From Vicinamibacterales bacterium (GTDB taxonomy: Bacteria; Acidobacteriota; Vicinamibacteria; Vicinamibacterales; UBA8438), in contig CBDBMW010000013.1 of NCBI GenBank assembly GCA_965207595.1, positions 503,497 through 567,496 on the forward strand: a stretch of DNA of 64,000 nt, written 5' to 3'. The notes beneath the pieces were generated by a model. That model saw only the letters and a list, made by a program, of their open reading frames with translations. It did not search any database and was not told where the DNA came from. A program made the translations under genes and the position numbers. Shown here piece by piece: positions 1-64,000 of the stretch (the stretch's first letter is position 1; every line of letters starts with the position of its first letter).

Positions 1-1
1 G

Positions 2-799
2 CGGAACGGCCGCATCGCGAACGCGCGCCTGCTGCTCGACGCGGGGGCCGACGTCGACGAGGCGGCGCCCAACGGGCAGTCCGCGCTCGTCATCGCCAGC
101 TTCAGCGGGCAGGGCGATCTGGCCGCGTTCCTTCTCGAACGGGGTGCGAACCCGAACGACGCCGCCGCCGGGTACACGGCGCTGCACACGGCCGTTTCCC
201 GGGGCGACCTGAAGCTGGTGCGCGCGCTGAGCGCGCACGGCGCCGATCCGAACGCCCGACTCGACCGGGGGAGCCGGCAGCAGCGGAACCTCAACTGGTA
301 CGGCCTGTCCGGGTCGTTGGCGGGCGCGACGCCGTTCTGGCTGGCGGCGAAGTACGCCGAGATCGAGATCATGGAGTTCCTGGCCGCGGCCGGTGCCGAT
401 CCGCTGCTGGCGCCGTACGGCAACGGGATCACGCCCTTGATGGCCGCCGCCGGCGCCGGCTGGACCACGAGGTCCAGCAACCGCCGCGACCAGGGCATCG
501 GCGTCGACGCGGCCCGGCTGCTGGTGCTGGCCGGCGAGCGTGCGACGTGGGAGGGCACGCGGCTGGCGCTCGAGCTGGGCAACGATGTCAACGCGACGGA
601 CGACAACGGGAACACGGCGCTGCACGCCGCGGTCCGGCTCGCGTACTCGACCGTCGTCGACCTCCTGGTCGATAGCGGCGGGGACCTGGACATCCGCAAC
701 AGCAACGGCAGGTCGGCACGCGACCTGATGTGCCGCGGTGCGGCCGGTGAGCTCGTTCGCCCGCTCGCCGCTGGTCGCTGCCCGGGTTCCGCACCCTAG
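2..799 (+). CDS. Ankyrin-repeat protein, C-terminal portion (5' end lies outside the window)
   Basis: Frame 2 is open from the window edge to TAG at 797-799. The translation shows repeated ankyrin consensus, e.g. GYTALHTAVSRGDLKLVRALSAHGADPN and NGNTALHAAVRLAYSTVVDLLVDSGGDLD. It is the same family as the paralogs at 14485-16026, 26183-27676 and 44631-46052. Confidence 0.85.
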   Translation, partial: RNGRIANARLLLDAGADVDEAAPNGQSALVIASFSGQGDLAAFLLERGANPNDAAAGYTALHTAVSRGDLKLVRALSAHGADPNARLDRGSRQQRNLNWYGLSGSLAGATPFWLAAKYAEIEIMEFLAAAGADPLLAPYGNGITPLMAAAGAGWTTRSSNRRDQGIGVDAARLLVLAGERATWEGTRLALELGNDVNATDDNGNTALHAAVRLAYSTVVDLLVDSGGDLDIRNSNGRSARDLMCRGAAGELVRPLAAGRCPGSAP

Positions 800-843
800 A
801 CCGAACGCAACGCGGTGGAGTCCGCGGCGTGAGCTCCCAACGC

Positions 844-894
844 GGTGGAGGCTGGGGCCGCACACGGAGCCTGCGACGGGTTGGCGCCGCGGCG
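844..894. repeat. Dispersed intergenic repeat, family A copy 1 (GGCTGGGGCCGMACRCGGAGCCTGCGACGGGYTGG core)
   Basis: ggtggaggctggggccgcacacggagcctgcgacgggttggcgcc is near-identical to the copies at 8737-8784 and 10288-10338. It lies between the ankyrin stop and the pyk start. Confidence 0.8.
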
Positions 895-1028
895 CGCCCG
901 TGCGGGCGCGTTGGGAGTATCGGCTCTTCGCCCGTGTCCCGGGTCGGCCTCCGTACACGTAGAATGGCACGGTTTCCGGGCCTCGCCGGTCGAGCCCGAC
1001 CCTTCCCGGATCCGGGAGCGAGCCGCGC

Positions 1029-2426
1029 GTGCGCCGAACCAAGATCGTCGCCACCGTCGGGCCGGCCAGCCGTACCGAGGACACCCTGGACGCGTTGCTC
1101 GCGGCCGGCGTCGACGTATTCCGCGTCAACTCCTCGCACGGCACGCGCGACGACCGGCGCGCCATGGTCGAGCGGATCCGGAGCCGGTCGGCGCGTGCCG
1201 GCCGCATCGTGGCCGTGCTGCAGGACCTGGCCGGCCCCAAGATCCGCATCGGACCCCTGGCAGATCCGGCCGGCGTAGCGTTGGAGGCGGGCGCGCGCCT
1301 CGAGATCGCGGTCGGAGACTTCGCCGGCGACGCCGCCCGGGTGTCGACCTCGTGCGCCCCGCTCGCCGCGGCGGTGCGCGGAGGGGAGGCGCTGCTGCTC
1401 GACGACGGGGCGATCGGCCTGCGCGTCATCGAGAGCGACGGCGCCCGGATCGTGACCGAGGTCGAGTTCGGCGGCCGGCTCACGGCCCGCAAGGGGATCA
1501 ACGCCCCCGGCGTGGAGTTGCCGCTCGCCGCGGTGACGGACGAGGACATCGAAGAGATCGAGGCCGCGGTCGCGACCGGGGTCGACTTCGTCGGGGTCAG
1601 CTTCGTGCAGAGCGGGAACGATCTGCGGCTGGCGCGCGCCGCGGCGCGCCGGTGCGGCGGCGACCGCGTGGGGCTGGTGGCGAAGATCGAGCGACCGGAG
1701 GCGGTCGACGGCTTCGACGACATCCTGACCGCGGCGGACGCGGTCATGGTGGCGCGCGGCGACCTGGGCCTGGAAATCCCGCTCGAGCGGGTGCCGCGGG
1801 TCCAGAAGGATCTGACCCGCCGTGCCCGCGACGCCGGTGTTCCCCTCATCGTCGCCACGCAGGTGCTCGACACGATGCGCCACGCTCCGCGTCCGACGCG
1901 GGCCGAGGTGAGCGACGCCGCGAACGCCGTCGACGACGGCGTCGACGCCATCATGCTGGCCGGGGAGACCGCCGTCGGTGCGCATCCGGTGCTCGCGGCG
2001 AGCACCCTCGACGCCATCCTGCGGGACGCCGAGTCGGTGCCACCCGATCGCGTCGTGCCGGGGGACATCGCGGATCGCCACGACCGGGCGCTCTGTGACG
2101 CCGCGGTCACGCTGGGCGCCACGGCGGGGGCCAGCGCCATCGTGGCGGTCACGCGAAGCGGCGCGACGGCGCGCCAGCTCGCGGCGCTCCGGCCTCCGAT
2201 TCCGATCTACGCGGTGACGTCGGATGCCGACGTCGCCCGCCAGCTCACCCTCTGCCGGGGCGTCGCGCCGCTGGCCGTCGACGCCGGCGCCCTGGCCACC
2301 GGCGCCCTCAAGCCCGAGCTCGCCCGCCGCGGCGTGTTCCGGGCCGGGGACGCGGTCGTCTTCGCGCGCGTCCACTCCGATCTGGTCGTCTCGGACGCGA
2401 ACTTCGTCGAGCTGCAGCGGTTCTGA
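1029..2426 (+). CDS. pyk: Pyruvate kinase
   Basis: 465 aa with a GTG start. RRTKIVATVGPAS, VFRVNSSHG, GPKIR and MVARGDLGLEIP are classic pyruvate kinase motifs. Confidence 0.93.
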   Translation: MRRTKIVATVGPASRTEDTLDALLAAGVDVFRVNSSHGTRDDRRAMVERIRSRSARAGRIVAVLQDLAGPKIRIGPLADPAGVALEAGARLEIAVGDFAGDAARVSTSCAPLAAAVRGGEALLLDDGAIGLRVIESDGARIVTEVEFGGRLTARKGINAPGVELPLAAVTDEDIEEIEAAVATGVDFVGVSFVQSGNDLRLARAAARRCGGDRVGLVAKIERPEAVDGFDDILTAADAVMVARGDLGLEIPLERVPRVQKDLTRRARDAGVPLIVATQVLDTMRHAPRPTRAEVSDAANAVDDGVDAIMLAGETAVGAHPVLAASTLDAILRDAESVPPDRVVPGDIADRHDRALCDAAVTLGATAGASAIVAVTRSGATARQLAALRPPIPIYAVTSDADVARQLTLCRGVAPLAVDAGALATGALKPELARRGVFRAGDAVVFARVHSDLVVSDANFVELQRF

Positions 2427-2475
2427 GCGCGTTCCGGGCCGTCCGTTCGAGAGTACGAGCGCGCCTGCGGGGTTG

Positions 2476-2544
2476 AGAGTCTGCGCGGCGCGAGAGTCTG
2501 CTGCGGCGCGAGCCTCTCGCACGGGCTCCTGCAGCGCAGACTCC
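2476..2544. repeat. Hairpin-type intergenic element (family B): arms GAGTCTGCGC / GCGCAGACTC with a nested GCGAGAG/CTCTCGC stem; possible bidirectional terminator
   Basis: A perfect 10-bp inverted repeat pairs 2477-2486 with 2534-2543, and an inner 7-bp inverted repeat pairs 2490-2496 with 2514-2520. The element sits between the convergent pyk (stop 2426) and ADOP permease (stop 2549). There is no T-run. Confidence 0.6.
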
Positions 2545-2548
2545 CGGC

Positions 2549-5011
2549 TCAATCGCCGCGCAATGCGAGCACCGGATCGACCTGGCTGGCGCGGCGGGCC
2601 GGAACGGCCACGGCGGCCAGCGCGACGGCAGCGAGCACCAGCGGCACGCCGACGAACGTTGCGGGGTCCGACGCCTCCACCCCGAACAGGAAGCTGGCGA
2701 GGAGGCGCGTCAACCCCGCCGCGGCCGCCACGCCGACGGCCACCCCTGCCGCGACGAGCCGCACGCCCTGCAGCACGATCATCCGCCAGACGTGGCGCCT
2801 CGCGGCGCCGAGGGCGAGCCGCACCCCGATCTCGCGCGTCCGCTGCTCCACCGAGTACGTCATCAATCCGTAGACGCCGATGGCGGCCAGGAGCAGCGCC
2901 GCGGCGCCGAACACGGTCATCAGGAGCGTGTTGAAGCGCTGTCTCGCCGTCGACCGCGAGACCACCTCGTCCATGGTCCTGACGTCCGACACCGGCAGCC
3001 CCGTGGCCAGGCGGAGCTCTTCCTGGACCGCCGCGCTGAGAGCGCGCGGGGCGGTCCGCGTCCGGACGATCCAGCCCATCGGCGCGATCTGGAGGCTGAG
3101 GGCGCTGACCGCGTCCGGCAACTGGGCATGCGGCACGTACATACGCGGTTGGGGATCGGCGTTCAATCCGCCGTCGCGCACGTCGGCCACGATGCCGACG
3201 ATCTGCCGTTCGGGCTCGTCGGCGAACTCCTGCATGACGCCCCGGCCGATGGTGATCCGGGCCGCAAGGGGATCGTCTTCGGGCCAGAAGCGGTCCGCCA
3301 TCGTCTCGTTGATGACGACCACCGGCGGGGTGCTGCTTCCGTCCCGGTCCGTGAAGACCCGCCCCCGGCGCGTGGGAATCCGGAACACCTCGAAGAAGCC
3401 GTCCGATACGGTCGTCCACCCGCCGCCGCCATGGAAGGGCCCGTCGTCGAGCGCCCGCCCCGAGATGACGAACGGCAGCCCGAACCCGCCCTCCAGGGGA
3501 ACGCAGCACGTCGCGGCGGCGTGCTCGACGCCCGGCAGCGCCCGCAGGCGGTCGACGGCTTCCCTGAGCGCCTGCCCGACACCCGTCCCGGTCGCAAACC
3601 GCGGCCCGGTCAGCGACGTCCGCATCGTAAGCACGTTAGTGGCGTCGAAGCCGGGGTCGACGCGGCTCAGAGCGACCGAAGTCCGGATGAGCAGCGCCGA
3701 GCCCACCAGCAGGACCAGCGCCAACGCGACCTCGCCGGCCACGAGCACGGACCGCGTCCGGTTCTGGCGGAACCCGGCGCCCGTACGCCCCCCGCCCTCC
3801 TTGAGGGTCGCGCCCACATCCGTGCGCGAACCCTGGAGGGCCGGGATCAGGCCGAACAGCACGCCCGTCCCGAGCGAGACCGCGAGCGCGAAGAGCATCA
3901 CGCGCCAGTCCGCCGCCACCGCCACCCCGTCGGCTCCCAGGCGGGGCAGCCCGACGGTGCTGACCGAGAGCAGGGCCCGGATGCCGGCGACGCCCAGGGC
4001 CAGGCCGAGCGCGCCGCCGACCACTGCCAACACCAGGCTCTCGGTCAGCAGTTGGCGGACAATCCGCCCCCGTCCGGCCCCGATCGCGGTGCGCAGCGCG
4101 ATCTCCCGCTTGCGCCCGAGCGCGCGCACGAGCTGCAGGTTGGCCACGTTGGCGCACGCGATCAGCAACACCAGGCCGACCGCCCCGAGCAGCACGAGGA
4201 GCAGACCGCGGGCGTTGCGGACCAGCTCCTCGCGGATCGGCACGGCGCCGAAGACCGCACCGTCCGGCAGCACCTCAGGGAATCGCTCGCGGTAGAACTC
4301 GGTCGAGCCCTCCAGCACTGCCTGCGCCTGTTCGAGGGAGACGCCCGGTCTCAGCCGACCGGCGACGATGAAGTAGTGGCCCTGATCCGTGGCGTTCGGG
4401 TCGAGCTGGAACGGCGTCCAGACGTCCGGGGTGTCGCCGAAGTCCCGGAAGTCGAAGCGGTCGCCCACGACGCCCACGACCACGTGCAGATCGCCGCTCA
4501 GCGAGAGGCCGCGGCCGATGACCTCGGGATCGCGGTCGAAGCGTCGTTCCCAGACGCGCTCGCTGATGAGCGCCACCCGCGGTCCGTTGGGCAGGTCCTC
4601 GTCCACCGCGAAGGCGCGTCCATGCACGATCGGGGCACCGAAGAGCCGGAAGTAGGCGGCGGATACCTGGGCCCAGCGGAGCTGCTCGGGAGTGTCCCCG
4701 CCGGTGTCGTTGATGCGGCCGGTGCGGAAGGCCGAGACGTCGTCGAGCACCTCGCTCTGCGTGCGCCACCAGGCGAACTTCGCCGGCGACCCGCCCTGGT
4801 TGCGACCCTCCGGCGCAACTGCCTGGAGCCAGACGATCCGATCCGGATCGGGGAACGGCGCCGGCTTCAGCAGCACGGCGTTGACGACCGAGAAGACGGC
4901 CGTCGTCGCTCCGATGCCGAGGGCCAGCGCGGCGACGGCGGCCAGCGTGAAGCCGGGACCGCGAAGAAGCGAGCGGACGGTGTGCCGGAGGTCCTGCAGG
5001 AGTGTGTCCAT
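2549..5011 (-). CDS. ADOP-family (duplicated MacB/FtsX-like) ABC transporter permease
   Basis: 820 aa. The N-terminus LLRGPGFTLAAVAALALGIGATTAVFSVVNAVLLKP and two FtsX-like 4-TM modules separated by large periplasmic regions are typical of acidobacterial duplicated orphan permeases. Confidence 0.85.
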   Translation of the reverse strand: MDTLLQDLRHTVRSLLRGPGFTLAAVAALALGIGATTAVFSVVNAVLLKPAPFPDPDRIVWLQAVAPEGRNQGGSPAKFAWWRTQSEVLDDVSAFRTGRINDTGGDTPEQLRWAQVSAAYFRLFGAPIVHGRAFAVDEDLPNGPRVALISERVWERRFDRDPEVIGRGLSLSGDLHVVVGVVGDRFDFRDFGDTPDVWTPFQLDPNATDQGHYFIVAGRLRPGVSLEQAQAVLEGSTEFYRERFPEVLPDGAVFGAVPIREELVRNARGLLLVLLGAVGLVLLIACANVANLQLVRALGRKREIALRTAIGAGRGRIVRQLLTESLVLAVVGGALGLALGVAGIRALLSVSTVGLPRLGADGVAVAADWRVMLFALAVSLGTGVLFGLIPALQGSRTDVGATLKEGGGRTGAGFRQNRTRSVLVAGEVALALVLLVGSALLIRTSVALSRVDPGFDATNVLTMRTSLTGPRFATGTGVGQALREAVDRLRALPGVEHAAATCCVPLEGGFGLPFVISGRALDDGPFHGGGGWTTVSDGFFEVFRIPTRRGRVFTDRDGSSTPPVVVINETMADRFWPEDDPLAARITIGRGVMQEFADEPERQIVGIVADVRDGGLNADPQPRMYVPHAQLPDAVSALSLQIAPMGWIVRTRTAPRALSAAVQEELRLATGLPVSDVRTMDEVVSRSTARQRFNTLLMTVFGAAALLLAAIGVYGLMTYSVEQRTREIGVRLALGAARRHVWRMIVLQGVRLVAAGVAVGVAAAAGLTRLLASFLFGVEASDPATFVGVPLVLAAVALAAVAVPARRASQVDPVLALRGD

Positions 5012-5341
5012 GACTTCGCTCGGGTTGCGAATCGTGTCTGGCGGAGGTGGTTCCGCCCCACCTCGGGCTGGGGGGCTGCGGCGCTGCCGTACGCGATAGG
5101 ACGGTTCCGCTGCGCTCCGGGTTCTCGCAGCCTGCGCGCAGGGCGCGGAACGGCAACGGCGAGTGGCTGGTCCCGAAGGAACTCACGCGGCCTGCGCGGC
5201 GTGACGTGCGCTCGTCTGTCCCGTTTCCCGTCCCGGTGGCGGGGCGACTGCGAATCCTGCCGCGACCGAAGCGGCGCCGGCCCGCACCGCTGATGCCGCG
5301 GCCCGCAGGCGCAGGGCGGCACACGCAAGGGCCGCAGATCG

Positions 5342-6013
5342 CTAGTCGTTCGGGTCGCCGTGCAGCGCGACGAGACGTGCGCGCTCGGCGTCGGTCAGGG
5401 GGAGGAAGCCGGTCTCGTCCGACTCGGCGGCGAGGGGCTGGCAGGGGCCGCACATCAGCGTATCCGCCAGCTCGTTGTGGAGCAGGCCCAGTGCGTGACC
5501 CAGCTCGTGGGCCACCACGTGGCGCGTCACCATCGCGTCGTTCCGGTCCGGGCCCCGGACTCGCCGGATGACGACGAGGTGGCGCGGCGGGTCCACGCGG
5601 GGGAGCGGCCAGGTGTAGGACAGGATGTCCTGGCGGGAGAGCAGGAGGACGACATCGGCGGCGAGTCGGGTGAGCTCCGGCGGCGCGTCCGGTTCCGCCT
5701 CGCCGCCCGGCAGGCGGACGGCGCGTTGCGCCACGCCGCGCGCATAGTTCTCCAGGACGCGCGCAACCGGCGAAGCCACGACGACGCGCGGCCCGCCGAG
5801 GCGGGTCGCGACGCCGAGCTCCGCCAGCCGGGCGTTCCAGAACGCGAGGGCCTCGCGCGCCGGGTCGAGCCGATCGTCATCCGCCGATGGCGCCAGCACG
5901 AGCACCGATCGCTCGGCAGCGCCGACAACGATACCGAGCAACAACAGGGCGGCGATCGTGGCGGTGATTCCAGCTACGAGCCGCACGGCACGATCTCGTG
6001 TCGGAACGCGCAC
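5342..6013 (-). CDS. Membrane-anchored metzincin-like zinc metalloprotease
   Basis: 223 aa with an N-terminal TM/signal segment (LVAGITATIAALLLLGIVVGA). It has the extended zinc motif HELGHALGLLH (HExxHxxGxxH) followed by a candidate Met-turn (DTLMCGP). Confidence 0.6.
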   Translation of the reverse strand: MRVPTRDRAVRLVAGITATIAALLLLGIVVGAAERSVLVLAPSADDDRLDPAREALAFWNARLAELGVATRLGGPRVVVASPVARVLENYARGVAQRAVRLPGGEAEPDAPPELTRLAADVVLLLSRQDILSYTWPLPRVDPPRHLVVIRRVRGPDRNDAMVTRHVVAHELGHALGLLHNELADTLMCGPCQPLAAESDETGFLPLTDAERARLVALHGDPND

Positions 6014-6047
6014 CGCCCCAGGCCCGCCCGCGCGCGTCGGAGGCGAA

Positions 6048-7151
6048 TCACGCGCGCTTCCGCCGCAGCAGGATGATCCAGTGCGGGCACTTCGCCGTGT
6101 CCGCGTACAGCCGCTCGCAGTCGTCGCAGCGGACGCACTCCGTCATGTCGATGCGCGGGCCCTGGATGGCGCCCCACTCGCACGCCTTCTCGCAGATCTT
6201 GCACGTGTTGCACTCGGACCAGCGCTTGATGCGGAAGACGGTCAGCGTCGAGAGCAGCCCGAGCGCCGCGCCGACGGGGCAGAGGAAGCGGCAGTAGAGG
6301 TTGCGGACGAAGACGGTCGCCAGGAGCAGCAACGCCAGGGCGGTCCAGAGGGCCGGGGTGCTGCGGAGCGTGAACATCCAGAACGGCTCGACGTAGCGGT
6401 AGGCGGCGATGTCGGAGGTGGCGAGGAAGTAGATCAGCGTGGCTCCGAGCAGGAAGTACTTGATGCGGGCCGCGCGGTGCTCGAGCCACGGCGGCACCTC
6501 GAGCCGGAACCGGGCGGGAACGACGCGGTCGAGCAACTGCGTCAGCGCCCCGTAGGCGCAGATCCGCCCGCAGTAGAGGCGGCCCCACAGGATCGTCGAG
6601 ACCACCGTGAACCCCGCGAACAGGTACCACGCCAGGCTGTAGCGGAAGACGGGGAGGTTGCCCGTCGCGGCGCTGTAGATGTTGACCACCGAGATGAGCT
6701 GGCTCTTGTAGAAGCCCAGGTAGGCCACCGCGGCCACGAGCGTCACGTACTTCAGCGGCACGCTCTTGCGCTGGAAGCTGACGAGGGCCAGCGCCGCGAA
6801 CGCCGCGAACGCCGCCAAGTCGGTGCCCTGATCCCGGAGCAGCGTGCCCCAGGTCTCGACCTCCTCCTCGTCCTCGAAGTCCCAGAAGTCGTCCGCCGCT
6901 GCCTCGTCGTCAGGCTGGATCGCGGCGGCGAAGCTCCACGCCGCCGTCGGTGCGGTCGGCGCTGCTGCCGGTGCGGTCGACGCGGCCATCGGTGCGGTCG
7001 GCGTCGCCGCCCCGACGGGGAACGCGACCGCGCCGGCGAGCAGCAGGGCCACGAGGCCGCGCCGCAGAACGGAGCGAACGGCGAGAGGCTCGGTCGGGCC
7101 TCCGGACGGGCCAGCCGGCGGCGAGAGCCGGTCCCGCGCGGCGCGCGTCAC
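6048..7151 (-). CDS. NapH/MauN/NosR-type polytopic membrane protein with C-terminal 2x[4Fe-4S] ferredoxin domain
   Basis: CxxxC and CxxxCP motifs lie beside TM helices (LYCGRICAYG, LYCRFLCPVG). The C-terminus carries CNTCKICEKAC and CVRCDDCE...CP clusters. The proposed GTG start at 7151 overlaps the upstream stop (GTGA). The start is uncertain; an internal ATG (MAASTAP...) is the alternative. Confidence 0.75.
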   Translation of the reverse strand: MTRAARDRLSPPAGPSGGPTEPLAVRSVLRRGLVALLLAGAVAFPVGAATPTAPMAASTAPAAAPTAPTAAWSFAAAIQPDDEAAADDFWDFEDEEEVETWGTLLRDQGTDLAAFAAFAALALVSFQRKSVPLKYVTLVAAVAYLGFYKSQLISVVNIYSAATGNLPVFRYSLAWYLFAGFTVVSTILWGRLYCGRICAYGALTQLLDRVVPARFRLEVPPWLEHRAARIKYFLLGATLIYFLATSDIAAYRYVEPFWMFTLRSTPALWTALALLLLATVFVRNLYCRFLCPVGAALGLLSTLTVFRIKRWSECNTCKICEKACEWGAIQGPRIDMTECVRCDDCERLYADTAKCPHWIILLRRKRA

Positions 7152-7711
7152 CGGGAAGCTCCGGGAGGCCTGAGGAAGGCCCGCGCGATTCGCCGGGCGC
7201 TGTTCTTCACGGCCCGGGTGGCGCTGCCCACGGTCAGGGTGGCGGTGGCCACCGCGTCCACATCGCGTCCGAGGCGGAAGCGGTCGCGAATGCTCTTCGC
7301 CTCGAACTGCGCGGCGTAGCCCGGCAGGTCGATGGAGAAATAGCCGTACGGCTCGTGGTGGGTGCCGACGACGACCCCGGTGAGCACGCCGACCGTGTCC
7401 ATCCCGACCAGGATCTGGATGGGACCGTCGTAGCCGCGCTCGAGTGGCTCGAGGTCCGTGGTCAGGAACGCGTAGCCGACGATGCGTGGCTCGTCGGACC
7501 CCGACTCGTGGGTGTAGACCTTGAAGTGCGGGGGGGAGCCCTCCTTCGGCGAGAAGCTGTCCGCGTCGGGAAAGAGGCGCGCGAGCTGCGCCCGGCGCTG
7601 CGCGTCGCGCGACTGGCCCGCCGCTAGTACCGCGGCACCCGCGGCGACGGCACCGGCCGCGACGGAGCCCGCAACTAGGATAGCCGTGAGGGTCCTGGTA
7701 TTCATCGACAT
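7148..7711 (-). CDS. FMN-binding domain protein (NosR N-terminal-like), signal/TM anchored
   Basis: This is the last 187 codons of track ORF 7148-9160. It begins MSMNTRTLTAILVAGSVAAGAVAAG, followed by GYDGPIQILVGMDTVGVLTGVVVGTHHEPYGY and DAVATATLTVGSATRAV, which resembles the FMN_bind flavinylation region (D..SGAT..S). Confidence 0.75.
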   Translation of the reverse strand: MSMNTRTLTAILVAGSVAAGAVAAGAAVLAAGQSRDAQRRAQLARLFPDADSFSPKEGSPPHFKVYTHESGSDEPRIVGYAFLTTDLEPLERGYDGPIQILVGMDTVGVLTGVVVGTHHEPYGYFSIDLPGYAAQFEAKSIRDRFRLGRDVDAVATATLTVGSATRAVKNSARRIARAFLRPPGASR

Positions 7712-8140
7712 GCCGCTGCCGGCCGCCGCTTTGCACGCGGCAGCGCTCCGCCGGAGGATTCGCTCGTGATTATCGCGGGCGGGGCTCGCCGGGTCAACGG
7801 AGCGCCGGGCGCCCGTCGGGGTCGCGAGCGCCGGGGAGCGCCTCCTGATGCCCGCCTGGCCTCCCGTCCGGGCGCCCCCTGCGCGCCTGGTCCCCCTGCG
7901 CACGCCCTTGCGGTCTGCTTGCCCGGACGCTGGCGCGGCCGCGATCGACGGCATCGACGCCGTGCCGGCACGATCGCATCGGTCGATGCGAGTGAGCCGC
8001 GTTTCGCAGGAGCCGTCGGGGCTCCGGCCGGGCCGCGGTGGGTCATAATGACCGGCAGTGGGGGCGCGGCCGGCGGCCGCTGCCGCGGCGGGCCTTCTCG
8101 GCTGGACGGCAGGGCGCGGACCGGGGTGCGGGAGTGCACG

Positions 8141-8641
8141 ATGGCGAACGAGACACGGACTCGGGCAATTGGACTCGTCGGGCTGGCGATGCTGCTGGCG
8201 GCTGCGGCGTCCGCAGTGCCGGCCGGGGGCCTCGGGGCGGTGCCGGCGGCGGCACAGAACCGGCTGGCGGGCGCGACCGCGGCCGACTGCACGTTCCCCG
8301 TGCTGGCCACCGGCACCTGGACGGAGGGGGAGGCGAGCGCCGAGACGACCACGTCGGACCTGTCGTTCCGCTTCGAGGGGATCGACACCGAGGACGCCAC
8401 CGCGGAAGCGGTGGGACCGTTCGGCGTCTCCCACATCATCACGCGGCTCAGCGGCCAGTACCTGCACTTCCTGCAGATGTTCCAGGCCGGGCCGCTCTAC
8501 ACGACGACCATCCTCAACCAGGAGGCGGGCGACGGCACGTTCCTGGCCGTCCACACCCGCCACGAGTACACGCAGATCTCGCTGCCCGGCTTCACCTCGC
8601 GCCCCGAGCAGTACTACGGGGAGTGCGAGTTGACCTGGTAG
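8141..8641 (+). CDS. Secreted hypothetical protein
   Basis: An ATG with an upstream GGGAG, then a signal peptide (RAIGLVGLAMLLAAAASAVPA). Non-repetitive composition, with Cys near both ends of the mature part. I recognise no family. Confidence 0.6.
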   Translation: MANETRTRAIGLVGLAMLLAAAASAVPAGGLGAVPAAAQNRLAGATAADCTFPVLATGTWTEGEASAETTTSDLSFRFEGIDTEDATAEAVGPFGVSHIITRLSGQYLHFLQMFQAGPLYTTTILNQEAGDGTFLAVHTRHEYTQISLPGFTSRPEQYYGECELTW

Positions 8642-8736
8642 CGGTCCGAGCCTGGCGCACCCCGCAAAGGCGGGTCGGGAATCCACCCTGGCGCAACCTG
8701 CCGTAGCGCCGGGTCTGCGGCGCCGGCTCCTGGGGC

Positions 8737-8784
8737 GGTGGGGGCTGGGGCCGAACACGGAGCCTGCGACGGGTTGGGCGGCGC
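8737..8784. repeat. Dispersed intergenic repeat, family A copy 2
   Basis: ggtgggggctggggccgaacacggagcctgcgacgggttgggcggcgc, located between convergent genes (stops at 8641 and 8784). Confidence 0.8.
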
Positions 8785-10226
8785 TAGCGCGGATCCGGGA
8801 GACGCACCAGGTCGTCGTCCCGCAGCGCGAAACGGACCACCACGTCCTCCTCGCGAGGGGGGACGAGCCCGGCGAGCCGCCAGTCGATGGGCGGAGGCTC
8901 GATCCAGACCGGCTGCCGGCGTCCCGTCCGGACCAGGACGGCGGTCTCGACCAGGGTGCCGAACGCGGCGTCGAGGTTGATCCGCCGCGCGCGGTCGTCG
9001 TCGAGGCGGATGACGCCCTCCGGCGGCAGCGTCGCGACCACGGGGGCGAGCCGGTCCAGCACCCGGGTCGACAGGCGCGCCGAGTCGACCCACTCGTCGA
9101 GCCGGGCCCAGTGGATGGGAACCGCGATGGCGAGCGCGAACGCGCCGGCCAGCACCGCACGGCAGCGGAGGGCCCGTCCGCCGCCGTCCCAGAGGGCGGC
9201 GACGAGCGCCGCGCCGGCCAGGGACGCGCCGGCGGCCGGCCCCACCGCGTAGAGGCTCGAGCGGACCGGCAGAAACACGGCGAGCGCGTACCCGCCGAGC
9301 ATCCAGACGAGTCCGAGAAACACCCAGCGACGCTGCTCCGCGGAGGGACGGGGCACGATCCACGCCGCGGCGGCCAGGAGCACGACGAACGACGCGGCCA
9401 GCGTCGCGCCCCGGTCGAGGTACGAGAGGGCGTTCAGGATGACCGGCCCCGGGCTCAGCACGAACCGGTACGCGGCGGGCGCGTCGAGCGGAGTCATCGC
9501 CCCCGCGGCCGTACGGGCGGCGAGGTAGAGAGCCAGCGACACGAACAGCGGCCAGGACGAGCGCAGCGCGCGGCCGAGGTGGAAGCGTGCCTGCGGCCCG
9601 CCCCCGGCTCCGGCTCCGGACGCGCTCGACATCCACAGCCCGCCCCAGGCGAGGAGCACGAACGGCAGGAGCACCGCGTCCTCCCGTGACAGCATGGCGA
9701 GGAGCGCCCAGCCGGCCGCCGCCCGTGGCCGGCCCACGACGAAGGACCGGGCGGCGAGGAGGGCGAACAGCGTGGCCAGCAGGGCCGTCCGCCCGCTGAT
9801 CCAGAGCAGCGACATGTCGACGCCGTGGAAGTTGAACGCCCAGAGCCCCGCGGCGAGCAGGGCGGCGCCCCGGGGCATTCCGAGCGCGAGGGCGAGGGCG
9901 CGGAGGGCGAGGGCGCCGGCGGCCAGGATGGCCAGGTTCGTGAGTCCGTACGCCAGCGGCTCGATCCCGAAGAGCCACCAGTCGGCCGCAAAGCTGAGCC
10001 GGACGACCGGCCGGTAGAAGTCGGCCGTGCTCGTGAACAGCCCCAGGAGCTCGCCCGCGCCGGTCACCTGGTTCGCGGCGATCCAGGCGAAATCGTCCTT
10101 GATGAAGCCGCGGCCGAGGCCCGGCAGATAGGTCAGCAGGAAGACGGCCGTGACCTCGACCGCCGCCCGCCACTCGGGCCACACGCGGTCCTCTACCGCC
10201 TTCATCGCGAGCTGGGTCCAGGACAT
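8784..10226 (-). CDS. GT-C-fold membrane protein related to PMT/TMTC-type (PMT_2/DUF1736-like) glycosyltransferases, without TPR tail
   Basis: 480 aa from MSWTQLAMKAV and polytopic. GFIKDDFAWIAANQV, FYRPVVRLSFAADWWLFG, GYG(L)TN and FNFHGVDMSLLWISGRTALLATLF match the conserved N-terminal loop and helix pattern of these families. Confidence 0.55.
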   Translation of the reverse strand: MSWTQLAMKAVEDRVWPEWRAAVEVTAVFLLTYLPGLGRGFIKDDFAWIAANQVTGAGELLGLFTSTADFYRPVVRLSFAADWWLFGIEPLAYGLTNLAILAAGALALRALALALGMPRGAALLAAGLWAFNFHGVDMSLLWISGRTALLATLFALLAARSFVVGRPRAAAGWALLAMLSREDAVLLPFVLLAWGGLWMSSASGAGAGGGPQARFHLGRALRSSWPLFVSLALYLAARTAAGAMTPLDAPAAYRFVLSPGPVILNALSYLDRGATLAASFVVLLAAAAWIVPRPSAEQRRWVFLGLVWMLGGYALAVFLPVRSSLYAVGPAAGASLAGAALVAALWDGGGRALRCRAVLAGAFALAIAVPIHWARLDEWVDSARLSTRVLDRLAPVVATLPPEGVIRLDDDRARRINLDAAFGTLVETAVLVRTGRRQPVWIEPPPIDWRLAGLVPPREEDVVVRFALRDDDLVRLPDPR

Positions 10227-10287
10227 GAATGGATCGGGGCGGGTGCTCGAGGCATTGTCCCACAGCGCCGCCGTTCGGGGCCCGATG

Positions 10288-10338
10288 CGGTGGGGCTGGG
10301 GCCGAACGCGGAGCCTGCGACGGGCTTGGCGGCGCTGG
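10288..10338. repeat. Dispersed intergenic repeat, family A copy 3
   Basis: gcggtggggctggggccgaacgcggagcctgcgacgggcttggcggcgctgg, located between the DUF1552 stop (10484) and the start of the GT-C gene (10226). Confidence 0.8.
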
Positions 10339-10483
10339 CCGTTGGGAGAGCCCGCGGAATCCGCGGAAGGCGTGGTGCCAGGGGGTGTGGGCTCGCCCGT
10401 GAAGGCGGAAGGGAAGGCGTACGAGAAGAACCCCGGGCCCCCCGCAAGGGACCCGGGGCGAGAGGGTGCGCCGGAACGCCGCC

Positions 10484-11824
10484 CTATACCTCGGACAAGC
10501 GGCCCGTGCTGTCTCCGATCCGCTCCCGGTGGACGTCCACCTTGTCGAGGATCGACAGCAGCAGGTTCGTCATCGGCGTGCCGTCCTCGGCAACCACGTG
10601 ACGGCCGCACTGCGTCCGCCCGCCCCCGCCGCCGGCGACCAGGACCGGGAGACGCGTGTGCGTGTGGAGGTTGCCGTTGCTGATGCAGCCGCCGTAGAGC
10701 AGCGTGGCGTGGTCGAGCAGGGTGCCGTCGCCGTCGGGCGTCGACCGCAGCTTGTCCAGGAAGTAGCTGAACAGGCTGACGTGGTACGTGTTGATCTTCG
10801 CGTGCTTCGCCACCTTGTCCGGCGCGTTGCCGTGGTGCGAGATGGCGTGGTGCGGGTCGGGCACGCCGATGTGGCTGTAGGTGCGCGTCGACGCCTCGCG
10901 GGCGAGCATGAACGTGCTGATGCGCGTGATGTCGGCCTGGAACGCGAGCGCCTGCAGGTCGTACATCAGCTTCACGTGGTCGTCGTAGAGCTCCGGGACG
11001 CCGATCGGCATCTCGGGCAGCTCGATGTGCTGGCCGGCCCGCGCTTCCACCTTCCGGACCCGCTGCTCGACGTCGCGGACGCTGTCGAGATACTCGGTGA
11101 CGCGCGCCGTGTCGGCCGCGCCGAGGCGCTTCCGCAGCCGTCCCACCTCGCCGACGATGGCGTCGAGGATGCTCCGGTCCTGGCTGAGCTGCCGCCGCCG
11201 CTCCTCGGCCCCGAGCCCCTCGCCGAACAGGCGCTCGAAGATGACGCGCGGGTCGGTCTGCATCGGGAGCGGCGTCGTCGGCGTGCGCCAGGAGAGCGTG
11301 TTGACGTAGCTGCAGGAGTAGCCGATGTCGCAGCCGCCCACGGCGCTGAAGTCCTCGGCCGCGACCTCGAGCGACGGGAGCTGCGTGTCGCGGCCGAGCT
11401 CGTCGGCCGCGAGCTGGTCGATCGTCTTCGCGCCGCGGACGTCCGCGCCCTCCGTCCGCTTGGGGTGCACCCCGGTCAGCCAGACCGCGCTCGCCCGCGC
11501 GTGGTCGCCGGAGCCCTCGCCCTCGGCTGCCTCCGACGGGCGGGAGTCGAGGCCGGAGACGACGACCAGCCGGTCGCGATGGCGCTCGAGGGGGGCCAGG
11601 ATCGCCGGGAAGTCGAAGTCCGTTCCCTCGGCGGCCGGCGTCCACTGCTCCATGATGGCGCCGTTCGGGATGTAGGAGAACGCGAGGCGGCGAACCGGGG
11701 CGGCCGCCGTGCGGGACATCGCCGAGAGCGCCGGGACCATCGCGTCCAGCAGCGGCAACGCGACCGTCGCGCCGACACCGCGCAGGAACGTCCGCCGAGG
11801 CAACGCCATCTTCGTGATGATCAT
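10484..11824 (-). CDS. DUF1552 (HXXSHH) family protein with Tat signal, copy 1
   Basis: 446 aa. It has a twin-arginine signal (LPRRTFLRGVGATVALPLL), the family-defining HHAISHH motif, and the C-terminal ERIGDSTGRLSEV. Confidence 0.85.
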   Translation of the reverse strand: MIITKMALPRRTFLRGVGATVALPLLDAMVPALSAMSRTAAAPVRRLAFSYIPNGAIMEQWTPAAEGTDFDFPAILAPLERHRDRLVVVSGLDSRPSEAAEGEGSGDHARASAVWLTGVHPKRTEGADVRGAKTIDQLAADELGRDTQLPSLEVAAEDFSAVGGCDIGYSCSYVNTLSWRTPTTPLPMQTDPRVIFERLFGEGLGAEERRRQLSQDRSILDAIVGEVGRLRKRLGAADTARVTEYLDSVRDVEQRVRKVEARAGQHIELPEMPIGVPELYDDHVKLMYDLQALAFQADITRISTFMLAREASTRTYSHIGVPDPHHAISHHGNAPDKVAKHAKINTYHVSLFSYFLDKLRSTPDGDGTLLDHATLLYGGCISNGNLHTHTRLPVLVAGGGGGRTQCGRHVVAEDGTPMTNLLLSILDKVDVHRERIGDSTGRLSEV

Positions 11825-11864
11825 CTGTGCAGTCTCCTCCGGTCACCGACGGGGTGATGGGCGC

Positions 11865-14414
11865 TTACTGCCCGGCCACCACAACCGTGGCCGGCGCGTC
11901 CGGCGCCGGCCGCTTCTGCTTCATCCGGAACACGTCGCTCGTGACGACGGCGTCGACGAGGGCCGAGAACCGGTAGTCCTCGGCGGCCGCGGCGCGCACG
12001 ATGCGGCGGACAGCCGGTGCGTCGTAATACTCCATGCCGCGGCCGGCCGCGTAGGTCAGCAGCTTCCGCGTGAACGTCTCGACGAACGACTCGGGCCGCC
12101 GCAGGATGGCCTCCCGGAGCTCGCTCGGCCCCTCGAACGCCGTGCCGTCCGGCAGCACGTCCGACGCGTCGATCGGCTCGCCGCCGCTGCTGCTGCGCCA
12201 GCGGCCGATGGCGTCGAAGTTCTCGAGGCCGAAGCCGTAGGGGTCCATCTGCGCGTGGCAGGCGGCGCAGGCCGGGTTCGCCCGGTGCTGCTCCAGGCGC
12301 GCCCGGATGGAGAGGCCCTCGGCGCTCCCGCTGTCCTCGAGGTCCGGCACGTCCGGCGGCGGCGGGGGAGGCGGCGACCCGAGGAGGTTCTCGAGAATCC
12401 ACTTGCCCCGCAGCACGGGCGACGTGCGGGTGGCGTACGACGTGACCGTCAGCAGGCTGCCGTGGCCCAGGATGCCGCGGCGCGCGTCGTCGGTCACGGC
12501 CACGCGGCGGAAGCGGTCGCCGTAGATGCCGGGAATGCCGTAGTGGCGCGCCAGGCGCTCGTTGAGGAACGTGTAGTCGGCGGTCAGCAGCTCGAGGATG
12601 CTGCGGTCCTCGGCCATCACGCTCCCGAAGAAGAGCTCGGTCTCCCGCTGCAGGGCGCGGCGCAGGTTGTCGTCGAAGTCGGGGAACGTGGGCGGGTCCG
12701 GATGGGTGTTGGCGAGGTTGCGCAGGTAGAGCCACTGGCCGGCGAAGTTCTCGACCAGGGCCGACGCGCGCGGGTCGGCGAGCATGCGCCGCACCTGCCG
12801 CCGCAGCTCGTCCGGCGCGCCGAGCTCGCCGCGCTCGGCCACCGCGAGCAGCTCGTCGTCCGGGATGCTGCTCCAGAGGAAGAACGACAGCCGCGAGGCG
12901 AGGTCGAGGTCCGACACCGGGTAGACGGCACCGGCTGCCAGGTCGCTGGGTTCGGTCTCCAGCCGGAAGATGAACTGCGGGCTCGCGAGCAGGAAGCGCA
13001 GGGCGAGCTCGATGCCGGACTCGAAGCCGCCGTCGCGGCTTCCCTGCTCGTAGAACGCGAGGAGGCGGTCGAGCTCCGGCGCCTCGAGCGGGCGGCGGTA
13101 GGCTTGCCGGCCCAGACGCGACAGGATCGAGCGGGCGCATGCTGCGGCGTCGCCGGGGGCGGCATCGCCCGGTGCGGCGGCGTCGGGCGCAGCATCGTTC
13201 AACGGCATCTCCGGGCGGCAGGTGAAGATGCGCTGCCGGCTCGGGGTGTCGTCGGGGCGCCGCGGGTCGAAGGGGCCGGCGATGAGCACGCTGTCGACGT
13301 CGGGCAGGCCCCGCCGGCTGTTGGACGCGACGTAGCTCCGCAGGAACGGCTTCCGGGTCTCCTCGGAGAGTGCGGCCGGCTTGCCGACGAAGGCGGCGAC
13401 GATCTCGTGGCGTCCGGCCGGGATCGGCAGCCGCACCCGCATCCCCTCGTCCGCCGTGAAGGCCCGGCTGACGGTCTGGCCCGGGTTCTGCTCGTTCACC
13501 ACGAGAGCCGTGTACGCGTCCTCGCTGCCGATGGGGAACAGCCCGACGCGCTCGCCGTCGAGGGTCAGCTCCAGGTGGTGTTCCTCGCCGATGCCGCGAA
13601 TGGTGCCGACGGCGGTCCGGCGCAGCCGCACGCGGATCTCGTACTCGGCGTCGACCGGGAAGTGCTCCGCGACGCGGATGCCGCCGCGGGTGCCGAGCGG
13701 CAACTCGCGCAGGTGGTAGTCCTGCGTGAGGTCCTCGGGCGTCTTGTAGGTCGTCGTAACGGTCGGGATGACGGGGCTCCCGACCGCGAGACGGCTGATC
13801 TTGCGCGCCGTCGTGACGTAGCTCTCGAGCAGCAGGGGCGATACGCCCAGAGCATCGGCGATGTTGTCGAAGCCGAACGTCGAGTCGTCCGCCGGCAGCG
13901 CGCTCACGTCCGCGTCCAGCGCCAGCAGGTCGCGGACGGCGTTGCGGTACTCGGCGCGGTTCATCCGGTGGAGCTGCGGCCGGCCGGGGTTCGGCGCCGC
14001 CTCGGCCGCCCGGTCGAGCGAGGTCTCCAGCCACGAGGCGAACGCCCGGTAGGAGTCGTCGTCGGGGCGCGGGCGCCGGGGGGGCGGCATCGTCCGGCTG
14101 CGAAGCTTCTGGACCACCTTCTCCCAGAGCTCCGCGTCGGCGGCGACGTGGGCCTCGCTGACCTCCACGTCGTCGAGCGACAACCCCGCCGTCAGCAGCC
14201 GGCCGTTGTGGCAGGTGACGCAGTAGCGACCGATGAGCGCGCCGTACTCGGCGGCCTCGGCCGACGCGGCGGATTCGATCGACGTGGTGGGCGCCACGCC
14301 GGTCGCGGCAGCCGCGGCGACGCCGGTCACCTGCCCGATGGCGACGCCCGAGAGCAGGCCGCTGGCCGCCATTGCCAGCACGAGAATGAGCCCGGCGTGC
14401 CGTCTGGTCTTCAT
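11865..14414 (-). CDS. DUF1592/DUF1585/DUF1587/DUF1588/DUF1595 (PSD/PSCyt) family protein with CxxCH motif, copy 1
   Basis: 849 aa from MKTRRHAGLILVLAMAASG (signal peptide). Motifs: YCVTCHNGRLLTAGLSLDD, MPPPRRPRP, HRMNRAEYRNAVRDLL, FLWSSIPDDELL and CAACHAQMDPYGFGLENFDAIGRWR. The stop lies 40 nt upstream of the DUF1552 start. Confidence 0.85.
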   Translation of the reverse strand: MKTRRHAGLILVLAMAASGLLSGVAIGQVTGVAAAAATGVAPTTSIESAASAEAAEYGALIGRYCVTCHNGRLLTAGLSLDDVEVSEAHVAADAELWEKVVQKLRSRTMPPPRRPRPDDDSYRAFASWLETSLDRAAEAAPNPGRPQLHRMNRAEYRNAVRDLLALDADVSALPADDSTFGFDNIADALGVSPLLLESYVTTARKISRLAVGSPVIPTVTTTYKTPEDLTQDYHLRELPLGTRGGIRVAEHFPVDAEYEIRVRLRRTAVGTIRGIGEEHHLELTLDGERVGLFPIGSEDAYTALVVNEQNPGQTVSRAFTADEGMRVRLPIPAGRHEIVAAFVGKPAALSEETRKPFLRSYVASNSRRGLPDVDSVLIAGPFDPRRPDDTPSRQRIFTCRPEMPLNDAAPDAAAPGDAAPGDAAACARSILSRLGRQAYRRPLEAPELDRLLAFYEQGSRDGGFESGIELALRFLLASPQFIFRLETEPSDLAAGAVYPVSDLDLASRLSFFLWSSIPDDELLAVAERGELGAPDELRRQVRRMLADPRASALVENFAGQWLYLRNLANTHPDPPTFPDFDDNLRRALQRETELFFGSVMAEDRSILELLTADYTFLNERLARHYGIPGIYGDRFRRVAVTDDARRGILGHGSLLTVTSYATRTSPVLRGKWILENLLGSPPPPPPPDVPDLEDSGSAEGLSIRARLEQHRANPACAACHAQMDPYGFGLENFDAIGRWRSSSGGEPIDASDVLPDGTAFEGPSELREAILRRPESFVETFTRKLLTYAAGRGMEYYDAPAVRRIVRAAAAEDYRFSALVDAVVTSDVFRMKQKRPAPDAPATVVVAGQ

Positions 14415-14484
14415 GCGAAAAGCCCCCGTAGTTCCGCCGTCCGTTGCTGCCCGATCGACCGTCCGCGGCTGCGGGCGCAGACTC

Positions 14485-16026
14485 CTAGCGCTGGTCGGCC
14501 GGCACGGTGCGGCCATCCGGCGTCGCCACGGCACCGAGGCTGCGGAGCAGCTCGGCGGCGCTGTCGCGCCGGATGACGCTGGCGATCTGGTTGAAGCCCT
14601 GCTCCGCGAGGTCCAGCGCACTCCGGTCCAGCTCGTCCTCGAAGTCGGTGCGCGCGCCCGCCCCGACGAGATGTCCGATGATCGTGTTGGCGGCCCGGTA
14701 GACGGCGCCGTGGAGCGCCGTCTGTCCGTTGGCGTTGCTCGCGTTCACGTCGACGCCCGCGGCCAGCGCCAGCTTGACGGCTTCGAGCGCGTCCTTCTCG
14801 GCGCGGAAGCGCCGCGAGCCCTCGATATGGCCGACCCCGGACGCCATCATGACCGCCGTGTTGTTGGCATAGGTCGCCAGCCGCGGATCGGCGCCGAGCG
14901 CAGCCAGCTCGCGCATCGCCTCGACGTCGGCGCCCTGCGCGGCCAGGATGTACGGCGTCGCCCCGCCCAGGTTGACGCCGTTGTCCATGTACGGCCGCCC
15001 GGCGCTGAAGATGCCCTCGTCGGTCCACCGTTCGTGGCGTATCGGGGTCGGCTCGGTCCGCGCGTTGGGGTCGGCCCCGCGGGCGACGAGCATCCGCATC
15101 AGCTCCAGGCTGTCGAGCTGCGTCGGGTCGACGCCGTAGGAGTCGACGAACTGGTTGGCCAGATGGCGCTGGGGCGAGCGGCGCTGCACCAGGTTGTGGA
15201 GGATGCCGTTCCCCTGCGCGTCGCGCGCGTCGGGGTCGGCACCGGCCTCCAGCAGCACGGCGGCCATCGTGTAGTGGCCGTTCGTCACCGCCATGCTCAG
15301 CAGGCTCGGGCCGGGGACGGCGGGCTGCGCGGCTCTGCGCGCACCCGGCAGATGCACGTTCACGTCGGCGCCGGCGGCGATCAGCAGCCGCGCCGCGTCG
15401 TGCGCGTCCTGCCGCACCGCGAACATGAGCGCGTTGAAGCCGCCCGTCGACGGCGTGTCGACGGCGGCACCGTTCTCGAGCAGCACGTTCAGGATCGGCG
15501 CGTGATTCTCCGCCGCGGCCCACATGAGCGAGGTCTGGCCCCGCCACGTGTCCGCTGCGTCCACGCTCGCGCCGTAGCGCAGCAGGGCCCGCAACGCGGC
15601 GACGCGGCCGGTCCGCGCGCAGCCGAGGATCGGCGGCTCTCCGTTCGGCGCCAGGCTCGGATCCGCGCCCGCTTCGAGCAACCCCTCGAGCAGGGCCGGG
15701 TTGGCGTTGGTGCACGCAAGGGCGAGGGGCGTCGCGCCGTTCCGGTTCTCGGCGTTGGGGTCGGCGCCCGCGTCCAGCAGCAGGCTCGCCAGCTCCGCGT
15801 CGTCGGCATACGCCGCCCAGTGGAGCGCCGTGGTGCCGTCGACCCCGGGGGAATCGACGTCCACGTCGCCCGCGGCGAGCAGGCCCGCCACTCCCGCCCG
15901 ATCCCCGGAGCGCGCCAGCTCCGGCAGGCGCGCGTCGGGCTCCGCGGCCGAGAGCACGCCCCCGGCCATGAGAAACATGAGGAAGAGGAGGAGGATCGGC
16001 GACGCGAGCCCTTGTCGGTGCTGCAT
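14485..16026 (-). CDS. Secreted ankyrin-repeat protein, copy 1
   Basis: 513 aa from MQHRQGLASPILLLFLMFLMAGGVLSA (signal peptide), with about 10 or more ankyrin repeats (DGTTALHWAAYADDAELASLLLDAGADPN ...). It lies 70 nt upstream of the DUF1592 gene on the same strand. Confidence 0.85.
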   Translation of the reverse strand: MQHRQGLASPILLLFLMFLMAGGVLSAAEPDARLPELARSGDRAGVAGLLAAGDVDVDSPGVDGTTALHWAAYADDAELASLLLDAGADPNAENRNGATPLALACTNANPALLEGLLEAGADPSLAPNGEPPILGCARTGRVAALRALLRYGASVDAADTWRGQTSLMWAAAENHAPILNVLLENGAAVDTPSTGGFNALMFAVRQDAHDAARLLIAAGADVNVHLPGARRAAQPAVPGPSLLSMAVTNGHYTMAAVLLEAGADPDARDAQGNGILHNLVQRRSPQRHLANQFVDSYGVDPTQLDSLELMRMLVARGADPNARTEPTPIRHERWTDEGIFSAGRPYMDNGVNLGGATPYILAAQGADVEAMRELAALGADPRLATYANNTAVMMASGVGHIEGSRRFRAEKDALEAVKLALAAGVDVNASNANGQTALHGAVYRAANTIIGHLVGAGARTDFEDELDRSALDLAEQGFNQIASVIRRDSAAELLRSLGAVATPDGRTVPADQR

Positions 16027-16207
16027 GGTGCGTTCCCCGTCACGAAGCGGCCGCCAGCGGGGACGAGCCCTGGCCGCCATCCGCCGAGCCATCACCGGAC
16101 GAACGACACCGAGAATGTCGAATCCTACCTGACGCGGCCGTCCCAATCAACGTCTCGGCGTGGCGCATGTCGTCGCCCGCCCCGCACCGCTGCCCGAACC
16201 CCGGGGT

Positions 16208-16278
16208 GCCGCAGCCTCCGCGTCGCTGCCGCGGCCTCCGCGTTGTTCGCTGCCGCGGCCTCCGCGTTCGCTGCCGCC
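16208..16278. repeat. Tandem 21-24-nt direct repeats (cgctgccgcggcctccgcgtt, about 2.5-3 copies) just upstream of the padR-family promoter
   Basis: Units lie at 16224-16244 (+gtt), 16248-16268 and partially at 16269-16278, with a degenerate copy at 16208-16223. The array ends about 12 nt before the TTGACA at 16290. Confidence 0.7.
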
Positions 16279-16289
16279 GGGGGTTCCAT

Positions 16290-16319
16290 TTGACATGCCA
16301 ACGGAGCTCGGGCTACGTT
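16290..16319 (+). promoter_or_regulatory. Candidate sigma-70-type promoter of the PadR gene (TTGACA-18 nt-TACGTT); the transcript may be leaderless
   Basis: TTGACA is at 16290-16295 and TACGTT at 16314-16319. The ATG at 16327 is only 7 nt downstream of the -10 hexamer, and no SD is visible. Confidence 0.4.
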
Positions 16320-16326
16320 CATTGGG

Positions 16327-16674
16327 ATGGCAAATAGAGACCCTTCCAGGACGGAGGTCCTGCGCGGCACGCTCGACCTGATGGTGCTGCAGGCTCTGGT
16401 CGTGCTCGGGCCGTCGCACGGCTACGCGATCGCGGGCCGGCTCGAGCAGGTGTCCGACGGCGCCCTCGTCCTCAACATGGGCACCCTCTATCCCGGCCTG
16501 ATGCGGCTGGAGCAGCGCGGGCTCATCAGCGCGGAGTGGGGCACGACGGGGAACAACCGCCGCGCCCGGTTCTACGCCGTCACTGCGGCCGGCCGGAGCC
16601 ATCTGGCGGCGGAGAAGCGCAGCCTGGACCGCATGGTGTCGATCATCGACGCCCTGTTCGAGGAGCCGGCGTGA
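16327..16674 (+). CDS. PadR-family transcriptional regulator
   Basis: 115 aa. LRGTLDLMVLQAL..GPSHGYAI....EQVSDGALVLNMGTLYPGLMRLEQRGLISAEWG......RARFYAVT is the typical PadR winged-helix pattern. It sits directly upstream of the ADOP permeases, a known pairing. Confidence 0.9.
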   Translation: MANRDPSRTEVLRGTLDLMVLQALVVLGPSHGYAIAGRLEQVSDGALVLNMGTLYPGLMRLEQRGLISAEWGTTGNNRRARFYAVTAAGRSHLAAEKRSLDRMVSIIDALFEEPA

Positions 16675-16787
16675 GCGGGACGCCGCGTCTACGAGCGATG
16701 CCGTACCGAGGTCGGGGCCGTCCGGCGCGGTCCGCCCCGCACGTTCGCTGAGGGGCGGCGCGCCGGCCTGGCGGGAGGAATCACGGA

Positions 16788-19454
16788 ATGGCTGTCCTGC
16801 GCGAGTTCTGGCGTCGTTTCCGGGGCGTGCTCCGGCGCAACGCAGCCGATCACGATCTGGAGCGCGAGTTGCGCTTTCATCTCGAGCTGGCCGAGGAAGA
16901 GCTCCGCCGGCAGGGCCACTCGCGGGCCGAGGCCGCGCGGCTGGCGCGCGTGCGTCTGGGCGGAGTGCCGCAGGCCCTGGAGGCGCTGCGCGACCAGCGC
17001 GGGCTGCCGTGGCTCGACGACCTCCGGTCCGATGCTCGTGTCGCCGCTCGAACGCTGCTGCGGTCCCCCGGGTTCTCGCTCACCGCTCTCCTGACCCTGG
17101 CGGTCGGCATGAGCGCGACCACCCTCGCGTTGACGGCCGTCAACGCCGTGCTGCTCAAGCCGCTCCCGGTCCGAGCCCCCGATCGGGTCGTGGGCATCAC
17201 GGCCGTCGGAGAGCTGGCGGTCCTTCGCAACGAACCGGTGGGATACGGCGACTACGCCGATCTCGCCCGTGACGTCGCCGCGTTCGAATCCGTGGTCGCC
17301 CACCGCCGCATGGGAGCGGTGGTCGGCACCGGACTGGACCGCAGGATCGCGATCGGCGAAGAGGCCTCGCCCGACTACTTCACCACGCTCGGCGTGTCGT
17401 TCCCGCTCGGTCGCCCGTTCGACGAAGGCGACCCGCCGGGTGGGGTGGTCGTTCTGGGTCACGCCGCGTGGCGCCGGCACTTCGGGGCCGATCCCCGGAT
17501 TGTCGGCCGGGAGCTGGCGATCGGCGATCGGCGGCGCACGGTCATCGGGATTGCCCCGGAGGGGTTCACCGGGCTGTTCCGCGGGGTCGCACCGGAGTTC
17601 TGGCAGCCGCTCGACGACGCCGGCGGCGAGTCGGCCGACGACCGCGGGCAACCGGAGTGGTGGGTGCACGCCCGGTTGCGGGACGGCGCGACGGTCGAGC
17701 AGGCTCGCACGCAGGTTGCCGTCCTGGCCGATGCGCTCTCCCGGCGATATCCGCAGTCGAACGCCGATCGCACCCTGGCGCTCACGCCGCTGTCGGAGGC
17801 GTCCGTTCACCCCGTCGTGTCGAGGGCCCTGGCCCGGTTCGGAGCCGCCGGCGTCCTCGCGGTCGCGCTGCTCCTGCTGCTGGTCTGCGCGGTCAACGTC
17901 GCGCACCTCGTGCTCGCCCGGGCCGTCGACGGCCAGCGCGAGGTCGCCATCCGACTGGCGGTGGGAGCCAATCGCTGGCGGATCGTTCGTCCGTTGCTCG
18001 CCGAGGGCATCCTGCTCACGGGCTTCGCGGCGGCCGGCGCGTTGCTCCTGACCGCGTGGGTCGGGCCGCTGCTCGGCGAGATCCGACTGCCGGGGGTGCC
18101 GGCCGCCATCGATCTTCACCTGGTGCCCGACTGGCGCGTCTTCGGCCTCACGGCGATCGTCGTCCTCGGGTCGACCCTGGTCTCCTCGCTCGGGCCGGCG
18201 TTGCGGATCTCGTCGGGCCTCTCCATCGTCGAGACGCTCAAGACCGACTCGCGCGCATCCGCGGCCGGCGGAGCCACGAGGTGGCGCATGCTGCTGATTG
18301 CCGGCCAGGCCACGACCGCGGTGCTGCTGCTGGTGGTCGGCGGCCTCGCGCTGCGCAGCCTTCTCACCGTGGTGCAGGTCGACCCCGGCTTCGAGACGCG
18401 CGGCGTCGCGGTCGCGAGCGTCGCCCCGGCGCTGGTCGGCCACGACCAGGACGAGGCGTCCCGCTACCTGTCGCGCGCGGCCGCCGCCGTCCGGGAGCTT
18501 CCCGACGTCGAGGCCGCGGGGTGGATTCAGCCGGTCCCCCTGTCGCTGAGCGTTCGACTCGCCCGACTGCGCCTGACCGGAGACGACAGCGCGGCAGCGC
18601 ACGATCTTCCGCTCGTCGACGCCGGGATAGCCGGTCCCGGCGCCTTCGGAGCGCTTCGGGTGCCGGTGATCGAAGGGCGCGAGTTCGACGCCGCGGACCG
18701 CTCGGGCGCGGTCGAGGTCGCGCTCGTGAACGACGCGTTCGTCCGCCGCTTCTGGCCCGACCGGCAGGCCCTCGGCCGGCGCATCGGGGTGGGCTTTCCG
18801 GAGACTCGGACCGTGGAGGTCGTGGGCGTGGTGGGCGATTTCCGGAACCGCACGCTCGGGGACGTCGCGCGACCCATGGTGTTCACGTCGATCCTGCAGG
18901 ACCCGTCGGGTTGGCAGGCCGCGGCGCTGGTCGTGCGACGGTCGCCCGCCGGTCCGCCGCGGATGGTGCATCTCGTCGACGCGCTGCGCGCGATCGATCC
19001 GGCGGTGCCCGTGTACGACGTGCAGCCGCTCACCGCGCGCATCGGCGGCGTCCTCCTGTTGCCCCGGTATGCCGCGGCGGCCTTTGGCGGGACCGGCGTT
19101 CTCGCGCTGGGACTGGTCGTGCTCGCACTGTATGGAACCGTATCGCTGTCCGTCAGGCTCCGGCTGCGCGAGCTGAGCGTGCGCATGGCGCTCGGCAGCT
19201 CCCGGACGGCCATCGTGCGGCTGGTCATGCGGCAGGCCCTCGTGCCGGTCGTGGCCGGCGTCGGGCTCGGCCTGGTCGCGGCGCTGGGGGCGGCCCGTGT
19301 CCTGACCGCGCTGCTCTACGGCGTGTCACCCCACGACCCCGCCACGCTGGCGGCGGCCGCCCTCACGCTGTTGGCGACGACGACGGCGGCCGGCGCGTAT
19401 CCCGCGTGGCGCGCCACGCGCACGAACCTCATGCGCTCGCTCCAGGGCGAATGA
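16788..19454 (+). CDS. ADOP-family permease with N-terminal 'permease prefix' extension
   Basis: 888 aa. The N-terminus MAVLREFWRRFRGVLRR...LERELRFHLELAEEELRRQGHS is followed by two FtsX-like modules. Confidence 0.85.
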   Translation: MAVLREFWRRFRGVLRRNAADHDLERELRFHLELAEEELRRQGHSRAEAARLARVRLGGVPQALEALRDQRGLPWLDDLRSDARVAARTLLRSPGFSLTALLTLAVGMSATTLALTAVNAVLLKPLPVRAPDRVVGITAVGELAVLRNEPVGYGDYADLARDVAAFESVVAHRRMGAVVGTGLDRRIAIGEEASPDYFTTLGVSFPLGRPFDEGDPPGGVVVLGHAAWRRHFGADPRIVGRELAIGDRRRTVIGIAPEGFTGLFRGVAPEFWQPLDDAGGESADDRGQPEWWVHARLRDGATVEQARTQVAVLADALSRRYPQSNADRTLALTPLSEASVHPVVSRALARFGAAGVLAVALLLLLVCAVNVAHLVLARAVDGQREVAIRLAVGANRWRIVRPLLAEGILLTGFAAAGALLLTAWVGPLLGEIRLPGVPAAIDLHLVPDWRVFGLTAIVVLGSTLVSSLGPALRISSGLSIVETLKTDSRASAAGGATRWRMLLIAGQATTAVLLLVVGGLALRSLLTVVQVDPGFETRGVAVASVAPALVGHDQDEASRYLSRAAAAVRELPDVEAAGWIQPVPLSLSVRLARLRLTGDDSAAAHDLPLVDAGIAGPGAFGALRVPVIEGREFDAADRSGAVEVALVNDAFVRRFWPDRQALGRRIGVGFPETRTVEVVGVVGDFRNRTLGDVARPMVFTSILQDPSGWQAAALVVRRSPAGPPRMVHLVDALRAIDPAVPVYDVQPLTARIGGVLLLPRYAAAAFGGTGVLALGLVVLALYGTVSLSVRLRLRELSVRMALGSSRTAIVRLVMRQALVPVVAGVGLGLVAALGAARVLTALLYGVSPHDPATLAAAALTLLATTTAAGAYPAWRATRTNLMRSLQGE

Positions 19455-19479
19455 GCGCGCGGACCCGGCGAGAAGACCC

Positions 19480-22179
19480 ATGGCTGTCCTGCGCGAGTTC
19501 TGGCGTCGCTTCCGGGGCGTGCTCCGGCGCGACCCGGCCGACCAGGATCTCGAGCGCGAGCTGCGCTTTCATCTGGAACTGGCCGAGGAGGAGCTCCGCG
19601 GGCAGGGCCACTCGCGGGCCGAGGCCGCGCGGATGGCGCGGGTGCGCCTGGGCGGCGTTCCGCAGGCGCTGGAGGCGCTGCGCGACCAGCGCGGGCTGCC
19701 GTGGCTCGACGACCTGCGCACGGATGTCCGCATCGGCGCGCGCGGGCTGGCCCGGCGGCCCGGATTCACGGCGGCGGCGGCGCTGACGCTGGCGATCGGC
19801 ATCGGCGCCACGGCCGCGGTGGCCGCCGTTGCGAACAGCCTGCTCTTCGAGCCGCTGCCGGTGCCCGACCCGGACGAGCTCGTCATCGTCGCGCAACTCG
19901 ACGAGCACAGCGCCGAGTTCCCGCACGCCCTGTCCTATCCCGAGTACCTCGACTACCGGGAGCGCAGCGACGTCCTCGACGGTCTGGCCGCACACACCGC
20001 GGCGGAGGAGCTCCTGTCGATAGGCGGCCGGGCGGCGGAGCGCGTCTGGATCGAGTACGTCAGCGACAACTACTTCGACGTCCTGCAGGTGGAGGCGGAG
20101 CGTGGCCGCACGTTCCGGCCGGGTGAGGGACGCCGCCCCGGCGACGCGCCATTCGTCGTGTTGTCGCACGAAGCCTGGCGGACGCGGTTCGGAGGCGATC
20201 CGGCCGTCGTCGGTCAGGCCGTGCGCCTCGGACCGGCCAGCATGACGGTCATCGGGGTCGCCCCGGAGCCTTTCGTCGGAACGTACGGCCTGGTACCGAT
20301 AGAGGTTTTCGTCCTCGCCACCGAGGGCGCGCTCATCGAGCCGGGGTGGACGGATCTCCTGACCAACCGCCTGGCGGAGTCCTTCGTGCTGACGGGACGC
20401 CTGCGGCCCGGCGTCTCCGTAGGCGAGGCGGCCGCGCAGCTCGACGTCCTGGCCGACGCGCAGGCCGCAGAGCACCCGGACGCCAGCCGCCACTCCCGGC
20501 TCTACGTCGTTTCGGAGCGTCAGGGGCGACCCTTCCCGGGCGCGTCGCGCCACACGGCGCCGCTCATGACCGTCGTGATGGGCCTGGCGTCGCTCGTGCT
20601 GCTCATCGCCGTCGCCAACGTCGGGACGCTCATGGTGGGGCGCGGCATCGCGCGCCGGCGCGAGATCGCCCTGCGTACGGCCCTGGGGGCGACCCGGCGC
20701 CGGCTCATGCGCCAGTTGGTCACCGAGAGCCTGCTCCTGGCGCTCATGGGGGGAGCGGGCGGCGGGCTGGTCGCGGTCTGGGCGGCGGACCTCTTCGTCG
20801 CAGGGGCTGCCTCCGCCGCGGGGATCGAGCGGCTGCTGGTCGACCCGACGATCGACTGGCGGGTGTTCGGATTCACGGCCGCCGCCGCGCTCGCGACCGG
20901 CGTGCTGACCGGCCTCGCGCCGGCGTTGCGCTCGACGCGGATCGACCCGGCCCGCACCGTCGGCGGGGGCGGTCGCGGCGAGGGTGCGGGTGCTCCCGAG
21001 CGCCGTCTCACGAACGGGCTCGTCGTGGTGCAGATCGCCGTCTCGATGGTGCTCCTGGTCTGCGCCGGACTCTTCGTGCAGAGCGGCCGGAACGCCGGCG
21101 CGATCGACGTCGGGTTCCGGACCGACGACCTGCTGGTGCTCACGGTCGACCCGCTCGCACAGGGGTACGACCCGCCACGGGCCCGTGCGCTGTTCCAGCG
21201 GATCGCCGCCGACGTCGGCGCTCTGCCCGGAATCCGGTCGGCGAGTTGGGCGCGCCGGGCGCCGGTGGCGCGGGGCAGCAGCTCGGGGAGCGTGGGCACC
21301 CTGGACGGCGGTACCGCGCCCGAGCCCGACCGGGCCATCGTCGCCGTCAACCACGTCGATCCGGGCTTCTTCGAGACCGTCGGCATTCCGCTGATCCGCG
21401 GGCGTGGTTTCCGGGAGGACGACGCGGCCGGCGACCGGCGGGTGGCGGTCGTCAGCGAACGCGCGGCGCGGCAGTTCTGGCCGGGCGAGGACGCGGTCGG
21501 CCGGCGCATCGTCAACCCGGAAACGGGAGGGACACCGTTCGAGGTCGTTGGCGTCGCGCGCGACGCGCACATGTCGCAGTCACCCTTCGACCGGCCGCCC
21601 TTCGTTCTGTACCCCTTCGGGCCCCGGCTGGCGGGCCCGGCGACCCTGCACGTGCACGCCGACGGGCCGCCGGCCGTCGTGTCGGCCATGGTCGCCGAGG
21701 TGGTGCGTCGCCACGACCCGACGCTGGCGCTCCTGGATGCCGGCAGCATGGACGCCGAGGTGCGCTCGATGCCGATGCTGGTGAGCACGCGCGTCGGCGC
21801 GGCCGCGATCGGGGCCTTCGGGATGCTCGGCCTGCTTCTTGCCGTCGTGGGACTCTACGGCGTCGTGTCGCACGCGGTGGTCCGACGGCGCCACGAGTTC
21901 GGCATCCGCACCGCGGTCGGCGCGACCCCGGCCGCGATCCTCAGGCTCGCGCTCGGCCGCGGCATCGCGCTCACGCTGCTCGGCGTGGGGGTCGGAGCGA
22001 TCGCAGCGACCGGTGCGGCGAGGCTCGTTGCCGGCTTTCTCGTCGACGTCGGGCCGGACGAGCCCGTCGTCTTCGCCGTCGTGGGCTTCCTGCTGGCGGG
22101 CACGGCTCTGGCCGCCTGTCTCGTGCCGTCCCGCCGCGCCGCGAAGGCCGACCCGCTCGCGACCCTGCGCGAGGGTTAG
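19480..22179 (+). CDS. ADOP-family permease with N-terminal 'permease prefix' extension (tandem paralog)
   Basis: 899 aa. The first ~95 aa are near-identical to the preceding gene, and the remainder is much more diverged. Confidence 0.85.
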   Translation: MAVLREFWRRFRGVLRRDPADQDLERELRFHLELAEEELRGQGHSRAEAARMARVRLGGVPQALEALRDQRGLPWLDDLRTDVRIGARGLARRPGFTAAAALTLAIGIGATAAVAAVANSLLFEPLPVPDPDELVIVAQLDEHSAEFPHALSYPEYLDYRERSDVLDGLAAHTAAEELLSIGGRAAERVWIEYVSDNYFDVLQVEAERGRTFRPGEGRRPGDAPFVVLSHEAWRTRFGGDPAVVGQAVRLGPASMTVIGVAPEPFVGTYGLVPIEVFVLATEGALIEPGWTDLLTNRLAESFVLTGRLRPGVSVGEAAAQLDVLADAQAAEHPDASRHSRLYVVSERQGRPFPGASRHTAPLMTVVMGLASLVLLIAVANVGTLMVGRGIARRREIALRTALGATRRRLMRQLVTESLLLALMGGAGGGLVAVWAADLFVAGAASAAGIERLLVDPTIDWRVFGFTAAAALATGVLTGLAPALRSTRIDPARTVGGGGRGEGAGAPERRLTNGLVVVQIAVSMVLLVCAGLFVQSGRNAGAIDVGFRTDDLLVLTVDPLAQGYDPPRARALFQRIAADVGALPGIRSASWARRAPVARGSSSGSVGTLDGGTAPEPDRAIVAVNHVDPGFFETVGIPLIRGRGFREDDAAGDRRVAVVSERAARQFWPGEDAVGRRIVNPETGGTPFEVVGVARDAHMSQSPFDRPPFVLYPFGPRLAGPATLHVHADGPPAVVSAMVAEVVRRHDPTLALLDAGSMDAEVRSMPMLVSTRVGAAAIGAFGMLGLLLAVVGLYGVVSHAVVRRRHEFGIRTAVGATPAAILRLALGRGIALTLLGVGVGAIAATGAARLVAGFLVDVGPDEPVVFAVVGFLLAGTALAACLVPSRRAAKADPLATLREG

Positions 22180-22392
22180 CCCGACTTGCTACGCAGGCGG
22201 GAAGGTCGAGCGCTCCCGGTCGGGAAGAGTGGAGGTGCCGTGCGGCCGAGATCATGTGGTCGCGGTCATCCCGATCCGCGATCCGGGACCGGAGGAAGAC
22301 GCGGCCGGACGTGCACTTGGGTGGTGGCGTTCGTTCTCCCACCAAAACCGCGCCTTCATCTGTGGCCTCAACGACCTCGTGAGGCCAAAGAT

Positions 22393-22425
22393 GACACGAG
22401 TTTCGTGTGCCACTATCTTCGTGTC
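22393..22425 (+). promoter_or_regulatory. Candidate antitoxin operator/promoter: three GACACGA/TCGTGTC half-sites flanking a TATCTT -10-like hexamer
   Basis: GACACGA at 22393-22399, TCGTGT at 22403-22408 (inverted, 3-nt gap), TATCTT at 22414-22419, and TCGTGTC at 22419-22425 abutting the ATG at 22426. Confidence 0.45.
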
Positions 22426-22830
22426 ATGAAGAACGTCACCGTAACGCTGCCGGAGGAGACGGCGCTGTGGCTGCGGGTCCGGGCCGCGGAGGCGAACCGT
22501 AGTGTGTCGAGCTGGCTGGCGGAGGTCGTTGAAGGGATGAAGCGCCGCGAGGACGACTATCGGGTCGCGATGTCGCGCGCGCTCGCGAGGAAGCCACGGA
22601 AGATGGCGTGGGTCGATGGCCGGAAGCCGACCCGGGAGGAGCTACATGACCGGGCCGGTCTTCGTCGACACCAGCGTCCTGGTCTACCGGGCCGATGCGT
22701 CGGATCCCGTCAGACAGTCCCGCGCCGACGCCTGGTACCGGTTCCTTTGGCGATCGCGAGCCGGCACGTAAGCTATGACCGTAATCCGATATGGCATACT
22801 GCCAAGATGACGACCATGGTCCCCGAGTAG
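22426..22830 (+). CDS. Ribbon-helix-helix (VapB-like) antitoxin; 3' end probably aberrant
   Basis: MKNVTVTLPEETALWLRVRAAEANRSVSSWLAEVV is a typical RHH N-terminus, followed by ...PTREELHDR. The frame runs on to 22830 across the truncated toxin and into lower-GC DNA, so roughly the last 60 codons are unlikely to be native. Confidence 0.6.
   Translation: MKNVTVTLPEETALWLRVRAAEANRSVSSWLAEVVEGMKRREDDYRVAMSRALARKPRKMAWVDGRKPTREELHDRAGLRRHQRPGLPGRCVGSRQTVPRRRLVPVPLAIASRHVSYDRNPIWHTAKMTTMVPE
22646..22771 (+). pseudogene. Truncated PIN-domain (VapC-like) toxin remnant, 41 codons
   Basis: MTGPVFVDTSVLVYRADASDPVRQSRADAWYRFLW matches a PIN N-terminus (first acidic residue in FVDTSV). It stops at TAA 22769-22771, whereas an intact PIN domain is about 130 aa. 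GC drops immediately afterwards. Confidence 0.65.
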
Positions 22831-22953
22831 CTCCCGCGACCAGATCGTCTAATGCCCTGTGTGAGGCGGTGGCATGCTCACGGAGGTCGAGATGGCCGAG
22901 GCGGCGTATGCCGAAGCATCGAGAAACGAACGTGCTCCGACGGGTGTCAGGTG

Positions 22954-23184
22954 ATGGAAGCGGACTGGCCAACGATTGCCGTACTGGTTGCGATTGGGGG
23001 GCTGTTGTGGCGTCAGATCGCATCACAAGGCGTCGATATCCGGGCGTTGGCCGGGCGCGTCGATGCGCTCGGTCTTCAGGTAGCCGATGTGGATCGTCGA
23101 CTGGCTCGTCTGGAAGGCTGGATTGAGGGCGAGCGAGCGGGTCGCGCTCACCAGGGCCCAGTGCCTGGTGATCAGGAAGCCTGA
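22954..23184 (+). CDS. Small N-terminally membrane-anchored coiled-coil protein (hypothetical)
   Basis: 76 aa: MEADWPTIAVLVAIGGLLWRQI (TM) then IRALAGRVDALGLQVADVDRRLARLEGWIEG (heptad-like). The architecture resembles the protein at 51751-52083. The gene lies in the lower-GC island. Confidence 0.4.
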   Translation: MEADWPTIAVLVAIGGLLWRQIASQGVDIRALAGRVDALGLQVADVDRRLARLEGWIEGERAGRAHQGPVPGDQEA

Positions 23185-23379
23185 ACGGGCGGCGCGAGCC
23201 GCCTGAGACTCTGACGCGTCGTCGACCGCAGGCGTCGGTCAGGAGCGCACGACGACGATTCGCCGTGCCAGGTACGCACTACGTGGTAGGGCGGCCCATC
23301 CGGACTTCCGGCCCCGACCGGTCCTCCTGAGGGTCCGCGCCTCCCGCTGGGAGGCGGCTCCGCTCGACGGCGCAGTCTC

Positions 23380-26013
23380 CTACGGCCCGTCGGCCCCGAC
23401 CGCGTCCGGCGCGTCCGGCGCGTCCGGCGCGTCCGGCGCCGGCCGCTTCACCTTCATCCGGAACACGTCGCTCGTGACGACGCCGTCGACGAGGGCCGAG
23501 AACCGGTAGTCGTCCTCGGCCGCGGCGCGCACGATGCGGCGGACGGCCGGTGCGTCGTAATACTCCATGCCGCGGCCCGCCGCGTAGGTCAGCAGCTTCC
23601 GCGTGAACGTCTCGACGAACGACTCGGGCCGCCGCAGGATGGCCTCCCGGAGCTCGCCCGGCCCGTTGAACGCCGTGCCGTCCGGCAGCACGTCCGAGGC
23701 GTCGATCGGCTCGCCGCGGGGACCGCTGGCGCGCCAGCGCCCGATGGCGTCGAAGTTCTCGAGGCCGAAGCCGTAGGGGTCCATGCGGGCATGGCAGGCG
23801 GCGCACGCCGGGTTCGCCCGGTGCTGCTCCAGGCGCTCCCGGATGGAGAGGCCCTCGGCGCTGCCCGTGTCCTCGAGGTCCGGCACGTCCGGTGGCGGCG
23901 GGGGAGGAGGCGACCCGAGGAGGTTCTCGAGAATCCACTTGCCCCGCAGCACGGGCGACGTGCGGGTCGCGTAGGAGGTAACCGTCAGCAGGCTGCCGTG
24001 GCCCAGAATGCCGCGCCGCGCGTCGTCGGTCACCGCCACGCGGCGGAAGCGGTCGCCGTAGATGCCGGGGATGCCGTAGTGGCGCGCCAGCCGCTCGTTG
24101 AGGAACGTGTAGTCGGCGGTCAGCAGCTCGAGGATGCTGCGGTCCTCGGCCATGACGCTCCCGAAGAAGAGCTCCGTCTCCCGTTGCAGCGCCCGCCGCA
24201 GGTTGTCGTCGAAGTCGGGGAACGTGGGCGGGTCCGGATGGGTGTTGGCGAGGTTTCGCAGGTAGAGCCACTGGCCGGCGAAGTTCTCGACCAGGGCCGA
24301 CGCGCGCGGGTCGGCCAGCATGCGCCGCACCTGCCGCCGCAGCTCGTCCGGCGCGCCGAGCTCGCCGCGCTCGGCGACCGCGAGCAGCTCGTCGTCGGGG
24401 ATGCTGCTCCAGAGGAAGAACGACAGCCGCGAGGCGAGGTCGAGGTCCGACACTGGGTAGACGGCGCCGGCGGCCAGGTCGCTGGGCTCGGTCTCGAGGC
24501 GGAAGATGAACTGCGGGCTCGCGAGCAGGTAGCGCAGGGCGAGCTCGATACCGGACTCGAAGCCGCCGTCACGGCTGCCTGCCTCGAAGAACCCGAGGAG
24601 GCGGTCGAGCTCCGGCGCCTCCAGCGGGCGGCGGTAGGCTTGCCGGCCCAGACGCGACAGGATGGAGCGCGCGCACGCTGCGGCGTCGCCGCGGGCGGCA
24701 GAGCCCGGCGCGGCGTCGCCGGGGGCCGCATTGCGAGGTGCGGCATCGCCGGGCGCGGCGTCGCCGGGCGCAGCATCGTCCAACGACATCTCCGGGCGGC
24801 AGGTGAAGATGCGCTGCCGGCTCGGCGTGTCGTCGGGGCGCCGCGGGTCGAAGGGGCCGGCGACGAGCACGCTGTCGACGTCGGGCAGGCCCCGCCGGCT
24901 GTTGGACGAGACGTAGCTCCGCAGGAACGGCTTCGCGGTCTCCTCGGACAGCACGGTCGGCTTGCCGACGAAGGCGGCGACGATCTCGTGGCGCCCGGCC
25001 GGGATCGGCAGCCGTACCCGCATCCCCTCGTCCGCCGTGAACGCCCGGCTCACCGTCTGGCCCGGATTCTGCTCGTTGATCACCGTCGGCCGGTAGGCGT
25101 CCTCGCTGCCGACGGGGAACAGCCCGATGCGCTCGCCGTCGAGGGTCAGCTCCAGGTGGTGCTCCTCGCCGATGCCGCGAATGGTGCCTCCCGCCGTGCG
25201 CCGGAGCCGCACGCGAATCTCGTATTCCGCGTCGACGGGGAAGTGCTCCGCGACGCGGATGCCCCCGCGGGTGCCGAGCGGCAGCTCGCGCAGGTGGTAG
25301 TCCTGCGTGAGGTCCTCGGGCGTCTTGTAGGTGGTCGTCACGGTCGGGATGACGGGGCTCCCGACCGCGAGACGGCTGATCTTGCGCGCCGTCGTGACAT
25401 AGCTCTCAAGCAGCAGGGGCGAGACGCCCAGAGCATCGGCGATGTTGTCGAAGCCGAACGTCGAGTCGTCCGCCGGCAGCGCGCTCACGTCCGCGTCCAG
25501 CGCCAGCAGGTCGCGGACGGCGTTGCGGTACTCGGCGCGGTTCATGCGGTGGAGCTGCGGCCGCCCGGGGTTGGGAGCGGCGTCGGCCGCCCGGTCGAGC
25601 GAGGTCTCCAGCCACGTGGCGAACGCCCGATAGCTGTCGTCGTCCGGCCGCGGACGACGGGGCGGCGGCATGGTCCGGCTGCGGAGCTTCTGGACCACCT
25701 TCTCCCAGAGCTCCGCGTCGGCGGCGACGTGCGCCTCGCTGACCTCCACGTCGTCGAGCGACAACCCCGCCGTCAGCAGCCGGCCGTTGTGGCAGGTGAC
25801 GCAGTAGCGCCGGAGCAGCGTGCGGTACTCGGCCGCCTCGACCGACGCGGCCGCCGCGCCGGCGGTCGCGGGAGCCGCCGCTGGCGCACTGCCGGTCGCG
25901 GGAGCCGCGGCGCCGCCCACCGGCCCCTGCGCCGCGGCCACGCCGGTGAGCAGGCCGCCGGCAACCTTGGCCAGCACGAGAGCACCGATGAGCGCGTGCC
26001 GTCTGATCGTCAT
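23380..26013 (-). CDS. DUF1592/PSD-PSCyt family protein with CxxCH motif, copy 2 (no DUF1552 partner downstream)
   Basis: 877 aa from MTIRRHALIGALVLAKVAGG. About 95% identical to copy 1 apart from the signal peptide, an expanded AAPGD linker and a (PDA)n C-terminal tail. Confidence 0.85.
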   Translation of the reverse strand: MTIRRHALIGALVLAKVAGGLLTGVAAAQGPVGGAAAPATGSAPAAAPATAGAAAASVEAAEYRTLLRRYCVTCHNGRLLTAGLSLDDVEVSEAHVAADAELWEKVVQKLRSRTMPPPRRPRPDDDSYRAFATWLETSLDRAADAAPNPGRPQLHRMNRAEYRNAVRDLLALDADVSALPADDSTFGFDNIADALGVSPLLLESYVTTARKISRLAVGSPVIPTVTTTYKTPEDLTQDYHLRELPLGTRGGIRVAEHFPVDAEYEIRVRLRRTAGGTIRGIGEEHHLELTLDGERIGLFPVGSEDAYRPTVINEQNPGQTVSRAFTADEGMRVRLPIPAGRHEIVAAFVGKPTVLSEETAKPFLRSYVSSNSRRGLPDVDSVLVAGPFDPRRPDDTPSRQRIFTCRPEMSLDDAAPGDAAPGDAAPRNAAPGDAAPGSAARGDAAACARSILSRLGRQAYRRPLEAPELDRLLGFFEAGSRDGGFESGIELALRYLLASPQFIFRLETEPSDLAAGAVYPVSDLDLASRLSFFLWSSIPDDELLAVAERGELGAPDELRRQVRRMLADPRASALVENFAGQWLYLRNLANTHPDPPTFPDFDDNLRRALQRETELFFGSVMAEDRSILELLTADYTFLNERLARHYGIPGIYGDRFRRVAVTDDARRGILGHGSLLTVTSYATRTSPVLRGKWILENLLGSPPPPPPPDVPDLEDTGSAEGLSIRERLEQHRANPACAACHARMDPYGFGLENFDAIGRWRASGPRGEPIDASDVLPDGTAFNGPGELREAILRRPESFVETFTRKLLTYAAGRGMEYYDAPAVRRIVRAAAEDDYRFSALVDGVVTSDVFRMKVKRPAPDAPDAPDAPDAVGADGP
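23402..23437. repeat. Tandem 9-nt repeat (gcgtccggc x4) encoding (PDA)n at the C-terminus of DUF1592 copy 2
   Basis: Four perfect 9-nt units. Copy 1 has a single unit at the equivalent site (about 11890-11905). Confidence 0.85.
24678..24775. repeat. Imperfect 15-nt tandem repeat encoding an (AAPGD)n linker in DUF1592 copy 2
   Basis: Protein DDAAPGDAAPGDAAPRNAAPGDAAPGSAARGDAAACAR in copy 2 compares with the shorter NDAAPDAAAPGDAAPGDAAACAR in copy 1 (DNA about 13141-13195). Confidence 0.8.
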
Positions 26014-26182
26014 CGAGAGCCTCCGTTCTTCCGCCGTCCCACGTCTCTTCCGCCGACCCACGTCGCCCGCTCCGCCCGGGCTTCTTCGCGGGCGCGGTCT
26101 TCGACGACCTCGCGCCGAGCCCCAGGTTCCCATCGCGTCAACCGACAGCCGCCGGAACGTGCACGGTGCGGACCTGCATCGC

Positions 26183-27676
26183 TCACGGCGACGCTTCGGC
26201 GGACGCGGCGGGCCGCGACGAGACGGCGCCGAGCTCGCGCAGCAGGGCGGCGGAGCGGTCGCGGCGGATGACGCTGGCGGCCTGGTTGAAGCCCTGCTCG
26301 GCCAGGTCGAGCGGCGTGCGGTCGAGCTCGTCCGCGAGGTCGGTCCGGGCGCCGGCGGCGATGAGGTGCCGGATGACGCTGTCGGCGGCGCGGTAGACGG
26401 CGCCGTGCAGCGCGGTCTGCCCGTGGGCGTTCGCGCCGTCGATGTCCACGCCGTGCGCCAGGGCCAGCTCGACCGCGGCCAGGATGTCGGGCTCCGGCCG
26501 CTGGAGGCGCAGGCCCTCGGTGAAGACGACGCCGGCCGCGAGGGTGAGCGCGGTGTTGTTGGCGTAGGTAGCCAGCCGCGGGTCGGCCCCGTGCTCGGCC
26601 AGGAGCCGCATCGCCTCGTGGTCGGCGCCTCGGGCGGCCGCGGCGTAGGGCGTGGCGCCGCCCATGTTGACCTGGTTGTCGATCGCGGGGCGACCACCGG
26701 CCTGCGCGCGCGCGTCCGTCAACCGCGGCCGCGGCTCGGTCCGCGCGTTGGGGTCGGCTCCGGCCTCGAGCAGCAGGCGCATCAGGTCCAGGCTCTCCGT
26801 CGCGTGCAGGGCGGCGCCTTCGGAGACCGCGGCCGGTACCTGGGGCCGCCGCTGCAGCCCTCGCGCCGCCACCAGGTCGTGGAGCGCGGTGTTGCCCTGC
26901 GAGTCGCGGGCGGTCGGATCGGCGCCGCGCGCGAGCAGCAGCGTCGCCAGGGGATAGTGCCGGTTGGTGATCGCCATCCGCAGGAGGCTCTGCCCGTTCG
27001 GCGCTCGCGCGTCGAGGTCCGCGCCGGCCGCGAGGAGCAGCCGCGCCGCGTCGCGGGCGTCCTGGCGGACGGCGAACATCAGGGCGGTGAAGCCTCCCGT
27101 CGAGGCGGCGTCCACCGCGGCGCCTCCCTCGAGCAGCACGTTCATGACCGGCACGTGGTTCTCGGCCGCCGCCCACATCAGCGGAGTCTGGCCGCGCCAC
27201 GTGTCCGCCGCGTCGAGGTCCGCGCCGCGGGACAGGAGCGCCCGCACCGCCGCCACGTCTCCCGTGCGCGCGCAGGTCAGCAGCGGCGCCTCGCCCCGGG
27301 GAGCGAGTCCGGGGTCGGCCCCGGCGTCGAGCAGCACCGTCACCAGCGCCGCGCCGGCGCCCCCGCAGGCGAGCCCGAGCGGCGTTGCGCCGTTGCGGTT
27401 GACGACGTCGGGATCCGCGCCCGCGTCGAGCAGCGCCTCCGCCAGCTCGGCGTCATCCCGGTAGACGGCCCAGTGGAGCGCCGTCGTGCCGTCGACCGCC
27501 GCCGCGTCGACTTCGACCGCCTCGGCGAGCAGGCGTGCGACCGCCTCCCGATCGCCGGCCCGCGCCGCATCAGGCAGCCGGGAGTCGTTTGCCGCCACGG
27601 CGAACAGTGGGGCGGCCTGCACGAGAGAGAAGAGAAGGGCGGCAAAGCACGCCGCCCCCCGTCGTCGAAGCACCAT
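26183..27676 (-). CDS. Secreted ankyrin-repeat protein, copy 2
   Basis: 497 aa from MVLRRRGAACFAALLFSLVQAAPLFAVA (signal peptide), with ankyrin repeats throughout. Roughly 60% identical by eye to copy 1, with a shared C-terminal LDLAEQGFNQ.ASVIRRD motif. Confidence 0.85.
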   Translation of the reverse strand: MVLRRRGAACFAALLFSLVQAAPLFAVAANDSRLPDAARAGDREAVARLLAEAVEVDAAAVDGTTALHWAVYRDDAELAEALLDAGADPDVVNRNGATPLGLACGGAGAALVTVLLDAGADPGLAPRGEAPLLTCARTGDVAAVRALLSRGADLDAADTWRGQTPLMWAAAENHVPVMNVLLEGGAAVDAASTGGFTALMFAVRQDARDAARLLLAAGADLDARAPNGQSLLRMAITNRHYPLATLLLARGADPTARDSQGNTALHDLVAARGLQRRPQVPAAVSEGAALHATESLDLMRLLLEAGADPNARTEPRPRLTDARAQAGGRPAIDNQVNMGGATPYAAAARGADHEAMRLLAEHGADPRLATYANNTALTLAAGVVFTEGLRLQRPEPDILAAVELALAHGVDIDGANAHGQTALHGAVYRAADSVIRHLIAAGARTDLADELDRTPLDLAEQGFNQAASVIRRDRSAALLRELGAVSSRPAASAEASP

Positions 27677-27693
27677 GGTCGGCTCCCGCAGAC

Positions 27694-29862
27694 CTACGGC
27701 GCCAGCGGATGCGGGCGGACCTGGAAGCGGACGATCTCGCTCGTCATGCCCTTGCCGCCCTCGTTGTGCCAGTTGGCGATGGTGTCGTTGCTGGCCCACA
27801 CACCCCGGCCCTTCCAGCCGGCGTCCGGATCGTCGATCCGCCCGTCGAGCCCGCGCGTGTAGAACCCGAGCGGGTAGGGGACGCGCAGCGTCAGCATCTC
27901 GCCGGTCTCCGGGACCAGCGCGATCAGCGAGTCGGACGTCGTGCCGTTGACCAGCGGCACGTTGGCCCCGAGGCCGAGCGTGTCGAACTGGTCTACCCAC
28001 ATGTAGTAGTGGAAGTCGGCGCTCCCCGCCGCCGAGACGCCGGCCATCTGCGGGCCGGGGGTCGGATAGAGCGTCCACCCCTCGGGGCAGTGCTGCCCGG
28101 TGGCGTCCGGCCCATTGAGCACGGCGCACCGGCTGCGGTCGAAGCTGGCAAGGTGACCGCTGCCGCCCAGCGCCGTCCAGATGAGGCCGTTGCGGTCGAC
28201 GTCGATCCCGCGCGGTCCGTGTCCCCACTGCTCGGGCGGCACGGCGTCGGTCTCGAACGGCGGCTCGTAGACCTCGGCGAGGCACGTCTCGGGATCGAGG
28301 CGCACGAGCTGGCCGGGGACCGGGTTCGGGTACGGCCGCGCCACCCACACGGAGCCGTCCACGGGGTTCGGGATGATGCCGTAGGCGAAGCCGTTGATGC
28401 GCGTGTCCTTCGCCGGGTCGGGCGCCTCGCCCGGCTCGACGTAGGCGCCGGCCCGGCCGTCGCCGTTGGTGTCCAGGATCGTCGGGCACCAGCCCTGCGA
28501 GGCCTGCTCGTTGGCCGTCTCGTCGTAGAGGCGGGTGTTGATCCAGCCCACGACGTTGCTGTCGCCGCTGATCCACAGCGTGTCGTCGGCATCCTCGGCG
28601 AACTGCAGGTGGTGCGTGTCGAAGCAGGTGTCGATGAGGACGAACTCCTCCTGCTCGGGGTCGTAGAAGGACATCTGCCGCCCCGCGCGCTGGAGCGGGA
28701 ACCGCTCGACGGAGGGGTGATCCGACTCCCGGCACCACGACGGGTTCTCGCGGGGCCGGATGGTCGACGTCATCCAGACGCGTCCGCGGGCGTCCATCAT
28801 CGGGTTGTGCGGATTGGCGGGGCCGGTCCGCTCGACGACCTCGTCACCCCAGTAGGGCGACGGCACCGGGGCGACCGTCGGGGCTCCGTAGCCGGTGCCG
28901 CGGCGGTCCATCGGGGTCCGGGTCGGGATGTCGAGCTCGAACGCCAGGTGGCGGACCGGATCCGCGACGGCGAGCTTGCCCAGCATGTCGACCCCGTAGA
29001 CGGGTCCGTTGGCGTTGACCGTCGGGTTGCGCTTGTCGGTCGTGATCTCGTCGTGGATGAAGCCGCGCTCGCTCGACCAGCCCCACTGCGTCAGCACCAC
29101 GTTGCGCTCGGCGCCCGCCGGCCGCGGCGGCACGGGCGGCACCGCGCCGTCCATGATCCGGTCCGTCCAGGTCGCGAACGCCTGGAGCGACCGCTCCCGG
29201 CCCATGCGGTCGATCCCGGCGTTCATTCCGGCCCCCGTAGCGCCGATCAGCACGCGCTGCTCCCAGGCGTGGAGCGTCGAGTCGTAGTCGTCGAGGTTGG
29301 GTACCTCGCGGGTCGCGAGGTTGCCCATCTGGTGGCAGAGCTGACAGCCGTCCTTCAGGCGGTCGACCCACTCCGCCTGGTTGCGCATCTGGCGGCTGAT
29401 GCCGTTGCCGCGCGGGCCGGTGCCCGGGAACTCGGCCACGTCCGGCACTTCCAGCAACGCGTACCAGTAGTTCGCGGGGTAGATGGCCGCGGCGTCGCGC
29501 GGGTCGGCGGCGACGGCCGGAGCCAGCTCGACGTCGTCGCCCGGCCGCGCGCCGACCGGAGTGGAGTCGATCAGGCCGTAGCCGCGGGACCAGACCTCGT
29601 AGTCGGCGTCCGGCAGGTCGGGGACCAGGAACCGGCCGTCGTCGCCGGTGACGACGATCTTGCGGAACACCGTTTCCAGATCGGAGGTGGCGGCGATGAC
29701 CCAGACCCCGGCTTCCGGTCCGGCCTCGCTCCGGACGATGCCGCGGATCACGCCGTCGTCGCCGGCCGCGGGAAGGGTCGCCCCGCCCAGCCACAGCACG
29801 CCGGCGGCCGCCGCGAGCGCCGCTCCGGCCAGCCACGTTCGCCGCACGATTGAGCTTCTCAC
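27694..29862 (-). CDS. CarboxypepD_reg-like domain + CxxCH haem-c motif + beta-propeller-like secreted protein
   Basis: 722 aa from a GTG preceded by GGAGGGAGG. It has a signal/TM segment (RRTWLAGAALAAAAGVLWLGG) and GVIRGIVRSEAGPEAGVWVIA...DDGRFLVPDLPDADYEV (CarboxypepD_reg). CQLCHQMGN supplies the haem-c motif, and repeated G..GIDVDRNGLIWTA-type blades follow. The stop lies 17 nt upstream of ankyrin copy 2. Confidence 0.7.
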   Translation of the reverse strand: MRSSIVRRTWLAGAALAAAAGVLWLGGATLPAAGDDGVIRGIVRSEAGPEAGVWVIAATSDLETVFRKIVVTGDDGRFLVPDLPDADYEVWSRGYGLIDSTPVGARPGDDVELAPAVAADPRDAAAIYPANYWYALLEVPDVAEFPGTGPRGNGISRQMRNQAEWVDRLKDGCQLCHQMGNLATREVPNLDDYDSTLHAWEQRVLIGATGAGMNAGIDRMGRERSLQAFATWTDRIMDGAVPPVPPRPAGAERNVVLTQWGWSSERGFIHDEITTDKRNPTVNANGPVYGVDMLGKLAVADPVRHLAFELDIPTRTPMDRRGTGYGAPTVAPVPSPYWGDEVVERTGPANPHNPMMDARGRVWMTSTIRPRENPSWCRESDHPSVERFPLQRAGRQMSFYDPEQEEFVLIDTCFDTHHLQFAEDADDTLWISGDSNVVGWINTRLYDETANEQASQGWCPTILDTNGDGRAGAYVEPGEAPDPAKDTRINGFAYGIIPNPVDGSVWVARPYPNPVPGQLVRLDPETCLAEVYEPPFETDAVPPEQWGHGPRGIDVDRNGLIWTALGGSGHLASFDRSRCAVLNGPDATGQHCPEGWTLYPTPGPQMAGVSAAGSADFHYYMWVDQFDTLGLGANVPLVNGTTSDSLIALVPETGEMLTLRVPYPLGFYTRGLDGRIDDPDAGWKGRGVWASNDTIANWHNEGGKGMTSEIVRFQVRPHPLAP

Positions 29863-29938
29863 TGTCGCCTCCCTCCGTCCCGAGCCCGGGAACTCCGACC
29901 TCGTGTCGCACGCCGGAGCCGCCGATTGTTCGTGAAGG

Positions 29939-32161
29939 GTGTATAACATGGATCGGCGGCTGGACGAACTGCCCGGCGACATGATGGCGAGACTCATCCG
30001 CGGCGCGCGGTTCGCCGCCCTCACGTGGGGGCTGGCGAGCCTTGCGGCGGCCGCTACCGCCTACGCCCAGGACACGGTCACCTTCACCGAGGACGTCGCC
30101 CCGATTCTCGCGGCGAACTGTGCAGGGTGCCACCGCCCGGGCGGGATCGGCCCGTTCAGCCTGCTCGACTACGACGCCGCCCGCCGGCGCGCGGCGCAGA
30201 TCGCGGAAGCGACCGCGGACCGCGTGATGCCCCCCTGGAAGCCGATCGCGCCGCCGGGTGCGTTCGAGGGCGAGCGGCGACTGAGCGATGCCGAGATTGG
30301 GACGATCGGCCGCTGGGCCGCCGCGGGAGCGCCCGCGGGGCCGCCAGGGGCGCTGCCCGCGCCGCCCGACGCGGCCGCCTGGCAGCTCGGGGCGCCGGAT
30401 CTCGTGGTCTCGATGCCCGAGCCGTACCTTCTCCCGGCCGGCGAGTCGGACGTCTACCGGAAATTCGTGCTGCCGGTCCCGACGGAGGAGGAGCGCTGGG
30501 TCCGCGCGGTGGAGATCCGGCCCGGCCCCGCCAGCCCCATTCACCACGCGACGATCCGCATCGACACGACCGGTCGGGCCCGCGGGCGGGACGCCGAGGA
30601 TCCGCTTCCCGGCTACTCCGGCTTCATGGTCGAGACGGCCCGCTTCCCACCCGGCCACGTTCTCGGCTGGGCGCCCGGGCGGACGGTGACCGAGCAGTCG
30701 GACGAGCTCTCGTGGGCCCTGGCCCCCGGCTCCGACTTCGTGTTGCAGCTTCACATGCTGCCGGGAGCCGCGCCCGTCCCGGTGCAGCCGGAGGTCGGCC
30801 TGTACTTCGCCGCCGCCCCTGCCACCGTCGAGCCGGTGTCCGTCATCCTGCAGTCGATGACGATCGACATCCCGGCCGGCGAGAGCGCGCACGTCGTGCG
30901 GGATGCCTTCCGCCTGCCGGTGGCCCTCGACCTGCTGGCCATCTATCCCCATGCGCACTACCTGGGGCGCGAGGTGCGGGCGACGGCCACGCTGCCGGAC
31001 GGCACGGAGCGGATGCTGCTGCGCATCGACGACTGGGACTTCAACTGGCAGGACGAGTACCGCTACCGGACGCCGGTCCACCTGCCGGCGGGGACCCGGG
31101 TCGAGATGCACTACGTCTACGACAACTCGGCTGCCAATCGCCGCAACCCGCACGACCCCCCGCGGCGCGTCGTCTTCGGACCGCAGTCGAGCGACGAGAT
31201 GGCGCAACTGCTGCTCCAGGTGGTCCCGGCCGGACCGGAGGACCGCGAAGCGCTGACCGGCGCCCTGCGCGTCAAGTCGGCGCGGGACGAGATTCTCGGC
31301 TACCAGGCGCGGTTGCGGCGCGACCCCGAGGACCACGAGAGCCGCACCGGTCTCGCCGTCCGCTACATGGAGGTGGGGCAGGTCGCGCTGGCGGAGCAGG
31401 AGCTCCGCGAGGCCCTCCGGCTGGCTCCCGACTTTCCCGACGCGCACTACAACCTGGGCAGCGTGCTGCAGGCCCAGGGGTCGGTTCGGCAGGCCATCGG
31501 ATCCTACCGGCGCGCCATCGCGATCGACCCGACCTACAGCGAGGCGCACAACAACCTGGGGGCGCTTCTCGACACGACCGGCGACCGGGCGAACGCACTG
31601 GCGCACTACCGGCTGGCGGTCGAGTTCGGCCCCCGGGAGGCGGCGGCCCACTACAACCTCGGGCTGGCGCTGATGGCCCGCCGCCAGGCCGACGAGCCGG
31701 TCACGGAGGCGGTGGAGGCGTTTCGGCAGGCGGTCGCCCTGGACCCCGGCTACGCGGTGGCCCGCGCCAGCCTCGGCGCCGCGTTGCTCGTCGAGGGCGA
31801 TCCCGAGGCCGCCATCGCCGAGTACGAGCGGGCCGTCGCGCTCGATCCCGCCGCCCCGCGCGCCCTGGTCGAGCTGGCCTGGCTGCTGGCGACGGCGCCG
31901 GAAGGAGCGCTGCGGGACGTGGGGCGGGCGATAGCGCTGGCCGAGCGCGCCCGATCGCTCTACGGCAGCACGCACCCCGTGGTGCTCGATACGCTCGCCG
32001 CCGCGTACGCGGGGGACGGGCGCTTCGATGAGGCGATTGCGCTGGCGCGCGAGGCGGCGGCGCGCTCGAGCGAGACGGCGGGCTTCGAATCGCGCACCGC
32101 GGCAATCAACGAGCGCCTGGGCTACTACCTCGCGCACCGTCCCTACCGCATGACGCGGTGA
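29939..32161 (+). CDS. Haem-c motif / PHM-DBH-like type-II copper monooxygenase domain / TPR fusion protein
   Basis: CAGCHRPGG...MPPWKP at the N-terminus. Candidate Cu ligands follow the PHM pattern: IHHATI (HH), LQLHML (H), YPHAHYLG (HxH), VEMHYVYDN (M), together with DDWDFNWQ. The C-terminus has at least six TPR units (AHYNLG, AHNNLG ...). The start is ambiguous: 29939, or 29981/29984 just before the signal peptide MMARLIRGARFAAL. Confidence 0.7.
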   Translation: MYNMDRRLDELPGDMMARLIRGARFAALTWGLASLAAAATAYAQDTVTFTEDVAPILAANCAGCHRPGGIGPFSLLDYDAARRRAAQIAEATADRVMPPWKPIAPPGAFEGERRLSDAEIGTIGRWAAAGAPAGPPGALPAPPDAAAWQLGAPDLVVSMPEPYLLPAGESDVYRKFVLPVPTEEERWVRAVEIRPGPASPIHHATIRIDTTGRARGRDAEDPLPGYSGFMVETARFPPGHVLGWAPGRTVTEQSDELSWALAPGSDFVLQLHMLPGAAPVPVQPEVGLYFAAAPATVEPVSVILQSMTIDIPAGESAHVVRDAFRLPVALDLLAIYPHAHYLGREVRATATLPDGTERMLLRIDDWDFNWQDEYRYRTPVHLPAGTRVEMHYVYDNSAANRRNPHDPPRRVVFGPQSSDEMAQLLLQVVPAGPEDREALTGALRVKSARDEILGYQARLRRDPEDHESRTGLAVRYMEVGQVALAEQELREALRLAPDFPDAHYNLGSVLQAQGSVRQAIGSYRRAIAIDPTYSEAHNNLGALLDTTGDRANALAHYRLAVEFGPREAAAHYNLGLALMARRQADEPVTEAVEAFRQAVALDPGYAVARASLGAALLVEGDPEAAIAEYERAVALDPAAPRALVELAWLLATAPEGALRDVGRAIALAERARSLYGSTHPVVLDTLAAAYAGDGRFDEAIALAREAAARSSETAGFESRTAAINERLGYYLAHRPYRMTR

Positions 32162-32256
32162 GGGCGGCCAGGGAGGCGAGTCGCTCCGGGAGGAGCCGCA
32201 TCGGTTCGCGGGCCGGCGCCGGTGGCCGCGGCCGGCGACGGTCGAGGGGGGCAGCC

Positions 32257-34230
32257 ATGGGACGTTCAGCGATCGCACGGTTCGGCCTCGCGACCCTGGT
32301 CGCGCCGGCGCTCCTCCTTCCACCGCTCGCCTCGGCGCAGCCGCCGGAGGGGCAACTGACCTTCCGCAGCGGCGTCGACGTGATCGAGATCGACGTCAAC
32401 GTCATCGACCGGGACGGTCGTCCCATCACCGACCTCGCGGCGTCCGACTTCCGTGTCCGCATCGACGGCGAGGATCGGCGCGTCATGCAGGCGCAGTACG
32501 TGTCGCTGCGGGCCGTGGCGCAGCCGGCGGGAGCCGCCGTGCCACGGTCGCGGAACGTTCTCTATACGTCCAACGCGGCGCAGCAGCGCGGCCGGTTGAT
32601 CGTCCTCGCGGTCGACGAGGAGAACATCCTCACCGGCGAGGGCCGGCACCTGATGCGCGCCGCGGCGGAGTTCGTCGACGCGCTGAGCCCGGCCGATCAG
32701 GTGGCGCTGATCGCGATCCCGCAGCCCGGCATCTACATCGACTTCACCACGGACCACGATCGCGTCCGGCGCGAGACCGCTCTCATGGCGGGACTCGGGG
32801 AGCCGTCCCGGCGCGCCCTGAACATCGGGTTGCACGAGGCCTTCCGCATCGCGGTCTACGGCGACCGCGATCTCGAGGACGAGGTCATCGACAGGGTCTG
32901 CGACGAGAGCCCCGCCTGCGCCTTCCAGGTGCGGAACGAGAGCATGCAGATCGTGCAGGAGGCGAAGTTCCACTCCACCAACGCCCGGCGCGGGATCGAG
33001 AGCATCCTGCGCGCCCTGCGCGACGTGGAGGGGCCGAAGCACGTCGTCTGGGTCTCGGGCGGGCTCGTCATCGACCAGAACGCGGCCCTGCTGCGCGAGA
33101 TAGAGGATCTGGCCGCGGCCTCCCGGACGACGCTCTTCGTGATGATGGTCGACGAGCCCCTTACCGACGTGAGTCAGCCGCTTCCGGCGCCGTCGCCGCG
33201 TCAGGACCGCTACATGCGGGAGCGCGGCCTCTCGGCTGCCGCCGCCGTGGCGCGGGGGGAGCTGTTTCGCGTCACCGCGAACCCGAGACGCATCTTCGAG
33301 CGTCTCGAGGCACAGATCTCGGGCTACTACCTGCTCGGCGTGGAGGTCGGCCCCGAGGACCGGGACGAGGACCGCCGTCGCATCCGCGTGTCGGTGGAGC
33401 GCGACCGGGCGCGCGTGCGGGCCCGGCGCGAGGTGCGCTTCGTCGAGGAGCCGGAAGAGGAGCGCAGCGTCGACGAGCGATTGCTGGCCATGCTGCGCTC
33501 GCCCGTGGCTACGACCGAGCTTCCGTTGCGGGTCGCGACCTACGCCTTCCCCGACCCCGACGACGGCCTCGTCCGCGTGTCCGTAGCCGCCGAGGTCGGA
33601 AGCGACGCGAACTACGTGGAGGACGTGACGCTCGGATTCGCGCTCCGCGATCCGGACGGCAGGGTGGTCCTGACGGGCCGGCGGCGGGTGGCGGCGACCC
33701 TTGCCGAGCGACCCGGAAGCATCGGCTACGAGTACACGCTGCCGATCACCGTGCCCCGCGGGCGGTATTCCCTCCGGGTAGCGGCGATCGACGGGTTCGG
33801 GCGGCGGGGCAGCGTCGACCATCTGCTCCTGGCCGGTCAGGCCTCGGACACGCCGCTCGCCTTCGGGCCGCTGCAGGTGGCCGATCAGCGGCCGTCCCTC
33901 GACAACCTGCTCGAGGTCGTCGAGCCGGAGGTGTCGAGCGGACGCGTCATCGCGTCGCTGGAGGTCTATGCCGAGTCGTCGTGGGCCTTCGAGCGGACCA
34001 GCGTTCACGTCGACGTCGCGGGCGACGAGACCGGTCCGGCCCGTGCCTACGCCACCGCCGCGCTCCTCGGTACGGACGACACCCCGTGGCGCTCGGCGGC
34101 GGCCGACCTTTCGGTGGGGCATCTTCCTCCCGGCCAGTACGTCGCCCGCGTGCGGGTGATGCGCGACGCCGACGAGGTGGCGCGGCTGCACCGCCCGTTC
34201 CGGATCACCGTGGCCCGGCAGGCGCCCTGA
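32257..34230 (+). CDS. VWA-domain protein of the acidobacterial VWFA-related type (TIGR03436-like)
   Basis: 657 aa from MGRSAIARFGLATLVAPALLLPPLASAQ. FRSGVDVIEIDVNVIDRDGRPITDLAASDFRVRIDGEDR is the characteristic N-terminal module, followed by a VWA-like LIVLAVDEENI region. Confidence 0.7.
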   Translation: MGRSAIARFGLATLVAPALLLPPLASAQPPEGQLTFRSGVDVIEIDVNVIDRDGRPITDLAASDFRVRIDGEDRRVMQAQYVSLRAVAQPAGAAVPRSRNVLYTSNAAQQRGRLIVLAVDEENILTGEGRHLMRAAAEFVDALSPADQVALIAIPQPGIYIDFTTDHDRVRRETALMAGLGEPSRRALNIGLHEAFRIAVYGDRDLEDEVIDRVCDESPACAFQVRNESMQIVQEAKFHSTNARRGIESILRALRDVEGPKHVVWVSGGLVIDQNAALLREIEDLAAASRTTLFVMMVDEPLTDVSQPLPAPSPRQDRYMRERGLSAAAAVARGELFRVTANPRRIFERLEAQISGYYLLGVEVGPEDRDEDRRRIRVSVERDRARVRARREVRFVEEPEEERSVDERLLAMLRSPVATTELPLRVATYAFPDPDDGLVRVSVAAEVGSDANYVEDVTLGFALRDPDGRVVLTGRRRVAATLAERPGSIGYEYTLPITVPRGRYSLRVAAIDGFGRRGSVDHLLLAGQASDTPLAFGPLQVADQRPSLDNLLEVVEPEVSSGRVIASLEVYAESSWAFERTSVHVDVAGDETGPARAYATAALLGTDDTPWRSAAADLSVGHLPPGQYVARVRVMRDADEVARLHRPFRITVARQAP

Positions 34231-34368
34231 GCGCCCCGAGCCGGGGGCGGGGGAACAGTCTTTCGCTCCCGCCGCCCGATGGATACAATGCGGCTGTCTC
34301 GTTGTCCCGTTCGGACCCGCCGCGAGCGGCCGGACGGGTGCGGCGCACGGAAGACAGGGAGGGCAACC

Positions 34369-35004
34369 ATGGATCGCTGGATGACGCGAATCGTCTTGCT
34401 GGGCTTGGTGGTTGCGGGTGTCGGCGCGGGGGCGTACGTCGCGGACGCCGAGGCGCAGACCATGGCCCGCGTGCGGGGCGAGGTGACCGACGAGTGGGGG
34501 AACGCGATCGAGGGCGCGCAGGTCATCGGCCGCCGCGAGGGCGCCGATCCTCGCACGACGAACACGAACGACGACGGGCGCTTCAACCTCGTCAACCTGC
34601 CGTCGGGCGACTACGTGATCGAGTTCCACGCCGCCGGTTACACCCCGACCGGCGTGGCGATGTACCTCGACCAGCGCGATGCCCGCCAGCCGCAGCGGCC
34701 GCTCGAGATCGAGATGGTCGCGTCGCCTCCGGGGAACCGGCTGCGGGACGACGTGGAGTTCGAGTCGGCGGACGGACGCATCAAGCTGGAACTGAAGGGC
34801 GACGGCAAGTTCGAGTTCGAGGACGCGGACGGCGAAGAGGGCGAGGGGACCTACGGCATCATCGATCTCGAGGGTCAGCTCACCGTGCGCGACTACGACG
34901 GCGACGACGACAAGTACAGCCTCGACGCGCCCATCGTCATCACGTTCGCCAACAACCTGTACCGGGCGCTGACCTGGGACGGCGTCGAGCTGACGCAGAG
35001 GTAG
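34369..35004 (+). CDS. Secreted CarboxypepD_reg-like domain protein
   Basis: 211 aa with the RBS AGGGAGGG and a signal peptide. VRGEVTDEWGNAIEGAQVIG...DDGRFNLVNLPSGDYVIEFHAAGY, then an acidic C-terminal half. Confidence 0.7.
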   Translation: MDRWMTRIVLLGLVVAGVGAGAYVADAEAQTMARVRGEVTDEWGNAIEGAQVIGRREGADPRTTNTNDDGRFNLVNLPSGDYVIEFHAAGYTPTGVAMYLDQRDARQPQRPLEIEMVASPPGNRLRDDVEFESADGRIKLELKGDGKFEFEDADGEEGEGTYGIIDLEGQLTVRDYDGDDDKYSLDAPIVITFANNLYRALTWDGVELTQR

Positions 35005-36330
35005 GTGCCCCGGGCCGCCTCCTTCGCGTTGCTCGTCGGCCTCCTCGCCGGGAGCTGCGGCGGCGGTGGGGTTCCCGCGGAGCTCCACGCCGTCCCGCGC
35101 CCGGACCTCTCCCGGCTCCCGGCCCCGCTCCGGGAACAGGTCGGCGACCGCTGGGAGGCCCTCACCGAACGGATCGCCGCGGGGGCGCCGGCGGCGCAGC
35201 TCGCCCGTGCCTACGGCGACGCCGGACTGCTCCTCATGGCGGCCGAGTTCGAGGAGGCCGCCATCGCCTGTCTGCGGAACGCGGAGGCGCTGGCGCCCGA
35301 CGATCCGCGCTGGCCCTACTACCTCGGGCAGTTCCACCTCCTGCGGGGCGAGCAGGCCGAGGCCCCCGCCTTCTTCGAGCGGGCGCACGCGCTCCGTCCG
35401 ACCGACGTCCCCACGCTCCTCCAGCTCGGCGAGGCGCGCCTCGACCAGGGGCGGCCCGACGCTGCGGCGGCACGGTTCCGCGAGGCGCTGGTCATCGAGC
35501 CGGGCTCGGCGCCGGCGCTCTGGGGGCTCGGCCGGGCGCTGCTGGCCAGCGACGCGCCCGCCCAGGCCGCCCGGCAACTGGAACAGGCGCTGGCGCTGGC
35601 GCCCGAGGCGAATCGCATCCACTACGCCCTGGCCCGCGCCTACGAGCGCATGGGCGACGCGCAGCGGGCGGCCGCGCACCTGGAGCGGCGGGGCGGGGCC
35701 GCACCCGCCGCGGCCGACCCGCTGATGGACGCCTACCACGGTCTGCTCGAGAGCGCGCTCGCCTACCACAACCGGGGCTTCGAGGCGTTCGCCGCAGGCC
35801 GCTGGCCGGAGGCGGCCGAGGCGTTCCGCGCCGGGCTGGCGCTGGAGCCCGACAACGTCGCGATTCGCCACACGCTGGGCACCGCCCTGCACCAGATGGG
35901 CAACGTGGCAGGCGCCGTCCGGGAGTTCGAGACGGCGCTCCGCATCGATCCCTCGCACACCCAGTCGCTCTTCAGCCTCGGGGTCGTCCTTGCGTCGGAG
36001 GGCCGCTTCGACGAAGCCCGGCGCCGGTTCGAGGCGGCGATCGACCGCGAGCCGGGCTACGTGCAGGCCCGCCTGGCGCTGGCGGACCTGTTCCTGGGAC
36101 TGGGCCGCCCGGAGGATGCGCTGTCGCAGTACGAGGCAGTGGTCGACGTCGACCCCCGCCGGGTGGAGGCCTGGATCGAGGGAGCCAACGTACGCATCAC
36201 GCTCGATCGATACGCCGAGGCCGACACCTGGCTCCGCGCGGCCCGGCAGGTGCATCCCGACGTCGCGGACCTGACCGCGCTGCACGAGACGGTCGAAGCG
36301 GTCCGCGCCATCCGGCGCAGCCTCCGCTGA
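35005..36330 (+). CDS. TPR-repeat protein, possible lipoprotein
   Basis: 441 aa. The GTG start abuts the upstream stop. N-terminus FALLVGLLAGSCGGGG, followed by multiple TPR units (WPYYLGQ, ALWGLGRA, IHYALARAYE, HNRGFEAF ...). Confidence 0.75.
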   Translation: MPRAASFALLVGLLAGSCGGGGVPAELHAVPRPDLSRLPAPLREQVGDRWEALTERIAAGAPAAQLARAYGDAGLLLMAAEFEEAAIACLRNAEALAPDDPRWPYYLGQFHLLRGEQAEAPAFFERAHALRPTDVPTLLQLGEARLDQGRPDAAAARFREALVIEPGSAPALWGLGRALLASDAPAQAARQLEQALALAPEANRIHYALARAYERMGDAQRAAAHLERRGGAAPAAADPLMDAYHGLLESALAYHNRGFEAFAAGRWPEAAEAFRAGLALEPDNVAIRHTLGTALHQMGNVAGAVREFETALRIDPSHTQSLFSLGVVLASEGRFDEARRRFEAAIDREPGYVQARLALADLFLGLGRPEDALSQYEAVVDVDPRRVEAWIEGANVRITLDRYAEADTWLRAARQVHPDVADLTALHETVEAVRAIRRSLR

Positions 36331-36377
36331 CCGCGGCGCCGGCGCCTGCGGGCTGATGCGCGTGGTAGGCTGGGTTT

Positions 36378-36641
36378 GTGTTCGACACGCACGCGATAGC
36401 CCGCCAGTTGACGGGCGCCGGTCTGACCGTGGAGCAGGCCGACGCCATCACGGATGCCGTCCGGCAGGCTGCCGAGCACGGCGACCACGTGACCCCGGAG
36501 AGGTTCGACGGCGGACTCGCCCAACTTGAGGCACGACTCGCTTGGCGGCTCATCACCGCAGGTATCGCCATCGCAGGAATCGCGGTCGCCGCGGCAGTGA
36601 CGCTGACCGTTACGATGCTGCGGCTGCTGTTGGCACCGTAG
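36378..36641 (+). CDS. DUF1640-like small tail-anchored protein
   Basis: 87 aa. FDTHAIARQLTGAGLTVEQADAITDAVRQA resembles the DUF1640/CCDC90-like N-terminus, and there is a C-terminal TM (LITAGIAIAGIAVAAAVTLTVTML). GTG start with TAGGCT 6 nt upstream. Confidence 0.6.
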   Translation: MFDTHAIARQLTGAGLTVEQADAITDAVRQAAEHGDHVTPERFDGGLAQLEARLAWRLITAGIAIAGIAVAAAVTLTVTMLRLLLAP

Positions 36642-36774
36642 CCGCGCTCCCCCAATCCTCCGTTCTGCCGGCGAGTCCGACGGTCGGGCGAGCGTCCATG
36701 GAAGGGCCCGACGCGCGCCGCTCGGCCTCGGGCGGGCCGATCCGGATCAAGGCGCCGTCTCCGTCCACTGAGTC

Positions 36775-38130
36775 TCAGATGTCCGACAGCTCCGTGAGGG
36801 CGCCCGTGCTGTCGCCGATCCGCTCGACCGGCACGCCCATCTTCCCCAGCAGGCTGACGTAGAGGTTGGTGAACGGCGTCCCCGCCTCGTAGCGGATGTG
36901 GCGTCCGCCGCGAAGCTGACCCGCGGCCCCGCCGGCGACGACGAGGGGCAGACCGAGCGCGGTGTGCGCGTTGCTGTCCGCCATGCCGCGGCCGTAGACC
37001 GCCGCCACCTGGTCGAGCAGCGTTCCGTCGCCGTCCGGCGTGCGGCGCAGCTTCTCGAGGAAGCTGGCGACGAGCTGCGTGTGGTAGGTGTTGATCTTCG
37101 TCAACTGGGACAGGTTCTCGGGCTTGTTCTGGTGGTGCGAGAGGGCGTGGTGCGGGTCCGCGACCCCGATCTGCGGATAGGCCCGCGAGCTGATCTCCGG
37201 TGCCACGATGCAGGTGGCGACGCGCGTCAGGTCGGCCTGGAAGGCGACCACCTGCAGGTCGAACATGAGCGCCGCGTATTCGTCGAACGCCGCCGGGACT
37301 CCCGACGGCTGCTCCACGACGGGCAGCTCGCGGTCGTTCTGCGCCTCGGCCATCCGGATGCGCCGTTCGACGTCCCGCACGGAGTCGAGGTACTCCGTCA
37401 TCTTGGCGGCGTCGCGGGCTCCGAGACGGGCCTTCAGGCTCGCCGCCTTGTCGGCCACCGAGTCGAGGATGCTGCGATCGGTCCGGATCCGCTCGAGGCG
37501 CGCGGCGGGATCGGTGCTCTGGCTGTCGCCGAAGAGCCGCTCGAAGACCGCCCGCGGGTTGTTCTCCATCGGCAGCGGGGTGGTCGGCGTGCGCCAGGAG
37601 AGCGTGGTGATGTAGGCGCAACTGAAGCCGGCGTCGCAGGCGCCCGCGAACGCGGTCGCCTCCAGGCTCAGCTCCAGCGACGCGAGCTGCGTCTCGCGGC
37701 CGAGGTGGCTGGCCGCGATCTGATCGATCGACACGCCCGCCTCGAAGTCCGCGCCCTCGGTCGGCTTCACGTGCACGCCGGTGAGGTACGAGCCGCTGAT
37801 GCGGCCGTGACCGCCCGCCGGCTCGCCGGGACGGCGCTCGCCCGGCTCGTTGTCGAGGCCGCTCAGGACCAGCACGCGGTCGCGCAGCGGTGCCAGCGGC
37901 GCCAGGGTCGGGCTGAAGGCGAAGTCGGTGCCGGTCGCGGCCGGCGTCCAGTCCTGCATGACCGCGCCGTTGCCGAAGTAGAGGACGCTCAACCGGGGCC
38001 GCGGCCGGGCCGCGCTGTTGCGGATGGCGGCGAAGGCCGGCACCATGCCGTCGAGGAGGGGGAGGGCAATCGCGGCGCCGAGGCCGCGCAGCACCGTACG
38101 GCGGGGGAGCGCCTTGCGGGTGACGATCAT
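36775..38130 (-). CDS. DUF1552 (HXXSHH) family protein with Tat signal, copy at the third locus
   Basis: 451 aa from MIVTRKALPRRTVLRGLGAAIALPLL, with an HHALSHH motif and the C-terminal ERIGDSTGALTELSDI. The start overlaps the upstream stop by 4 nt (ATGA). Confidence 0.85.
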   Translation of the reverse strand: MIVTRKALPRRTVLRGLGAAIALPLLDGMVPAFAAIRNSAARPRPRLSVLYFGNGAVMQDWTPAATGTDFAFSPTLAPLAPLRDRVLVLSGLDNEPGERRPGEPAGGHGRISGSYLTGVHVKPTEGADFEAGVSIDQIAASHLGRETQLASLELSLEATAFAGACDAGFSCAYITTLSWRTPTTPLPMENNPRAVFERLFGDSQSTDPAARLERIRTDRSILDSVADKAASLKARLGARDAAKMTEYLDSVRDVERRIRMAEAQNDRELPVVEQPSGVPAAFDEYAALMFDLQVVAFQADLTRVATCIVAPEISSRAYPQIGVADPHHALSHHQNKPENLSQLTKINTYHTQLVASFLEKLRRTPDGDGTLLDQVAAVYGRGMADSNAHTALGLPLVVAGGAAGQLRGGRHIRYEAGTPFTNLYVSLLGKMGVPVERIGDSTGALTELSDI

Positions 38131-40565
38131 GGCTCGGACCTCCTCATCGTGAACGGCACGCTCTGCGCGATTCCCAATACGAGAGACGACCAGCGGTAGT
38201 CGGGCGCCGCCTCGCGCACGATCCGGCGCACGGCGGGCCGATCGTGCGCCTCGAGCCCGCGGCCGAGGGCGTAGGTCAGCATCCGGGCGGCGACCGTGCG
38301 GACGAACGCCTCCCGGCGCTCGGCGAGCACCGCCCGCAGTTCCGCCGGCCCGTCGAACGCGGTGCCGTCGGGGAGCGTGGCGGACGTGTCGAGGGGGGCG
38401 CCGCCGTCCGCCTCGCGCCAGCGGCCGACGCCGTCGAAGCCCTCGAGCGCGAAGCCGAGCGGATCCATGCGGGCGTGGCAGCTTGCGCAGACCGGGTTCG
38501 CGCGGTGCTGCTCCAGGCGCTCGCGCACCGATCGGTGCGGCCCGCCCGGAGTGTTCTCGTCCAGGGCCGGGACATCGTCGGGCGGCGGGGGCGGCGGAGC
38601 GCCGAGGATGTTCTCCAGGACCCACTTGCCCCGCAGCACGGGGGACGTGCGCGTGGCGTGCGAGGTGACGGTCAGGATGCTCCCGTGGCCGAGCAGGCCG
38701 CCCCGCCCGCCCGGCGCGCCGGCGCCGAGCTCGACGCGCCGGAAGCGGCTGCCGTAGACGCCCGGGATGCCGTAGTGGCGGGCCAGCCGCTCGTCGACGA
38801 ACGTGTAGTCGGCGGTCAGCAGGTCCGCCACGCCGCGGTCCGCCCGGAGCTCGCTCGCGACGAGCAGCTCCGTCTCGCGCGCCAGCGCGTCGCGCAGGTT
38901 GTCGTCGAACTCCGGGAACCGGTTCACGTCCGGGGTCACCCGGTTCATGTTGCGCAGGTGCAGCCACTGGGACACGAAGTTGCCGACGAGGGCCTCCGAG
39001 CGCCGGTCCGCCAGCATGCGGCGTACCTGCCGTTCGAGCGTCGCGGGATCGCGCAGGCGCCCCGCCGCGGCGTCGTCGAGCAGCTCGTCGTCGGGGATGC
39101 TGCTCCAGAGGAAGAAGGAAAGGCGCGACGCCAGCTCGAGGTCCGCGAGGCGGTAGGCCGTGCCCGGCGCCGTCCCCGGTGCGTCGGTCTCGAGCCGGAA
39201 GAGGAACTCCGGGTCGACGAGGAGGCGCGTGAGGGCGCGCTGAATGCCGCCGTCGAAGCCGCCCTCCGCCCGCCCCGCGGCGTAGAAGTCCATGAGCGTC
39301 GCCACGTCCGCCTCGGTCGCGGGCCGGCGGTAGGCCCGGCGCGCGAGCGTGGCGAGGATCCGGCGCGCGCAGGCGGTCTCCGGGTCTACGTCCCCGATCG
39401 CGCGCCCGTCCGGTGTCGCCTCGTCGGGTCGGCAGGCGAAGATGCGGTGCCGGCTCGCGGTGTCGCCGGGGCCCGCGGCTCCGTAGGGACCGTCGACCAC
39501 CAGCTGGTCGATGGCCATGCGCTCGGAAGCCGGCGGGTCCTTCGCGGCGCTCAGGATGAAGCTGCTGACCGGCACACGCCGCGGGGTAAGCCCCTCCGGG
39601 GCGAGCGTGCGCCGCAGGAAGGCGCTCCCCACGTCGCGGGTGCCGGCGCGGACCGCGACCCGCGCCACCAGCTCTTCGTCGGCGTCCATGCAGCCGTGGT
39701 AGCCGGCGAGCGAGGTCCTCCCGCAGTTGGCGTCGCCGCCGACCCGGAACACGGCGACCTGCTCGCCGTCGATCCGCAGCTCGATCCGCTCCTCGCGGGT
39801 CAGCCCGTAGATGTTGCCGACGATGTCCCGTTGCAGGCGGACGCGCAACTCGTACTCGCCGTCGAGCGGGAAGCGGTGGCGCACCGCGATTCCGCCCCGG
39901 GACCCGAACGGCAGCGCATCCCCGGCCCGCTGGTCCTGGACGCGGGTCCGGGCAATCTCGTAGGTCTCGGCGGTCGGCCGCAGCCGACGGTCGCCGACCG
40001 CCATCCGGCTCACCTTGTGCGCGGCCGAGACGTAGCGCTCCATGAGCGCGGGGGAGACGTTGAGGAGGTCGGCGTTGTTGTCGAACCCGAAGCCCAGATC
40101 GTCGGCCGGCAGGAGCGACGGCGCGTCGATCTCGAGCCCCAGCAGGTCGCGGACGGCGTTGGCGTACTCCGCCCGGTTGAGCCGGTGAATGGCGGGGCGG
40201 CCGGGGTCGGGGGCGGCGTCCGCGGCCCGGTCGAGGGCGGCCTCCAGCCACGCTGCCGCGGCATCGTAGGCGGCCGGCTCGGGCCGGGCGCGCCGGCCGG
40301 GGGGCGGCATCGCCCGCTCCTCGAGCTTCAGCAGCACCTTCTCCCAGACGTCCGCCCGCTCGCGAATCGGGTCGAGCGGTGTCGCGTCGAGGGCCAGATT
40401 GCCCGTGCGCAACCGCTCGTTGTGGCAGGTGACGCAGTACCGGTCGAGGAGGGCACGGAAATCCTCGGTACCGCCAATCGGCACCGCCGCCCCGGCCGGT
40501 GCGGCCGGCGCGAGGACGACGGCGGCCAGCGTGCAGACAACGCCGCGAATCCACGGCTGTCGCAT
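38127..40565 (-). CDS. DUF1592/PSD-PSCyt family protein with CxxCH motif, third locus
   Basis: 812 aa from MRQPWIRGVVCTLAAVVLAPAAPAGA. YCVTCHNERLRTGNLALD, HRLNRAEYANAVRDLL, FLWSSIPDDELL and CASCHARMDPLGFALEGFDGVGRWR. About half of the residues are identical to copies 1 and 2 by eye. Confidence 0.85.
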   Translation of the reverse strand: MRQPWIRGVVCTLAAVVLAPAAPAGAAVPIGGTEDFRALLDRYCVTCHNERLRTGNLALDATPLDPIRERADVWEKVLLKLEERAMPPPGRRARPEPAAYDAAAAWLEAALDRAADAAPDPGRPAIHRLNRAEYANAVRDLLGLEIDAPSLLPADDLGFGFDNNADLLNVSPALMERYVSAAHKVSRMAVGDRRLRPTAETYEIARTRVQDQRAGDALPFGSRGGIAVRHRFPLDGEYELRVRLQRDIVGNIYGLTREERIELRIDGEQVAVFRVGGDANCGRTSLAGYHGCMDADEELVARVAVRAGTRDVGSAFLRRTLAPEGLTPRRVPVSSFILSAAKDPPASERMAIDQLVVDGPYGAAGPGDTASRHRIFACRPDEATPDGRAIGDVDPETACARRILATLARRAYRRPATEADVATLMDFYAAGRAEGGFDGGIQRALTRLLVDPEFLFRLETDAPGTAPGTAYRLADLELASRLSFFLWSSIPDDELLDDAAAGRLRDPATLERQVRRMLADRRSEALVGNFVSQWLHLRNMNRVTPDVNRFPEFDDNLRDALARETELLVASELRADRGVADLLTADYTFVDERLARHYGIPGVYGSRFRRVELGAGAPGGRGGLLGHGSILTVTSHATRTSPVLRGKWVLENILGAPPPPPPDDVPALDENTPGGPHRSVRERLEQHRANPVCASCHARMDPLGFALEGFDGVGRWREADGGAPLDTSATLPDGTAFDGPAELRAVLAERREAFVRTVAARMLTYALGRGLEAHDRPAVRRIVREAAPDYRWSSLVLGIAQSVPFTMRRSEP

Positions 40566-40578
40566 GAGGACCTCAACA

Positions 40579-40660
40579 GGAGTCTGCGCCGTCGAGCGCG
40601 CCACCGAGTGGCTTCGTGCGAGCGCCGACTCCCAACGCGCCCGCCGGGTGCGCTGGCGCC
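40579..40660. repeat. Composite family-B intergenic element (GGAGTCTGCGC ... GCGCCGACTCC hairpin plus GC-rich palindrome ACGCGCCCGCCGGGTGCGC)
   Basis: Arms at 40579-40589 and 40622-40632. It is collinear with the element at 60879-60967 (shared GAGTGSCT..CGWGCGAGCGC and GACTCCCRACGCGCCCGC..GGGCGCGCTGGCGC). Confidence 0.65.
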
Positions 40661-40902
40661 CACTATAGCCCAAACGGGTTCCCGTCGATCGCCGATTCTC
40701 GGTGCGCCGCCGCGACGGCAACGTGCCGTGGCGCTCGTTCGCGGGAAGGCGCTAATCCCGGCCGCTCTCGAGCCGATAAGGGAGGCGGGCCCGGGGCGTC
40801 CCCGGGCGGAGGCCGGCTTGACCGGCCGCGGGCGGCGCGTGCTAGACTCTCGGGTCGATTCCGCCCGGTTTCGCGATACTCAGCGCGCGTGAGAGCGACT
40901 TC

Positions 40903-41280
40903 GTGACGGCCCACCACTTCATCGGCGAAGGCGACTTCTCGGACCATCTGCAGAGCAGGAACGGCGACGCGCCGCACCTCCTGTCGGCCATCGCGGATGC
41001 GGTGCGCGGCGCCGGGTTGCAGGTGGTCGCCGACCAGGCGGTGCCGTTCACCGGGGGCGGAGCGACGCTCGTCTGGGTGCTGGCCGAATCGCACCTCGTG
41101 CTGCACCTCTGGCCCGAGCTGAACCGCGCCACGATCGATCTCCACATCTGCGACTACCGCGACTCCAATCGCGGCAAGGCGCAGCGGCTGCGCGACGCGC
41201 TGGCCGCGCTCTGCTTCGCGCCCGGCTCCGCCGCCTGGCGCGAGCTGTCGGTCGGCGCCGACGGGCCGGCCGGTGGCTGA
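40903..41280 (+). CDS. S-adenosylmethionine decarboxylase-like pyruvoyl proenzyme (SpeH/AdoMet_dc family)
   Basis: 125 aa. VLAESHLVLHLWPELNRATIDLHICD matches the self-cleavage and active-site signature (L.ESH..IHTWPE....D.F.C) of small bacterial/archaeal AdoMetDC. GTG start. Confidence 0.7.
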   Translation: MTAHHFIGEGDFSDHLQSRNGDAPHLLSAIADAVRGAGLQVVADQAVPFTGGGATLVWVLAESHLVLHLWPELNRATIDLHICDYRDSNRGKAQRLRDALAALCFAPGSAAWRELSVGADGPAGG

Positions 41281-42085
41281 CCAGGACCACGAGGAGCAGT
41301 ATCGCGGTTTCTGGGCGAACGTCGGGGCCACGTTCCCCGACCTCGCGGGGGCGCGCTCGACCACGCAGTACCGCAACGACGAGCGCTGGCTCGTCTCCAC
41401 CCAGCTCCCGACCATCGCCGGGCAGCGGATCCTGAAGACGGACCTCTGGGACGAGGCCAAGAACACCCACATCCTGCGCTGGACGGCGGCACAGGGCGCG
41501 GAGGCGGTCGGCGTCGACATCTCGCCGGCCATCGTCGCCGACGCGCAGCGCGGCTTTGCCGACGACGGGCAGCGCCTGCTCGGCGTGCAGGGCGACGTGC
41601 GCGCCCTGCCGTTCCGGACCGGCAGCGTCGATGCCGTGTACTCGATGGGGACGATCGAGCACTTCGACGACACGGAGGGGGCGGTCCGCGAGATCTACCG
41701 CGTCCTGCGCCCCGGCGGACGGGCCATCATCGGCGTCCCCAACCGGCGCGACCCGTTCCTGCGCCCCCTGCTCGTGGTGGCGCTCTACTACCTGGGCCTC
41801 TACGGCTACGGCTTCGAGAAGTCCTATTCGCGCCCCGCCCTGCGGCGGATGCTCGAGCGGGCGGGCTTCGACGTGGTGGCCGAGAGCGGCATCCTCTTCA
41901 TCCCCGGCTGGCTGCGGATGCTCGACCTCGCATGTCACGCGTGGCTGCGCCCCCTGGCGTGGGTGACCGGCGCGCTCTGCGCTCCCTTCGACCGGCTGTC
42001 CCGCCGCTTCCCGGCCCTGCGCCGCCACGGCTACCTGATCGCCTCGGTCGGGGTCCGGCCGGCGTCGGACGGCGACGCCGGCTGA
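41273..42085 (+). CDS. Class I SAM-dependent methyltransferase with hydrophobic C-terminal region
   Basis: 270 aa. ILKTDLWDE, AVGVDISPAIV, VDAVYSMGTIEHF and VLRPGGRAII are Rossmann methyltransferase motifs I-III. The GTG start overlaps the upstream gene by 8 nt. Confidence 0.8.
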   Translation: MADQDHEEQYRGFWANVGATFPDLAGARSTTQYRNDERWLVSTQLPTIAGQRILKTDLWDEAKNTHILRWTAAQGAEAVGVDISPAIVADAQRGFADDGQRLLGVQGDVRALPFRTGSVDAVYSMGTIEHFDDTEGAVREIYRVLRPGGRAIIGVPNRRDPFLRPLLVVALYYLGLYGYGFEKSYSRPALRRMLERAGFDVVAESGILFIPGWLRMLDLACHAWLRPLAWVTGALCAPFDRLSRRFPALRRHGYLIASVGVRPASDGDAG

Positions 42086-42166
42086 GGTCGGACACTCGGC
42101 GCCCTGCCGGGGATACGCTGGCACGAGCGGCGCCGTGACCGCCGCGGGGCTCGGAAAGGACAGGCC

Positions 42167-42613
42167 ATGAGCGAAGCGGTTCTGACTCCCTATCTCGGCG
42201 TGCACGACTGCGCGGCGGCCATCGACTTCTACCGGCGGGCCTTCGGGGCGGAGGAAACGGGTCCCCGCTTCACCGCGACCGACGGGCGGGTGGGGCATGC
42301 CGAGATCGCGATCGGCGGCTGCCAGGTCTTCATCAGCGACGAGTATCCGGAGGTCGGCGCCCTGAGTCCGAAGCGGCTCGGCGGCTCCCACGCGGCGCTG
42401 CACCTGCGGGTCGCGGACGTCGACGGCGCGGCACGACGCCTCGTCGAGGCGGGGGCGACGGTGCTGCACGCCGTAGCCGACCAGGCGGACGGCGAGCGCC
42501 GCGGGACGTTCCTCGACCCGTTCGGCTACCGCTGGATGATCGGCCAGCTGGTCGAGACGCCGTCGAAGGAGCAGATGCAGGAGCGGATCGGCGACGGCTT
42601 CCGGGTGGACTGA
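42167..42613 (+). CDS. VOC-family (glyoxalase/PhnB-like) protein
   Basis: 148 aa. LTPYLGVHDCAAAIDFYRRAFGAEE...GRVGHAEIAIGG..VFISDEYPE...DPFGYRWMI is the PhnB-like pattern. Confidence 0.8.
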   Translation: MSEAVLTPYLGVHDCAAAIDFYRRAFGAEETGPRFTATDGRVGHAEIAIGGCQVFISDEYPEVGALSPKRLGGSHAALHLRVADVDGAARRLVEAGATVLHAVADQADGERRGTFLDPFGYRWMIGQLVETPSKEQMQERIGDGFRVD

Positions 42614-42732
42614 TCCCGCGGACGCGGGCCCTCGTCGCGGGCGCCCTCCCGCCCGTGACGAGGTGTCCCGGCGCGGCGCGACCGCGAGCCGACCCGCCTC
42701 CGCGGGTGGCAGCGTCGGATCGGCCGCACCTG

Positions 42733-44382
42733 CTACTGCTCGATGCGGTATACGCGGTTGTCGCGGTAGGCGGAGACGAAGATCACCCCGTCCCCGACCG
42801 CGATCCCGGCCAGCTCGCCGACGGACGTCGCCCCGCCCAGCGCTCGCGGCTCGGGACCGCTCAGCGCGAGGCCCCCGACGACGGCAGTTGCCGCGCCGGA
42901 CGCCGCGTCGAGGCGGGTCACCCGTCCGCCCTCCACCTCGACGACGTACAGCGAGCCGTCGTCCGCCACCGCGATCCCCTCGGGGCCGGACAGCCCGGTC
43001 GCCACCGGGCGCGGGGTGGCGAGCACGGCTCCGTCGTCCAGAATCTGGAGCACCGAGCCGCTCCGGTCCGCCACGTACAGATCGCCGTCGCCGGCGGCGA
43101 GTCCGGCCGGCTCCGACAGGCCGCTCGCCACCACCGTCCGGTCGTCCGGCGAGTCCGGATCCAGACGCACGACGCTGCCCGTGCCGTACTCGCTCACGAA
43201 GAGGTCGTCGCCGTGCGCGAGCGCGTCGATCGCGTTCTGGAATCCCTCGACGCGTGCGACCACGCGGTCCTCGTCCGGGTCCCAGACGGTCACCGTCGTC
43301 GGGCTCGAGAGCACGAGGTGCTCCCCATCGGCGTGGACCGACATCGCCTGCCCCACGTCGGTGACGAACGCGCCCGCGGTGTAGACGCTCTCGCCCGTCG
43401 TGGGATCGAGTCCCCGCAGCGCGGCGCCGTCGGCCAGGAACAGCCGCCCTTCCGTCGTGTAGGCGATGCCGCCCGGCGAGTTGACGTGGCTCGGCAGGAC
43501 CTGCCGGTTCGTGTCCGGCCCGGTCACCTCCACGATGGACCCGTCCACGAAGCTCGACACGAAGATGCGGTCGTCGACGTCGAGCGCCAGGTTGTCGACC
43601 CCCGTGCCGGGACGGCCCACGACCTCGCGCGTCCCGCTCGCAAGGTCGAGCCGGACGACCTCTCCGGCCTGCGTGTCGAGCACGTGCAGGCGGCCCGCCG
43701 AGTCGAACTTGACGGCGGCGGGAATCCGGAAGCCCGTGGCGACGGTCTCCACGGCGCCGCTGTCGACGTCGACCCGCGCCACCTCGCCGCGGAACCAGCG
43801 CGGCCCGTACAGCTTGCCGTCAGGGCCCCAGTCCATGCCGTTGAGGCCGCAACCCGGCCCCAGCTCGTCGTGGATGAGCCGCGGCTCCGTGACGCCGTTC
43901 GGGTCGATCTCGAAGAGATGGTCGCCGAGGAAGCACTGCGACACGAACAGTCGGCCGCCGTCCGAGAACGTGATCGGATTCGCGCCGGGACCGGGTGCGC
44001 CCACGATGCTCGTCACGCCGTCGGGCGTGCGCCTGCCGACCTCGCCGACGGCGATGTCGGTCCAGTACACGGAGCCGTCGGGGCCGAACGCCAGGTCGTC
44101 GGGTCCGTTCACCCCGTCGTCGGCGCCCCAGCGGCTCACGGTCGCGCCGCTCTCGGGGTCGATGGCCAGGATCGCCGAGCTCACGACGCTCGCGATGTAG
44201 AGGTTGCCGTCGGGGCCGAACAGGATGCCGTTCGTCCCGTGCAGCGGGCCGCCCTGGGCCAGCACCGAGACGTTCGGCGCCGCCTGGCCGGAGGCCCGGG
44301 GGAGTTCCGCGCCGGCGAAGGCAAAGACGACGGCAGCGGCGGCGAAAGCGACGACGGACTTGCGGACGCGAGGGATTGGCAT
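42733..44382 (-). CDS. Secreted beta-propeller protein (SMP-30/NHL/Vgb-like repeats)
   Basis: 549 aa with a signal peptide. It contains many repeats of the type GP.G.AFGPDGSVYWTD, GLNGMDWGPDGKLY and SEPAGLAAGDGDLYVAD. Confidence 0.7.
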   Translation of the reverse strand: MPIPRVRKSVVAFAAAAVVFAFAGAELPRASGQAAPNVSVLAQGGPLHGTNGILFGPDGNLYIASVVSSAILAIDPESGATVSRWGADDGVNGPDDLAFGPDGSVYWTDIAVGEVGRRTPDGVTSIVGAPGPGANPITFSDGGRLFVSQCFLGDHLFEIDPNGVTEPRLIHDELGPGCGLNGMDWGPDGKLYGPRWFRGEVARVDVDSGAVETVATGFRIPAAVKFDSAGRLHVLDTQAGEVVRLDLASGTREVVGRPGTGVDNLALDVDDRIFVSSFVDGSIVEVTGPDTNRQVLPSHVNSPGGIAYTTEGRLFLADGAALRGLDPTTGESVYTAGAFVTDVGQAMSVHADGEHLVLSSPTTVTVWDPDEDRVVARVEGFQNAIDALAHGDDLFVSEYGTGSVVRLDPDSPDDRTVVASGLSEPAGLAAGDGDLYVADRSGSVLQILDDGAVLATPRPVATGLSGPEGIAVADDGSLYVVEVEGGRVTRLDAASGAATAVVGGLALSGPEPRALGGATSVGELAGIAVGDGVIFVSAYRDNRVYRIEQ

Positions 44383-44500
44383 GCCGATGGCTCCTTCCGT
44401 TTGCGGACCAGAGCATACCGGGAATGCCCCTCCGCCGACTCCTGGACCCGCCGGAGCCTCGCCCGCCGTCGTCGCCGCGACCCCAAGGTCGCGCTGCGGC

Positions 44501-44536
44501 CTCCGCTCGGCGCCCAGCCAACCCTCCAGGAATCCG
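44501..44536. repeat. Dispersed intergenic repeat, family C (reverse orientation)
   Basis: ctccgctcggcgcccagccaaccctccaggaatccg is the reverse complement of the 53172-53208 and 53089-53124 type (GGAYTCCTGKAGGGTYGGYTGGGCRCC..GCGGAG). Confidence 0.75.
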
Positions 44537-44630
44537 CGCCGTTCTGCGGCGCAGACTCCGCGCCGCGCCGAACGCCGGGCGGGCGAAACGGCTGGCGCCC
44601 GGCCGCCCTCGCGTGGCAGAATCCAGCGGG

Positions 44631-46052
44631 ATGCTGTCTCTGGACCGCCCGCGGGAGGATTGGCGGCGGCGCGCCGTCGTCAGCGTCCTCGCAACGGCGT
44701 TGGGCGCGATCGGCCTCGGCGCGGCGGAGCGCGACCTGCGCCTGGTCGATGCCGTCCGCGAGGGCGACACGGAAGCGGTGGCCGCGCTCCTGGCCGCGGG
44801 CGCCGAGGTGGATGCCGCGTCGGCCGACGGCGCCACGGCCCTGCACTGGGCGGTCTACGCGGACGACGCAGACACGGTGCGGCGCCTGCTCGATGCCGGC
44901 GCGCGCGTGGACGCCGCGAACGACCACGGGGTCACGCCGCTCGCGCTCGCCTGCGGCAACGCGAGCGAGCCGCTGGTGGGGGCCCTTCTGGACGCCGGCG
45001 CGGACCCCAACGCCGCCATCTGGAGCGGGGAGACGGCGCTGATGACGTGCGCGCGAACCGGGAGCGGCGATGCCGTCGAGGCTCTCCTCGCCGCCGGCGC
45101 GGACCCCGGCCGAACGGAGCCGGAAGAGCACCAGACGGCTCTGATGTGGGCGGTGTCCGAACGTCATCCGGCCGCCGCGCGCGCCCTCATCCGGTATGGT
45201 GCGGACGTCGCGGCCCGAACGAAGCGCGGCTTCACGCCGCTCCTCTTCGCGGCCCGCGAAGGCGCCTACGAGAGCGCGCTGGCCCTGCTGGCCGCGGGCG
45301 CCGATCCGGATCAGGCGGCGGAGGGCGCCGCGACGCCGCTCGTCGCGGCGACCGTGAGGGGACATGCCGCGCTCGCGGAGAGGCTGCTCGAGGCGGGCGC
45401 CGACCCCAACGCGGCCGGCTCCGGGTACACGGCCCTGCACTGGGCGGCCGGGTCGTGGGAGACGGAGCTGACCGGGCCGGTGGGCATCGAGGCCTCGCGG
45501 GACGGTGAGTGGCGCGCAACCGCGGGCCTGCCCGAAGGCGGCCCGGAGCTGGTGCGGGCCCTCCTCGCCCACGGCGCGCGAGTCGACGCCCGGGTGGAGC
45601 GGGCGCCGCCCCGGGTCGGGTTCGGAGGCCGGCGCGACGCGGTGGGCGCCACCCCGTTCCTTCTCGCGGCGCGGGAGGCCGACGTCGACCTGATGCGCCT
45701 GCTGATCGACCACGGCGCCGACCCGCGCACGCCGAACGCGACGAACATGACGCCGCTGATGGCGGCCGCGGGCGTCGGCCGGCGTCTGGCGGAGACCCGC
45801 GTGACGGCCGCGCGCGCGCTGGCCGCCACCCGGTTCGTCTGGGACCTCGGCGGCAGCGACGTGAACGCCGTGACCGACGCCGGCGACACGGCGCTGCACG
45901 GCGCGGCAGGGACGGGCGCGGCGGACCTCGTGGCGTTCCTGGTGGAGCGCGGCGCCGTCATCGCCGTGGAGAACAAGCGCGGCCGGACGCCGCTCATGGC
46001 CGCGGCGGGCACCGCGGCCGAGGGCCTGCTGCGCGAGCTCGCCGCCCGCTGA
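44631..46052 (+). CDS. Secreted/membrane-anchored ankyrin-repeat protein, copy 3
   Basis: 473 aa from MLSLDRPREDWRRRAVVSVLATALGAIGLGAA, with ankyrin repeats (DGATALHWAVYADDADTVRRLLDAGARVD ...). Confidence 0.85.
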   Translation: MLSLDRPREDWRRRAVVSVLATALGAIGLGAAERDLRLVDAVREGDTEAVAALLAAGAEVDAASADGATALHWAVYADDADTVRRLLDAGARVDAANDHGVTPLALACGNASEPLVGALLDAGADPNAAIWSGETALMTCARTGSGDAVEALLAAGADPGRTEPEEHQTALMWAVSERHPAAARALIRYGADVAARTKRGFTPLLFAAREGAYESALALLAAGADPDQAAEGAATPLVAATVRGHAALAERLLEAGADPNAAGSGYTALHWAAGSWETELTGPVGIEASRDGEWRATAGLPEGGPELVRALLAHGARVDARVERAPPRVGFGGRRDAVGATPFLLAAREADVDLMRLLIDHGADPRTPNATNMTPLMAAAGVGRRLAETRVTAARALAATRFVWDLGGSDVNAVTDAGDTALHGAAGTGAADLVAFLVERGAVIAVENKRGRTPLMAAAGTAAEGLLRELAAR

Positions 46053-46189
46053 CGTGACCCACGGCAGGACGAGCGCCGCACGAGGGGGCGGAACCGTCGC
46101 AGGAAGGCCGCGAGGGCAGAGCGAGCGGCGGGTGAGGAACGGGTGGACGAAGCACGGGACGTAGAAGAAGAACGGGAAGCAGAAGAGGA

Positions 46190-46651
46190 GTGAAAGTGAC
46201 CAAGTCGACGACGAGGCGGGAGTTTCTGGTTGCGGGTGGAGCGGCGCCGCTGGCTCTGGCGTTCGCAGGACAGTCGGGTTCGCGCGAGTTGACGGCCGCC
46301 GAGCAGGCCAACGTGGACGTCGTCAACGGCTTCTGCGACGCCTGGGCGACGCGCGATGCGGACCAGATCGCGTCGTTCCTGGCCGACGACGCGGTGTTCC
46401 GGTTCACGCAGGACGGCGACGCGGCGACCGGGAGCGACACGTTCCGCCAGATGGCGGGCGGCTTCCTGGCGGACGCGAGCGACGTCCGGTTCGACGTGCT
46501 CGAGACCTGGGCGGTCGGACCGCTGGTGGTCAACCTGCGGGTCGACTACTTCACCACCGCGGACGGGCAGCAGGAGTTCCGGGTGGGTGGCGTGTTCTAC
46601 GTCAACGACGGCAAGATCGTGGAGTGGATCGACGCGCTGGCTCCGGCCTAG
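46190..46651 (+). CDS. Tat-signal SnoaL/NTF2-like (limonene-1,2-epoxide hydrolase-like) protein
   Basis: 153 aa. A twin-arginine signal (TRREFLVAGGAAPLALAFA) precedes NVDVVNGFCDAWATRDADQIASFLADDAVF...VNDGKIVEWIDAL, a typical NTF2-fold pattern. Confidence 0.65.
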   Translation: MKVTKSTTRREFLVAGGAAPLALAFAGQSGSRELTAAEQANVDVVNGFCDAWATRDADQIASFLADDAVFRFTQDGDAATGSDTFRQMAGGFLADASDVRFDVLETWAVGPLVVNLRVDYFTTADGQQEFRVGGVFYVNDGKIVEWIDALAPA

Positions 46652-46743
46652 GAGCTTGCGGAGCCGTCCGGCGGCGGGTGCGGGCCGGGAACGGGCAGGG
46701 CGCGGCGCCGGCAGCCGACGCTTCGAGGCAGGAGGGAAGCCAC

Positions 46744-47337
46744 GTGCCGAACAAGACTGACGACGCGAAGCTCGAGGCGCTGATCGGGCGGCGCGCCCTG
46801 CTCCAGGGCTCGGCGGCCGGCGGCGCGGCGCTCGCGGCCGGGCTCTTCGGTCCGCTGGCCGCCGCGGCAGCGGGGCAGGGGGTGAAGGCCGGGCCGGCCG
46901 AGCCGGTCCGGAGCGGGAAGATCCGTCGCGTGCTGACCGGACAGAACGCGGCGGGCCGCTCGTACATCGCCGCGGACGAGGTGGTCGCCGCCGGAGAGGG
47001 CTGGACGACCACGCCGGACGCCCCCCTCGGCCCGGCGCCGGCCGGGGAGGAGCGGGCGGACTTCAGCCGCGCCACCGGCGACACCCGGTTCTGGGTGCTG
47101 TCGATGGCGCCGCACGACGACCCCAAGCCCGACCTCGCGAACCGCATCGGGTTCCACAAGACGCCCGGTGTCGCCTACATCTACATCCTGAGCGGCGAGG
47201 TGGTCTACCTGGTGGACGAGGGCGAGGTCCGGCTGCAGGCGGGCGACCTGCTGGTCGAGCGGGGGACCGATCACTCCTGGCGCAACGAGGGGCCGGAACC
47301 CGTCGGCATGCTGATCGTGCTCGTCAACGCCGCGTGA
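46744..47337 (+). CDS. Tat-signal cupin-domain protein
   Basis: 197 aa from a GTG. Signal GRRALLQGSAAGGAALAAGL, and a C-terminal cupin strand pattern FHKTPGVAYIYILSGEVVYLVDEGEVRLQAGDLLVERGTDHSWRN. Confidence 0.65.
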   Translation: MPNKTDDAKLEALIGRRALLQGSAAGGAALAAGLFGPLAAAAAGQGVKAGPAEPVRSGKIRRVLTGQNAAGRSYIAADEVVAAGEGWTTTPDAPLGPAPAGEERADFSRATGDTRFWVLSMAPHDDPKPDLANRIGFHKTPGVAYIYILSGEVVYLVDEGEVRLQAGDLLVERGTDHSWRNEGPEPVGMLIVLVNAA

Positions 47338-47416
47338 CGCGGTCCGCGAGACCGCCCGCACGTCTCTTCGCGGCATCTTCGCGGCATCCATCGAGTCTGG
47401 GGAGGGACCCTCGACC

Positions 47417-47818
47417 ATGACCATCGCTCTCGCATTTCTGGCCGCGTGGCTGGCGCAGCCGGCGGTGGAGCTCGACTACGAGTTCTATCGGGACAAGGTC
47501 CAGCCGATCTTCCAGGAGCGGCGGGCCGGCTTCACCCGCTGCGTGGTCTGCCACGCGGAGGGCGGTCGGGTCGGTTTCCTGGAAGAGCTCGCCCCCGGCG
47601 CCGAGACCTGGACCGAGGACCAGTCGCGCGCCAACTTCGAGGCCGTCTCGCGGCTCGTGATCCCCGGCGATCCGCTCGGCAGCCGGTTGCTGATGCACCC
47701 CCTCGAGCCGGACGCGGGTGGCGACGAGTTCCACAACGGCGGCCGCCAGTTCAGGTCGCAGGAGGACCCGTGGTTCCTGACGCTCGCGGCGTGGGTGCGC
47801 GGCGAGACCTCGGACTGA
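47417..47818 (+). CDS. Small secreted cytochrome-c-motif protein (PSCyt-like domain)
   Basis: 133 aa. YEFYRDKVQPIFQERRAGFTRCVVCH ... NFEAVSRLVIPGDPLGSRLLMHPL ... resembles the standalone form of the planctomycete/acidobacterial cytochrome-like N-terminal domain. Confidence 0.6.
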   Translation: MTIALAFLAAWLAQPAVELDYEFYRDKVQPIFQERRAGFTRCVVCHAEGGRVGFLEELAPGAETWTEDQSRANFEAVSRLVIPGDPLGSRLLMHPLEPDAGGDEFHNGGRQFRSQEDPWFLTLAAWVRGETSD

Positions 47819-47893
47819 GCGGGCCACGGGAAGTGACCGGCCGCACGGAGTGACCGGGCCACGGGAGTGGCAAGACAAGAGGAGCGTGCAAGG

Positions 47894-48916
47894 ATGGCAA
47901 CGAGACAGCGGGCATTCGCGATTGCGGCGGCATTGCTGCTGCTCGTCCCGGCGTTCGCGGACGCGCAGACGGTCCGCATCGTGCAGACGAACAGCGCCGG
48001 CGACAACGTCCACATCATCGACCCGACCACCAACGAGGTCGTGGGCGTGATCGACGGCATCGAGCGCGCGCACGGGGCCGCGCCGTCGCCCGACGGGAAG
48101 TGGCTCTACGTCGCGAACGAGTCGGACGACACCATCGACATCGTCGACGTCGGCATGCTCAAGGTCGTCAAGAAGGTCCCGCTGAGCGGGCGGCCGAACA
48201 ACATCGCGATCACCCCGGACGGCAAGAAGGTCTACACCGCCATCGCCCAGTCGCCGGGTGCGCTGGACGTCTACGACACGGAGGCGGGCGAGATCACGGC
48301 CACGATCTCCGTCCACGGCGGCGTCCACAACACCTACGTGACCCCCGACGGCAAGCATGCCGTGGCCGGGATGATCGGCGCGACCAACCTCACCGTCGTC
48401 GACACCGCCACGGACCGCCCGGTCTGGACGACCTACTTCGACCGCGGCATCCGGCCGATGGCCTTCGACCGCAACGACGACGGCTCCACCCGGCGCATCT
48501 ACGCGCAGCTCTCGAACTTCAACGGCTTCACGATCGTCGACTTCGAGACCCGCAAGGAGCTCCGGCGGATCGAGTACCCCGAGCTGCCCGCCGACGAGCG
48601 GACGCCCGGCCACGGCGGCAACACCGCGCACGGCCTCGGCGTCACCCCCGACAACCAGTACCTCGTCGCCAACAGCAGCCTGAACAGCAGCGTCTACGTC
48701 TACCGGCTGCCGGACATGGAGTTCGTGGGCGGCGTCCGCGTCGGGCACTCGCCGAACTGGGTCACGATCACCCCGGACAGCAAGTACGCCTACATCTCGA
48801 TCTCGGGGGAGAACCGCGTCTCGGTGATCGACGTCGCCACGGTCGAGGTGGTGGCCTCGATCCCGACCGGCGGGCAGGTGCCGAAGCGCAACGCCACGCT
48901 GATCCTCGGTCAGTAG
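47894..48916 (+). CDS. YVTN/YncE-type beta-propeller protein (cytochrome d1-domain-like fold)
   Basis: 340 aa. RBS AAGAGGAG lies 9 nt upstream of the ATG, and there is a signal peptide. Repeats include PDGKWLYVANESDDTIDIVD, PDGKKVYTA, PDGKHAVAG, PDNQYLVANS and PDSKYAYISISGENRVSVID. Confidence 0.75.
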   Translation: MATRQRAFAIAAALLLLVPAFADAQTVRIVQTNSAGDNVHIIDPTTNEVVGVIDGIERAHGAAPSPDGKWLYVANESDDTIDIVDVGMLKVVKKVPLSGRPNNIAITPDGKKVYTAIAQSPGALDVYDTEAGEITATISVHGGVHNTYVTPDGKHAVAGMIGATNLTVVDTATDRPVWTTYFDRGIRPMAFDRNDDGSTRRIYAQLSNFNGFTIVDFETRKELRRIEYPELPADERTPGHGGNTAHGLGVTPDNQYLVANSSLNSSVYVYRLPDMEFVGGVRVGHSPNWVTITPDSKYAYISISGENRVSVIDVATVEVVASIPTGGQVPKRNATLILGQ

Positions 48917-48927
48917 GAGCGGCGCGG

Positions 48928-49353
48928 GTGCCTCATCTTCGTTCGCTCGGTACGGCGGCCCTCGTTCTGCTCGGGACGGGGGCCGCCGTACCGGCGCAGC
49001 AGGCGGCGGCGCTGGGTGCGCCGGCCACCTACACGGTCGAGCAGGCCGCACGGGGTGACGGGCTCTACGAGGAGCAGTGCGTCTCGTGCCATGGTCCAAT
49101 CCGGGCCTTCGTCCCCGAGATGGCGGCGCTGCTCGGCGACCACACCTTCCGCGCCAACTGGCGGGGGCGCCCCCTCAGCGAGCTGTTCGGCATGATCATC
49201 GAGACGATGCCGCAGGACGCCCCGGGGACGCTCACGCCCGAGGAGACGGCGAGTCTCGTCGCCTTCATCCTGCAGGGCAACCGGGTGCCGGCGGGCGGGA
49301 CGGAGCTCCCGCACGACCCCGCCGTGCTTGCCGCGATTCCCTTCGACCCTTGA
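48928..49353 (+). CDS. Secreted mono-haem c-type cytochrome
   Basis: 141 aa from a GTG after TAGGAGCGG. It has a signal peptide and GDGLYEEQCVSCHG, with a downstream Met (IIETMPQD) as a candidate axial ligand. Confidence 0.75.
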   Translation: MPHLRSLGTAALVLLGTGAAVPAQQAAALGAPATYTVEQAARGDGLYEEQCVSCHGPIRAFVPEMAALLGDHTFRANWRGRPLSELFGMIIETMPQDAPGTLTPEETASLVAFILQGNRVPAGGTELPHDPAVLAAIPFDP

Positions 49354-49496
49354 TTGCTCCGCGTCCGACGACGGAGCCGCGGCGCGCGGAGCCGGAGCGG
49401 TAGCACGAGCCATGCAGTAGCTTCGCGCCAGCCGAGATTCCCGCGTCCGCCAGGGCGCGCACTTGCATCCGGCGCCGGGCGCCGGGGAGGTGTCCG

Positions 49497-51638
49497 ATGA
49501 CCACTCGATCCGCCGCCGCCCGCACCGTCGTCGCCGGCCGCACTCCGGCCACCGGCCGCACTCCGGCCGTCGCCCGCACGGTGGCCGCGGTGGCTCTCGC
49601 CGGGCTGTTCCTTTCGATTGCGCCGGCTTCGGCGCAGGACGGCGTCCCGCAGTTCGAGGTCGATGCGTCGTGGCCCCGGCTGCCCGACGGGTGGGTCCTG
49701 GGGCAGGTGGCGTCGGTCGTGGTCGACGCGCGCGACCACGTCTGGGTGCTGCACCGGCCACGGACCGTCGCGGAGGAGGAGCGCGCCAACGCGGCGCCGC
49801 CGGTCATCGAGCTCGGCCCGAACGGCTCCGTGGTGCGGGCCTGGGGCGGGGCCACCGACGACCGCGCCTGGCCCGGCAACGAGCACGGCATCCACGTCGA
49901 CGCCAGCGGCCACGTCTGGGTCGGAGGCAACAGCGGAGCGGACCCGTCGGACGACATGCTGCTGAAGCTCGCGGGCGACGGCACGGTCGCGCTCCAGATC
50001 GGCCGGCGCGGCGAGAGCATGGGCAACGACGACACGACCAACCTGCGCCGCCCCGCCGAGTCGTTCGTGTACGAGGCGTCGGGCGAGGTCTTCGTCGCCG
50101 ACGGCTACGGCAACCGGCGCGTGATCGTCCTCGACGCCGAGACCGGCGAGTTCCAGCGGATGTGGGGCGCCTTCGGCAACGCGCCGCTCGATCCGCCGCC
50201 GGCGGGGCAGGCGCCCGCGGCGGAGACCGACCCGGAGGACGGGCCGCCGCAGTTCGGCATCGTGCACGGCATCGAGGTGTCGAACGACGGGCTGGTCTAT
50301 GTTGCCGACCGGAACAACAGCCGCATCCAGATCTTCGACGCCGACGGCACGTTCGTGCGGCAGGCGTTCGTCAACCAGGGCGCCGAGAGCGCGCTGACGG
50401 TGGCCGGCCTCGCTTTCTCGCCCGACCCCGAGCAGCGCTTCGTCTACGTCGCCGACCAGGGGAACTCGCACATCCACGTGCTCGACCGCGCGACGCTCGA
50501 GACCCTCGGTTCCTTCGGGCGGAACGGGGCGGCGCCGGGCGAGTTCCAGGCCCTGCACCACATTGCCAGCGACAGCCAGGGGAACCTCTACACGGCGGAG
50601 GCCCAGCGCGGCCGGCGCGTCCAGAAGTTCTCGCTCACCGGCTTCACGCCGACGGACGAAGCCCGCGGCGGCGCGGCGGCCGATGGCGCAGCGGGGGATG
50701 GCCCTGCCGGCGGCCACGCGGCCGGCGCCCGTTGGACGGCACCCCGCACGGCCTGGGGGGCGCCGGACCTGCAGGGGCTCTGGACGTCGGCCACCCTCAC
50801 CCCGCTCGAGCGCCCCGAGCGGCAGGCGGAGCGCTCGACGCTGACCGACGAGGAGGCCGCGGCGATCGAGGCGGAGTCGGCCGCCAGCCGCGCGGCGTCC
50901 GACGGGAAGTCTGCGCCGGGGAGCGTCGGCGGCTACAACCAGGTCTGGATGGACGCCGGGACGCGCATCGTCGGCGATCGCCGCACCGCGCTGATCGTCG
51001 ATCCTCCGGACGGCCGGATCCCGTGGCTCCCGCACGCCAGGGTGGCGAGCGACCGCGAGCGGGCGCGTTACGGCGTCGGGCCGTTCGAGTCGTACACCGA
51101 TCTGGACACCGGCGAGCGCTGCATCACGGACGGCCTGCCGAACATGGTGCCGCTGCAGCCGTACAACATGAACATGCACATCTTCCAGTCGCCGGGCGAG
51201 GTGGTGATGCTGCATGAGATGTACCACGAGCTCCGCGTCATCCCGCTCGACGGGCGCCCCCGAAACGGCATCCCGCAGTGGACCGGCGAGGCGCGGGGGC
51301 ACTGGGAGGGCGACACGCTGGTCGTCGAGACGATCAACTTCGCCGAGCGCCCCAAGGCCTACTGGAGCGCGCCGTGGCGAGCGTCGCGCCCGAGCCTGCG
51401 CCTCGTGGAGCGCTTCACGCGCGTCGGCCCCGAGACCATCGACTACACCTTCACCCTCGAGGACCCGCTCGCGTTCACGCGGCCCTGGACGGCCGCCGCG
51501 CCGATGACTACCGACCACGCCTCGCGCGGCGTGACCGCGGGGCAGCTCTGGGAGTACGCCTGCCACGAGGGCAACTACGGCATGCTCAACATCCTGCGCG
51601 GCGCCCGCGCCGAGGAGGCCGCCGCGGCCGATCGGTGA
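49497..51638 (+). CDS. PAL-like (peptidyl-alpha-hydroxyglycine lyase-like) NHL propeller fused to a C-terminal domain of unknown function
   Basis: 713 aa. After the signal, FEVDASWPRLPDGWVLGQVASVVVDARDHVWVLHRP and NHL-type blades (VFVADGYGNRRVIVLD, VYVADRNNSRIQIFD, VYVADQGNSHIHVLD, LYTAEAQRGRRVQKF). A Gly/Ala linker is followed by WGAPDLQGLWTSATLTPLERP... and about 300 further aa. Confidence 0.65.
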   Translation: MTTRSAAARTVVAGRTPATGRTPAVARTVAAVALAGLFLSIAPASAQDGVPQFEVDASWPRLPDGWVLGQVASVVVDARDHVWVLHRPRTVAEEERANAAPPVIELGPNGSVVRAWGGATDDRAWPGNEHGIHVDASGHVWVGGNSGADPSDDMLLKLAGDGTVALQIGRRGESMGNDDTTNLRRPAESFVYEASGEVFVADGYGNRRVIVLDAETGEFQRMWGAFGNAPLDPPPAGQAPAAETDPEDGPPQFGIVHGIEVSNDGLVYVADRNNSRIQIFDADGTFVRQAFVNQGAESALTVAGLAFSPDPEQRFVYVADQGNSHIHVLDRATLETLGSFGRNGAAPGEFQALHHIASDSQGNLYTAEAQRGRRVQKFSLTGFTPTDEARGGAAADGAAGDGPAGGHAAGARWTAPRTAWGAPDLQGLWTSATLTPLERPERQAERSTLTDEEAAAIEAESAASRAASDGKSAPGSVGGYNQVWMDAGTRIVGDRRTALIVDPPDGRIPWLPHARVASDRERARYGVGPFESYTDLDTGERCITDGLPNMVPLQPYNMNMHIFQSPGEVVMLHEMYHELRVIPLDGRPRNGIPQWTGEARGHWEGDTLVVETINFAERPKAYWSAPWRASRPSLRLVERFTRVGPETIDYTFTLEDPLAFTRPWTAAAPMTTDHASRGVTAGQLWEYACHEGNYGMLNILRGARAEEAAAADR

Positions 51639-51640
51639 GC

Positions 51641-51746
51641 GGGGCGCGCGCAGCGATCACGTGCTACGCCGAGGCGACCGGACCGGCAGACCGGCGACCG
51701 CGCGGGACCGGTGGGGCGCGCGTAGCGATCACGTGCTACGCTGAGG
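51641..51746. repeat. 34-bp direct repeat (2 copies, 72-bp period) upstream of the small coiled-coil gene
   Basis: ggggcgcgcgcagcgatcacgtgctacgccgagg (51641-51674) and ggggcgcgcgtagcgatcacgtgctacgctgagg (51713-51746) differ at 2 positions. The second copy contains TACGCT 8 nt before the GTG start at 51751. Confidence 0.85.
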
Positions 51747-51750
51747 TTGG

Positions 51751-52083
51751 GTGACCAACGACACGAAGTGGATCATCGGCACGGTCGTCGTGCTGGCCGG
51801 CCTGCTCGCGACGCAGTTCGCGACGCAGATCGCAGGCGTCAACACCCGGATCGACGATCTGCGCGCCGACCTCGCCGCGCAGATCGCCGGAGTGAACCCC
51901 CGCATCGATGGCCTCAGTGCCCGCGTGGACCGTATCGAGACCCGCATCGATCGTATCGAGACTCGTCTGGACGGGTTCGACGACCGCCTGCGCAGCGTGG
52001 AGATCGCCTTCGGCAAGGTCGACCAGAGACTGCTGACGCTGGAACGGGTCATCCTTCCGGCACCGGAGCAAGGCGGCGAATAG
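51751..52083 (+). CDS. Small N-terminally anchored coiled-coil protein with RID/RIE heptad-like repeats
   Basis: 110 aa. A TM (WIIGTVVVLAGLLATQFATQIAG) is followed by NTRIDDLRADL..NPRIDGLSARVDRIETRIDRIETRLDGFDDRLRSVE. Confidence 0.6.
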   Translation: MTNDTKWIIGTVVVLAGLLATQFATQIAGVNTRIDDLRADLAAQIAGVNPRIDGLSARVDRIETRIDRIETRLDGFDDRLRSVEIAFGKVDQRLLTLERVILPAPEQGGE

Positions 52084-52091
52084 GAAACCGG

Positions 52092-53057
52092 CTACCCTCC
52101 CGTCGCGGCGCCGGTCAGGCGCGCGACCTGCGCCGTCCAGCGGCGGTCGAACTCCACCCACCGCCGTTCGTCCGTGCGGTCGGTGTGGCTCACCGGCAGC
52201 TCCATGACCTCGGGCGCGGGCGCCATGCGGTTGGTGATGGCGTAGACCGTCGCCGGCGGCACCACCTCGTCGAACGCGCCGACGCCGACCAGGCTGGGGC
52301 AGCGGACGCGATCCGCGAAGTTCATCGTGTCGAAGTAGGCGAGGCTGCGGAGGAACGGAGCCCGGTCCGCGGGGTGCAGCGCGAGGTGGTCGTTGATCTC
52401 GCGGGTGGAGCCGGCGCGGGCCAGCCGGAGCCTCCCCTCGGTCCACCCGAGCGTCGGCACGGCTGCGGCGACGTAGGCCGCGCGCGGCGATACGGCCTGG
52501 GCCATCAGGGCGAGGGCGCCGCCGAAGCTGCGGCCGAGAAAGGCGATGCCCCCGCGGCCCGCCTCGAGCTGCACCGCGACCTCCGCCGCCCGCACGAAGT
52601 CGCAGACGGCGCCCCGGACGATGGACGTCTCCGGGTCGGCGAGGCCGCTCAGCACCCACCCGCCGGCTTCGGTCGGGCAGCCCGGGCGCGAGAGTCCGAA
52701 GCCCCGGACGTCGAAGCAGAAGAGGTCGGCGCCGCTGGCCGCCGTGTGTCGGGCTTCGAGGACCGGATTCGACTGGCTGTTGTAGCCATGCGTGCTGACG
52801 ACGAGGGGCCGCCCGGATGAAGGCGGCGCGTCCGGCCGCGCGTCCCGCTGCCGCTCGCCCGGCGTGATCAGGAAGCCCTGGATGGCGTGGCCGTCGAGCG
52901 AGCGGAAGCGCACCGGAGTGATCCGCGCCCCCTCCGGCGAGGTCACCGCGACGCCCAGGCGCGGCTCGGGCAGCGTGCGCGCGAGAGCCTCCAGGGTGTT
53001 CGACCAGAACGGGAAGAAGTCGTGCGGCCGGGTCAGAGGTGGGCGCGTGGCCCGCAC
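52092..53057 (-). CDS. Acetyl-xylan esterase / cephalosporin-C deacetylase-like (AXE1-family) alpha/beta hydrolase
   Basis: PHDFFPFWSNTLEAL, FRSLDGHAIQGFLITP, STHGYN, FLGRSFGGALAL (nucleophile elbow variant) and a C-terminal H. I prefer the GTG start at 53057 because the longer track start (53114) lies inside a dispersed non-coding repeat. Confidence 0.7.
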   Translation of the reverse strand: MRATRPPLTRPHDFFPFWSNTLEALARTLPEPRLGVAVTSPEGARITPVRFRSLDGHAIQGFLITPGERQRDARPDAPPSSGRPLVVSTHGYNSQSNPVLEARHTAASGADLFCFDVRGFGLSRPGCPTEAGGWVLSGLADPETSIVRGAVCDFVRAAEVAVQLEAGRGGIAFLGRSFGGALALMAQAVSPRAAYVAAAVPTLGWTEGRLRLARAGSTREINDHLALHPADRAPFLRSLAYFDTMNFADRVRCPSLVGVGAFDEVVPPATVYAITNRMAPAPEVMELPVSHTDRTDERRWVEFDRRWTAQVARLTGAATGG

Positions 53058-53088
53058 CGAGCGAGAAGTCGGCGCGGTAGAACGCCCC

Positions 53089-53208
53089 GGACTCCTGTAG
53101 GGTTGGCTGGGCACCAGGCGGAGCGGTCAGCCGGCGACTGGAGGGCGAGGAACCTGCGCCGGGTGACGGCGCGGATTCCTGGAGGGTCGGTTGGGCACCA
53201 CGCGGAGC
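53089..53208. repeat. Two direct copies of dispersed repeat family C in the divergent intergenic region
   Basis: ggactcctgtagggttggctgggcaccaggcggagc (53089-53124) and cggattcctggagggtcggttgggcaccacgcggagc (53172-53208). A third, inverted copy lies at 44501-44536. Confidence 0.8.
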
Positions 53209-53247
53209 CTCGAGGCGACGAGTGGCGGGCTGGAGTCGACGACGTCG

Positions 53248-55242
53248 ATGGACATTCGGGAAGAGTTTATCGCCCACCTGTCCGCGCAAGCCGCCGGGAC
53301 GGAGACGGACCGGCGCCCGGCGTGGGAACGTCTGGCGGCTCTGGCCGAGGAGCAGGACTTCGAGGCCGAGCATTTGATGACCCGCCAGTTCGCTCCCGCC
53401 CGCCACCTGTTCCTCGTGGCGGACGGAGCGCTCCGGTTCCGCATCCGGCTCGAGGAGGGGAACGAGGACCTCGACGTGGGGCACCGCGACAGCCCCTGGT
53501 CGGCCGTCGGCTGGTCCGGCTTCGGCGTGCCCCGGCGCTACGCCACGAGCGTCGTCTGCGCCAGCCGCTGCCGCACGCTGCGCTTCGACCACGCCGCGCT
53601 GTCCGCCGTCCTCGCCGACGAGCCCGAGCTGGGCGTCACGCTGCTACGGCCCATCGTGGAGCAGTGCTTCGCCCGCCTCGCGTGGATGCGCTCGCGCCTG
53701 ACCACGCATTCGCGGGTGCCGGTGAACTTCGCCCACGCGCTCAAGGACGAGGGCGAGGAGGAGACCTACAACCGCGCGCCCCCGCCCGTGATGGATCTGC
53801 TGCGCCGCTCCGCCTTCTTCGAGGTCTTCGAGGAGCCGCGGCTGCGCGCCCTCGCCGAGACCGTGGAGAGCCGCTACTTCTGCCGGGGCGAGCCGATCGT
53901 CGAGCAGGGTGACGCCTCGCCGGGGCTGTGGGTGCTCGCGACGGGCCGGGTCGCGCTCAACTACCGGCCGTCGTCCGCGCGCCGGGCGTTCGCGCTGCGC
54001 GTCCTCTCCGACCCGGGCGCCGTCGTGGCCCTGGCCGGGCTGCCCGGCGTCGAGCGCCAGCCGGCGTCCGTCGTGGCGGTGCGCGACTGCACCGTGTACC
54101 GCATCGACCCTCCGGCCGCGGGGCCGGCGGGCGGGGACCCGGCCCTGGCCCAGGCCGTGGTGCGCCGGCTGCTGTGGCTCGGCTCGACGCACCTGCGCGC
54201 GGCGCGGGCCCTCTTCATCTCGCGGCGCTTCGAGAAGGAGAAGCTGGCCATCTCCAACCTGCTGGAGCAGAGCTGCACGCAGCTCAGCGTCCACTCGCCG
54301 CTGCACGTCCTGCCGCATCTCCTGCAGCATCCGCTGACGGTCGGAGACGCCTTCGCCGTCCTCGGGCAGATGAAGAGCAGCGCCGACGCGCTCGAGCGCA
54401 GCCTGGCGGAGACGTGCGAGGACATGCTGGGGGAAGTGAAGCGGGAGCACGACTTCTTCGAGGCCCTCCGGCGCGTCTATCACGCGGTGGTGACCGCGCC
54501 GCCGCAGATGCCCGCCTCGGACGTGCGCAAGCTCTGCGCGCGCGGCTTCCAGGCTGCGTTCCGGCGCATCCGCCACGTGGTCGAGGGGGAGCGGAACCTG
54601 CCCGACACGCCGGGCCACATCTTCATCTTCAATCACCTCAAGAACCACGAGCACAACACGCTGCCCAACAACTTCCAGCTCACGCTCGACTCGCACTTCG
54701 TGAGCGCCATGATTCTCGACCGCCGCTACGGCGACAGCGGCATCCGCGTCGTCCGCAAGAGCCGGGGGACGGAGTACGGCCACCAGGAGTACTACGACCG
54801 GCTGGGACACCTGAGCGTCTACACGCCCGAGTCGGACCAGATCGAGGAGACGGCCGAGGAGCGTCAGACGCGGCGCAACGAGTTCTTCGAGACGGCGGGC
54901 CGGTATCTCAGGTCCGGGACGAACCTGATCCTGAGCCCGGAGGGGACGAGCTACTGGACCGAGGACTCGCCCGGCCCGTTCAAGCCGGGCGCCTTCCGAC
55001 TGGCCGCGAGCGTGGAGCCCGAGCCGTGGATCGTGCCGCTGGCCGTCGCCAACTTCGATCGCCGCATCCACTCGACGGTCTGCGCCGTGGTCATCAAGCG
55101 GCCCTTCAAGGTCTCCGAAGTGCTCGGAGACATCGACGACCGGGACCGCCTCGCCCGCTTCCTCGACAACGTGCGGACCGCCTACCGCTCCTACGTCGAG
55201 GAGGCGCGCCGCCTGGCCCGCTCCGCCGCCGCATCCGGCTGA
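53248..55242 (+). CDS. Two cyclic-nucleotide-binding-like domains fused to a lysophospholipid acyltransferase (PlsC/LPLAT) domain
   Basis: 664 aa from MDIREEF. cNMP-like beta-barrel segments are FLVADGALRFRI... and RYFCRGEPIVEQGDASPGLWVLATGRVAL. The C-terminus has IFIFNHLKNHEHN (HX4E in place of HX4D) and LILSPEGTSYW (PEGT block). Confidence 0.6.
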   Translation: MDIREEFIAHLSAQAAGTETDRRPAWERLAALAEEQDFEAEHLMTRQFAPARHLFLVADGALRFRIRLEEGNEDLDVGHRDSPWSAVGWSGFGVPRRYATSVVCASRCRTLRFDHAALSAVLADEPELGVTLLRPIVEQCFARLAWMRSRLTTHSRVPVNFAHALKDEGEEETYNRAPPPVMDLLRRSAFFEVFEEPRLRALAETVESRYFCRGEPIVEQGDASPGLWVLATGRVALNYRPSSARRAFALRVLSDPGAVVALAGLPGVERQPASVVAVRDCTVYRIDPPAAGPAGGDPALAQAVVRRLLWLGSTHLRAARALFISRRFEKEKLAISNLLEQSCTQLSVHSPLHVLPHLLQHPLTVGDAFAVLGQMKSSADALERSLAETCEDMLGEVKREHDFFEALRRVYHAVVTAPPQMPASDVRKLCARGFQAAFRRIRHVVEGERNLPDTPGHIFIFNHLKNHEHNTLPNNFQLTLDSHFVSAMILDRRYGDSGIRVVRKSRGTEYGHQEYYDRLGHLSVYTPESDQIEETAEERQTRRNEFFETAGRYLRSGTNLILSPEGTSYWTEDSPGPFKPGAFRLAASVEPEPWIVPLAVANFDRRIHSTVCAVVIKRPFKVSEVLGDIDDRDRLARFLDNVRTAYRSYVEEARRLARSAAASG

Positions 55243-55402
55243 CGGCGCGACCGGCGGCGGTCCGCCCGGGGGCACGGGCCTCCCTGGCGATGCGGCGCGC
55301 CGGCTGGCCCGCTCCGCCGCGGCCGGCTGACCGCAGCGGAGCGGGGCGCACCGGATGTCGCGTCCGCCTGACCGCGGCCGGCGGGGCGCCGGATGCCGCG
55401 GA

Positions 55403-57559
55403 TCAGTTCAGGCCGCGGCGGACCAGGAGCGGGCGCACGTCCGGATCGGCGCCCCGGAACGAGCGGAAGAGGTCGAGCGCCTCGACGCTGCCGCCGCGCG
55501 AGAGCAGCGTCTGCCGGAAGTGGTCGCCGTTCTCCCGCAGCAGGCCCCCGTTCTCCCGGAACCACTCCACGGAGTCGGCGTCGAGCACCTCGCTCCAGAT
55601 GTAGGAGTAGTAGCCGGCGGAGTAGCCGCTGCTCCAGATGTGCGAGAAGTACGTGCTGCGGTAGCGCGGCGGCACCGCGTCGAGGGCCACGCCGCCCGCC
55701 TCGAGGGCCGCCGCCTCGAACGCTTCGACGCCCGCCGCGTCCGGCACCTCGTCGGCCGTGATCTGGTGCCAGGCCTGGTCGAGGATCGACGCCGCGAGGT
55801 ACTCGGTCGTGGCGAAGCCCTGGTTGAGAGTCTGCGTCGCCAGCACGCGGTCGAGGAGGTCGCGCGGCATCGGCTCGCCCGTCTCGTAGTGGACGGCGTA
55901 GTTCTCGAGCACCTCCGGCCAGACCGCCCACATCTCGTTCACCTGCGACGGGTACTCGACGAAATCGCGCGGCACCGACGTCCCGGCGAAGTAGGGGTAG
56001 CGGACGTCGGAGAAGAAGCCGTGCAGGGCGTGGCCGAACTCGTGGAACATCGTCTCCACCTCGTCGAAGGTGAGCAGCGTCGGCTCTCCCTCCGGCGGCT
56101 TCGGCACGTTGAGGTGGTTGCCGACGACGGGCGCCGTCCCGAGCAGGTGCGACTGCGAGACGTACGCGTTCATCCAGGCGCCGCCCCGCTTCGACGGCCG
56201 GGCGTAGAAGTCGCCCAGGAAGAGCCCGAGGGGGGAGCCGTCGGCATCGAACACCTCCCAGACCCGGACGTCGGGGTGGTAGGTCGGCAGCTCGGGCCGC
56301 TCCTCGAACGTCAGTCCGTAGAGGCGGGTCGCGGCGAAGAAGACGCCCTTCTCGAGCACCGAGTCGATCTCGAAGTAGGGCCGCAGCTCGGAGGCGTCGA
56401 AGGCGTAGCGATCGGCCCGCACCTTCTCGGTGTAGTAGGACCAGTCCCACGCGGCCAGCTCGATGGCGTCCCCCTCGGCGGCGGCCATGGCCTCCAGATC
56501 GGCCGCCTCGCGCCGCGCGTTGGCGACCGCGGGCGGGGCGAGGCTGGCCAGCCGCTCGTTGACCGCGTCGACGGTCTGCGCGGTCTGGGCCTCCAGAATG
56601 TAGGCGGCGTGGTTCGGGTAGCCGAGCATCCCGGCCCGCTCCGCCCGCAGCCGCGCCATCGTCGTGATCACCTCGCGGTTGTCGTACTCGCCGCCCTGGC
56701 TGCCCCGCGCGAGCGAGGCGCGCGTGATCCGCTCGCGGAGCGCGCGGTCGTCGAGCGAGGCCAGCGCCGGCTGGCCGCTCGTGTTCAGCAGCGGGATGAC
56801 GTACTGCCCGTCGAGGCCGCGCGCCGCCGCCGCCTCGGCCGCCGCCGCCACCTGGTCGTCGGGCAGGCCGGCGAGCGCGTCGCGCGAGTCCACGGACACG
56901 GCCGAGGCGTTCACCTCGTCGAGGACGTTGCGCATGAAGCGGGTCTCGAGCGAGGCGAGGTCGGCGTTGATCTCCCGCATCCGCTCTTTCCCGGCCTCGT
57001 CGAGCTCGGCGCCGGCCCGCACGAAGTCCTCGTGGTACTTCTCGATCAGGCGGACGGACTCCGCGTCGAGCCCGAGCGACGAACGCTCGGCGTGGAGCGC
57101 CGCCACCCGCCCGAACAGGGCATCGTTCAGCAGGATGCGATCGTTGTGAGCCGCGAGCTGCGGCGCCACCGCGCTCCGGATCTCGTCGAGGGCGTCGCTG
57201 GTGTGGGCGCTCGAGAGCGCGAAGAAGGTCGTCGCCACCCGGTTGAGCAACTGACCCGAGCGCTCGAGCGCGACGATGGTGTTCTCGAACGTCGGCGCCT
57301 CCGTCAGGGCGGCGATCGCCTCGACCTCCGCGATCTGCTCCGCCATCCCCCGCTCGAACGCCGGCCCGTAGTGCGACTCGTGGATGCGGTCGAACGGCGG
57401 GAGCCGGTAGGGCAGCGGGCTCTCGGTCAGGAACGGGTTGTCGGCCATTGCCTCCTGCTCCGCGGCTTCGAGGGTGGCGCCCGGGCCGAACGCGGCGGGC
57501 CCGCCCACCAGCATCAGCGCCGTGCCGATCAGCGCCGTCCTTGTGAACTTCGACTTCAT
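55403..57559 (-). CDS. dcp: Peptidyl-dipeptidase Dcp (M3 family metallopeptidase), secreted
   Basis: 718 aa from MKSKFTRTALIGTALMLVGG, with RBS GGGAGG. FHEFGHALHGFFSDVRYPYFAGTSVPRDFVEYPSQVNEMW closely matches the Dcp zinc site and following block. Confidence 0.88.
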   Translation of the reverse strand: MKSKFTRTALIGTALMLVGGPAAFGPGATLEAAEQEAMADNPFLTESPLPYRLPPFDRIHESHYGPAFERGMAEQIAEVEAIAALTEAPTFENTIVALERSGQLLNRVATTFFALSSAHTSDALDEIRSAVAPQLAAHNDRILLNDALFGRVAALHAERSSLGLDAESVRLIEKYHEDFVRAGAELDEAGKERMREINADLASLETRFMRNVLDEVNASAVSVDSRDALAGLPDDQVAAAAEAAAARGLDGQYVIPLLNTSGQPALASLDDRALRERITRASLARGSQGGEYDNREVITTMARLRAERAGMLGYPNHAAYILEAQTAQTVDAVNERLASLAPPAVANARREAADLEAMAAAEGDAIELAAWDWSYYTEKVRADRYAFDASELRPYFEIDSVLEKGVFFAATRLYGLTFEERPELPTYHPDVRVWEVFDADGSPLGLFLGDFYARPSKRGGAWMNAYVSQSHLLGTAPVVGNHLNVPKPPEGEPTLLTFDEVETMFHEFGHALHGFFSDVRYPYFAGTSVPRDFVEYPSQVNEMWAVWPEVLENYAVHYETGEPMPRDLLDRVLATQTLNQGFATTEYLAASILDQAWHQITADEVPDAAGVEAFEAAALEAGGVALDAVPPRYRSTYFSHIWSSGYSAGYYSYIWSEVLDADSVEWFRENGGLLRENGDHFRQTLLSRGGSVEALDLFRSFRGADPDVRPLLVRRGLN

Positions 57560-57780
57560 GCTCAGACCTCCCGGGACTTCCAGTCGCCAAGAGCCTATCG
57601 CGATTCCGCCCTGCAGGATCGCGTTGCGGGATAATGGCGCGGGAGGTCGAGCCGCGGCCGGGCGGACAGCAGCCGCGAGGCTGCGCCGCGGAACGTCCGA
57701 ACAGCGTCTTTGCGCCGGCGCAGACTCCCGACGCGCCCGCCGGGGCGCGGCAGCACGGCGAAGCGGGCTCGCGGCACAAG

Positions 57781-59997
57781 ATGACAGGCTCGTTCCGGGG
57801 CGGCGCATCGGCCGCCGGTCGCCCCGACGCCGGCCCGCCGGAGCGCCAGGCGTTGGCCGGCCTCGTGGAGCGCGTCACCTTCCACAATCCCGACAACGGC
57901 TTCTCGGTCCTGCGGGTGAAGGCGCGCGGGCAGCGGGGTCTGGTGACGGTGGTCGGCCACGCGGCGGCCGTCACCCCCGGCGAGTGGGTCACCGCGACCG
58001 GCGAGTGGGTGCACGACCGGGTCCACGGCCCGCAGTTCCGGGCCCGCTTCCTCAAGGCGTCCGAGCCGACCTCGCACGACGGCATCCAGCGCTACCTCGG
58101 GTCGGGCCTCATCCGCGGCATCGGGCCGGTCTACGCGAAGAAGCTCGTGTCGGCCTTCGGTGACGGCATCTTCGACGTGATCGATGCATCCCCCGAGCGG
58201 CTGCGGGAGGTAGACGGCATTGGCTCGGTCCGGGCGGAGCGCATCCGCGGGGCGTGGGCCGAGCAGAAGATGGTCCGCGAGATCATGCTCTTCCTGCACG
58301 GGCACGGCGTGGGAACGGCGCGCGCGGTGCGGATCTTCAGAACCTACGGCGCCGACGCCATCGAGGTGATGTCGACGAACCCGTACCGGCTGTCTCGCGA
58401 CATCCGCGGCATCGGATTCAGGACCGCCGACGCGCTGGCCATGCGGCTCGGCATCGAGAAGACGGCCGCCATCCGGCTGCGCGCGGGCGTCGCGCACGCC
58501 CTGGCCGAGGCGATGGACGAGGGCCACTGCGGCCTGCCGGCGGCCGAGCTGACGCCGGCGGCGGCGCGGCTGCTCGAGGCGCCGGAGCGCCTCGTGGAGG
58601 CGGCGACGGAGGCGGAGCGGGCGGCGGGGGCCCTCGTCGCCGACCGGGTCGGCGGGACGCCGTGCGTCTTCCTGGCCGGCCTGCACCACGCGGAACGGGC
58701 CATCGCGGCGCGCGTGCGGGGCATTGCGGCGGCGCCCCTGCCCTGGGCGGCGATCGACGCGGAGCGGGCGGTTCCGTGGATCGAGCGGCGGATCCGGCTC
58801 GCGCTCGCCCCGAGCCAGGTCGCGGCGGTCCGGCTCGCGCTCGCGTCGAAGGTGCTGGTGGTCACGGGCGGTCCCGGCGTCGGGAAGACGACCCTCGTCA
58901 ACGCCGTGCTCGGCATCCTGGCCGCCAGGGGCGTCACGATCGCGCTCTGCGCCCCGACGGGCCGGGCGGCCCGCCGCCTGCGCGAGACCACCGGCCTGGA
59001 GGCGCGGACGATCCACCGGCTGCTGGAGGTCGATCCGGCATCCGGCGGCTTCCGCCGGGGGCCGGATCACCCGCTGGAGTGCGACCTGCTGGTGGTCGAC
59101 GAGATGTCGATGGTCGACGTGCCGCTGATGCACGCGCTCGCGGCCGCCGTGCCCGACAGCGCGGCGCTGCTCCTGGTCGGCGACATCGATCAGTTGCCGT
59201 CGGTGGGGCCGGGGCAGGTGCTGGCCGATCTCATCGGCTCCGGGGCGGTCCCGGTGGTGCGGCTGACCGAGGTGTTCCGGCAGGCGGCCCGGAGCCGCAT
59301 CATCGTCAACGCCCACCGCGTCAACGAGGGCGAGCTGCCCGACCTCCGCCGTCCGGACGATCCCGCCAGCGACTTCTACTTCGTGCCCGCGAACGAGCCG
59401 GCCGCGGCGGCGGACCGGATTCGGGAGCTGGTCGAGAGCCGCATCCCGCGGCGCTTCGGCCTCGATCCGATCCGCGACGTGCAGGTGCTCTGTCCCATGA
59501 ACCGGGGCGCGGCGGGCGCGCGGTCCCTGAACCTCGCGCTGCAGGCGGCGCTCAACCCGGCCGGCGCGCGCCGCGTGGAGCGCTTCGGCTGGACCTTCGC
59601 GCCCGGCGACAAGGTGATGCAGATCCAGAACGACTACGACAAGGAGGTCTACAACGGCGACATCGGCCGCGTCGACGACGTCGACCCCGAGCTGGGCGAG
59701 CTGAGCGCCCGCTTCGACGACCGCGCCGTCACCTACGGGTTCGGCGAGCTCGACGCCCTCGTCCCCGCCTACGCGACGACCATCCACAAGAGCCAGGGCT
59801 CGGAGTACCCCGCCGTCGTCCTCCCGCTCCTCACCGAGCACTACATCATGCTGCAGCGGAACCTGCTCTACACCGGCCTGACCCGCGGCCGCAGGCTGGT
59901 CGTGCTGGTGGGGCAGCCGAAGGCGGTGGCCATCGCGGTCCGGACGGTCTCCGGTCGCCGCCGCTGGTCGAAGCTGCGGGAGTGGCTGACCGCCTGA
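57781..59997 (+). CDS. recD2: RecD2-type (RecD/TraA family) SF1 ATP-dependent DNA helicase
   Basis: 738 aa. The N-terminal VERVTFHNPDNGFSVLRV OB/SH3-like module and HhH region (GIGPVYAKKLV, VDGIGSVRAERI) precede Walker A (VTGGPGVGKTT), DEMSMVD, GDIDQLPSVGPG and TIHKSQGSEYP. The start is uncertain (57634-57781). Confidence 0.85.
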   Translation: MTGSFRGGASAAGRPDAGPPERQALAGLVERVTFHNPDNGFSVLRVKARGQRGLVTVVGHAAAVTPGEWVTATGEWVHDRVHGPQFRARFLKASEPTSHDGIQRYLGSGLIRGIGPVYAKKLVSAFGDGIFDVIDASPERLREVDGIGSVRAERIRGAWAEQKMVREIMLFLHGHGVGTARAVRIFRTYGADAIEVMSTNPYRLSRDIRGIGFRTADALAMRLGIEKTAAIRLRAGVAHALAEAMDEGHCGLPAAELTPAAARLLEAPERLVEAATEAERAAGALVADRVGGTPCVFLAGLHHAERAIAARVRGIAAAPLPWAAIDAERAVPWIERRIRLALAPSQVAAVRLALASKVLVVTGGPGVGKTTLVNAVLGILAARGVTIALCAPTGRAARRLRETTGLEARTIHRLLEVDPASGGFRRGPDHPLECDLLVVDEMSMVDVPLMHALAAAVPDSAALLLVGDIDQLPSVGPGQVLADLIGSGAVPVVRLTEVFRQAARSRIIVNAHRVNEGELPDLRRPDDPASDFYFVPANEPAAAADRIRELVESRIPRRFGLDPIRDVQVLCPMNRGAAGARSLNLALQAALNPAGARRVERFGWTFAPGDKVMQIQNDYDKEVYNGDIGRVDDVDPELGELSARFDDRAVTYGFGELDALVPAYATTIHKSQGSEYPAVVLPLLTEHYIMLQRNLLYTGLTRGRRLVVLVGQPKAVAIAVRTVSGRRRWSKLREWLTA

Positions 59998-60043
59998 GCG
60001 GCCGCGGCCCGGCGGCGCCTGTCCGACCCTCCGATCCTTGCTG

Positions 60044-60212
60044 CTCCCCGAGGCCGAGCGCGCCTTGCCGGCGGCGGGTCGATGCCCTCGTAGACGGCAG
60101 CGCCGCTCCCTTGCCACTCCCCGAGGCCGAGCGTGCCTTGCCGGCGGCGGGTCGATGCCCTCGCAGACCGCAGCGCCGCCTCGCTTCCTGAGGCCGAGCG
60201 CGCCTTGCCGGC
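60044..60212. repeat. Tandem direct repeat, unit about 70 bp, about 2.4 copies
   Basis: Units start at 60044, 60117 and about 60187 (ctccccgaggccgagcgYgccttgccggcggcgggtcgatgccctcg...). The array lies between the recD2 stop and the AT-richer RBS region of the next gene. Confidence 0.85.
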
Positions 60213-60257
60213 AACGGAACGGGATGGGAATCCGTCTAATTCCTATAGGAGGAAGTG

Positions 60258-60845
60258 ATGAGAAAGGGAACGTCGATGATGTGGTTGCTGACGGCGGTAG
60301 TGGCAGCTGCTGGGGTGGGGGTGGCAGCCCCTGCCAGCCTGGCCGAGCCGGAGCCGGCCGTAATGGCATCGGTGGCGTCCGGTGTGGCCCTCGTGGCCTC
60401 GATCCCCGTCGCGCCGTCGAACGACGCCGCGCCGGAGGCCGCCTGCGAGTTCACGCACCGGGGCGACCAGAGTCGAAGCCTCGAGCTCGCCGTGACGGGA
60501 CTGCACCGGACGGATGACGGAGCGCGCGCCACGCTCGCGTGGGCGGCACCGCCATTCACGTCGCACCTCGACGGCTACGAGTATCGCGCCCATGTCGGTC
60601 GCGAGGGTCCGCGCGGCGCGGTGTGGGTCGACACGGGCGCCCTGGCCCCGACCCTCGTGCTGCCTGCCGCCCTGTCGGGACGTGACCATGCGTTCGAGGT
60701 GGTGGCGCGCTACCGCTATCCGCTGGGAGACGGCCACGTCTACTACTGGTACGGACCGGCGGCCATCACGGGGAACGCAGGGTGGGCGAGCGCCGGATGC
60801 GGTTCGGTCTTCGGCCATCCGGACACGACGCTCGCGTACGAATGA
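60258..60845 (+). CDS. Secreted hypothetical protein with FN3-like segment
   Basis: RBS AGGAGG at 60248-60253 and a signal peptide (MMWLLTAVVAAAGVGVAAPASLA). LELAVTGL....ATLAWAAPPF..LDGYEYR...FEVVARY resembles an FN3 strand pattern. The GTG at 60255 or the ATG at 60276 are alternative starts. Confidence 0.55.
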   Translation: MRKGTSMMWLLTAVVAAAGVGVAAPASLAEPEPAVMASVASGVALVASIPVAPSNDAAPEAACEFTHRGDQSRSLELAVTGLHRTDDGARATLAWAAPPFTSHLDGYEYRAHVGREGPRGAVWVDTGALAPTLVLPAALSGRDHAFEVVARYRYPLGDGHVYYWYGPAAITGNAGWASAGCGSVFGHPDTTLAYE

Positions 60846-60878
60846 CGGCAGGCCGTTCGCTGCGGCTCGGGTAGCGCC

Positions 60879-60967
60879 GGAGTCTGCGCCGCAGCACAGG
60901 CGACGCGAGTGCCTGGCCGTAGCGAGCGCAGGCTTCCGACGCGCCCGCGAGGGCGCGCTGGCGCTCC
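60879..60967. repeat. Composite family-B intergenic element (second full copy)
   Basis: GGAGTCTGCGC at 60879-60889 is followed by gcgcaggcttcc at 60926-60937 and by gacgcgcccgcgagggcgcgctggcgctcc. It is collinear with 40579-40660. Confidence 0.65.
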
Positions 60968-61004
60968 CGGCACGGCGCCGGGAGGGCGGAGAACGATCTC
61001 GAGC

Positions 61005-61790
61005 TCACGCCCGCCGGCGCCGTGACCGGCGCCAGGCACCTCCGAGCAGCAGCAGCCCGAGCCCCACGAGCGCCGGCAGCGGCAGCACCGGCACCGCCGC
61101 CGCGCAATCGCCCCGGAACTCGTCCAGCGTCCGCAGCCAGGCTCGGAAGCCGTCGTCCGCCGGAGTGCACAGGCCGGCGTTGTCCTCGATCCGTAGCCGG
61201 CGCAGGCTCCCCATGTGCCGCACGCTCTCCGGCAGGGTGCCGGTCAGCCGGTTCTGGTGGAGACGCAACTCCCAGACGTTGGCCAGCTTGCCCAGGCTGG
61301 AGGGGACGGTTCCGCCGAGCGCATTGTTGGAGAGGCGCAGGACCTCGAGCTCGGCGAGATCTCCGAGCTCGGCGGGAATCGCACCGGTCAGGGCGTTGTT
61401 GGAGAGGCGCAGGTCCTTGAGTCGGGCCAGCGTTCCCAGCTCCGGCGGGATCGTGCCGCGCAGGTTGTTGCCGCCGGGTCCGCAGAGATCGAGACTGGTG
61501 ACCCGGCCCCCCTCGGTCCGGACGCCGAACCAGGTGCCGAGGGGTTCCGCGCTGAGCCAGTTGGTGCGGTCGATCCAGTCGGCCCCGCCGGCTGCGTGGT
61601 ACAGGGCGACGAGCGCCGCGCGGTCACCCGCGTGGTCCTGACCCTGCTGCAAGCCCCGGGCTCCGGCGAGCCGCGCGCCGGGCGCGCACGGATCCGCCGG
61701 CTGGGCTCGCGCCTCTCCCGTGAGGCCGACGACCAGCGCGACCCCGAGCAGCGAGCCGACGAAACTCCCCGGCGCAGACCTGCCGTTCAA
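61005..61790 (-). CDS. Plant-type leucine-rich-repeat protein with signal peptide and PEP-CTERM/IPTL-CTERM-like C-terminal tail
   Basis: 261 aa from a TTG preceded by GGAGGAGG. An LRRNT-like cap (DRAALVALYHAAGGADWIDRTNWLSAEPLGTWFGV) precedes four 24-residue repeats (L..L.LS.N.L.G.IP.ELG.L). The tail is VPVLPLPALVGLGLLLLGGAWRRSRRRRA. Confidence 0.7.
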   Translation of the reverse strand: MNGRSAPGSFVGSLLGVALVVGLTGEARAQPADPCAPGARLAGARGLQQGQDHAGDRAALVALYHAAGGADWIDRTNWLSAEPLGTWFGVRTEGGRVTSLDLCGPGGNNLRGTIPPELGTLARLKDLRLSNNALTGAIPAELGDLAELEVLRLSNNALGGTVPSSLGKLANVWELRLHQNRLTGTLPESVRHMGSLRRLRIEDNAGLCTPADDGFRAWLRTLDEFRGDCAAAVPVLPLPALVGLGLLLLGGAWRRSRRRRA

Positions 61791-61828
61791 TCTCCGACCT
61801 CCTCCGCAACGGACACCAGCGTCCCGGC

Positions 61829-62293
61829 TCAGCGCGCTGGCAGCACTTCCAACCGGACCCCGACCCGGCGGCAGTCGTCGATGACGCCGTCCGGATGGAA
61901 CGTGCACGCGAGGGCGATGGCCCCTTCGAGCGGCGGACCGACAACGATGAAGTCGTCGTCTCCGCCGACATCCAGCACGGCGTCCACGGTCTCCGCGGCA
62001 CCGGTCCCGACCTCGACGCCGGACCGGACGACGCGCCCGAAGCCGGGCAGCGAGATGAGTACCGAGTACGTGCCCGGCGGCAGTCCGGAGATGCGGTAGC
62101 GCCCTTCCAGGTCGGTCACCTCCAGGCGTGGCTCGGGCGAGGCCGGGCCTCTTCTCAGCTCGACGGTGGCTCCCGGAAGCGGCTCGCCGTCGGTGTCGAC
62201 CACCCGGCCCGCGATGGCTCCCTCCTGCGCGAGGGCGGACGCGGTCAGCCAGACGGCCACGGCCAGGAGCGCCCAGGTAGATGCACGTGGCAT
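61829..62293 (-). CDS. Secreted CarboxypepD_reg-like domain protein
   Basis: 154 aa from an ATG with RBS AAGGGAGGTG and a signal peptide (WALLAVAVWLTASALAQ). IAGRVVDTDGEPLPGATVEL...DLEGRYRISGLPPGTYSVLISLPGF. An alternative upstream ATG at 62410 overlaps the TM2 gene stop. Confidence 0.7.
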   Translation of the reverse strand: MPRASTWALLAVAVWLTASALAQEGAIAGRVVDTDGEPLPGATVELRRGPASPEPRLEVTDLEGRYRISGLPPGTYSVLISLPGFGRVVRSGVEVGTGAAETVDAVLDVGGDDDFIVVGPPLEGAIALACTFHPDGVIDDCRRVGVRLEVLPAR

Positions 62294-62409
62294 CGCGGCA
62301 CCTCCCTTCGCAGTCGCAGGCTTCATTCTAGCGCCGTCGAGGGCGGCGTCGGCATGCGGAGGTGCGGCGTGCGGGGAGCGGGTCGGTCCCCCGTTGACGG
62401 GAGCGGACA

Positions 62410-62799
62410 TCAGCCGGCGGCAGCGGGCGGGGCGTCCGTCGCCGTGCGCAGCGCCTTCAGCCGGGCTGCGATGTGCTGCGCGGTGCGCTCGTTGTAGTTG
62501 CGCACCCGGCCACCGAGGAGGAACGCCTCCACGATCAGCACGAAGAACGGAATGATCAACGGGATGCCGAAGAAGAGCAGCATCGAGAGGAGCCAGTAGG
62601 GGATGAAGCAGCAGATGTACAGGATGCCCAGCGCCGTCTGTCCCAGATAGAAGCGGTGGGCTCCGAGGCCGCCCAGGAAGAGGCAGAGCAGGACCGCTAC
62701 GGTCGTGTCCTTCCGGCTGCCCCCGAGCTCGGCGAGAAACAGCGTGCGCTCTTCTTCCGTCAGGTCCCGCATCGCCAGCGCGCCGGTCCCGTCAGACAT
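62410..62799 (-). CDS. TM2-domain membrane protein
   Basis: 129 aa. KDTTVAVLLCLFLGGLGAHRFYLGQTALGILY matches the TM2 (PF05154-like) signature. Confidence 0.8.
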   Translation of the reverse strand: MSDGTGALAMRDLTEEERTLFLAELGGSRKDTTVAVLLCLFLGGLGAHRFYLGQTALGILYICCFIPYWLLSMLLFFGIPLIIPFFVLIVEAFLLGGRVRNYNERTAQHIAARLKALRTATDAPPAAAG

Positions 62800-62977
62800 G
62801 AAGCCTCCCCGGTCATCCGAGGTGAACGAAGGGCGATCCTACTCGGTGCGGGTGTCAACACCAAGCGGTCGTGTTCTGCCGTGAAGTCGCCGGCCCGGGG
62901 GCTATTGCACGCCGGCCCGCCACGGGCCGCACGGCCGCCGCCGCAAGCTGCCACCGTTCGTCCCCGCAACGGCCCGG

Positions 62978-63811
62978 TCAGCGCGGCCGCGCAACGCGGC
63001 TGGCCATCCACTCGGTAACCACGTTGGCGAACCGCTCGGGCTCCTCGAAGAACGGCTGGTGCCCGCTGGCCTCGAACAGGCGGAAGGTGGCGTCGGGCAG
63101 GGTGGCCGGGATTCCCTCCCACAGGTCGTACGGCACCGTGTAGTCCGAGCGGCCGTGCGTGAGGAGCACGGGCACCGCCAGGGAAGCCGGGTCGGCGGTG
63201 ATGGTCCACGCGGCAGCGAGCGTGCCCGAGAGGTGCATGAGCAGCTCGGGCCGCGAGACGGCGCCCGCGAACAGGGGCGCAGCGTCCACCGTGGGGTCGT
63301 GGAAGCGCATCGGGGTCTGAGCCAGCAGGAACTGCCCGGGCGAAGGGGCGGGCGGGAGGGCGGCGAGGTTGTCCCGCATCCGCCGCTTGCGCGCGTCGTC
63401 GGCGTCCGCCTCGAAGAACGCCGCGCTCCGGGCGCCCAGGGCGTTCATGTCTCCGTGGGGGGGCGTGCCCACCGTGACGACGTGCGAGACCCGGTCCGGC
63501 AGCCGCCGGCCGCACTCGAGGGCCAGCATGCCCAGGATGGAGTGGCCGAGCAGGGCGACGCGGTCGACGCCGAGCGCGCCGCGTATCGCGTCGACGTCCT
63601 CGGCGAAGCGGTCGAAGGTCAGGTCCGCCGCGCGCCCCGTTGATCGTCCGCCTCCGCGCAGGTCGACGTAGACCATCGTCAGGTGGTCGGAGAGCTGCGG
63701 CGCCATCTGCCGCTCGTAGGGCGCGGTGCCGATCGCGCTCGGCACGAGGCAGACCGGGCCGCTGCCGTGAACGGTGCAGTACAGGTCCGCACCGTCGACC
63801 GTTACCGTCAT
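62978..63811 (-). CDS. Alpha/beta-fold hydrolase
   Basis: 277 aa. It has the nucleophile elbow GHSILG, an oxyanion region (CLVPSAIG) and a C-terminal catalytic His context (ASGHQPFFEEPE). Confidence 0.8.
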   Translation of the reverse strand: MTVTVDGADLYCTVHGSGPVCLVPSAIGTAPYERQMAPQLSDHLTMVYVDLRGGGRSTGRAADLTFDRFAEDVDAIRGALGVDRVALLGHSILGMLALECGRRLPDRVSHVVTVGTPPHGDMNALGARSAAFFEADADDARKRRMRDNLAALPPAPSPGQFLLAQTPMRFHDPTVDAAPLFAGAVSRPELLMHLSGTLAAAWTITADPASLAVPVLLTHGRSDYTVPYDLWEGIPATLPDATFRLFEASGHQPFFEEPERFANVVTEWMASRVARPR

Positions 63812-63813
63812 CG

Positions 63814-63999
63814 TCAGGGGTGAACGCGGACAGTGACGTCCTCGTAGGTCTGCAGGCCGCCGTCGTGGGCTATGCAGCGCAGCACGTAGGTTCCCGCCGC
63901 GCTGAAGGTGGCGCGCACCGTCCAGCGGTTCTCGGGCGGGATCGGCGGGGGCTCCCAGCCGGCCGACCAGGGAGAGCCGCCGCCGTCGCGGTAGTCCTC
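63814..63999 (-). CDS. C-terminal fragment of an upstream gene (Ig-like beta-sandwich tail); 5' end outside the window
   Basis: Open frame to the window edge, not in the ORF track: ...EDYRDGGGSPWSAGWEPPPIPPENRWTVRATFSAAGTYVLRCIAHDGGLQTYEDVTVRVHP*. The stop TGA at 63814-63816 lies 2 nt before the next gene's ATG. Confidence 0.5.
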   Translation of the reverse strand, partial: EDYRDGGGSPWSAGWEPPPIPPENRWTVRATFSAAGTYVLRCIAHDGGLQTYEDVTVRVHP

Positions 64000-64000
64000 C

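Follow-up and report, generated by a model that had tools for sequence, protein, structure and literature searches.

A probable two-gene NosR-type electron conduit of Vicinamibacterales with a conserved beta-barrel neighbour

Two overlapping genes on the minus strand at positions 6048-7711 probably form a bicistronic, translationally coupled operon that encodes a minimal, two-subunit transmembrane electron conduit of the NosR type. The pair lies in a 64,000 nt stretch of DNA (the window) from a Vicinamibacterales bacterium (GCA_965207595.1, contig CBDBMW010000013.1, positions 503,497-567,496 of the forward strand) of the lineage Acidobacteriota; Vicinamibacteria; Vicinamibacterales; UBA8438. 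Its role is most likely periplasmic electron delivery, with membrane topology and direction of electron flow proposed by analogy with NosR, NapH and RnfG. The FMN-binding subunit (7148-7711) would face the periplasm, held by one N-terminal helix like RnfG and NqrC, and the NapH-like subunit (6048-7151) would be polytopic, with two CxxxC motifs in the membrane and a cytoplasmic C-terminal domain bearing two [4Fe-4S] motifs. In the proposed route, the quinol pool or a donor in the cytoplasm would supply electrons, which would cross the membrane by way of the Fe-S and CxxxC sites, reach the periplasmic flavin and then move on to a periplasmic acceptor. The most plausible acceptor, or adaptor, would be the co-conserved secreted beta-barrel protein encoded at 8141-8641, and not the metzincin encoded downstream of the pair. 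For comparison we assembled 81 related loci with a NapH-like gene and flanks of +/-6 kb; these loci, and additional contigs of more distant lineages, are cited below by their L numbers. The comparison indicates that the module is ancestral and near-universal in Vicinamibacterales, an abundant and poorly characterised group of soil Acidobacteriota. Essentially all Vicinamibacterales keep it at 65-90% protein identity, so it likely matters for the redox physiology of the envelope.

The gene for the FMN-binding subunit (7148-7711, minus strand; ATG 7711-7709, TGA 7150-7148) encodes 187 aa. Its product begins with a single hydrophobic helix (residues 11-29, by hydropathy only), followed by an FMN_bind domain of the RnfG/NosR-N type. 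The match to Pfam FMN_bind (PF04205; E 3.3e-9) scores 37.7 bits against a cut-off of 22. The NCBIfam NosR model aligns over its positions 9-159 with 52.9 bits, and RnfG in the PDB (7zc6_G) is matched with E 2.7e-4. An FMN_bind gene lies directly upstream of the NapH-like gene in every one of the 81 loci.

The second gene (6048-7151, minus strand), opened by a GTG at 7151-7149, encodes a NapH/NosR-C-like polytopic membrane iron-sulfur subunit of 367 aa; NCBI/ENA list an identical protein, also of 367 aa and also with this start. The product matches Pfam Fer4_5/PF12801 (E 1.7e-14), which, together with the FMN_bind match above cut-off, bears out the domain assignments that the preliminary description of this DNA had put up for an hmmscan check. 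The NosR model aligns with this subunit over positions 424-676 (118.7 bits), and a precomputed PF27538 'NosR' assignment is present on the database record of the protein and on its homologues. Of more than 4386 such homologues, the best 120 listed are all between 292 and 425 aa long, carry PF12801 and PF27538, and stand alone, with no FMN_bind domain fused to them. A search of the PDB with the NapH-like sequence profile gave no match. All 12 of the subunit's motif cysteines are invariant in alignment A1. Four of them (C194, C198, C287, C291) form two membrane-embedded CxxxC motifs within 6276-6572 on the minus strand, LYCGRICA (6558-6572) and LYCRFLCP (6276-6293), the first of which ends in Ala (CGRICA) and not in Pro. 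The remaining eight (C314, C317, C320, C324, C339, C342, C345, C355) belong to C-terminal motifs for two clusters of the [4Fe-4S] type, CNTCKICEKAC and CVRCDDC...KCP (6084-6212, minus strand), where Pfam Fer4 matches residues 311-330 weakly, with 19.7 bits just under the cut-off of 21.1. An acidic motif, W-D-F-EDEEE-V-E-T-W (6849-6884, minus strand), directly precedes the first membrane helix of the conserved core. Its residues D88, W90, F92, E99, T100 and W101 are invariant in the same alignment, and the NapH-like proteins of some relatives begin right at this motif.

Among known systems, NosR/NirI provide the best-scoring model for both halves. They share with the pair an FMN_bind domain, predicted to be periplasmic here, two CxxxC(P) membrane motifs and a ferredoxin-like C-terminus with two 4Fe-4S motifs. 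NosR, however, is a single polypeptide of ~700 aa that includes ~265 further periplasmic residues, whereas two genes are present here, their scores lie far below the 1000-bit cut-off of the NosR model (NF046105), and the window is devoid of the nosZDFYL and nir genes that characterize the nos/nir cluster context. The preliminary description had taken the pair for a split NosR-like module, possibly an orphan extracytosolic FMN_bind and NapH-like system away from nos and nap genes. The two-gene form is real and the orphan character is supported; the pair is not simply NosR cut in two, as model positions 160-424 are missing. NapH has similar paired CxxxCP-type motifs and cytoplasmic 4Fe-4S motifs, but its models score only 51.7 and 51.4 bits (cut-offs 213 and 234; TIGR02163 and NF007013), with no napG or napA nearby. 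PceC and RdhC, which are flavinylated, have an FMN_bind domain in common with the module, but PceC is fused and no rdhA is found nearby. RnfG and NqrC show the order predicted here, a single N-terminal anchor helix and a periplasmic FMN_bind domain; they differ in that RnfG/NqrC models reach only 24-36 bits, all under their cut-offs of 102-230 (RnfG TIGR01947: 24.5 bits, cut-off 102), other rnf/nqr genes are missing from the window, and the flavinylation motif here has no Gly.

Judged by sequence, the module is a member of the described 'NapH-like' flavinylation class with a separate FMN-binding gene. In the accessible text of Méheust et al. 2021 (eLife 10:e66878; PMC8238504), 2465 NapH-like flavinylation clusters are reported, 539 of which encode the FMN-binding domain separately, and most have undefined function. 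The pair falls within the operational definition given there (PF12801 or K19339 with FMN_bind or ApbE in the cluster), and shares with that class a PF12801 membrane Fe-S protein next to an FMN_bind gene, ApbE linkage in relatives and no defined terminal enzyme. The subfamily studied here is set apart by a clade-wide motif [S/A]-[T/R/Q]-A-T, the acidic N-terminal motif and the beta-barrel partner, which are absent from the searched literature, including the accessible text of Méheust et al. 2021; the accessible part of its supplementary text has no Acidobacteria or Vicinamibacter entries. No new class of mechanism is revealed by the module.

The candidate flavinylation site of the FMN subunit is a variant of the ApbE-type motif, DAVATAT (7238-7258, minus strand; residues 152-158), with Thr158 (codon 7238-7240, minus strand) as the predicted FMN acceptor. 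It aligns with AITGAT of RnfG 7zc6_G, and the acceptor Thr matches that of 7zc6_G. The canonical ApbE motif is D-x-x-[S/T]-G-A-[S/T] (PMC12052999, PMC10722498). DAVATAT departs from it by Ala instead of Ser/Thr at position 4 and Thr instead of Gly at position 5, while the Asp, the Ala and the acceptor Thr are retained; the unusual reading in place of D..SGAT had been pointed out before and holds. Conservation of the Thr had been proposed as a check, and across 80 relatives the motif takes the form D-[ASG]-[VI]-[SA]-[TRQ]-A-T, in which the acceptor Thr and the Ala before it are strictly conserved and each of the 80 has T, R or Q where the Gly would be. The motif of L079 and L080 (AAVSRAT) also lacks the Asp. 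Pfam scans of the 34 called genes and tblastn with E. coli ApbE/Ftp and three acidobacterial ApbE queries found no apbE in the window. An ApbE gene is located at most 6 kb away in 5 of the 81 Vicinamibacteria loci (L065, L067, L069, L079, L080), compared with ~0.2 expected if the gene occurs about once per 5 Mb genome, and ApbE also adjoins the module in L083, L107 and L109. Non-canonical motifs accompanied by a linked ApbE are DAVSRAT (L065, L067, L069), AAVSRAT (L079, L080) and DAVSTAT (L083). Thr158 probably carries FMN in phosphoester linkage, attached by an ApbE whose gene lies in another part of the genome. The ApbE-linked members would constitute a natural set of substrates without the motif Gly, a point of relevance to the prediction of flavinylated proteins from motifs and to the engineering of flavin tags.

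The true conserved neighbour of the pair, overlooked in the preliminary description, is the divergently transcribed gene at 8141-8641 on the plus strand. Its product of 166 aa has a signal peptide, an 8-stranded beta-barrel in AF2 models (pLDDT 81.6 and 85.2) and an invariant Cys50/Cys162 pair. The gene adjoins the pair in 77 of the 81 loci; of the four loci where it does not, three lie on contigs that stop short of the expected position. This adjacency outlives rearrangements: the barrel gene is mostly divergent and upstream, but is found 1.2 kb farther away in L072 and L078-L081 and downstream in L075 and L077. Among barrel lineages that are distant (30-48% identity), L089, L097-L101 and L103 have divergent genes, and L109 and L113 have a co-directional FMN_bind-NapH-like-barrel operon. 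Clustering of the barrel with FMN_bind, NapH-like and ApbE genes is seen in L083, L097-L101, L103, L107, L109 and L113; for many short contigs of the wider family, the available flank contains neither an FMN_bind nor a NapH-like gene, and several distant barrel contigs are too short to reveal their gene context. What had been a generic orphan NapH-like system is now a defined three-gene unit.

None of the 1287 barrel homologues carries a Pfam domain, relaxation of the Pfam threshold to E<=1 on 38 members yields only scattered noise, and the longer members have no informative fused domains. A PDB profile search with the barrel returned nothing meaningful, and a metagenome scan with P0384 gave no matches. 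Foldseek comparison of two AF2 models with the PDB produced no match at E<=1e-3; the best fits are generic 8-stranded barrels (PsbO, avidins, lipocalins, TbpB lobes, NHBA) with TM 0.3-0.46 and E>1e-3. Invariance in the family is limited to the Cys pair and a few Gly, Ala, Gln and Arg positions, and no strictly conserved cofactor-binding signature extends across all of it. The barrel was also considered as a DUF2271-type ApbE substrate, and this was rejected: it has no DUF2271 match, and its 'DATA' stretch is out of register with the motif and is not conserved in distant members. We tentatively suggest that the FMN subunit, the NapH-like subunit and the secreted barrel might make up an undescribed three-component periplasmic redox system with a non-canonical ApbE motif, one that would characterize Vicinamibacterales and occur sporadically in related lineages from soil. 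The barrel, in which the Cys pair is invariant and an Arg nearly so, could then be a terminal acceptor or an adaptor to respiratory partners, such as those of the ACIII type (L109) or the DUF1552/DUF1592 cassettes (L091, L117).

The split into two genes is a genuine arrangement and not a sequencing error. Plus-strand tcac at 7148-7151 reads GTGA on the minus strand, where the GTG of the NapH-like gene (7151-7149) overlaps the TGA of the FMN gene (7150-7148) by 4 nt, exactly as the preliminary description had it; the overlap implies translational coupling. An ordinary single NosR/NirI gene cut by a sequencing or assembly frameshift would explain why the NosR model scores best for both halves, and the NapH-like frame is indeed open upstream to 7736, though at 73% GC open frames of this kind are frequent. 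We nevertheless give this explanation next to no credence, because all 81 related loci have two separate genes in different frames and 77 of them keep a coupled stop/start (RTGA overlap in 62, TGATG or TAATG in 15). An independent assembly of a near-identical genome (L004; ADOP permease 99%, metzincin 97%) has the same GTGA junction, which speaks against the 1-nt indel that had been put up for a check. Predicted N-termini of NapH-like homologues start with MTR or MIR, similar to VTR in the window, fused forms are missing among the best 120 homologues listed, and the middle of NosR has no counterpart here. Topology argues in the same direction: with five membrane helices after a predicted periplasmic N-terminus, the Fe-S domain would be cytoplasmic only if the proteins are separate, and a read-through fusion, by adding one helix, would therefore invert it. 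A different doubt concerns the cofactor. The FMN_bind subunit might not be an ApbE substrate at all, binding flavin non-covalently, binding another ligand or having lost its cofactor, in which case the pair would not be strictly flavinylated. The universal lack of the motif Gly in the 80 relatives, the missing Ser/Thr at position -3 in the window, the further loss of Asp in L079 and L080 and a window without apbE all fit such a scenario. We regard it as unlikely, given that the Thr and Ala at the acceptor site never vary and that ApbE is genomically linked to members bearing precisely these non-canonical motifs. In a model ApbE substrate, a Gly-to-Ala change leaves ~50% flavinylation, and Asp-to-Ala has minor effects only (review PMC12052999).

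Two other explanations look for the functional partner among the surrounding genes. Next on the minus strand past the NapH-like gene is a metzincin-like gene (5342-6013), whose product contains HELGHALGLLH at residues 169-179, in agreement with HExxHxxGxxH, one N-terminal hydrophobic helix and a borderline match to Pfam Peptidase_M10 (24.1 bits, cut-off 24). The earlier view of it as a membrane-anchored protease stands, and its proposed standing as an unusual partner of the module does not. Of the 81 loci, only L001-L004 and L008 have the metzincin downstream of the pair; these five come from close relatives with NapH-like proteins 83-91% identical, and in L008 the gene is displaced by ~1.2 kb. 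Elsewhere the downstream genes are unrelated (DUF1552, SDR, MFS transporter, unknowns), and none from the other lineages has HExxH. These data make a functional trio, in which the protease would be a redox-served or regulatory partner, very improbable, even though the metzincin gene starts on the same strand 35 nt past the NapH-like stop, no terminator-like site was found in between, the two gene calls overlap by 1 nt in L001, and the anchored catalytic domain is predicted on the flavin side. The metzincin is probably co-transcribed with the pair in this genome; it is a lineage-specific neighbour and no conserved part of the module, and the protease lead is removed. As to electron-accepting enzymes, Pfam scans of the 34 called genes revealed no NosZ, NosD, NirS, NapA or ApbE in the window, consistent with the previously noted absence of N2O-reductase, nitrate-reductase and ApbE genes, and NosZ, NosD and NirS are likewise absent from the gene families that recur within 6 kb on either side of the module in the 81 loci. 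All-versus-all ORF clustering of these loci with Pfam found no conserved terminal oxidoreductase by the module; the recurring families are paralogous PSD/DUF1552 cassettes, M1 peptidase, ankyrin proteins and lineage-specific genes. It is conceivable, but rather unlikely, that the module and the barrel serve PSCyt/PSD (DUF1592-type cytochrome c) and DUF1552 cassettes, or Alternative Complex III or a cytochrome oxidase. PSD, DUF1552 and barrel genes are co-directional in L091 and L117, genes for ActB-like, NrfD/ActC and ActD proteins directly precede FMN_bind-NapH-like-barrel in L109, and the barrel gene adjoins COX1 in L094 and a PQQ dehydrogenase with a cytochrome c domain in L102. Each of these respiratory contexts, however, comes from one contig, and no arrangement is conserved across lineages. 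A cassette is present at 10484-14381 in the window and at most 6 kb from the module in 33 of 81 loci, but the cassettes are highly paralogous, with three PSD and two DUF1552 genes in the 64 kb of the window, and 33 of 81 is about what chance plus synteny would give.

An Rfam scan of positions 5000-9000 gave no match. A promoter-like site, TTGACC-17 nt-GATAAT, is located at 7769-7797 on the minus strand, 58 nt upstream of the start of the FMN gene; it is a consensus match only, with one such site found and 0.1 expected in shuffled sequences.

The G+C content of the window is 73%, so long spurious ORFs are plentiful, and genes were called by a codon-usage score followed by a homology check. The FMN-binding protein (7148–7711, minus strand; ATG at 7711, TGA at 7150–7148; 187 aa) has a single N-terminal hydrophobic helix and matches Pfam FMN_bind (E 3.3e-9, 37.7 bits against a cut-off of 22), as the preliminary description had supposed. 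Its stop codon overlaps the GTG start (7151–7149) of the NapH-like membrane protein (6048–7151, minus strand; 367 aa) by 4 nt, forming GTGA at 7148–7151 (plus-strand bases tcac). The second protein matches Fer4_5 (PF12801, E 1.7e-14), with a near-threshold Fer4 match besides, and PF27538 'NosR' is annotated on an identical database record and on homologues. A flavinylation-type stretch, DAVATAT, occupies residues 152–158 of the FMN-binding protein (7238–7258, minus strand). The next minus-strand gene (5342–6013) encodes a metzincin-like protein with a single-helix anchor, the motif HELGHALGLLH and a borderline Pfam Peptidase_M10 match. Everything the preliminary description stated of these ORFs, the overlap and the two motifs was borne out. 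Its report of no N2O-reductase, nitrate-reductase or ApbE gene in the window also holds: Pfam scans of the 34 called genes across the 64 kb returned no nos, nap or ApbE gene, and tblastn against the full window gave no match for ApbE/Ftp of E. coli or for three acidobacterial ApbE proteins. The FMN gene starts 58 nt downstream of the sole sigma-70-like promoter match within 5200–8800 (TTGACC-17-GATAAT, 7769–7797, minus strand), which falls in the 429-nt intergenic region common to this gene and a divergent gene for a secreted beta-barrel protein.

Two adjoining frames could also arise from a 1-nt sequencing indel in an ordinary NosR-like gene. Searching 5.8 billion proteins with the NapH-like protein yielded >4386 homologues, the best 120 of which are 292–425 aa long, all carry PF12801 and PF27538, and are never fused to FMN_bind. 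The identical 367-aa record has the same start codon position, and homologues' predicted N-termini start MTR or MIR, where the window protein has VTR. In species-representative genomes a scan picked out 471 stretches with a match, and the top 80, which belong without exception to Vicinamibacteria and other Acidobacteriota, were combined with L001, a related locus, into a set of 81 loci. A separate FMN_bind gene lies directly upstream of the NapH-like gene in all 81 (tblastn), always in a different reading frame, with junctions of the RTGA 4-nt overlap type (GTGA or ATGA; 62 loci), TGATG or TAATG (15) or short gaps (4). The same GTGA occurs in L004, which was assembled independently from an almost identical organism (99% identity in the ADOP permease). 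A read-through fusion would join the periplasmic flavin domain to the core by one extra membrane segment, which would put the Fe-S domain on the incorrect face of the membrane. The consistently split loci, their junctions and the unfused homologues rule out a frameshift: the split is real and ancestral.

For both proteins the top-scoring model is NCBIfam NosR, matched at positions 9–159 by the FMN-binding protein (52.9 bits) and at 424–676 by the NapH-like protein (118.7 bits), both far under the 1000-bit cut-off; model positions 160–424 have no counterpart in either. NapH models reach 51 bits on the NapH-like protein (cut-offs 213–234), and RnfG models 24–36 bits on the FMN-binding protein (cut-offs 102–230). 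The latter's sole PDB sequence relatives are RnfG chains, its AVATAT aligning with AITGAT of 7zc6_G; the NapH-like protein has no sequence match among solved structures. Twelve cysteines of the NapH-like protein are invariant (LYCGRICA, LYCRFLCP, CNTCKICEKAC and CVRCDDC...KCP), as is an acidic motif, W-x-F-EDEEE-x-ETW (6849–6884, minus strand), just ahead of the first core helix. The preceding signal-like helix and Ala/Pro/Thr-rich linker (6885–7151, minus strand) vary among relatives and are missing at four related loci (L037, L053, L069 and L083). The sub-cut-off scores, the invariant cysteines and the unmatched model segment mark the pair as a putative minimal two-subunit NosR-type conduit outside the NosR, NapH and RnfG families proper. 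As defined by Méheust et al. 2021 (PMC8238504), a 'NapH-like' flavinylation-associated system is a PF12801 protein clustered with an FMN_bind or ApbE gene; 2465 such clusters are counted there, 1926 fused and 539 with a separate FMN-binding gene, and the reactions of most are stated to be unknown. The window pair falls within that definition, and the two-gene architecture is therefore already a described kind.

For ApbE the motif established in the literature reads D-x-x-[S/T]-G-A-[S/T] (PMC12052999, PMC10722498). The 80 relatives have D-[ASG]-[VI]-[SA]-[TRQ]-A-T-[ILMV]-[TS], in which the Ala-Thr pair is invariant and the Gly is never present. Compared with the established motif, the window motif keeps the acceptor Thr and the Ala, and lacks the canonical Gly and, with Ala at position 4, the Ser/Thr. 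A review (PMC12052999) reports that flavinylation is abolished by Thr-to-Ala, merely halved by Gly-to-Ala, and little affected by Asp-to-Ala. ApbE genes lie within 6 kb of the pair in 5 of the 81 loci (L065, L067, L069, L079 and L080), where about 0.2 would be expected by chance if ApbE is roughly single-copy; these carry DAVSRAT or AAVSRAT, and L083, also with ApbE, has DAVSTAT. The invariant Ala-Thr, the mutant tolerance and the linkage of ApbE to Gly-less motifs make covalent flavinylation of the predicted acceptor, Thr158, likely. This clade carries a naturally occurring form of the ApbE motif without the Gly.

A protease partner for the pair, as the preliminary description proposed, does not withstand the survey. 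The metzincin lies downstream in only 5 of the 81 loci (L001–L004 and L008, the last displaced by ~1.2 kb), all close relatives with NapH-like proteins 83–91% identical, and this distribution led us to reject it as a functional partner. Elsewhere the downstream genes are mixed (convergent DUF1552, SDR, MFS transporter, unknowns) and contain no HExxH motif. Because the gap between the NapH-like and metzincin genes is 35 nt with no terminator-like site, the metzincin is probably co-transcribed with the pair in this genus. What stands of the suggested orphan flavinylated module is a real, split pair with no nos or nap genes nearby, of an already described class.

The analysis adds to this class a conserved unannotated barrel partner and the clade-wide non-canonical acceptor motif; literature searches on the FMN_bind, NapH-like and barrel subfamily found no description. 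The barrel gene (8141–8641, plus strand; 166 aa with signal peptide) adjoins the pair in 77 of the 81 loci, and three of the other four are contigs ending short of its expected position. It is mostly divergent and upstream, lies ~1.2 kb further off in L072 and L078–L081, and is downstream in L075 and L077, both of them Terriglobia genomes, so that adjacency is kept through rearrangements. The 5.8-billion-protein collection holds 1287 homologues, none with a Pfam domain, and a 50%-identity representative library 742 clusters; none of 38 members scanned has a Pfam match, and the barrel has no PDB match by sequence. AlphaFold2 gives a confident eight-stranded up-and-down barrel (pLDDT 81.6 full length, 85.2 for the mature domain, pTM 0.79). 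With the models as queries against the PDB, Foldseek had no hit at E<=1e-3; what it returned were barrels of a generic kind (PsbO, avidins, lipocalins, TbpB lobes, NHBA; TM 0.3–0.46). Many polar residues are invariant in Vicinamibacteria (GPLYTTT, HTRHEYT, GFTSRPEQYYGEC). Family-wide, only Cys50, Cys162, Ala88, Gly117, Ala136, Gln157 and Gly160 are invariant, and Phe52, Trp60, Thr122, Arg140 and Pro155 nearly so. Cys50 and Cys162 are placed in the first and last strands, and probably form a disulfide closing the barrel.

Surveys anchored on distant barrels (30–48% identical) found the same association again: FMN_bind, NapH-like, ApbE and barrel genes all together (L083), FMN_bind divergent from the barrel (L089, L097–L101, L103), NapH-like then barrel in the same direction (L113, L109), and ApbE divergent from the barrel (L107). 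Some barrel genes of the wider family have no pair within the short flank at hand; the link is strong, not universal. Two lower-GC metagenome contigs (L091, 482–2359; L117, 2–2404) carry a barrel homologue right after PSD-DUF1552 on the same strand, a second recurring context of this family.

What the analysis shows is the components, how they are conserved and how they are linked; an electron route through them can be proposed by analogy with NosR, NapH, PceC and RnfG. Electrons would enter from quinol or a cytoplasmic donor at the C-terminal [4Fe-4S] sites of the NapH-like protein, cross the membrane through its CxxxC-bearing core, and reach the anchored periplasmic FMN. From there they might move on to an acceptor in the periplasm; the strongest candidate, whether as the acceptor itself or as an adaptor, is the barrel. 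Single-contig neighbours hint, anecdotally, at a respiratory role: ACIII genes (L109), COX1 (L094), a PQQ dehydrogenase with a cytochrome c domain (L102) and DUF1552/DUF1592 cassettes (L091, L117). In L109 (202–7364), genes for an ActB-like Fe-S protein, NrfD/ActC, ActD, FMN_bind, NapH-like and barrel proteins are co-directional, with ApbE 1.4 kb downstream; this single contig may represent an ACIII-type operon in which a flavin has replaced a cytochrome. Of the 81 loci, 33 have PSD/DUF1552 cassettes no more than 6 kb from the pair, about the level of chance plus synteny because the cassettes are so paralogous; the window alone has three PSD and two DUF1552 genes.

Repeated cassettes of ankyrin-repeat, PSCyt/PSD and DUF1552 (HXXSHH) genes occur at 10484–16026, 23380–27622 and 36775–40565 (minus strand) and at 2–799 and 44631–46052 (plus strand). 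Their PSCyt/PSD proteins combine DUF1587/1595/1592/1588/1585 with an N-terminal cytochrome c domain, and five ankyrin genes within 64 kb is an unusual density for a bacterium. An ORF of 480 aa (8784–10226, minus strand) that is convergent with the barrel gene, has a strong coding signal and matches no Pfam family is kept only in the closest relatives (L001–L003, L008). Two further large ORFs of 717 aa (27694–29847, minus strand) and 657 aa (32257–34230, plus strand) score well for coding and likewise match no Pfam family. Three permeases of the ADOP family (duplicated MacB/FtsX) are encoded at 2549–5011 (minus strand), 16788–19454 and 19480–22179 (plus strand); the last two stand in tandem after the gene for a PadR regulator (16381–16674, plus strand), as in L001.

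Follow-up and report, generated by a model that had tools for sequence, protein, structure and literature searches.

Why are two DUF1592-family genes that lie about 9 kb apart in an uncultured member of the Vicinamibacterales nearly identical, when the ankyrin-repeat genes beside them are not? The window that we analyzed (a stretch of 64,000 nucleotides) contains two neighboring cassettes, ank1-DUF1592-DUF1552 and ank2-DUF1592. Across 218 amino acids, the two DUF1592 proteins are the same while their DNA differs, which could reflect strong purifying selection, gene conversion, or both. The genes in question are:

11865-14414, minus strand: copy 1, a DUF1592-family gene (849 aa), with its DUF1552 partner gene next downstream
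23380-26013, minus strand: copy 2, a DUF1592-family gene (877 aa) with the same domain set as copy 1, an intact open reading frame, and no DUF1552 partner
10484-11824, minus strand: the DUF1552 (HXXSHH) partner gene, with a twin-arginine leader (E = 3.4e-96 in Pfam), downstream of copy 1 only
14485-16026, minus strand: ank1, an ankyrin-repeat gene (Pfam Ank domains) upstream of copy 1, which serves as an internal control
26183-27598, minus strand: ank2, an ankyrin-repeat gene (Pfam Ank domains) upstream of copy 2
22426-22771, plus strand: a ribbon-helix-helix antitoxin gene and a truncated PIN toxin gene (51 aa), in a variable slot downstream of copy 2

We compared the window (W) to four relatives from the Vicinamibacterales (A, B, C, and D) and to an outgroup (L002). 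All of these are metagenome assemblies. An exact-sequence search of the public gene index with both window proteins gave no match, and the loci most similar to those of the window come from metagenome assemblies of the Vicinamibacterales.

Two DUF1592 genes, one of which lacks a DUF1552 partner

Copies 1 and 2 belong to the DUF1592 / PSD-PSCyt family (PF07631 with PF07627, PF07624, PF07626, PF07637, and PF07635 in Pfam): the domains are in the usual order and CXXCH motifs are present. In both proteins, PSD4 (169 bits), PSCyt3 (126-129 bits), PSD2 (89-91 bits), PSD3 (76 bits), PSD5 (70-72 bits), and PSCyt1 (28-29 bits) all score above Pfam's gathering cut-offs. Both copies are predicted from their sequences to be exported dihaem cytochromes c, with the motifs CVTCH and CAACH, and the haem-motif columns (C71, C74, H75, C737, C740, and H741) are invariant in an alignment of 63 sequences. 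In the frame given above, third-position GC is 0.90-0.98 across the coding part of both open reading frames (0.92-0.98 for copy 1). A third paralog in the window, copy 3, has PSD4, PSCyt3, PSD2, PSD3, and PSD5 above their cut-offs; its PSCyt1 score of 19.2 bits is below the 22-bit cut-off.

PSCyt/PSD domains were first defined in Rhodopirellula baltica. The genes for PSCyt3/PSD "planctomycete-specific cytochromes c" usually have a DUF1552 gene as a partner (He et al. 2017, PMC5615132). Like the planctomycete PSCyt3 genes, ours have the domain set PSCyt1, PSD3, PSD5, PSD4, PSCyt3, and PSD2, and both copy 1 and copy 3 lie directly upstream of a DUF1552 gene (at 36787-38130 for copy 3). Unlike them, copy 2 is a stable orphan, and the host is from the Acidobacteriota instead of the Planctomycetes-Verrucomicrobia-Chlamydiae (PVC). 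Using tblastn, we found DUF1552 in the window only at 10487-11824 and 36787-38130, with none near copy 2, as the first-pass annotation had claimed. The four related Vicinamibacterales assemblies also have copy 2 without DUF1552, so this arrangement holds in all five genomes. (An adjacent DUF1552 gene is a feature of the context of DUF1592 proteins, not a criterion for membership in the family.) The DUF1552 partner itself is 97-99% identical in protein to its orthologs from three related genomes.

Downstream of copy 2, tblastn found no remnant of DUF1552 or of Pyr_redox_2, just the truncated PIN gene. The truncated PIN aligns to residues 1-56 of the intact PIN of relative B (73% identity by tblastn), and its locus is 94% identical to the DNA of relative B over 373 nucleotides. 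The adjacent antitoxin is a weak match to FitA-like ribbon-helix-helix proteins (E = 0.0017). We also considered whether GGAGACTGC, which follows the stop codon of copy 2 and is similar to the ribosome-binding region of the DUF1552 gene beside copy 1, might be the scar of a deletion. We dropped this reading because the stop codon and the codons preceding it are orthologous to those of copy 2 in relatives A and D, whose downstream sequences are unrelated; the resemblance is probably due to chance.

An identical block with only silent differences

In a global alignment, copies 1 and 2 are 92.2% identical in protein. An earlier figure of about 95% holds for the 741-codon core, which omits the signal peptide and a repeat linker. 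About 10% of the nucleotides differ. In contrast, ank1 and ank2 are 65% identical in protein and 71.6% identical in DNA; the value of about 60% that was given for them at first is somewhat low, but they are indeed less similar than the DUF1592 pair.

The block in which the two proteins are identical is:

12333-12986, minus strand: identical block of copy 1 (218 aa), which covers the greater part of PSD4 (DUF1592) and extends into the beginning of PSCyt3 (DUF1588)
23869-24522, minus strand: identical block of copy 2 (218 aa, ASPQFIF...DVPDLED)

These coordinates replace approximate ones (about 12335-12985 and about 23872-24525) that were off by a few nucleotides. Within the 654 nucleotides of the block, there are 27 differences, not the roughly 20 that had been counted by eye. 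As had been claimed, every one is synonymous, and all 27 are at the third codon position. The example that had been offered of a serine codon switch (at 12437 and 23973) comprises the Val-Thr-Ser codons GTC/GTT, ACG/ACC, and TCG/TCC, so the serine codon does change, but as a wobble within the TCN family instead of a switch between TCN and AGY.

Were changes equally frequent at synonymous and nonsynonymous sites, all 27 differences would be synonymous with a probability of about 0.27^27, or about 1e-15. Against about 7 nonsynonymous differences expected in the block, there are none (p ~0.002), but this significance is inflated and should be discounted because the block was picked post hoc as the longest identical run. 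Outside the central island that is described below, the window pair has an ordinary ratio of about 66 synonymous to 24 nonsynonymous differences. The block is the most constrained part of the gene in all pairs (dN/dS of 0.04-0.10), and none of its 27 silent differences is paralog-specific across genomes.

Strong purifying selection on both copies

Across genomes, DUF1592 orthologs are 88-95% identical in protein. Over the 741-codon core, the dN/dS between orthologs ranges from 0.064 to 0.120 in copy 1 and from 0.068 to 0.117 in copy 2. This shows that both copies are under strong purifying selection and that the constraint is equal. Since copy 2 is as constrained as copy 1, it is not a dead duplicate, in agreement with the first-pass annotation; its 877-aa open reading frame is intact and retains all of the domains.

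A dN/dS near 1 outside the block was proposed as grounds for rejecting this view. Such ratios occur locally (in the signal peptide, in the C-terminal tail, and in two short copy-specific windows) and not gene-wide, and these places do not bear on the claim of constraint. The signal peptides do differ, as had been noted: within the first 50 codons, the two copies have a dN of 0.30 and a dS of 0.32.

The copies group by genome

Four related assemblies, which derive from three ENA samples, have the same two-cassette layout; the contigs that carry it range from 89 kb to 6.2 Mb. Because this synteny is shared by five genomes, the duplication predates their divergence. The ankyrin genes behave as expected for an old, unconverted duplication: at third positions, the distance between paralogs is about 0.40 while the distance between orthologs is 0.085-0.20. 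For instance, ank1 is at a distance of 0.41 from ank2 and 0.15-0.17 from the ank1 orthologs. For DUF1592, the third-position distances of paralogs within a genome (0.139-0.189) are similar to those of orthologs (0.125-0.218), which implies that homogenization of the gene as a whole is partial. Copies 1 and 2 differ by 0.167 at fourfold sites, as compared to 0.484 between the adjacent ank1 and ank2 and 0.45-0.49 in comparisons with the third cassette.

We examined exchange between the copies with quartet site counts, runs tests, a Sawyer-type permutation test for the longest run, and regional bootstrap trees. Homoplasy is high in these genes because third positions are nearly two-state (almost always G or C, in a genome with about 73% GC), and the noise class has 9-17 sites per quartet. 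Nevertheless, genome-type sites outnumber noise sites in five of six genome pairs (p from 2e-8 to 0.02), with an excess of 2- to 4.5-fold. The counts are 59 against 13 for W and C (p = 2e-8), 37 against 9 for W and A (p = 2e-5), 37 against 12 for B and C, and 38 against 17 for A and C. The pair A and B has no genome-type excess (13 sites, against 16 noise sites). In the ankyrin quartets, across all ten genome pairs, there are 0-4 genome-type sites, 1-7 noise sites, and 281-323 orthology-type sites.

Along the DUF1592 gene, orthology-type sites and genome-type sites occur in clusters (p = 0.0001-0.003, runs tests). The island boundaries that we used for counts inside and outside were drawn post hoc, and the runs test is free of that problem. 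The longest-run test was significant for W (p = 0.048), B (p = 0.038), and C (p = 0.0002), and not significant for A. The trees for different regions also disagree. In the tree for the identical block, the two copies from W group together in 185/300 bootstraps and the two copies from C in 272/300, while clades of copy 1 or copy 2 are never recovered (0/300). In the tree for the central island, the copy-2 clade is found in 300/300 bootstraps and the W pair in 0/300. Bootstrap support for the W pair is moderate in individual regions (58-70%). Outside of a few short islands, the copies group by genome and not by copy type.

Some substitutions are private to one lineage and common to both of its copies. 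Both window copies have a serine codon AGC where the others have GAC, GAA, GCC, or CAG (from GAC, the commonest of these, AGC is a two-nucleotide change), and both have a leucine codon CTC where all others have isoleucine ATC. Genome C has 21 such sites.

The silent divergence of the window pair is about 0.10-0.14 at third positions, which is similar to that of orthologs among the closest relatives. This implies that the last homogenization of the block is old, and it bears out the earlier suggestion of older conversion followed by silent drift. The tract ends that were proposed with it nearly coincide with the points at which orthology-type sites become predominant (approximately columns 72 and 874 of the alignment).

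The DUF1592 pair therefore displays the hallmarks of concerted evolution: an old duplication, grouping by genome, mosaic structure, and no such signal in the neighboring ankyrin duplicates.

Copy-specific islands

A few short segments remain copy-specific:

13326-13622, minus strand: central island of copy 1 (residues 265-363), conversion-resistant, where 17 of the 22 fixed nucleotide differences between the copies are found
24907-25203, minus strand: central island of copy 2 (residues 271-369), within a predicted beta-sandwich domain (approximately residues 225-391)
14229-14414, minus strand: signal peptide and residues before haem motif 1 of copy 1, not homogenized (I/L and G/Q-R at residues 61-62)
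25810-26013, minus strand: signal peptide and residues before haem motif 1 of copy 2, not homogenized
12183-12188, minus strand: spot after haem motif 2 of copy 1 (SSSG-G versus SGPRG in copy 2, with a one-codon indel)
23716-23724, minus strand: spot after haem motif 2 of copy 2 (SGPRG)

In all, the two copy types have 22 fixed nucleotide differences, of which 16 are nonsynonymous. Among non-fixed differences, 118 are nonsynonymous and 322 are synonymous (odds ratio 7.3, p = 1.7e-5, against 16:6). The fixed differences cluster before haem motif 1, in the central beta-sandwich domain, and after haem motif 2, and the differences in the islands are identical in all five genomes. The orthology-type sites are concentrated in the central island, where the contrasts between copy 1 and copy 2 are V/I versus G, I versus V, TAL versus RPT, V versus I, AA versus TV, and A versus S. 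In copy 2 of the window, the copy-specific positions are 67-68, 275, 301, 308-312, 353-354, 369, and 764-766.

A sequence search of the PDB found no relative of the DUF1592 protein among solved structures. In its AlphaFold model (mean pLDDT of 74.9), residues 225-391 form strands. Foldseek gave no matches to the model at E <= 0.001. The beta-sandwich domain has a weak likeness to CBM35/CBM6 modules (E ~3e-3 to 1e-2 with Foldseek), which is a lead and not a classification.

Probable recurrent conversion, with purifying selection

We consider it likely that recurrent gene conversion, together with strong purifying selection, keeps two old DUF1592 paralogs evolving in concert. The first-pass annotation had put purifying selection and older gene conversion forward as alternatives; both are supported, and they appear to act together. 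The copies would be nearly identical because of repeated mutual copying and strong selection on both of them. Specifically, we propose that intrachromosomal gene conversion (non-reciprocal homologous recombination between copies that share an orientation and are about 9 kb apart) has, on repeated occasions, replaced most of one open reading frame with sequence from the other. Between conversions, purifying selection would act on both copies and is strong enough that only silent wobble changes would accumulate in the PSD4/PSCyt3 block. In every genome examined, a few short segments escape homogenization: the signal peptide with the residues before haem motif 1, a beta-sandwich stretch of about 100 residues, and the spot after haem motif 2. 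It is likely that convertants that erase copy-specific residues are removed by selection, so that selection probably preserves these few residues.

As for what the residues do, we can offer only a speculative idea, which is more likely wrong than right. The two cytochromes might be kept interchangeable for most of their length by a common need to work with one DUF1552 protein, the product of the gene that follows copy 1. In that case, their shared interface would be the PSD4/PSCyt3 block in which they are identical, and the dozen or so copy-specific residues, in the CBM-like beta-sandwich and beside both haem motifs, would confer different specificities for a substrate or partner. If this is true, conversion and selection together mark the specificity-determining surface of the large DUF1592 family.

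Alternative explanations

The strongest alternative, which we still consider unlikely, is a single younger duplication of the gene alone: the ankyrin genes were duplicated first, DUF1592 was later copied beside ank2 in the ancestor of the five genomes, and its two copies then simply diverged, with no later conversion. The outgroup L002 contains a gene of unknown function, ank2, and MacB in order, with only a 67-bp gap at the site of copy 2. Because L002 has ank2 without an adjacent DUF1592 gene, copy 2 may be a younger gene-only duplicate that was not part of the original cassette duplication. The stretch of high nucleotide similarity runs from about 30 nucleotides ahead of the start codon to about 26-44 nucleotides short of the stop codon, so it is confined to the open reading frame, and the consistent lack of DUF1552 beside copy 2 would also fit. 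In the neighbor-joining tree of the island, the placement of L002 is split (158 versus 118 of 300 bootstraps). But simple divergence predicts that orthology-type sites would be spread evenly and that genome-type sites would be no more common than noise, which conflicts with both the excess and the spatial clustering that we observed. The region trees, and the lineage-private substitutions that both copies share in W and C, also conflict with a single duplication without exchange. A younger copy 2 is compatible with later conversion, so this alternative mainly concerns the age of the pair and not the exchange. With a younger copy 2, the ankyrin comparison would be weaker proof of conversion, but the evidence from clustering by genome would be unaffected.

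Errors in assembly or binning, such as collapsed or chimeric repeats or cross-polishing of the paralogs, are very improbable. All of the sequences are metagenome-assembled, and paralogs that are about 90% identical can be cross-polished. But the window copies retain their nucleotide differences and have different flanking contexts, the synteny recurs in the four other assemblies, the adjacent ankyrin paralogs show clean orthology, and random chimerism would not yield island differences that are identical in five genomes.

Purifying selection alone, with an old duplication, extreme constraint on the protein, and zero exchange, would suit the conservation of the orthologs (dN/dS ~0.07-0.12) and of the block, but it is just as improbable and is already contradicted by the excess of genome-type sites and by the region trees: selection on the protein cannot hold down silent divergence so far below that of an ankyrin pair with the same codon bias, and neither the clustering by genome outside the islands, nor the silent block differences, none of which is copy-specific, nor the private AGC and CTC codons would be expected.

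Relation to known systems and significance

Concerted evolution by gene conversion is known for tufA/tufB and for rRNA operons; long-lasting cases have been surveyed (Wang & Chen 2018, PMC6053082), and the kinetics of tuf conversion have been reported (PMC5485169). As in those systems, the DUF1592 paralogs within a genome are more alike than the age of the duplication predicts, they group by genome, they have mosaic tracts, and both copies are functional and constrained. Here, unlike in those systems, the genes are PSD/PSCyt genes of uncultured Vicinamibacterales, and homogenization is incomplete. Because the same short segments are copy-specific in every genome examined, we describe this as partial concerted evolution. 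Since concerted evolution of bacterial paralogs is well known, our finding changes no concept: the DUF1592 pair is a clean but ordinary instance of a known process.

Gene conversion is opposed by selection at key residues in primate red and green opsins, in RHD/RHCE, and in globin pairs. As in the DUF1592 genes, most sites are homogenized, a handful of amino acid differences persist, and there is a nonsynonymous excess among the fixed differences (in our case, 16:6 versus 118:322). Unlike those loci, the DUF1592 locus is bacterial and has no introns, and selection against convertants is what we infer.

Our results show that the orphan DUF1592 copy without DUF1552 is not decaying but has persisted for a long time under constraint. 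They also call for caution in phylogeny and ortholog calling within the DUF1592 family, as whole-gene trees will mix paralogs. Finally, the conversion-resistant residues point to probable sites of functional difference, which gives a short, testable list for the widespread PSD/PSCyt family of cytochromes.

The DUF1592 genes and their identical block

The GC content of the window is ~73%, so long spurious open reading frames are common, and we set reading frames by third-position GC. This was 0.90-0.98 over the coding part of the frames at 11865-14621 and 23380-26697 (minus strand). We refer to these two DUF1592 genes as copy 1 and copy 2. The main features are:

10484-11824, DUF1552/HXXSHH gene downstream of copy 1, with a twin-arginine leader
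11865-14414, minus strand, DUF1592 copy 1, 849 aa (probable start MKTRRH at 14414)
16327-16674, PadR regulator gene, ahead of two permease genes
16788-19454 and 19480-22179, plus strand, tandem MacB/FtsX-type permease genes between the cassettes
22426-22660, RHH antitoxin gene
22616-22771, truncated PIN gene (51 aa)
23380-26013, minus strand, DUF1592 copy 2, 877 aa (probable start MTIRRH at 26013)
12333-12986 (copy 1) and 23869-24522 (copy 2), 218-aa block ASPQFIF...DVPDLED, identical in protein

The two proteins are 92% identical over their whole length and ~95% identical in a 741-codon core, which agrees with the ~95% that the first-pass annotation gave for most of the length. It also described the block as identical in protein with only synonymous differences in the DNA, and this is real: all 27 differences are at codon position 3. 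Its sole errors were the count (about 20) and a supposed serine codon switch. Its example strings, at 12437 and 23973, encode Val (GTC/GTT), Thr (ACG/ACC), and Ser (TCG/TCC), with no swap of serine codon family.

Both copies match PSCyt1, PSD3, PSD5, PSD4, PSCyt3, and PSD2 from Pfam above the cut-offs. Each has a signal-like sequence at the N-terminus and two CXXCH motifs (CVTCH and CAACH), whose Cys and His columns are invariant across 63 homologs. From these features, we predict that both are exported c-type cytochromes with two haems, belonging to the "planctomycete-specific" PSD/PSCyt family. PSCyt3 members usually adjoin a gene of another uncharacterised family (PMC5615132), and copy 1, with DUF1552 next to it, matches that arrangement. 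We looked for a DUF1552 gene with copy 2 and found none, as the first-pass annotation had stated.

We found no solved structure that is related by sequence to the DUF1592 protein. AlphaFold modelled copy 2 (mean pLDDT 74.9, pTM 0.75) as helical domains with a beta-sandwich at residues ~225-391. With Foldseek, the beta-sandwich showed weak similarity to CBM35/CBM6 modules, with zero hits at E <= 0.001.

The linker before PSD5 contains tandem 15-nt units that encode (GDAAP)n, 3.6 of them in copy 1 (13144-13197) and 6.6 in copy 2 (24680-24778); each genome and each copy has its own repeat length. The C-terminal tail of copy 2, but not that of copy 1, is extended by a perfect 9-nt repeat (4.3 units, 23401-23439) that encodes PDA. 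Other repeats in the window are a 24-nt tandem repeat between the start of the ankyrin-repeat gene upstream of copy 1 (ank1) and the PadR gene (16208-16279, ~3 units, the inner two identical) and, by self-comparison, short direct or tandem repeats at 60036-60145 versus 60109-60212 (86%) and 61318-61398 versus 61390-61470 (76%).

Conserved layout of the two cassettes

The closest public loci are from metagenome-assembled genomes of Vicinamibacterales (Acidobacteriota), and four related assemblies share the two-cassette layout: A (L081/L082), B (L083), C (L084), and D (L085). In these relatives, an unknown gene is followed by ank2 (the ankyrin-repeat gene upstream of copy 2), DUF1592 copy 2, and a variable slot; then by MacB permease(s) and PadR on the opposite strand; and then by ank1, DUF1592 copy 1, and DUF1552. 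(In D, the locus breaks off within copy 1, and DUF1552 is documented for A, B, and C.) The relatives carry one or two of the permease genes. In the window, the first ~380 nt of the two permease genes are 81% identical (16788-17170 versus 19480-19862) and the remainder is unalignable as DNA; this may reflect another local conversion or an N-terminal module in common.

The slot after copy 2 holds a Pyr_redox_2 oxidoreductase gene (458 aa) in A and D (L081:12578-13954 and L085:12562-13938), an intact PIN toxin gene in B (L083:12527-13561), and nothing in C. In the window, the slot (22180-23380) holds the RHH gene and the truncated PIN gene; this module is 94% identical in DNA to that of B, and GC dips to 0.69. 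No DUF1552 gene follows copy 2 in any of the four relatives, so its lack of a partner is old and stable, and neither a recent accident nor an assembly artefact.

The DUF1592 pair is less diverged than its neighbours

By self-comparison of the window, the DUF1592 genes are 90.4% identical in DNA (11891-14442 versus 23424-26039), as compared to 71.6% for the upstream ankyrin genes (14520-15937 versus 26215-27587). The fourfold-site difference is 0.167 for copy 1 versus copy 2 and 0.484 for ank1 versus ank2. Against a third cassette, it is 0.447-0.467 for the DUF1592 copies and 0.486 for DUF1552. That third DUF1592-DUF1552 pair (36787-40484, minus strand) is distant, with ~55% protein identity to the first cassette; its silent sites are saturated, and exchange with copies 1 and 2 was not detected. 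Also, the 5' part of ank2 (27162-27556) is 70% identical in DNA to 44763-45160 on the opposite strand, which is probably another ankyrin-repeat gene.

Third-position distances between ankyrin orthologs are 0.085-0.20, and ankyrin paralogs are ~0.40 apart within or between genomes, which points to an old, undisturbed duplication. For DUF1592, distances are 0.125-0.218 between orthologs and 0.139-0.189 between paralogs within a genome. Next to its neighbours, the DUF1592 pair seems much younger, though both copies predate the split of the five genomes.

Evidence for exchange between the copies

For pairs of genomes, we counted quartet-informative sites that group the copies by genome (G), by copy, as expected from orthology (O), or crosswise (X), which gauges homoplasy noise. 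W is the window's genome.

Table. Quartet-informative sites in the DUF1592 genes
Genomes; G; O; X; p (G > X)
W-C; 59; 39; 13; 2e-8
W-A; 37; 62; 9; 2e-5
W-B; 29; 42; 15; 0.02
B-C; 37; 43; 12; 2e-4
A-C; 38; 43; 17; 0.003
A-B; 13; 58; 16; not significant

Genome-wide parallel codon shifts are ruled out as the source of the excess of G sites because the ankyrin paralogs, across all ten genome pairs, have G = 0-4, X = 1-7, and O = 281-323.

The O and G sites are clustered along the DUF1592 gene (runs tests, p = 0.0001-0.003). O sites occupy the stretch from the signal peptide up to haem motif 1, a central island (alignment columns ~255-372), a spot following haem motif 2, and the tail, and the rest of the gene is dominated by G sites. 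Regional neighbour-joining trees disagree with each other.

Table. Bootstrap support (of 300) in regional trees; W1, W2, C1, and C2 are copies 1 and 2 of W and C
Region; copy-2 clade; W1+W2; C1+C2
Central island; 300; 0; 0
218-aa block; 0; 185; 272
Left flank; 0; 211; 31
Right flank; 1; 173; 9

The island tree also has a copy-1 clade (with L001) in 259/300 bootstraps.

Of the 27 silent differences in the block, none separates copy 1 from copy 2 across genomes: 10 are unique to a single window copy, 15 toggle between G and C in a mixed distribution, and the other 2 are crosswise. Within the block, both window copies have Ser AGC where other sequences have GAC, GAA, GCC, or CAG (a two-nucleotide change from GAC, the commonest), and Leu CTC ~40 codons upstream of it, where all others have ATC. 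Transfer between the copies within the window's own lineage is the best explanation for these shared private codons. At 0.18, the remaining dS in the block is similar to that between the closest species, which makes the last homogenisation of the block an old event.

In the outgroup Vicinamibacterales genome L002 (OZ220728.1, 1030-13890), the unknown gene, ank2, and MacB are in order, with ank2 (90% identical) directly beside MacB and a 67-bp gap at the site of copy 2; the ank1-DUF1592-DUF1552 cassette is present once. This implies that L002 has lost copy 2 or that copy 2 is a later gene-only copy that was inserted after ank2. In the island tree, L002 groups with copy 1 in 158/300 bootstraps and outside both copies in 118/300, and its amino-acid states in DUF1592 are mixed. 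The age of the pair bears on conversion's share in the contrast with the ankyrin genes, and not on the evidence for exchange after speciation, which rests on the quartet sites, clustering, regional trees, and shared changes.

Selection on the copies

In the core, dN/dS between orthologs ranges over 0.064-0.120 in copy 1 and 0.068-0.117 in copy 2. The copies are under equally strong constraint and copy 2 is not decaying, consistent with the view of the first-pass annotation that it is not a dead duplicate. In the block, the window pair has 27 synonymous and 0 nonsynonymous differences, with ~7 nonsynonymous expected (p ~0.002); other paralog or ortholog pairs have 6-10.8 against 19.5-41 synonymous. 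We give this deficit little weight because the block was chosen as the longest identical run and the ratio is ordinary outside the island.

Across five genomes, 22 nucleotide differences between the copy types are fixed, 16 of them nonsynonymous. Non-fixed sites comprise 118 nonsynonymous and 322 synonymous, which makes a 7-fold nonsynonymous excess among the fixed (p = 1.7e-5). The fixed differences cluster at copy-2 residues 67-68, 275, 301, 308-312, 353-354, 369, and 764-766, and the majority of the fixed copy-specific residues fall in the predicted beta-sandwich. At residues ~330-420 in W and A, silent divergence between the copies is very low (0.02-0.07), yet the copy-specific amino acids are retained. 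The simplest reading is that conversion wipes out neutral differences between the copies and selection retains a few residues that set the proteins apart. In vertebrate opsin and Rh gene pairs, conversion is countered by selection at key residues, and the DUF1592 pattern resembles these.

We propose that the DUF1592 pair represents partial concerted evolution of bacterial paralogs through gene conversion. The first-pass annotation offered purifying selection, or older conversion followed by silent drift; the evidence supports both, acting together. Concerted evolution by gene conversion has been recorded for tuf genes, rRNA operons, and limited further prokaryotic genes (PMC6053082, PMC5485169); the process appears to be the same, but homogenisation of the DUF1592 pair is partial. 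The example is new and the kind of process is known; this is an ordinary, well-behaved case. A modest bonus is a short list of residues that probably determine specificity in the PSD/PSCyt family.
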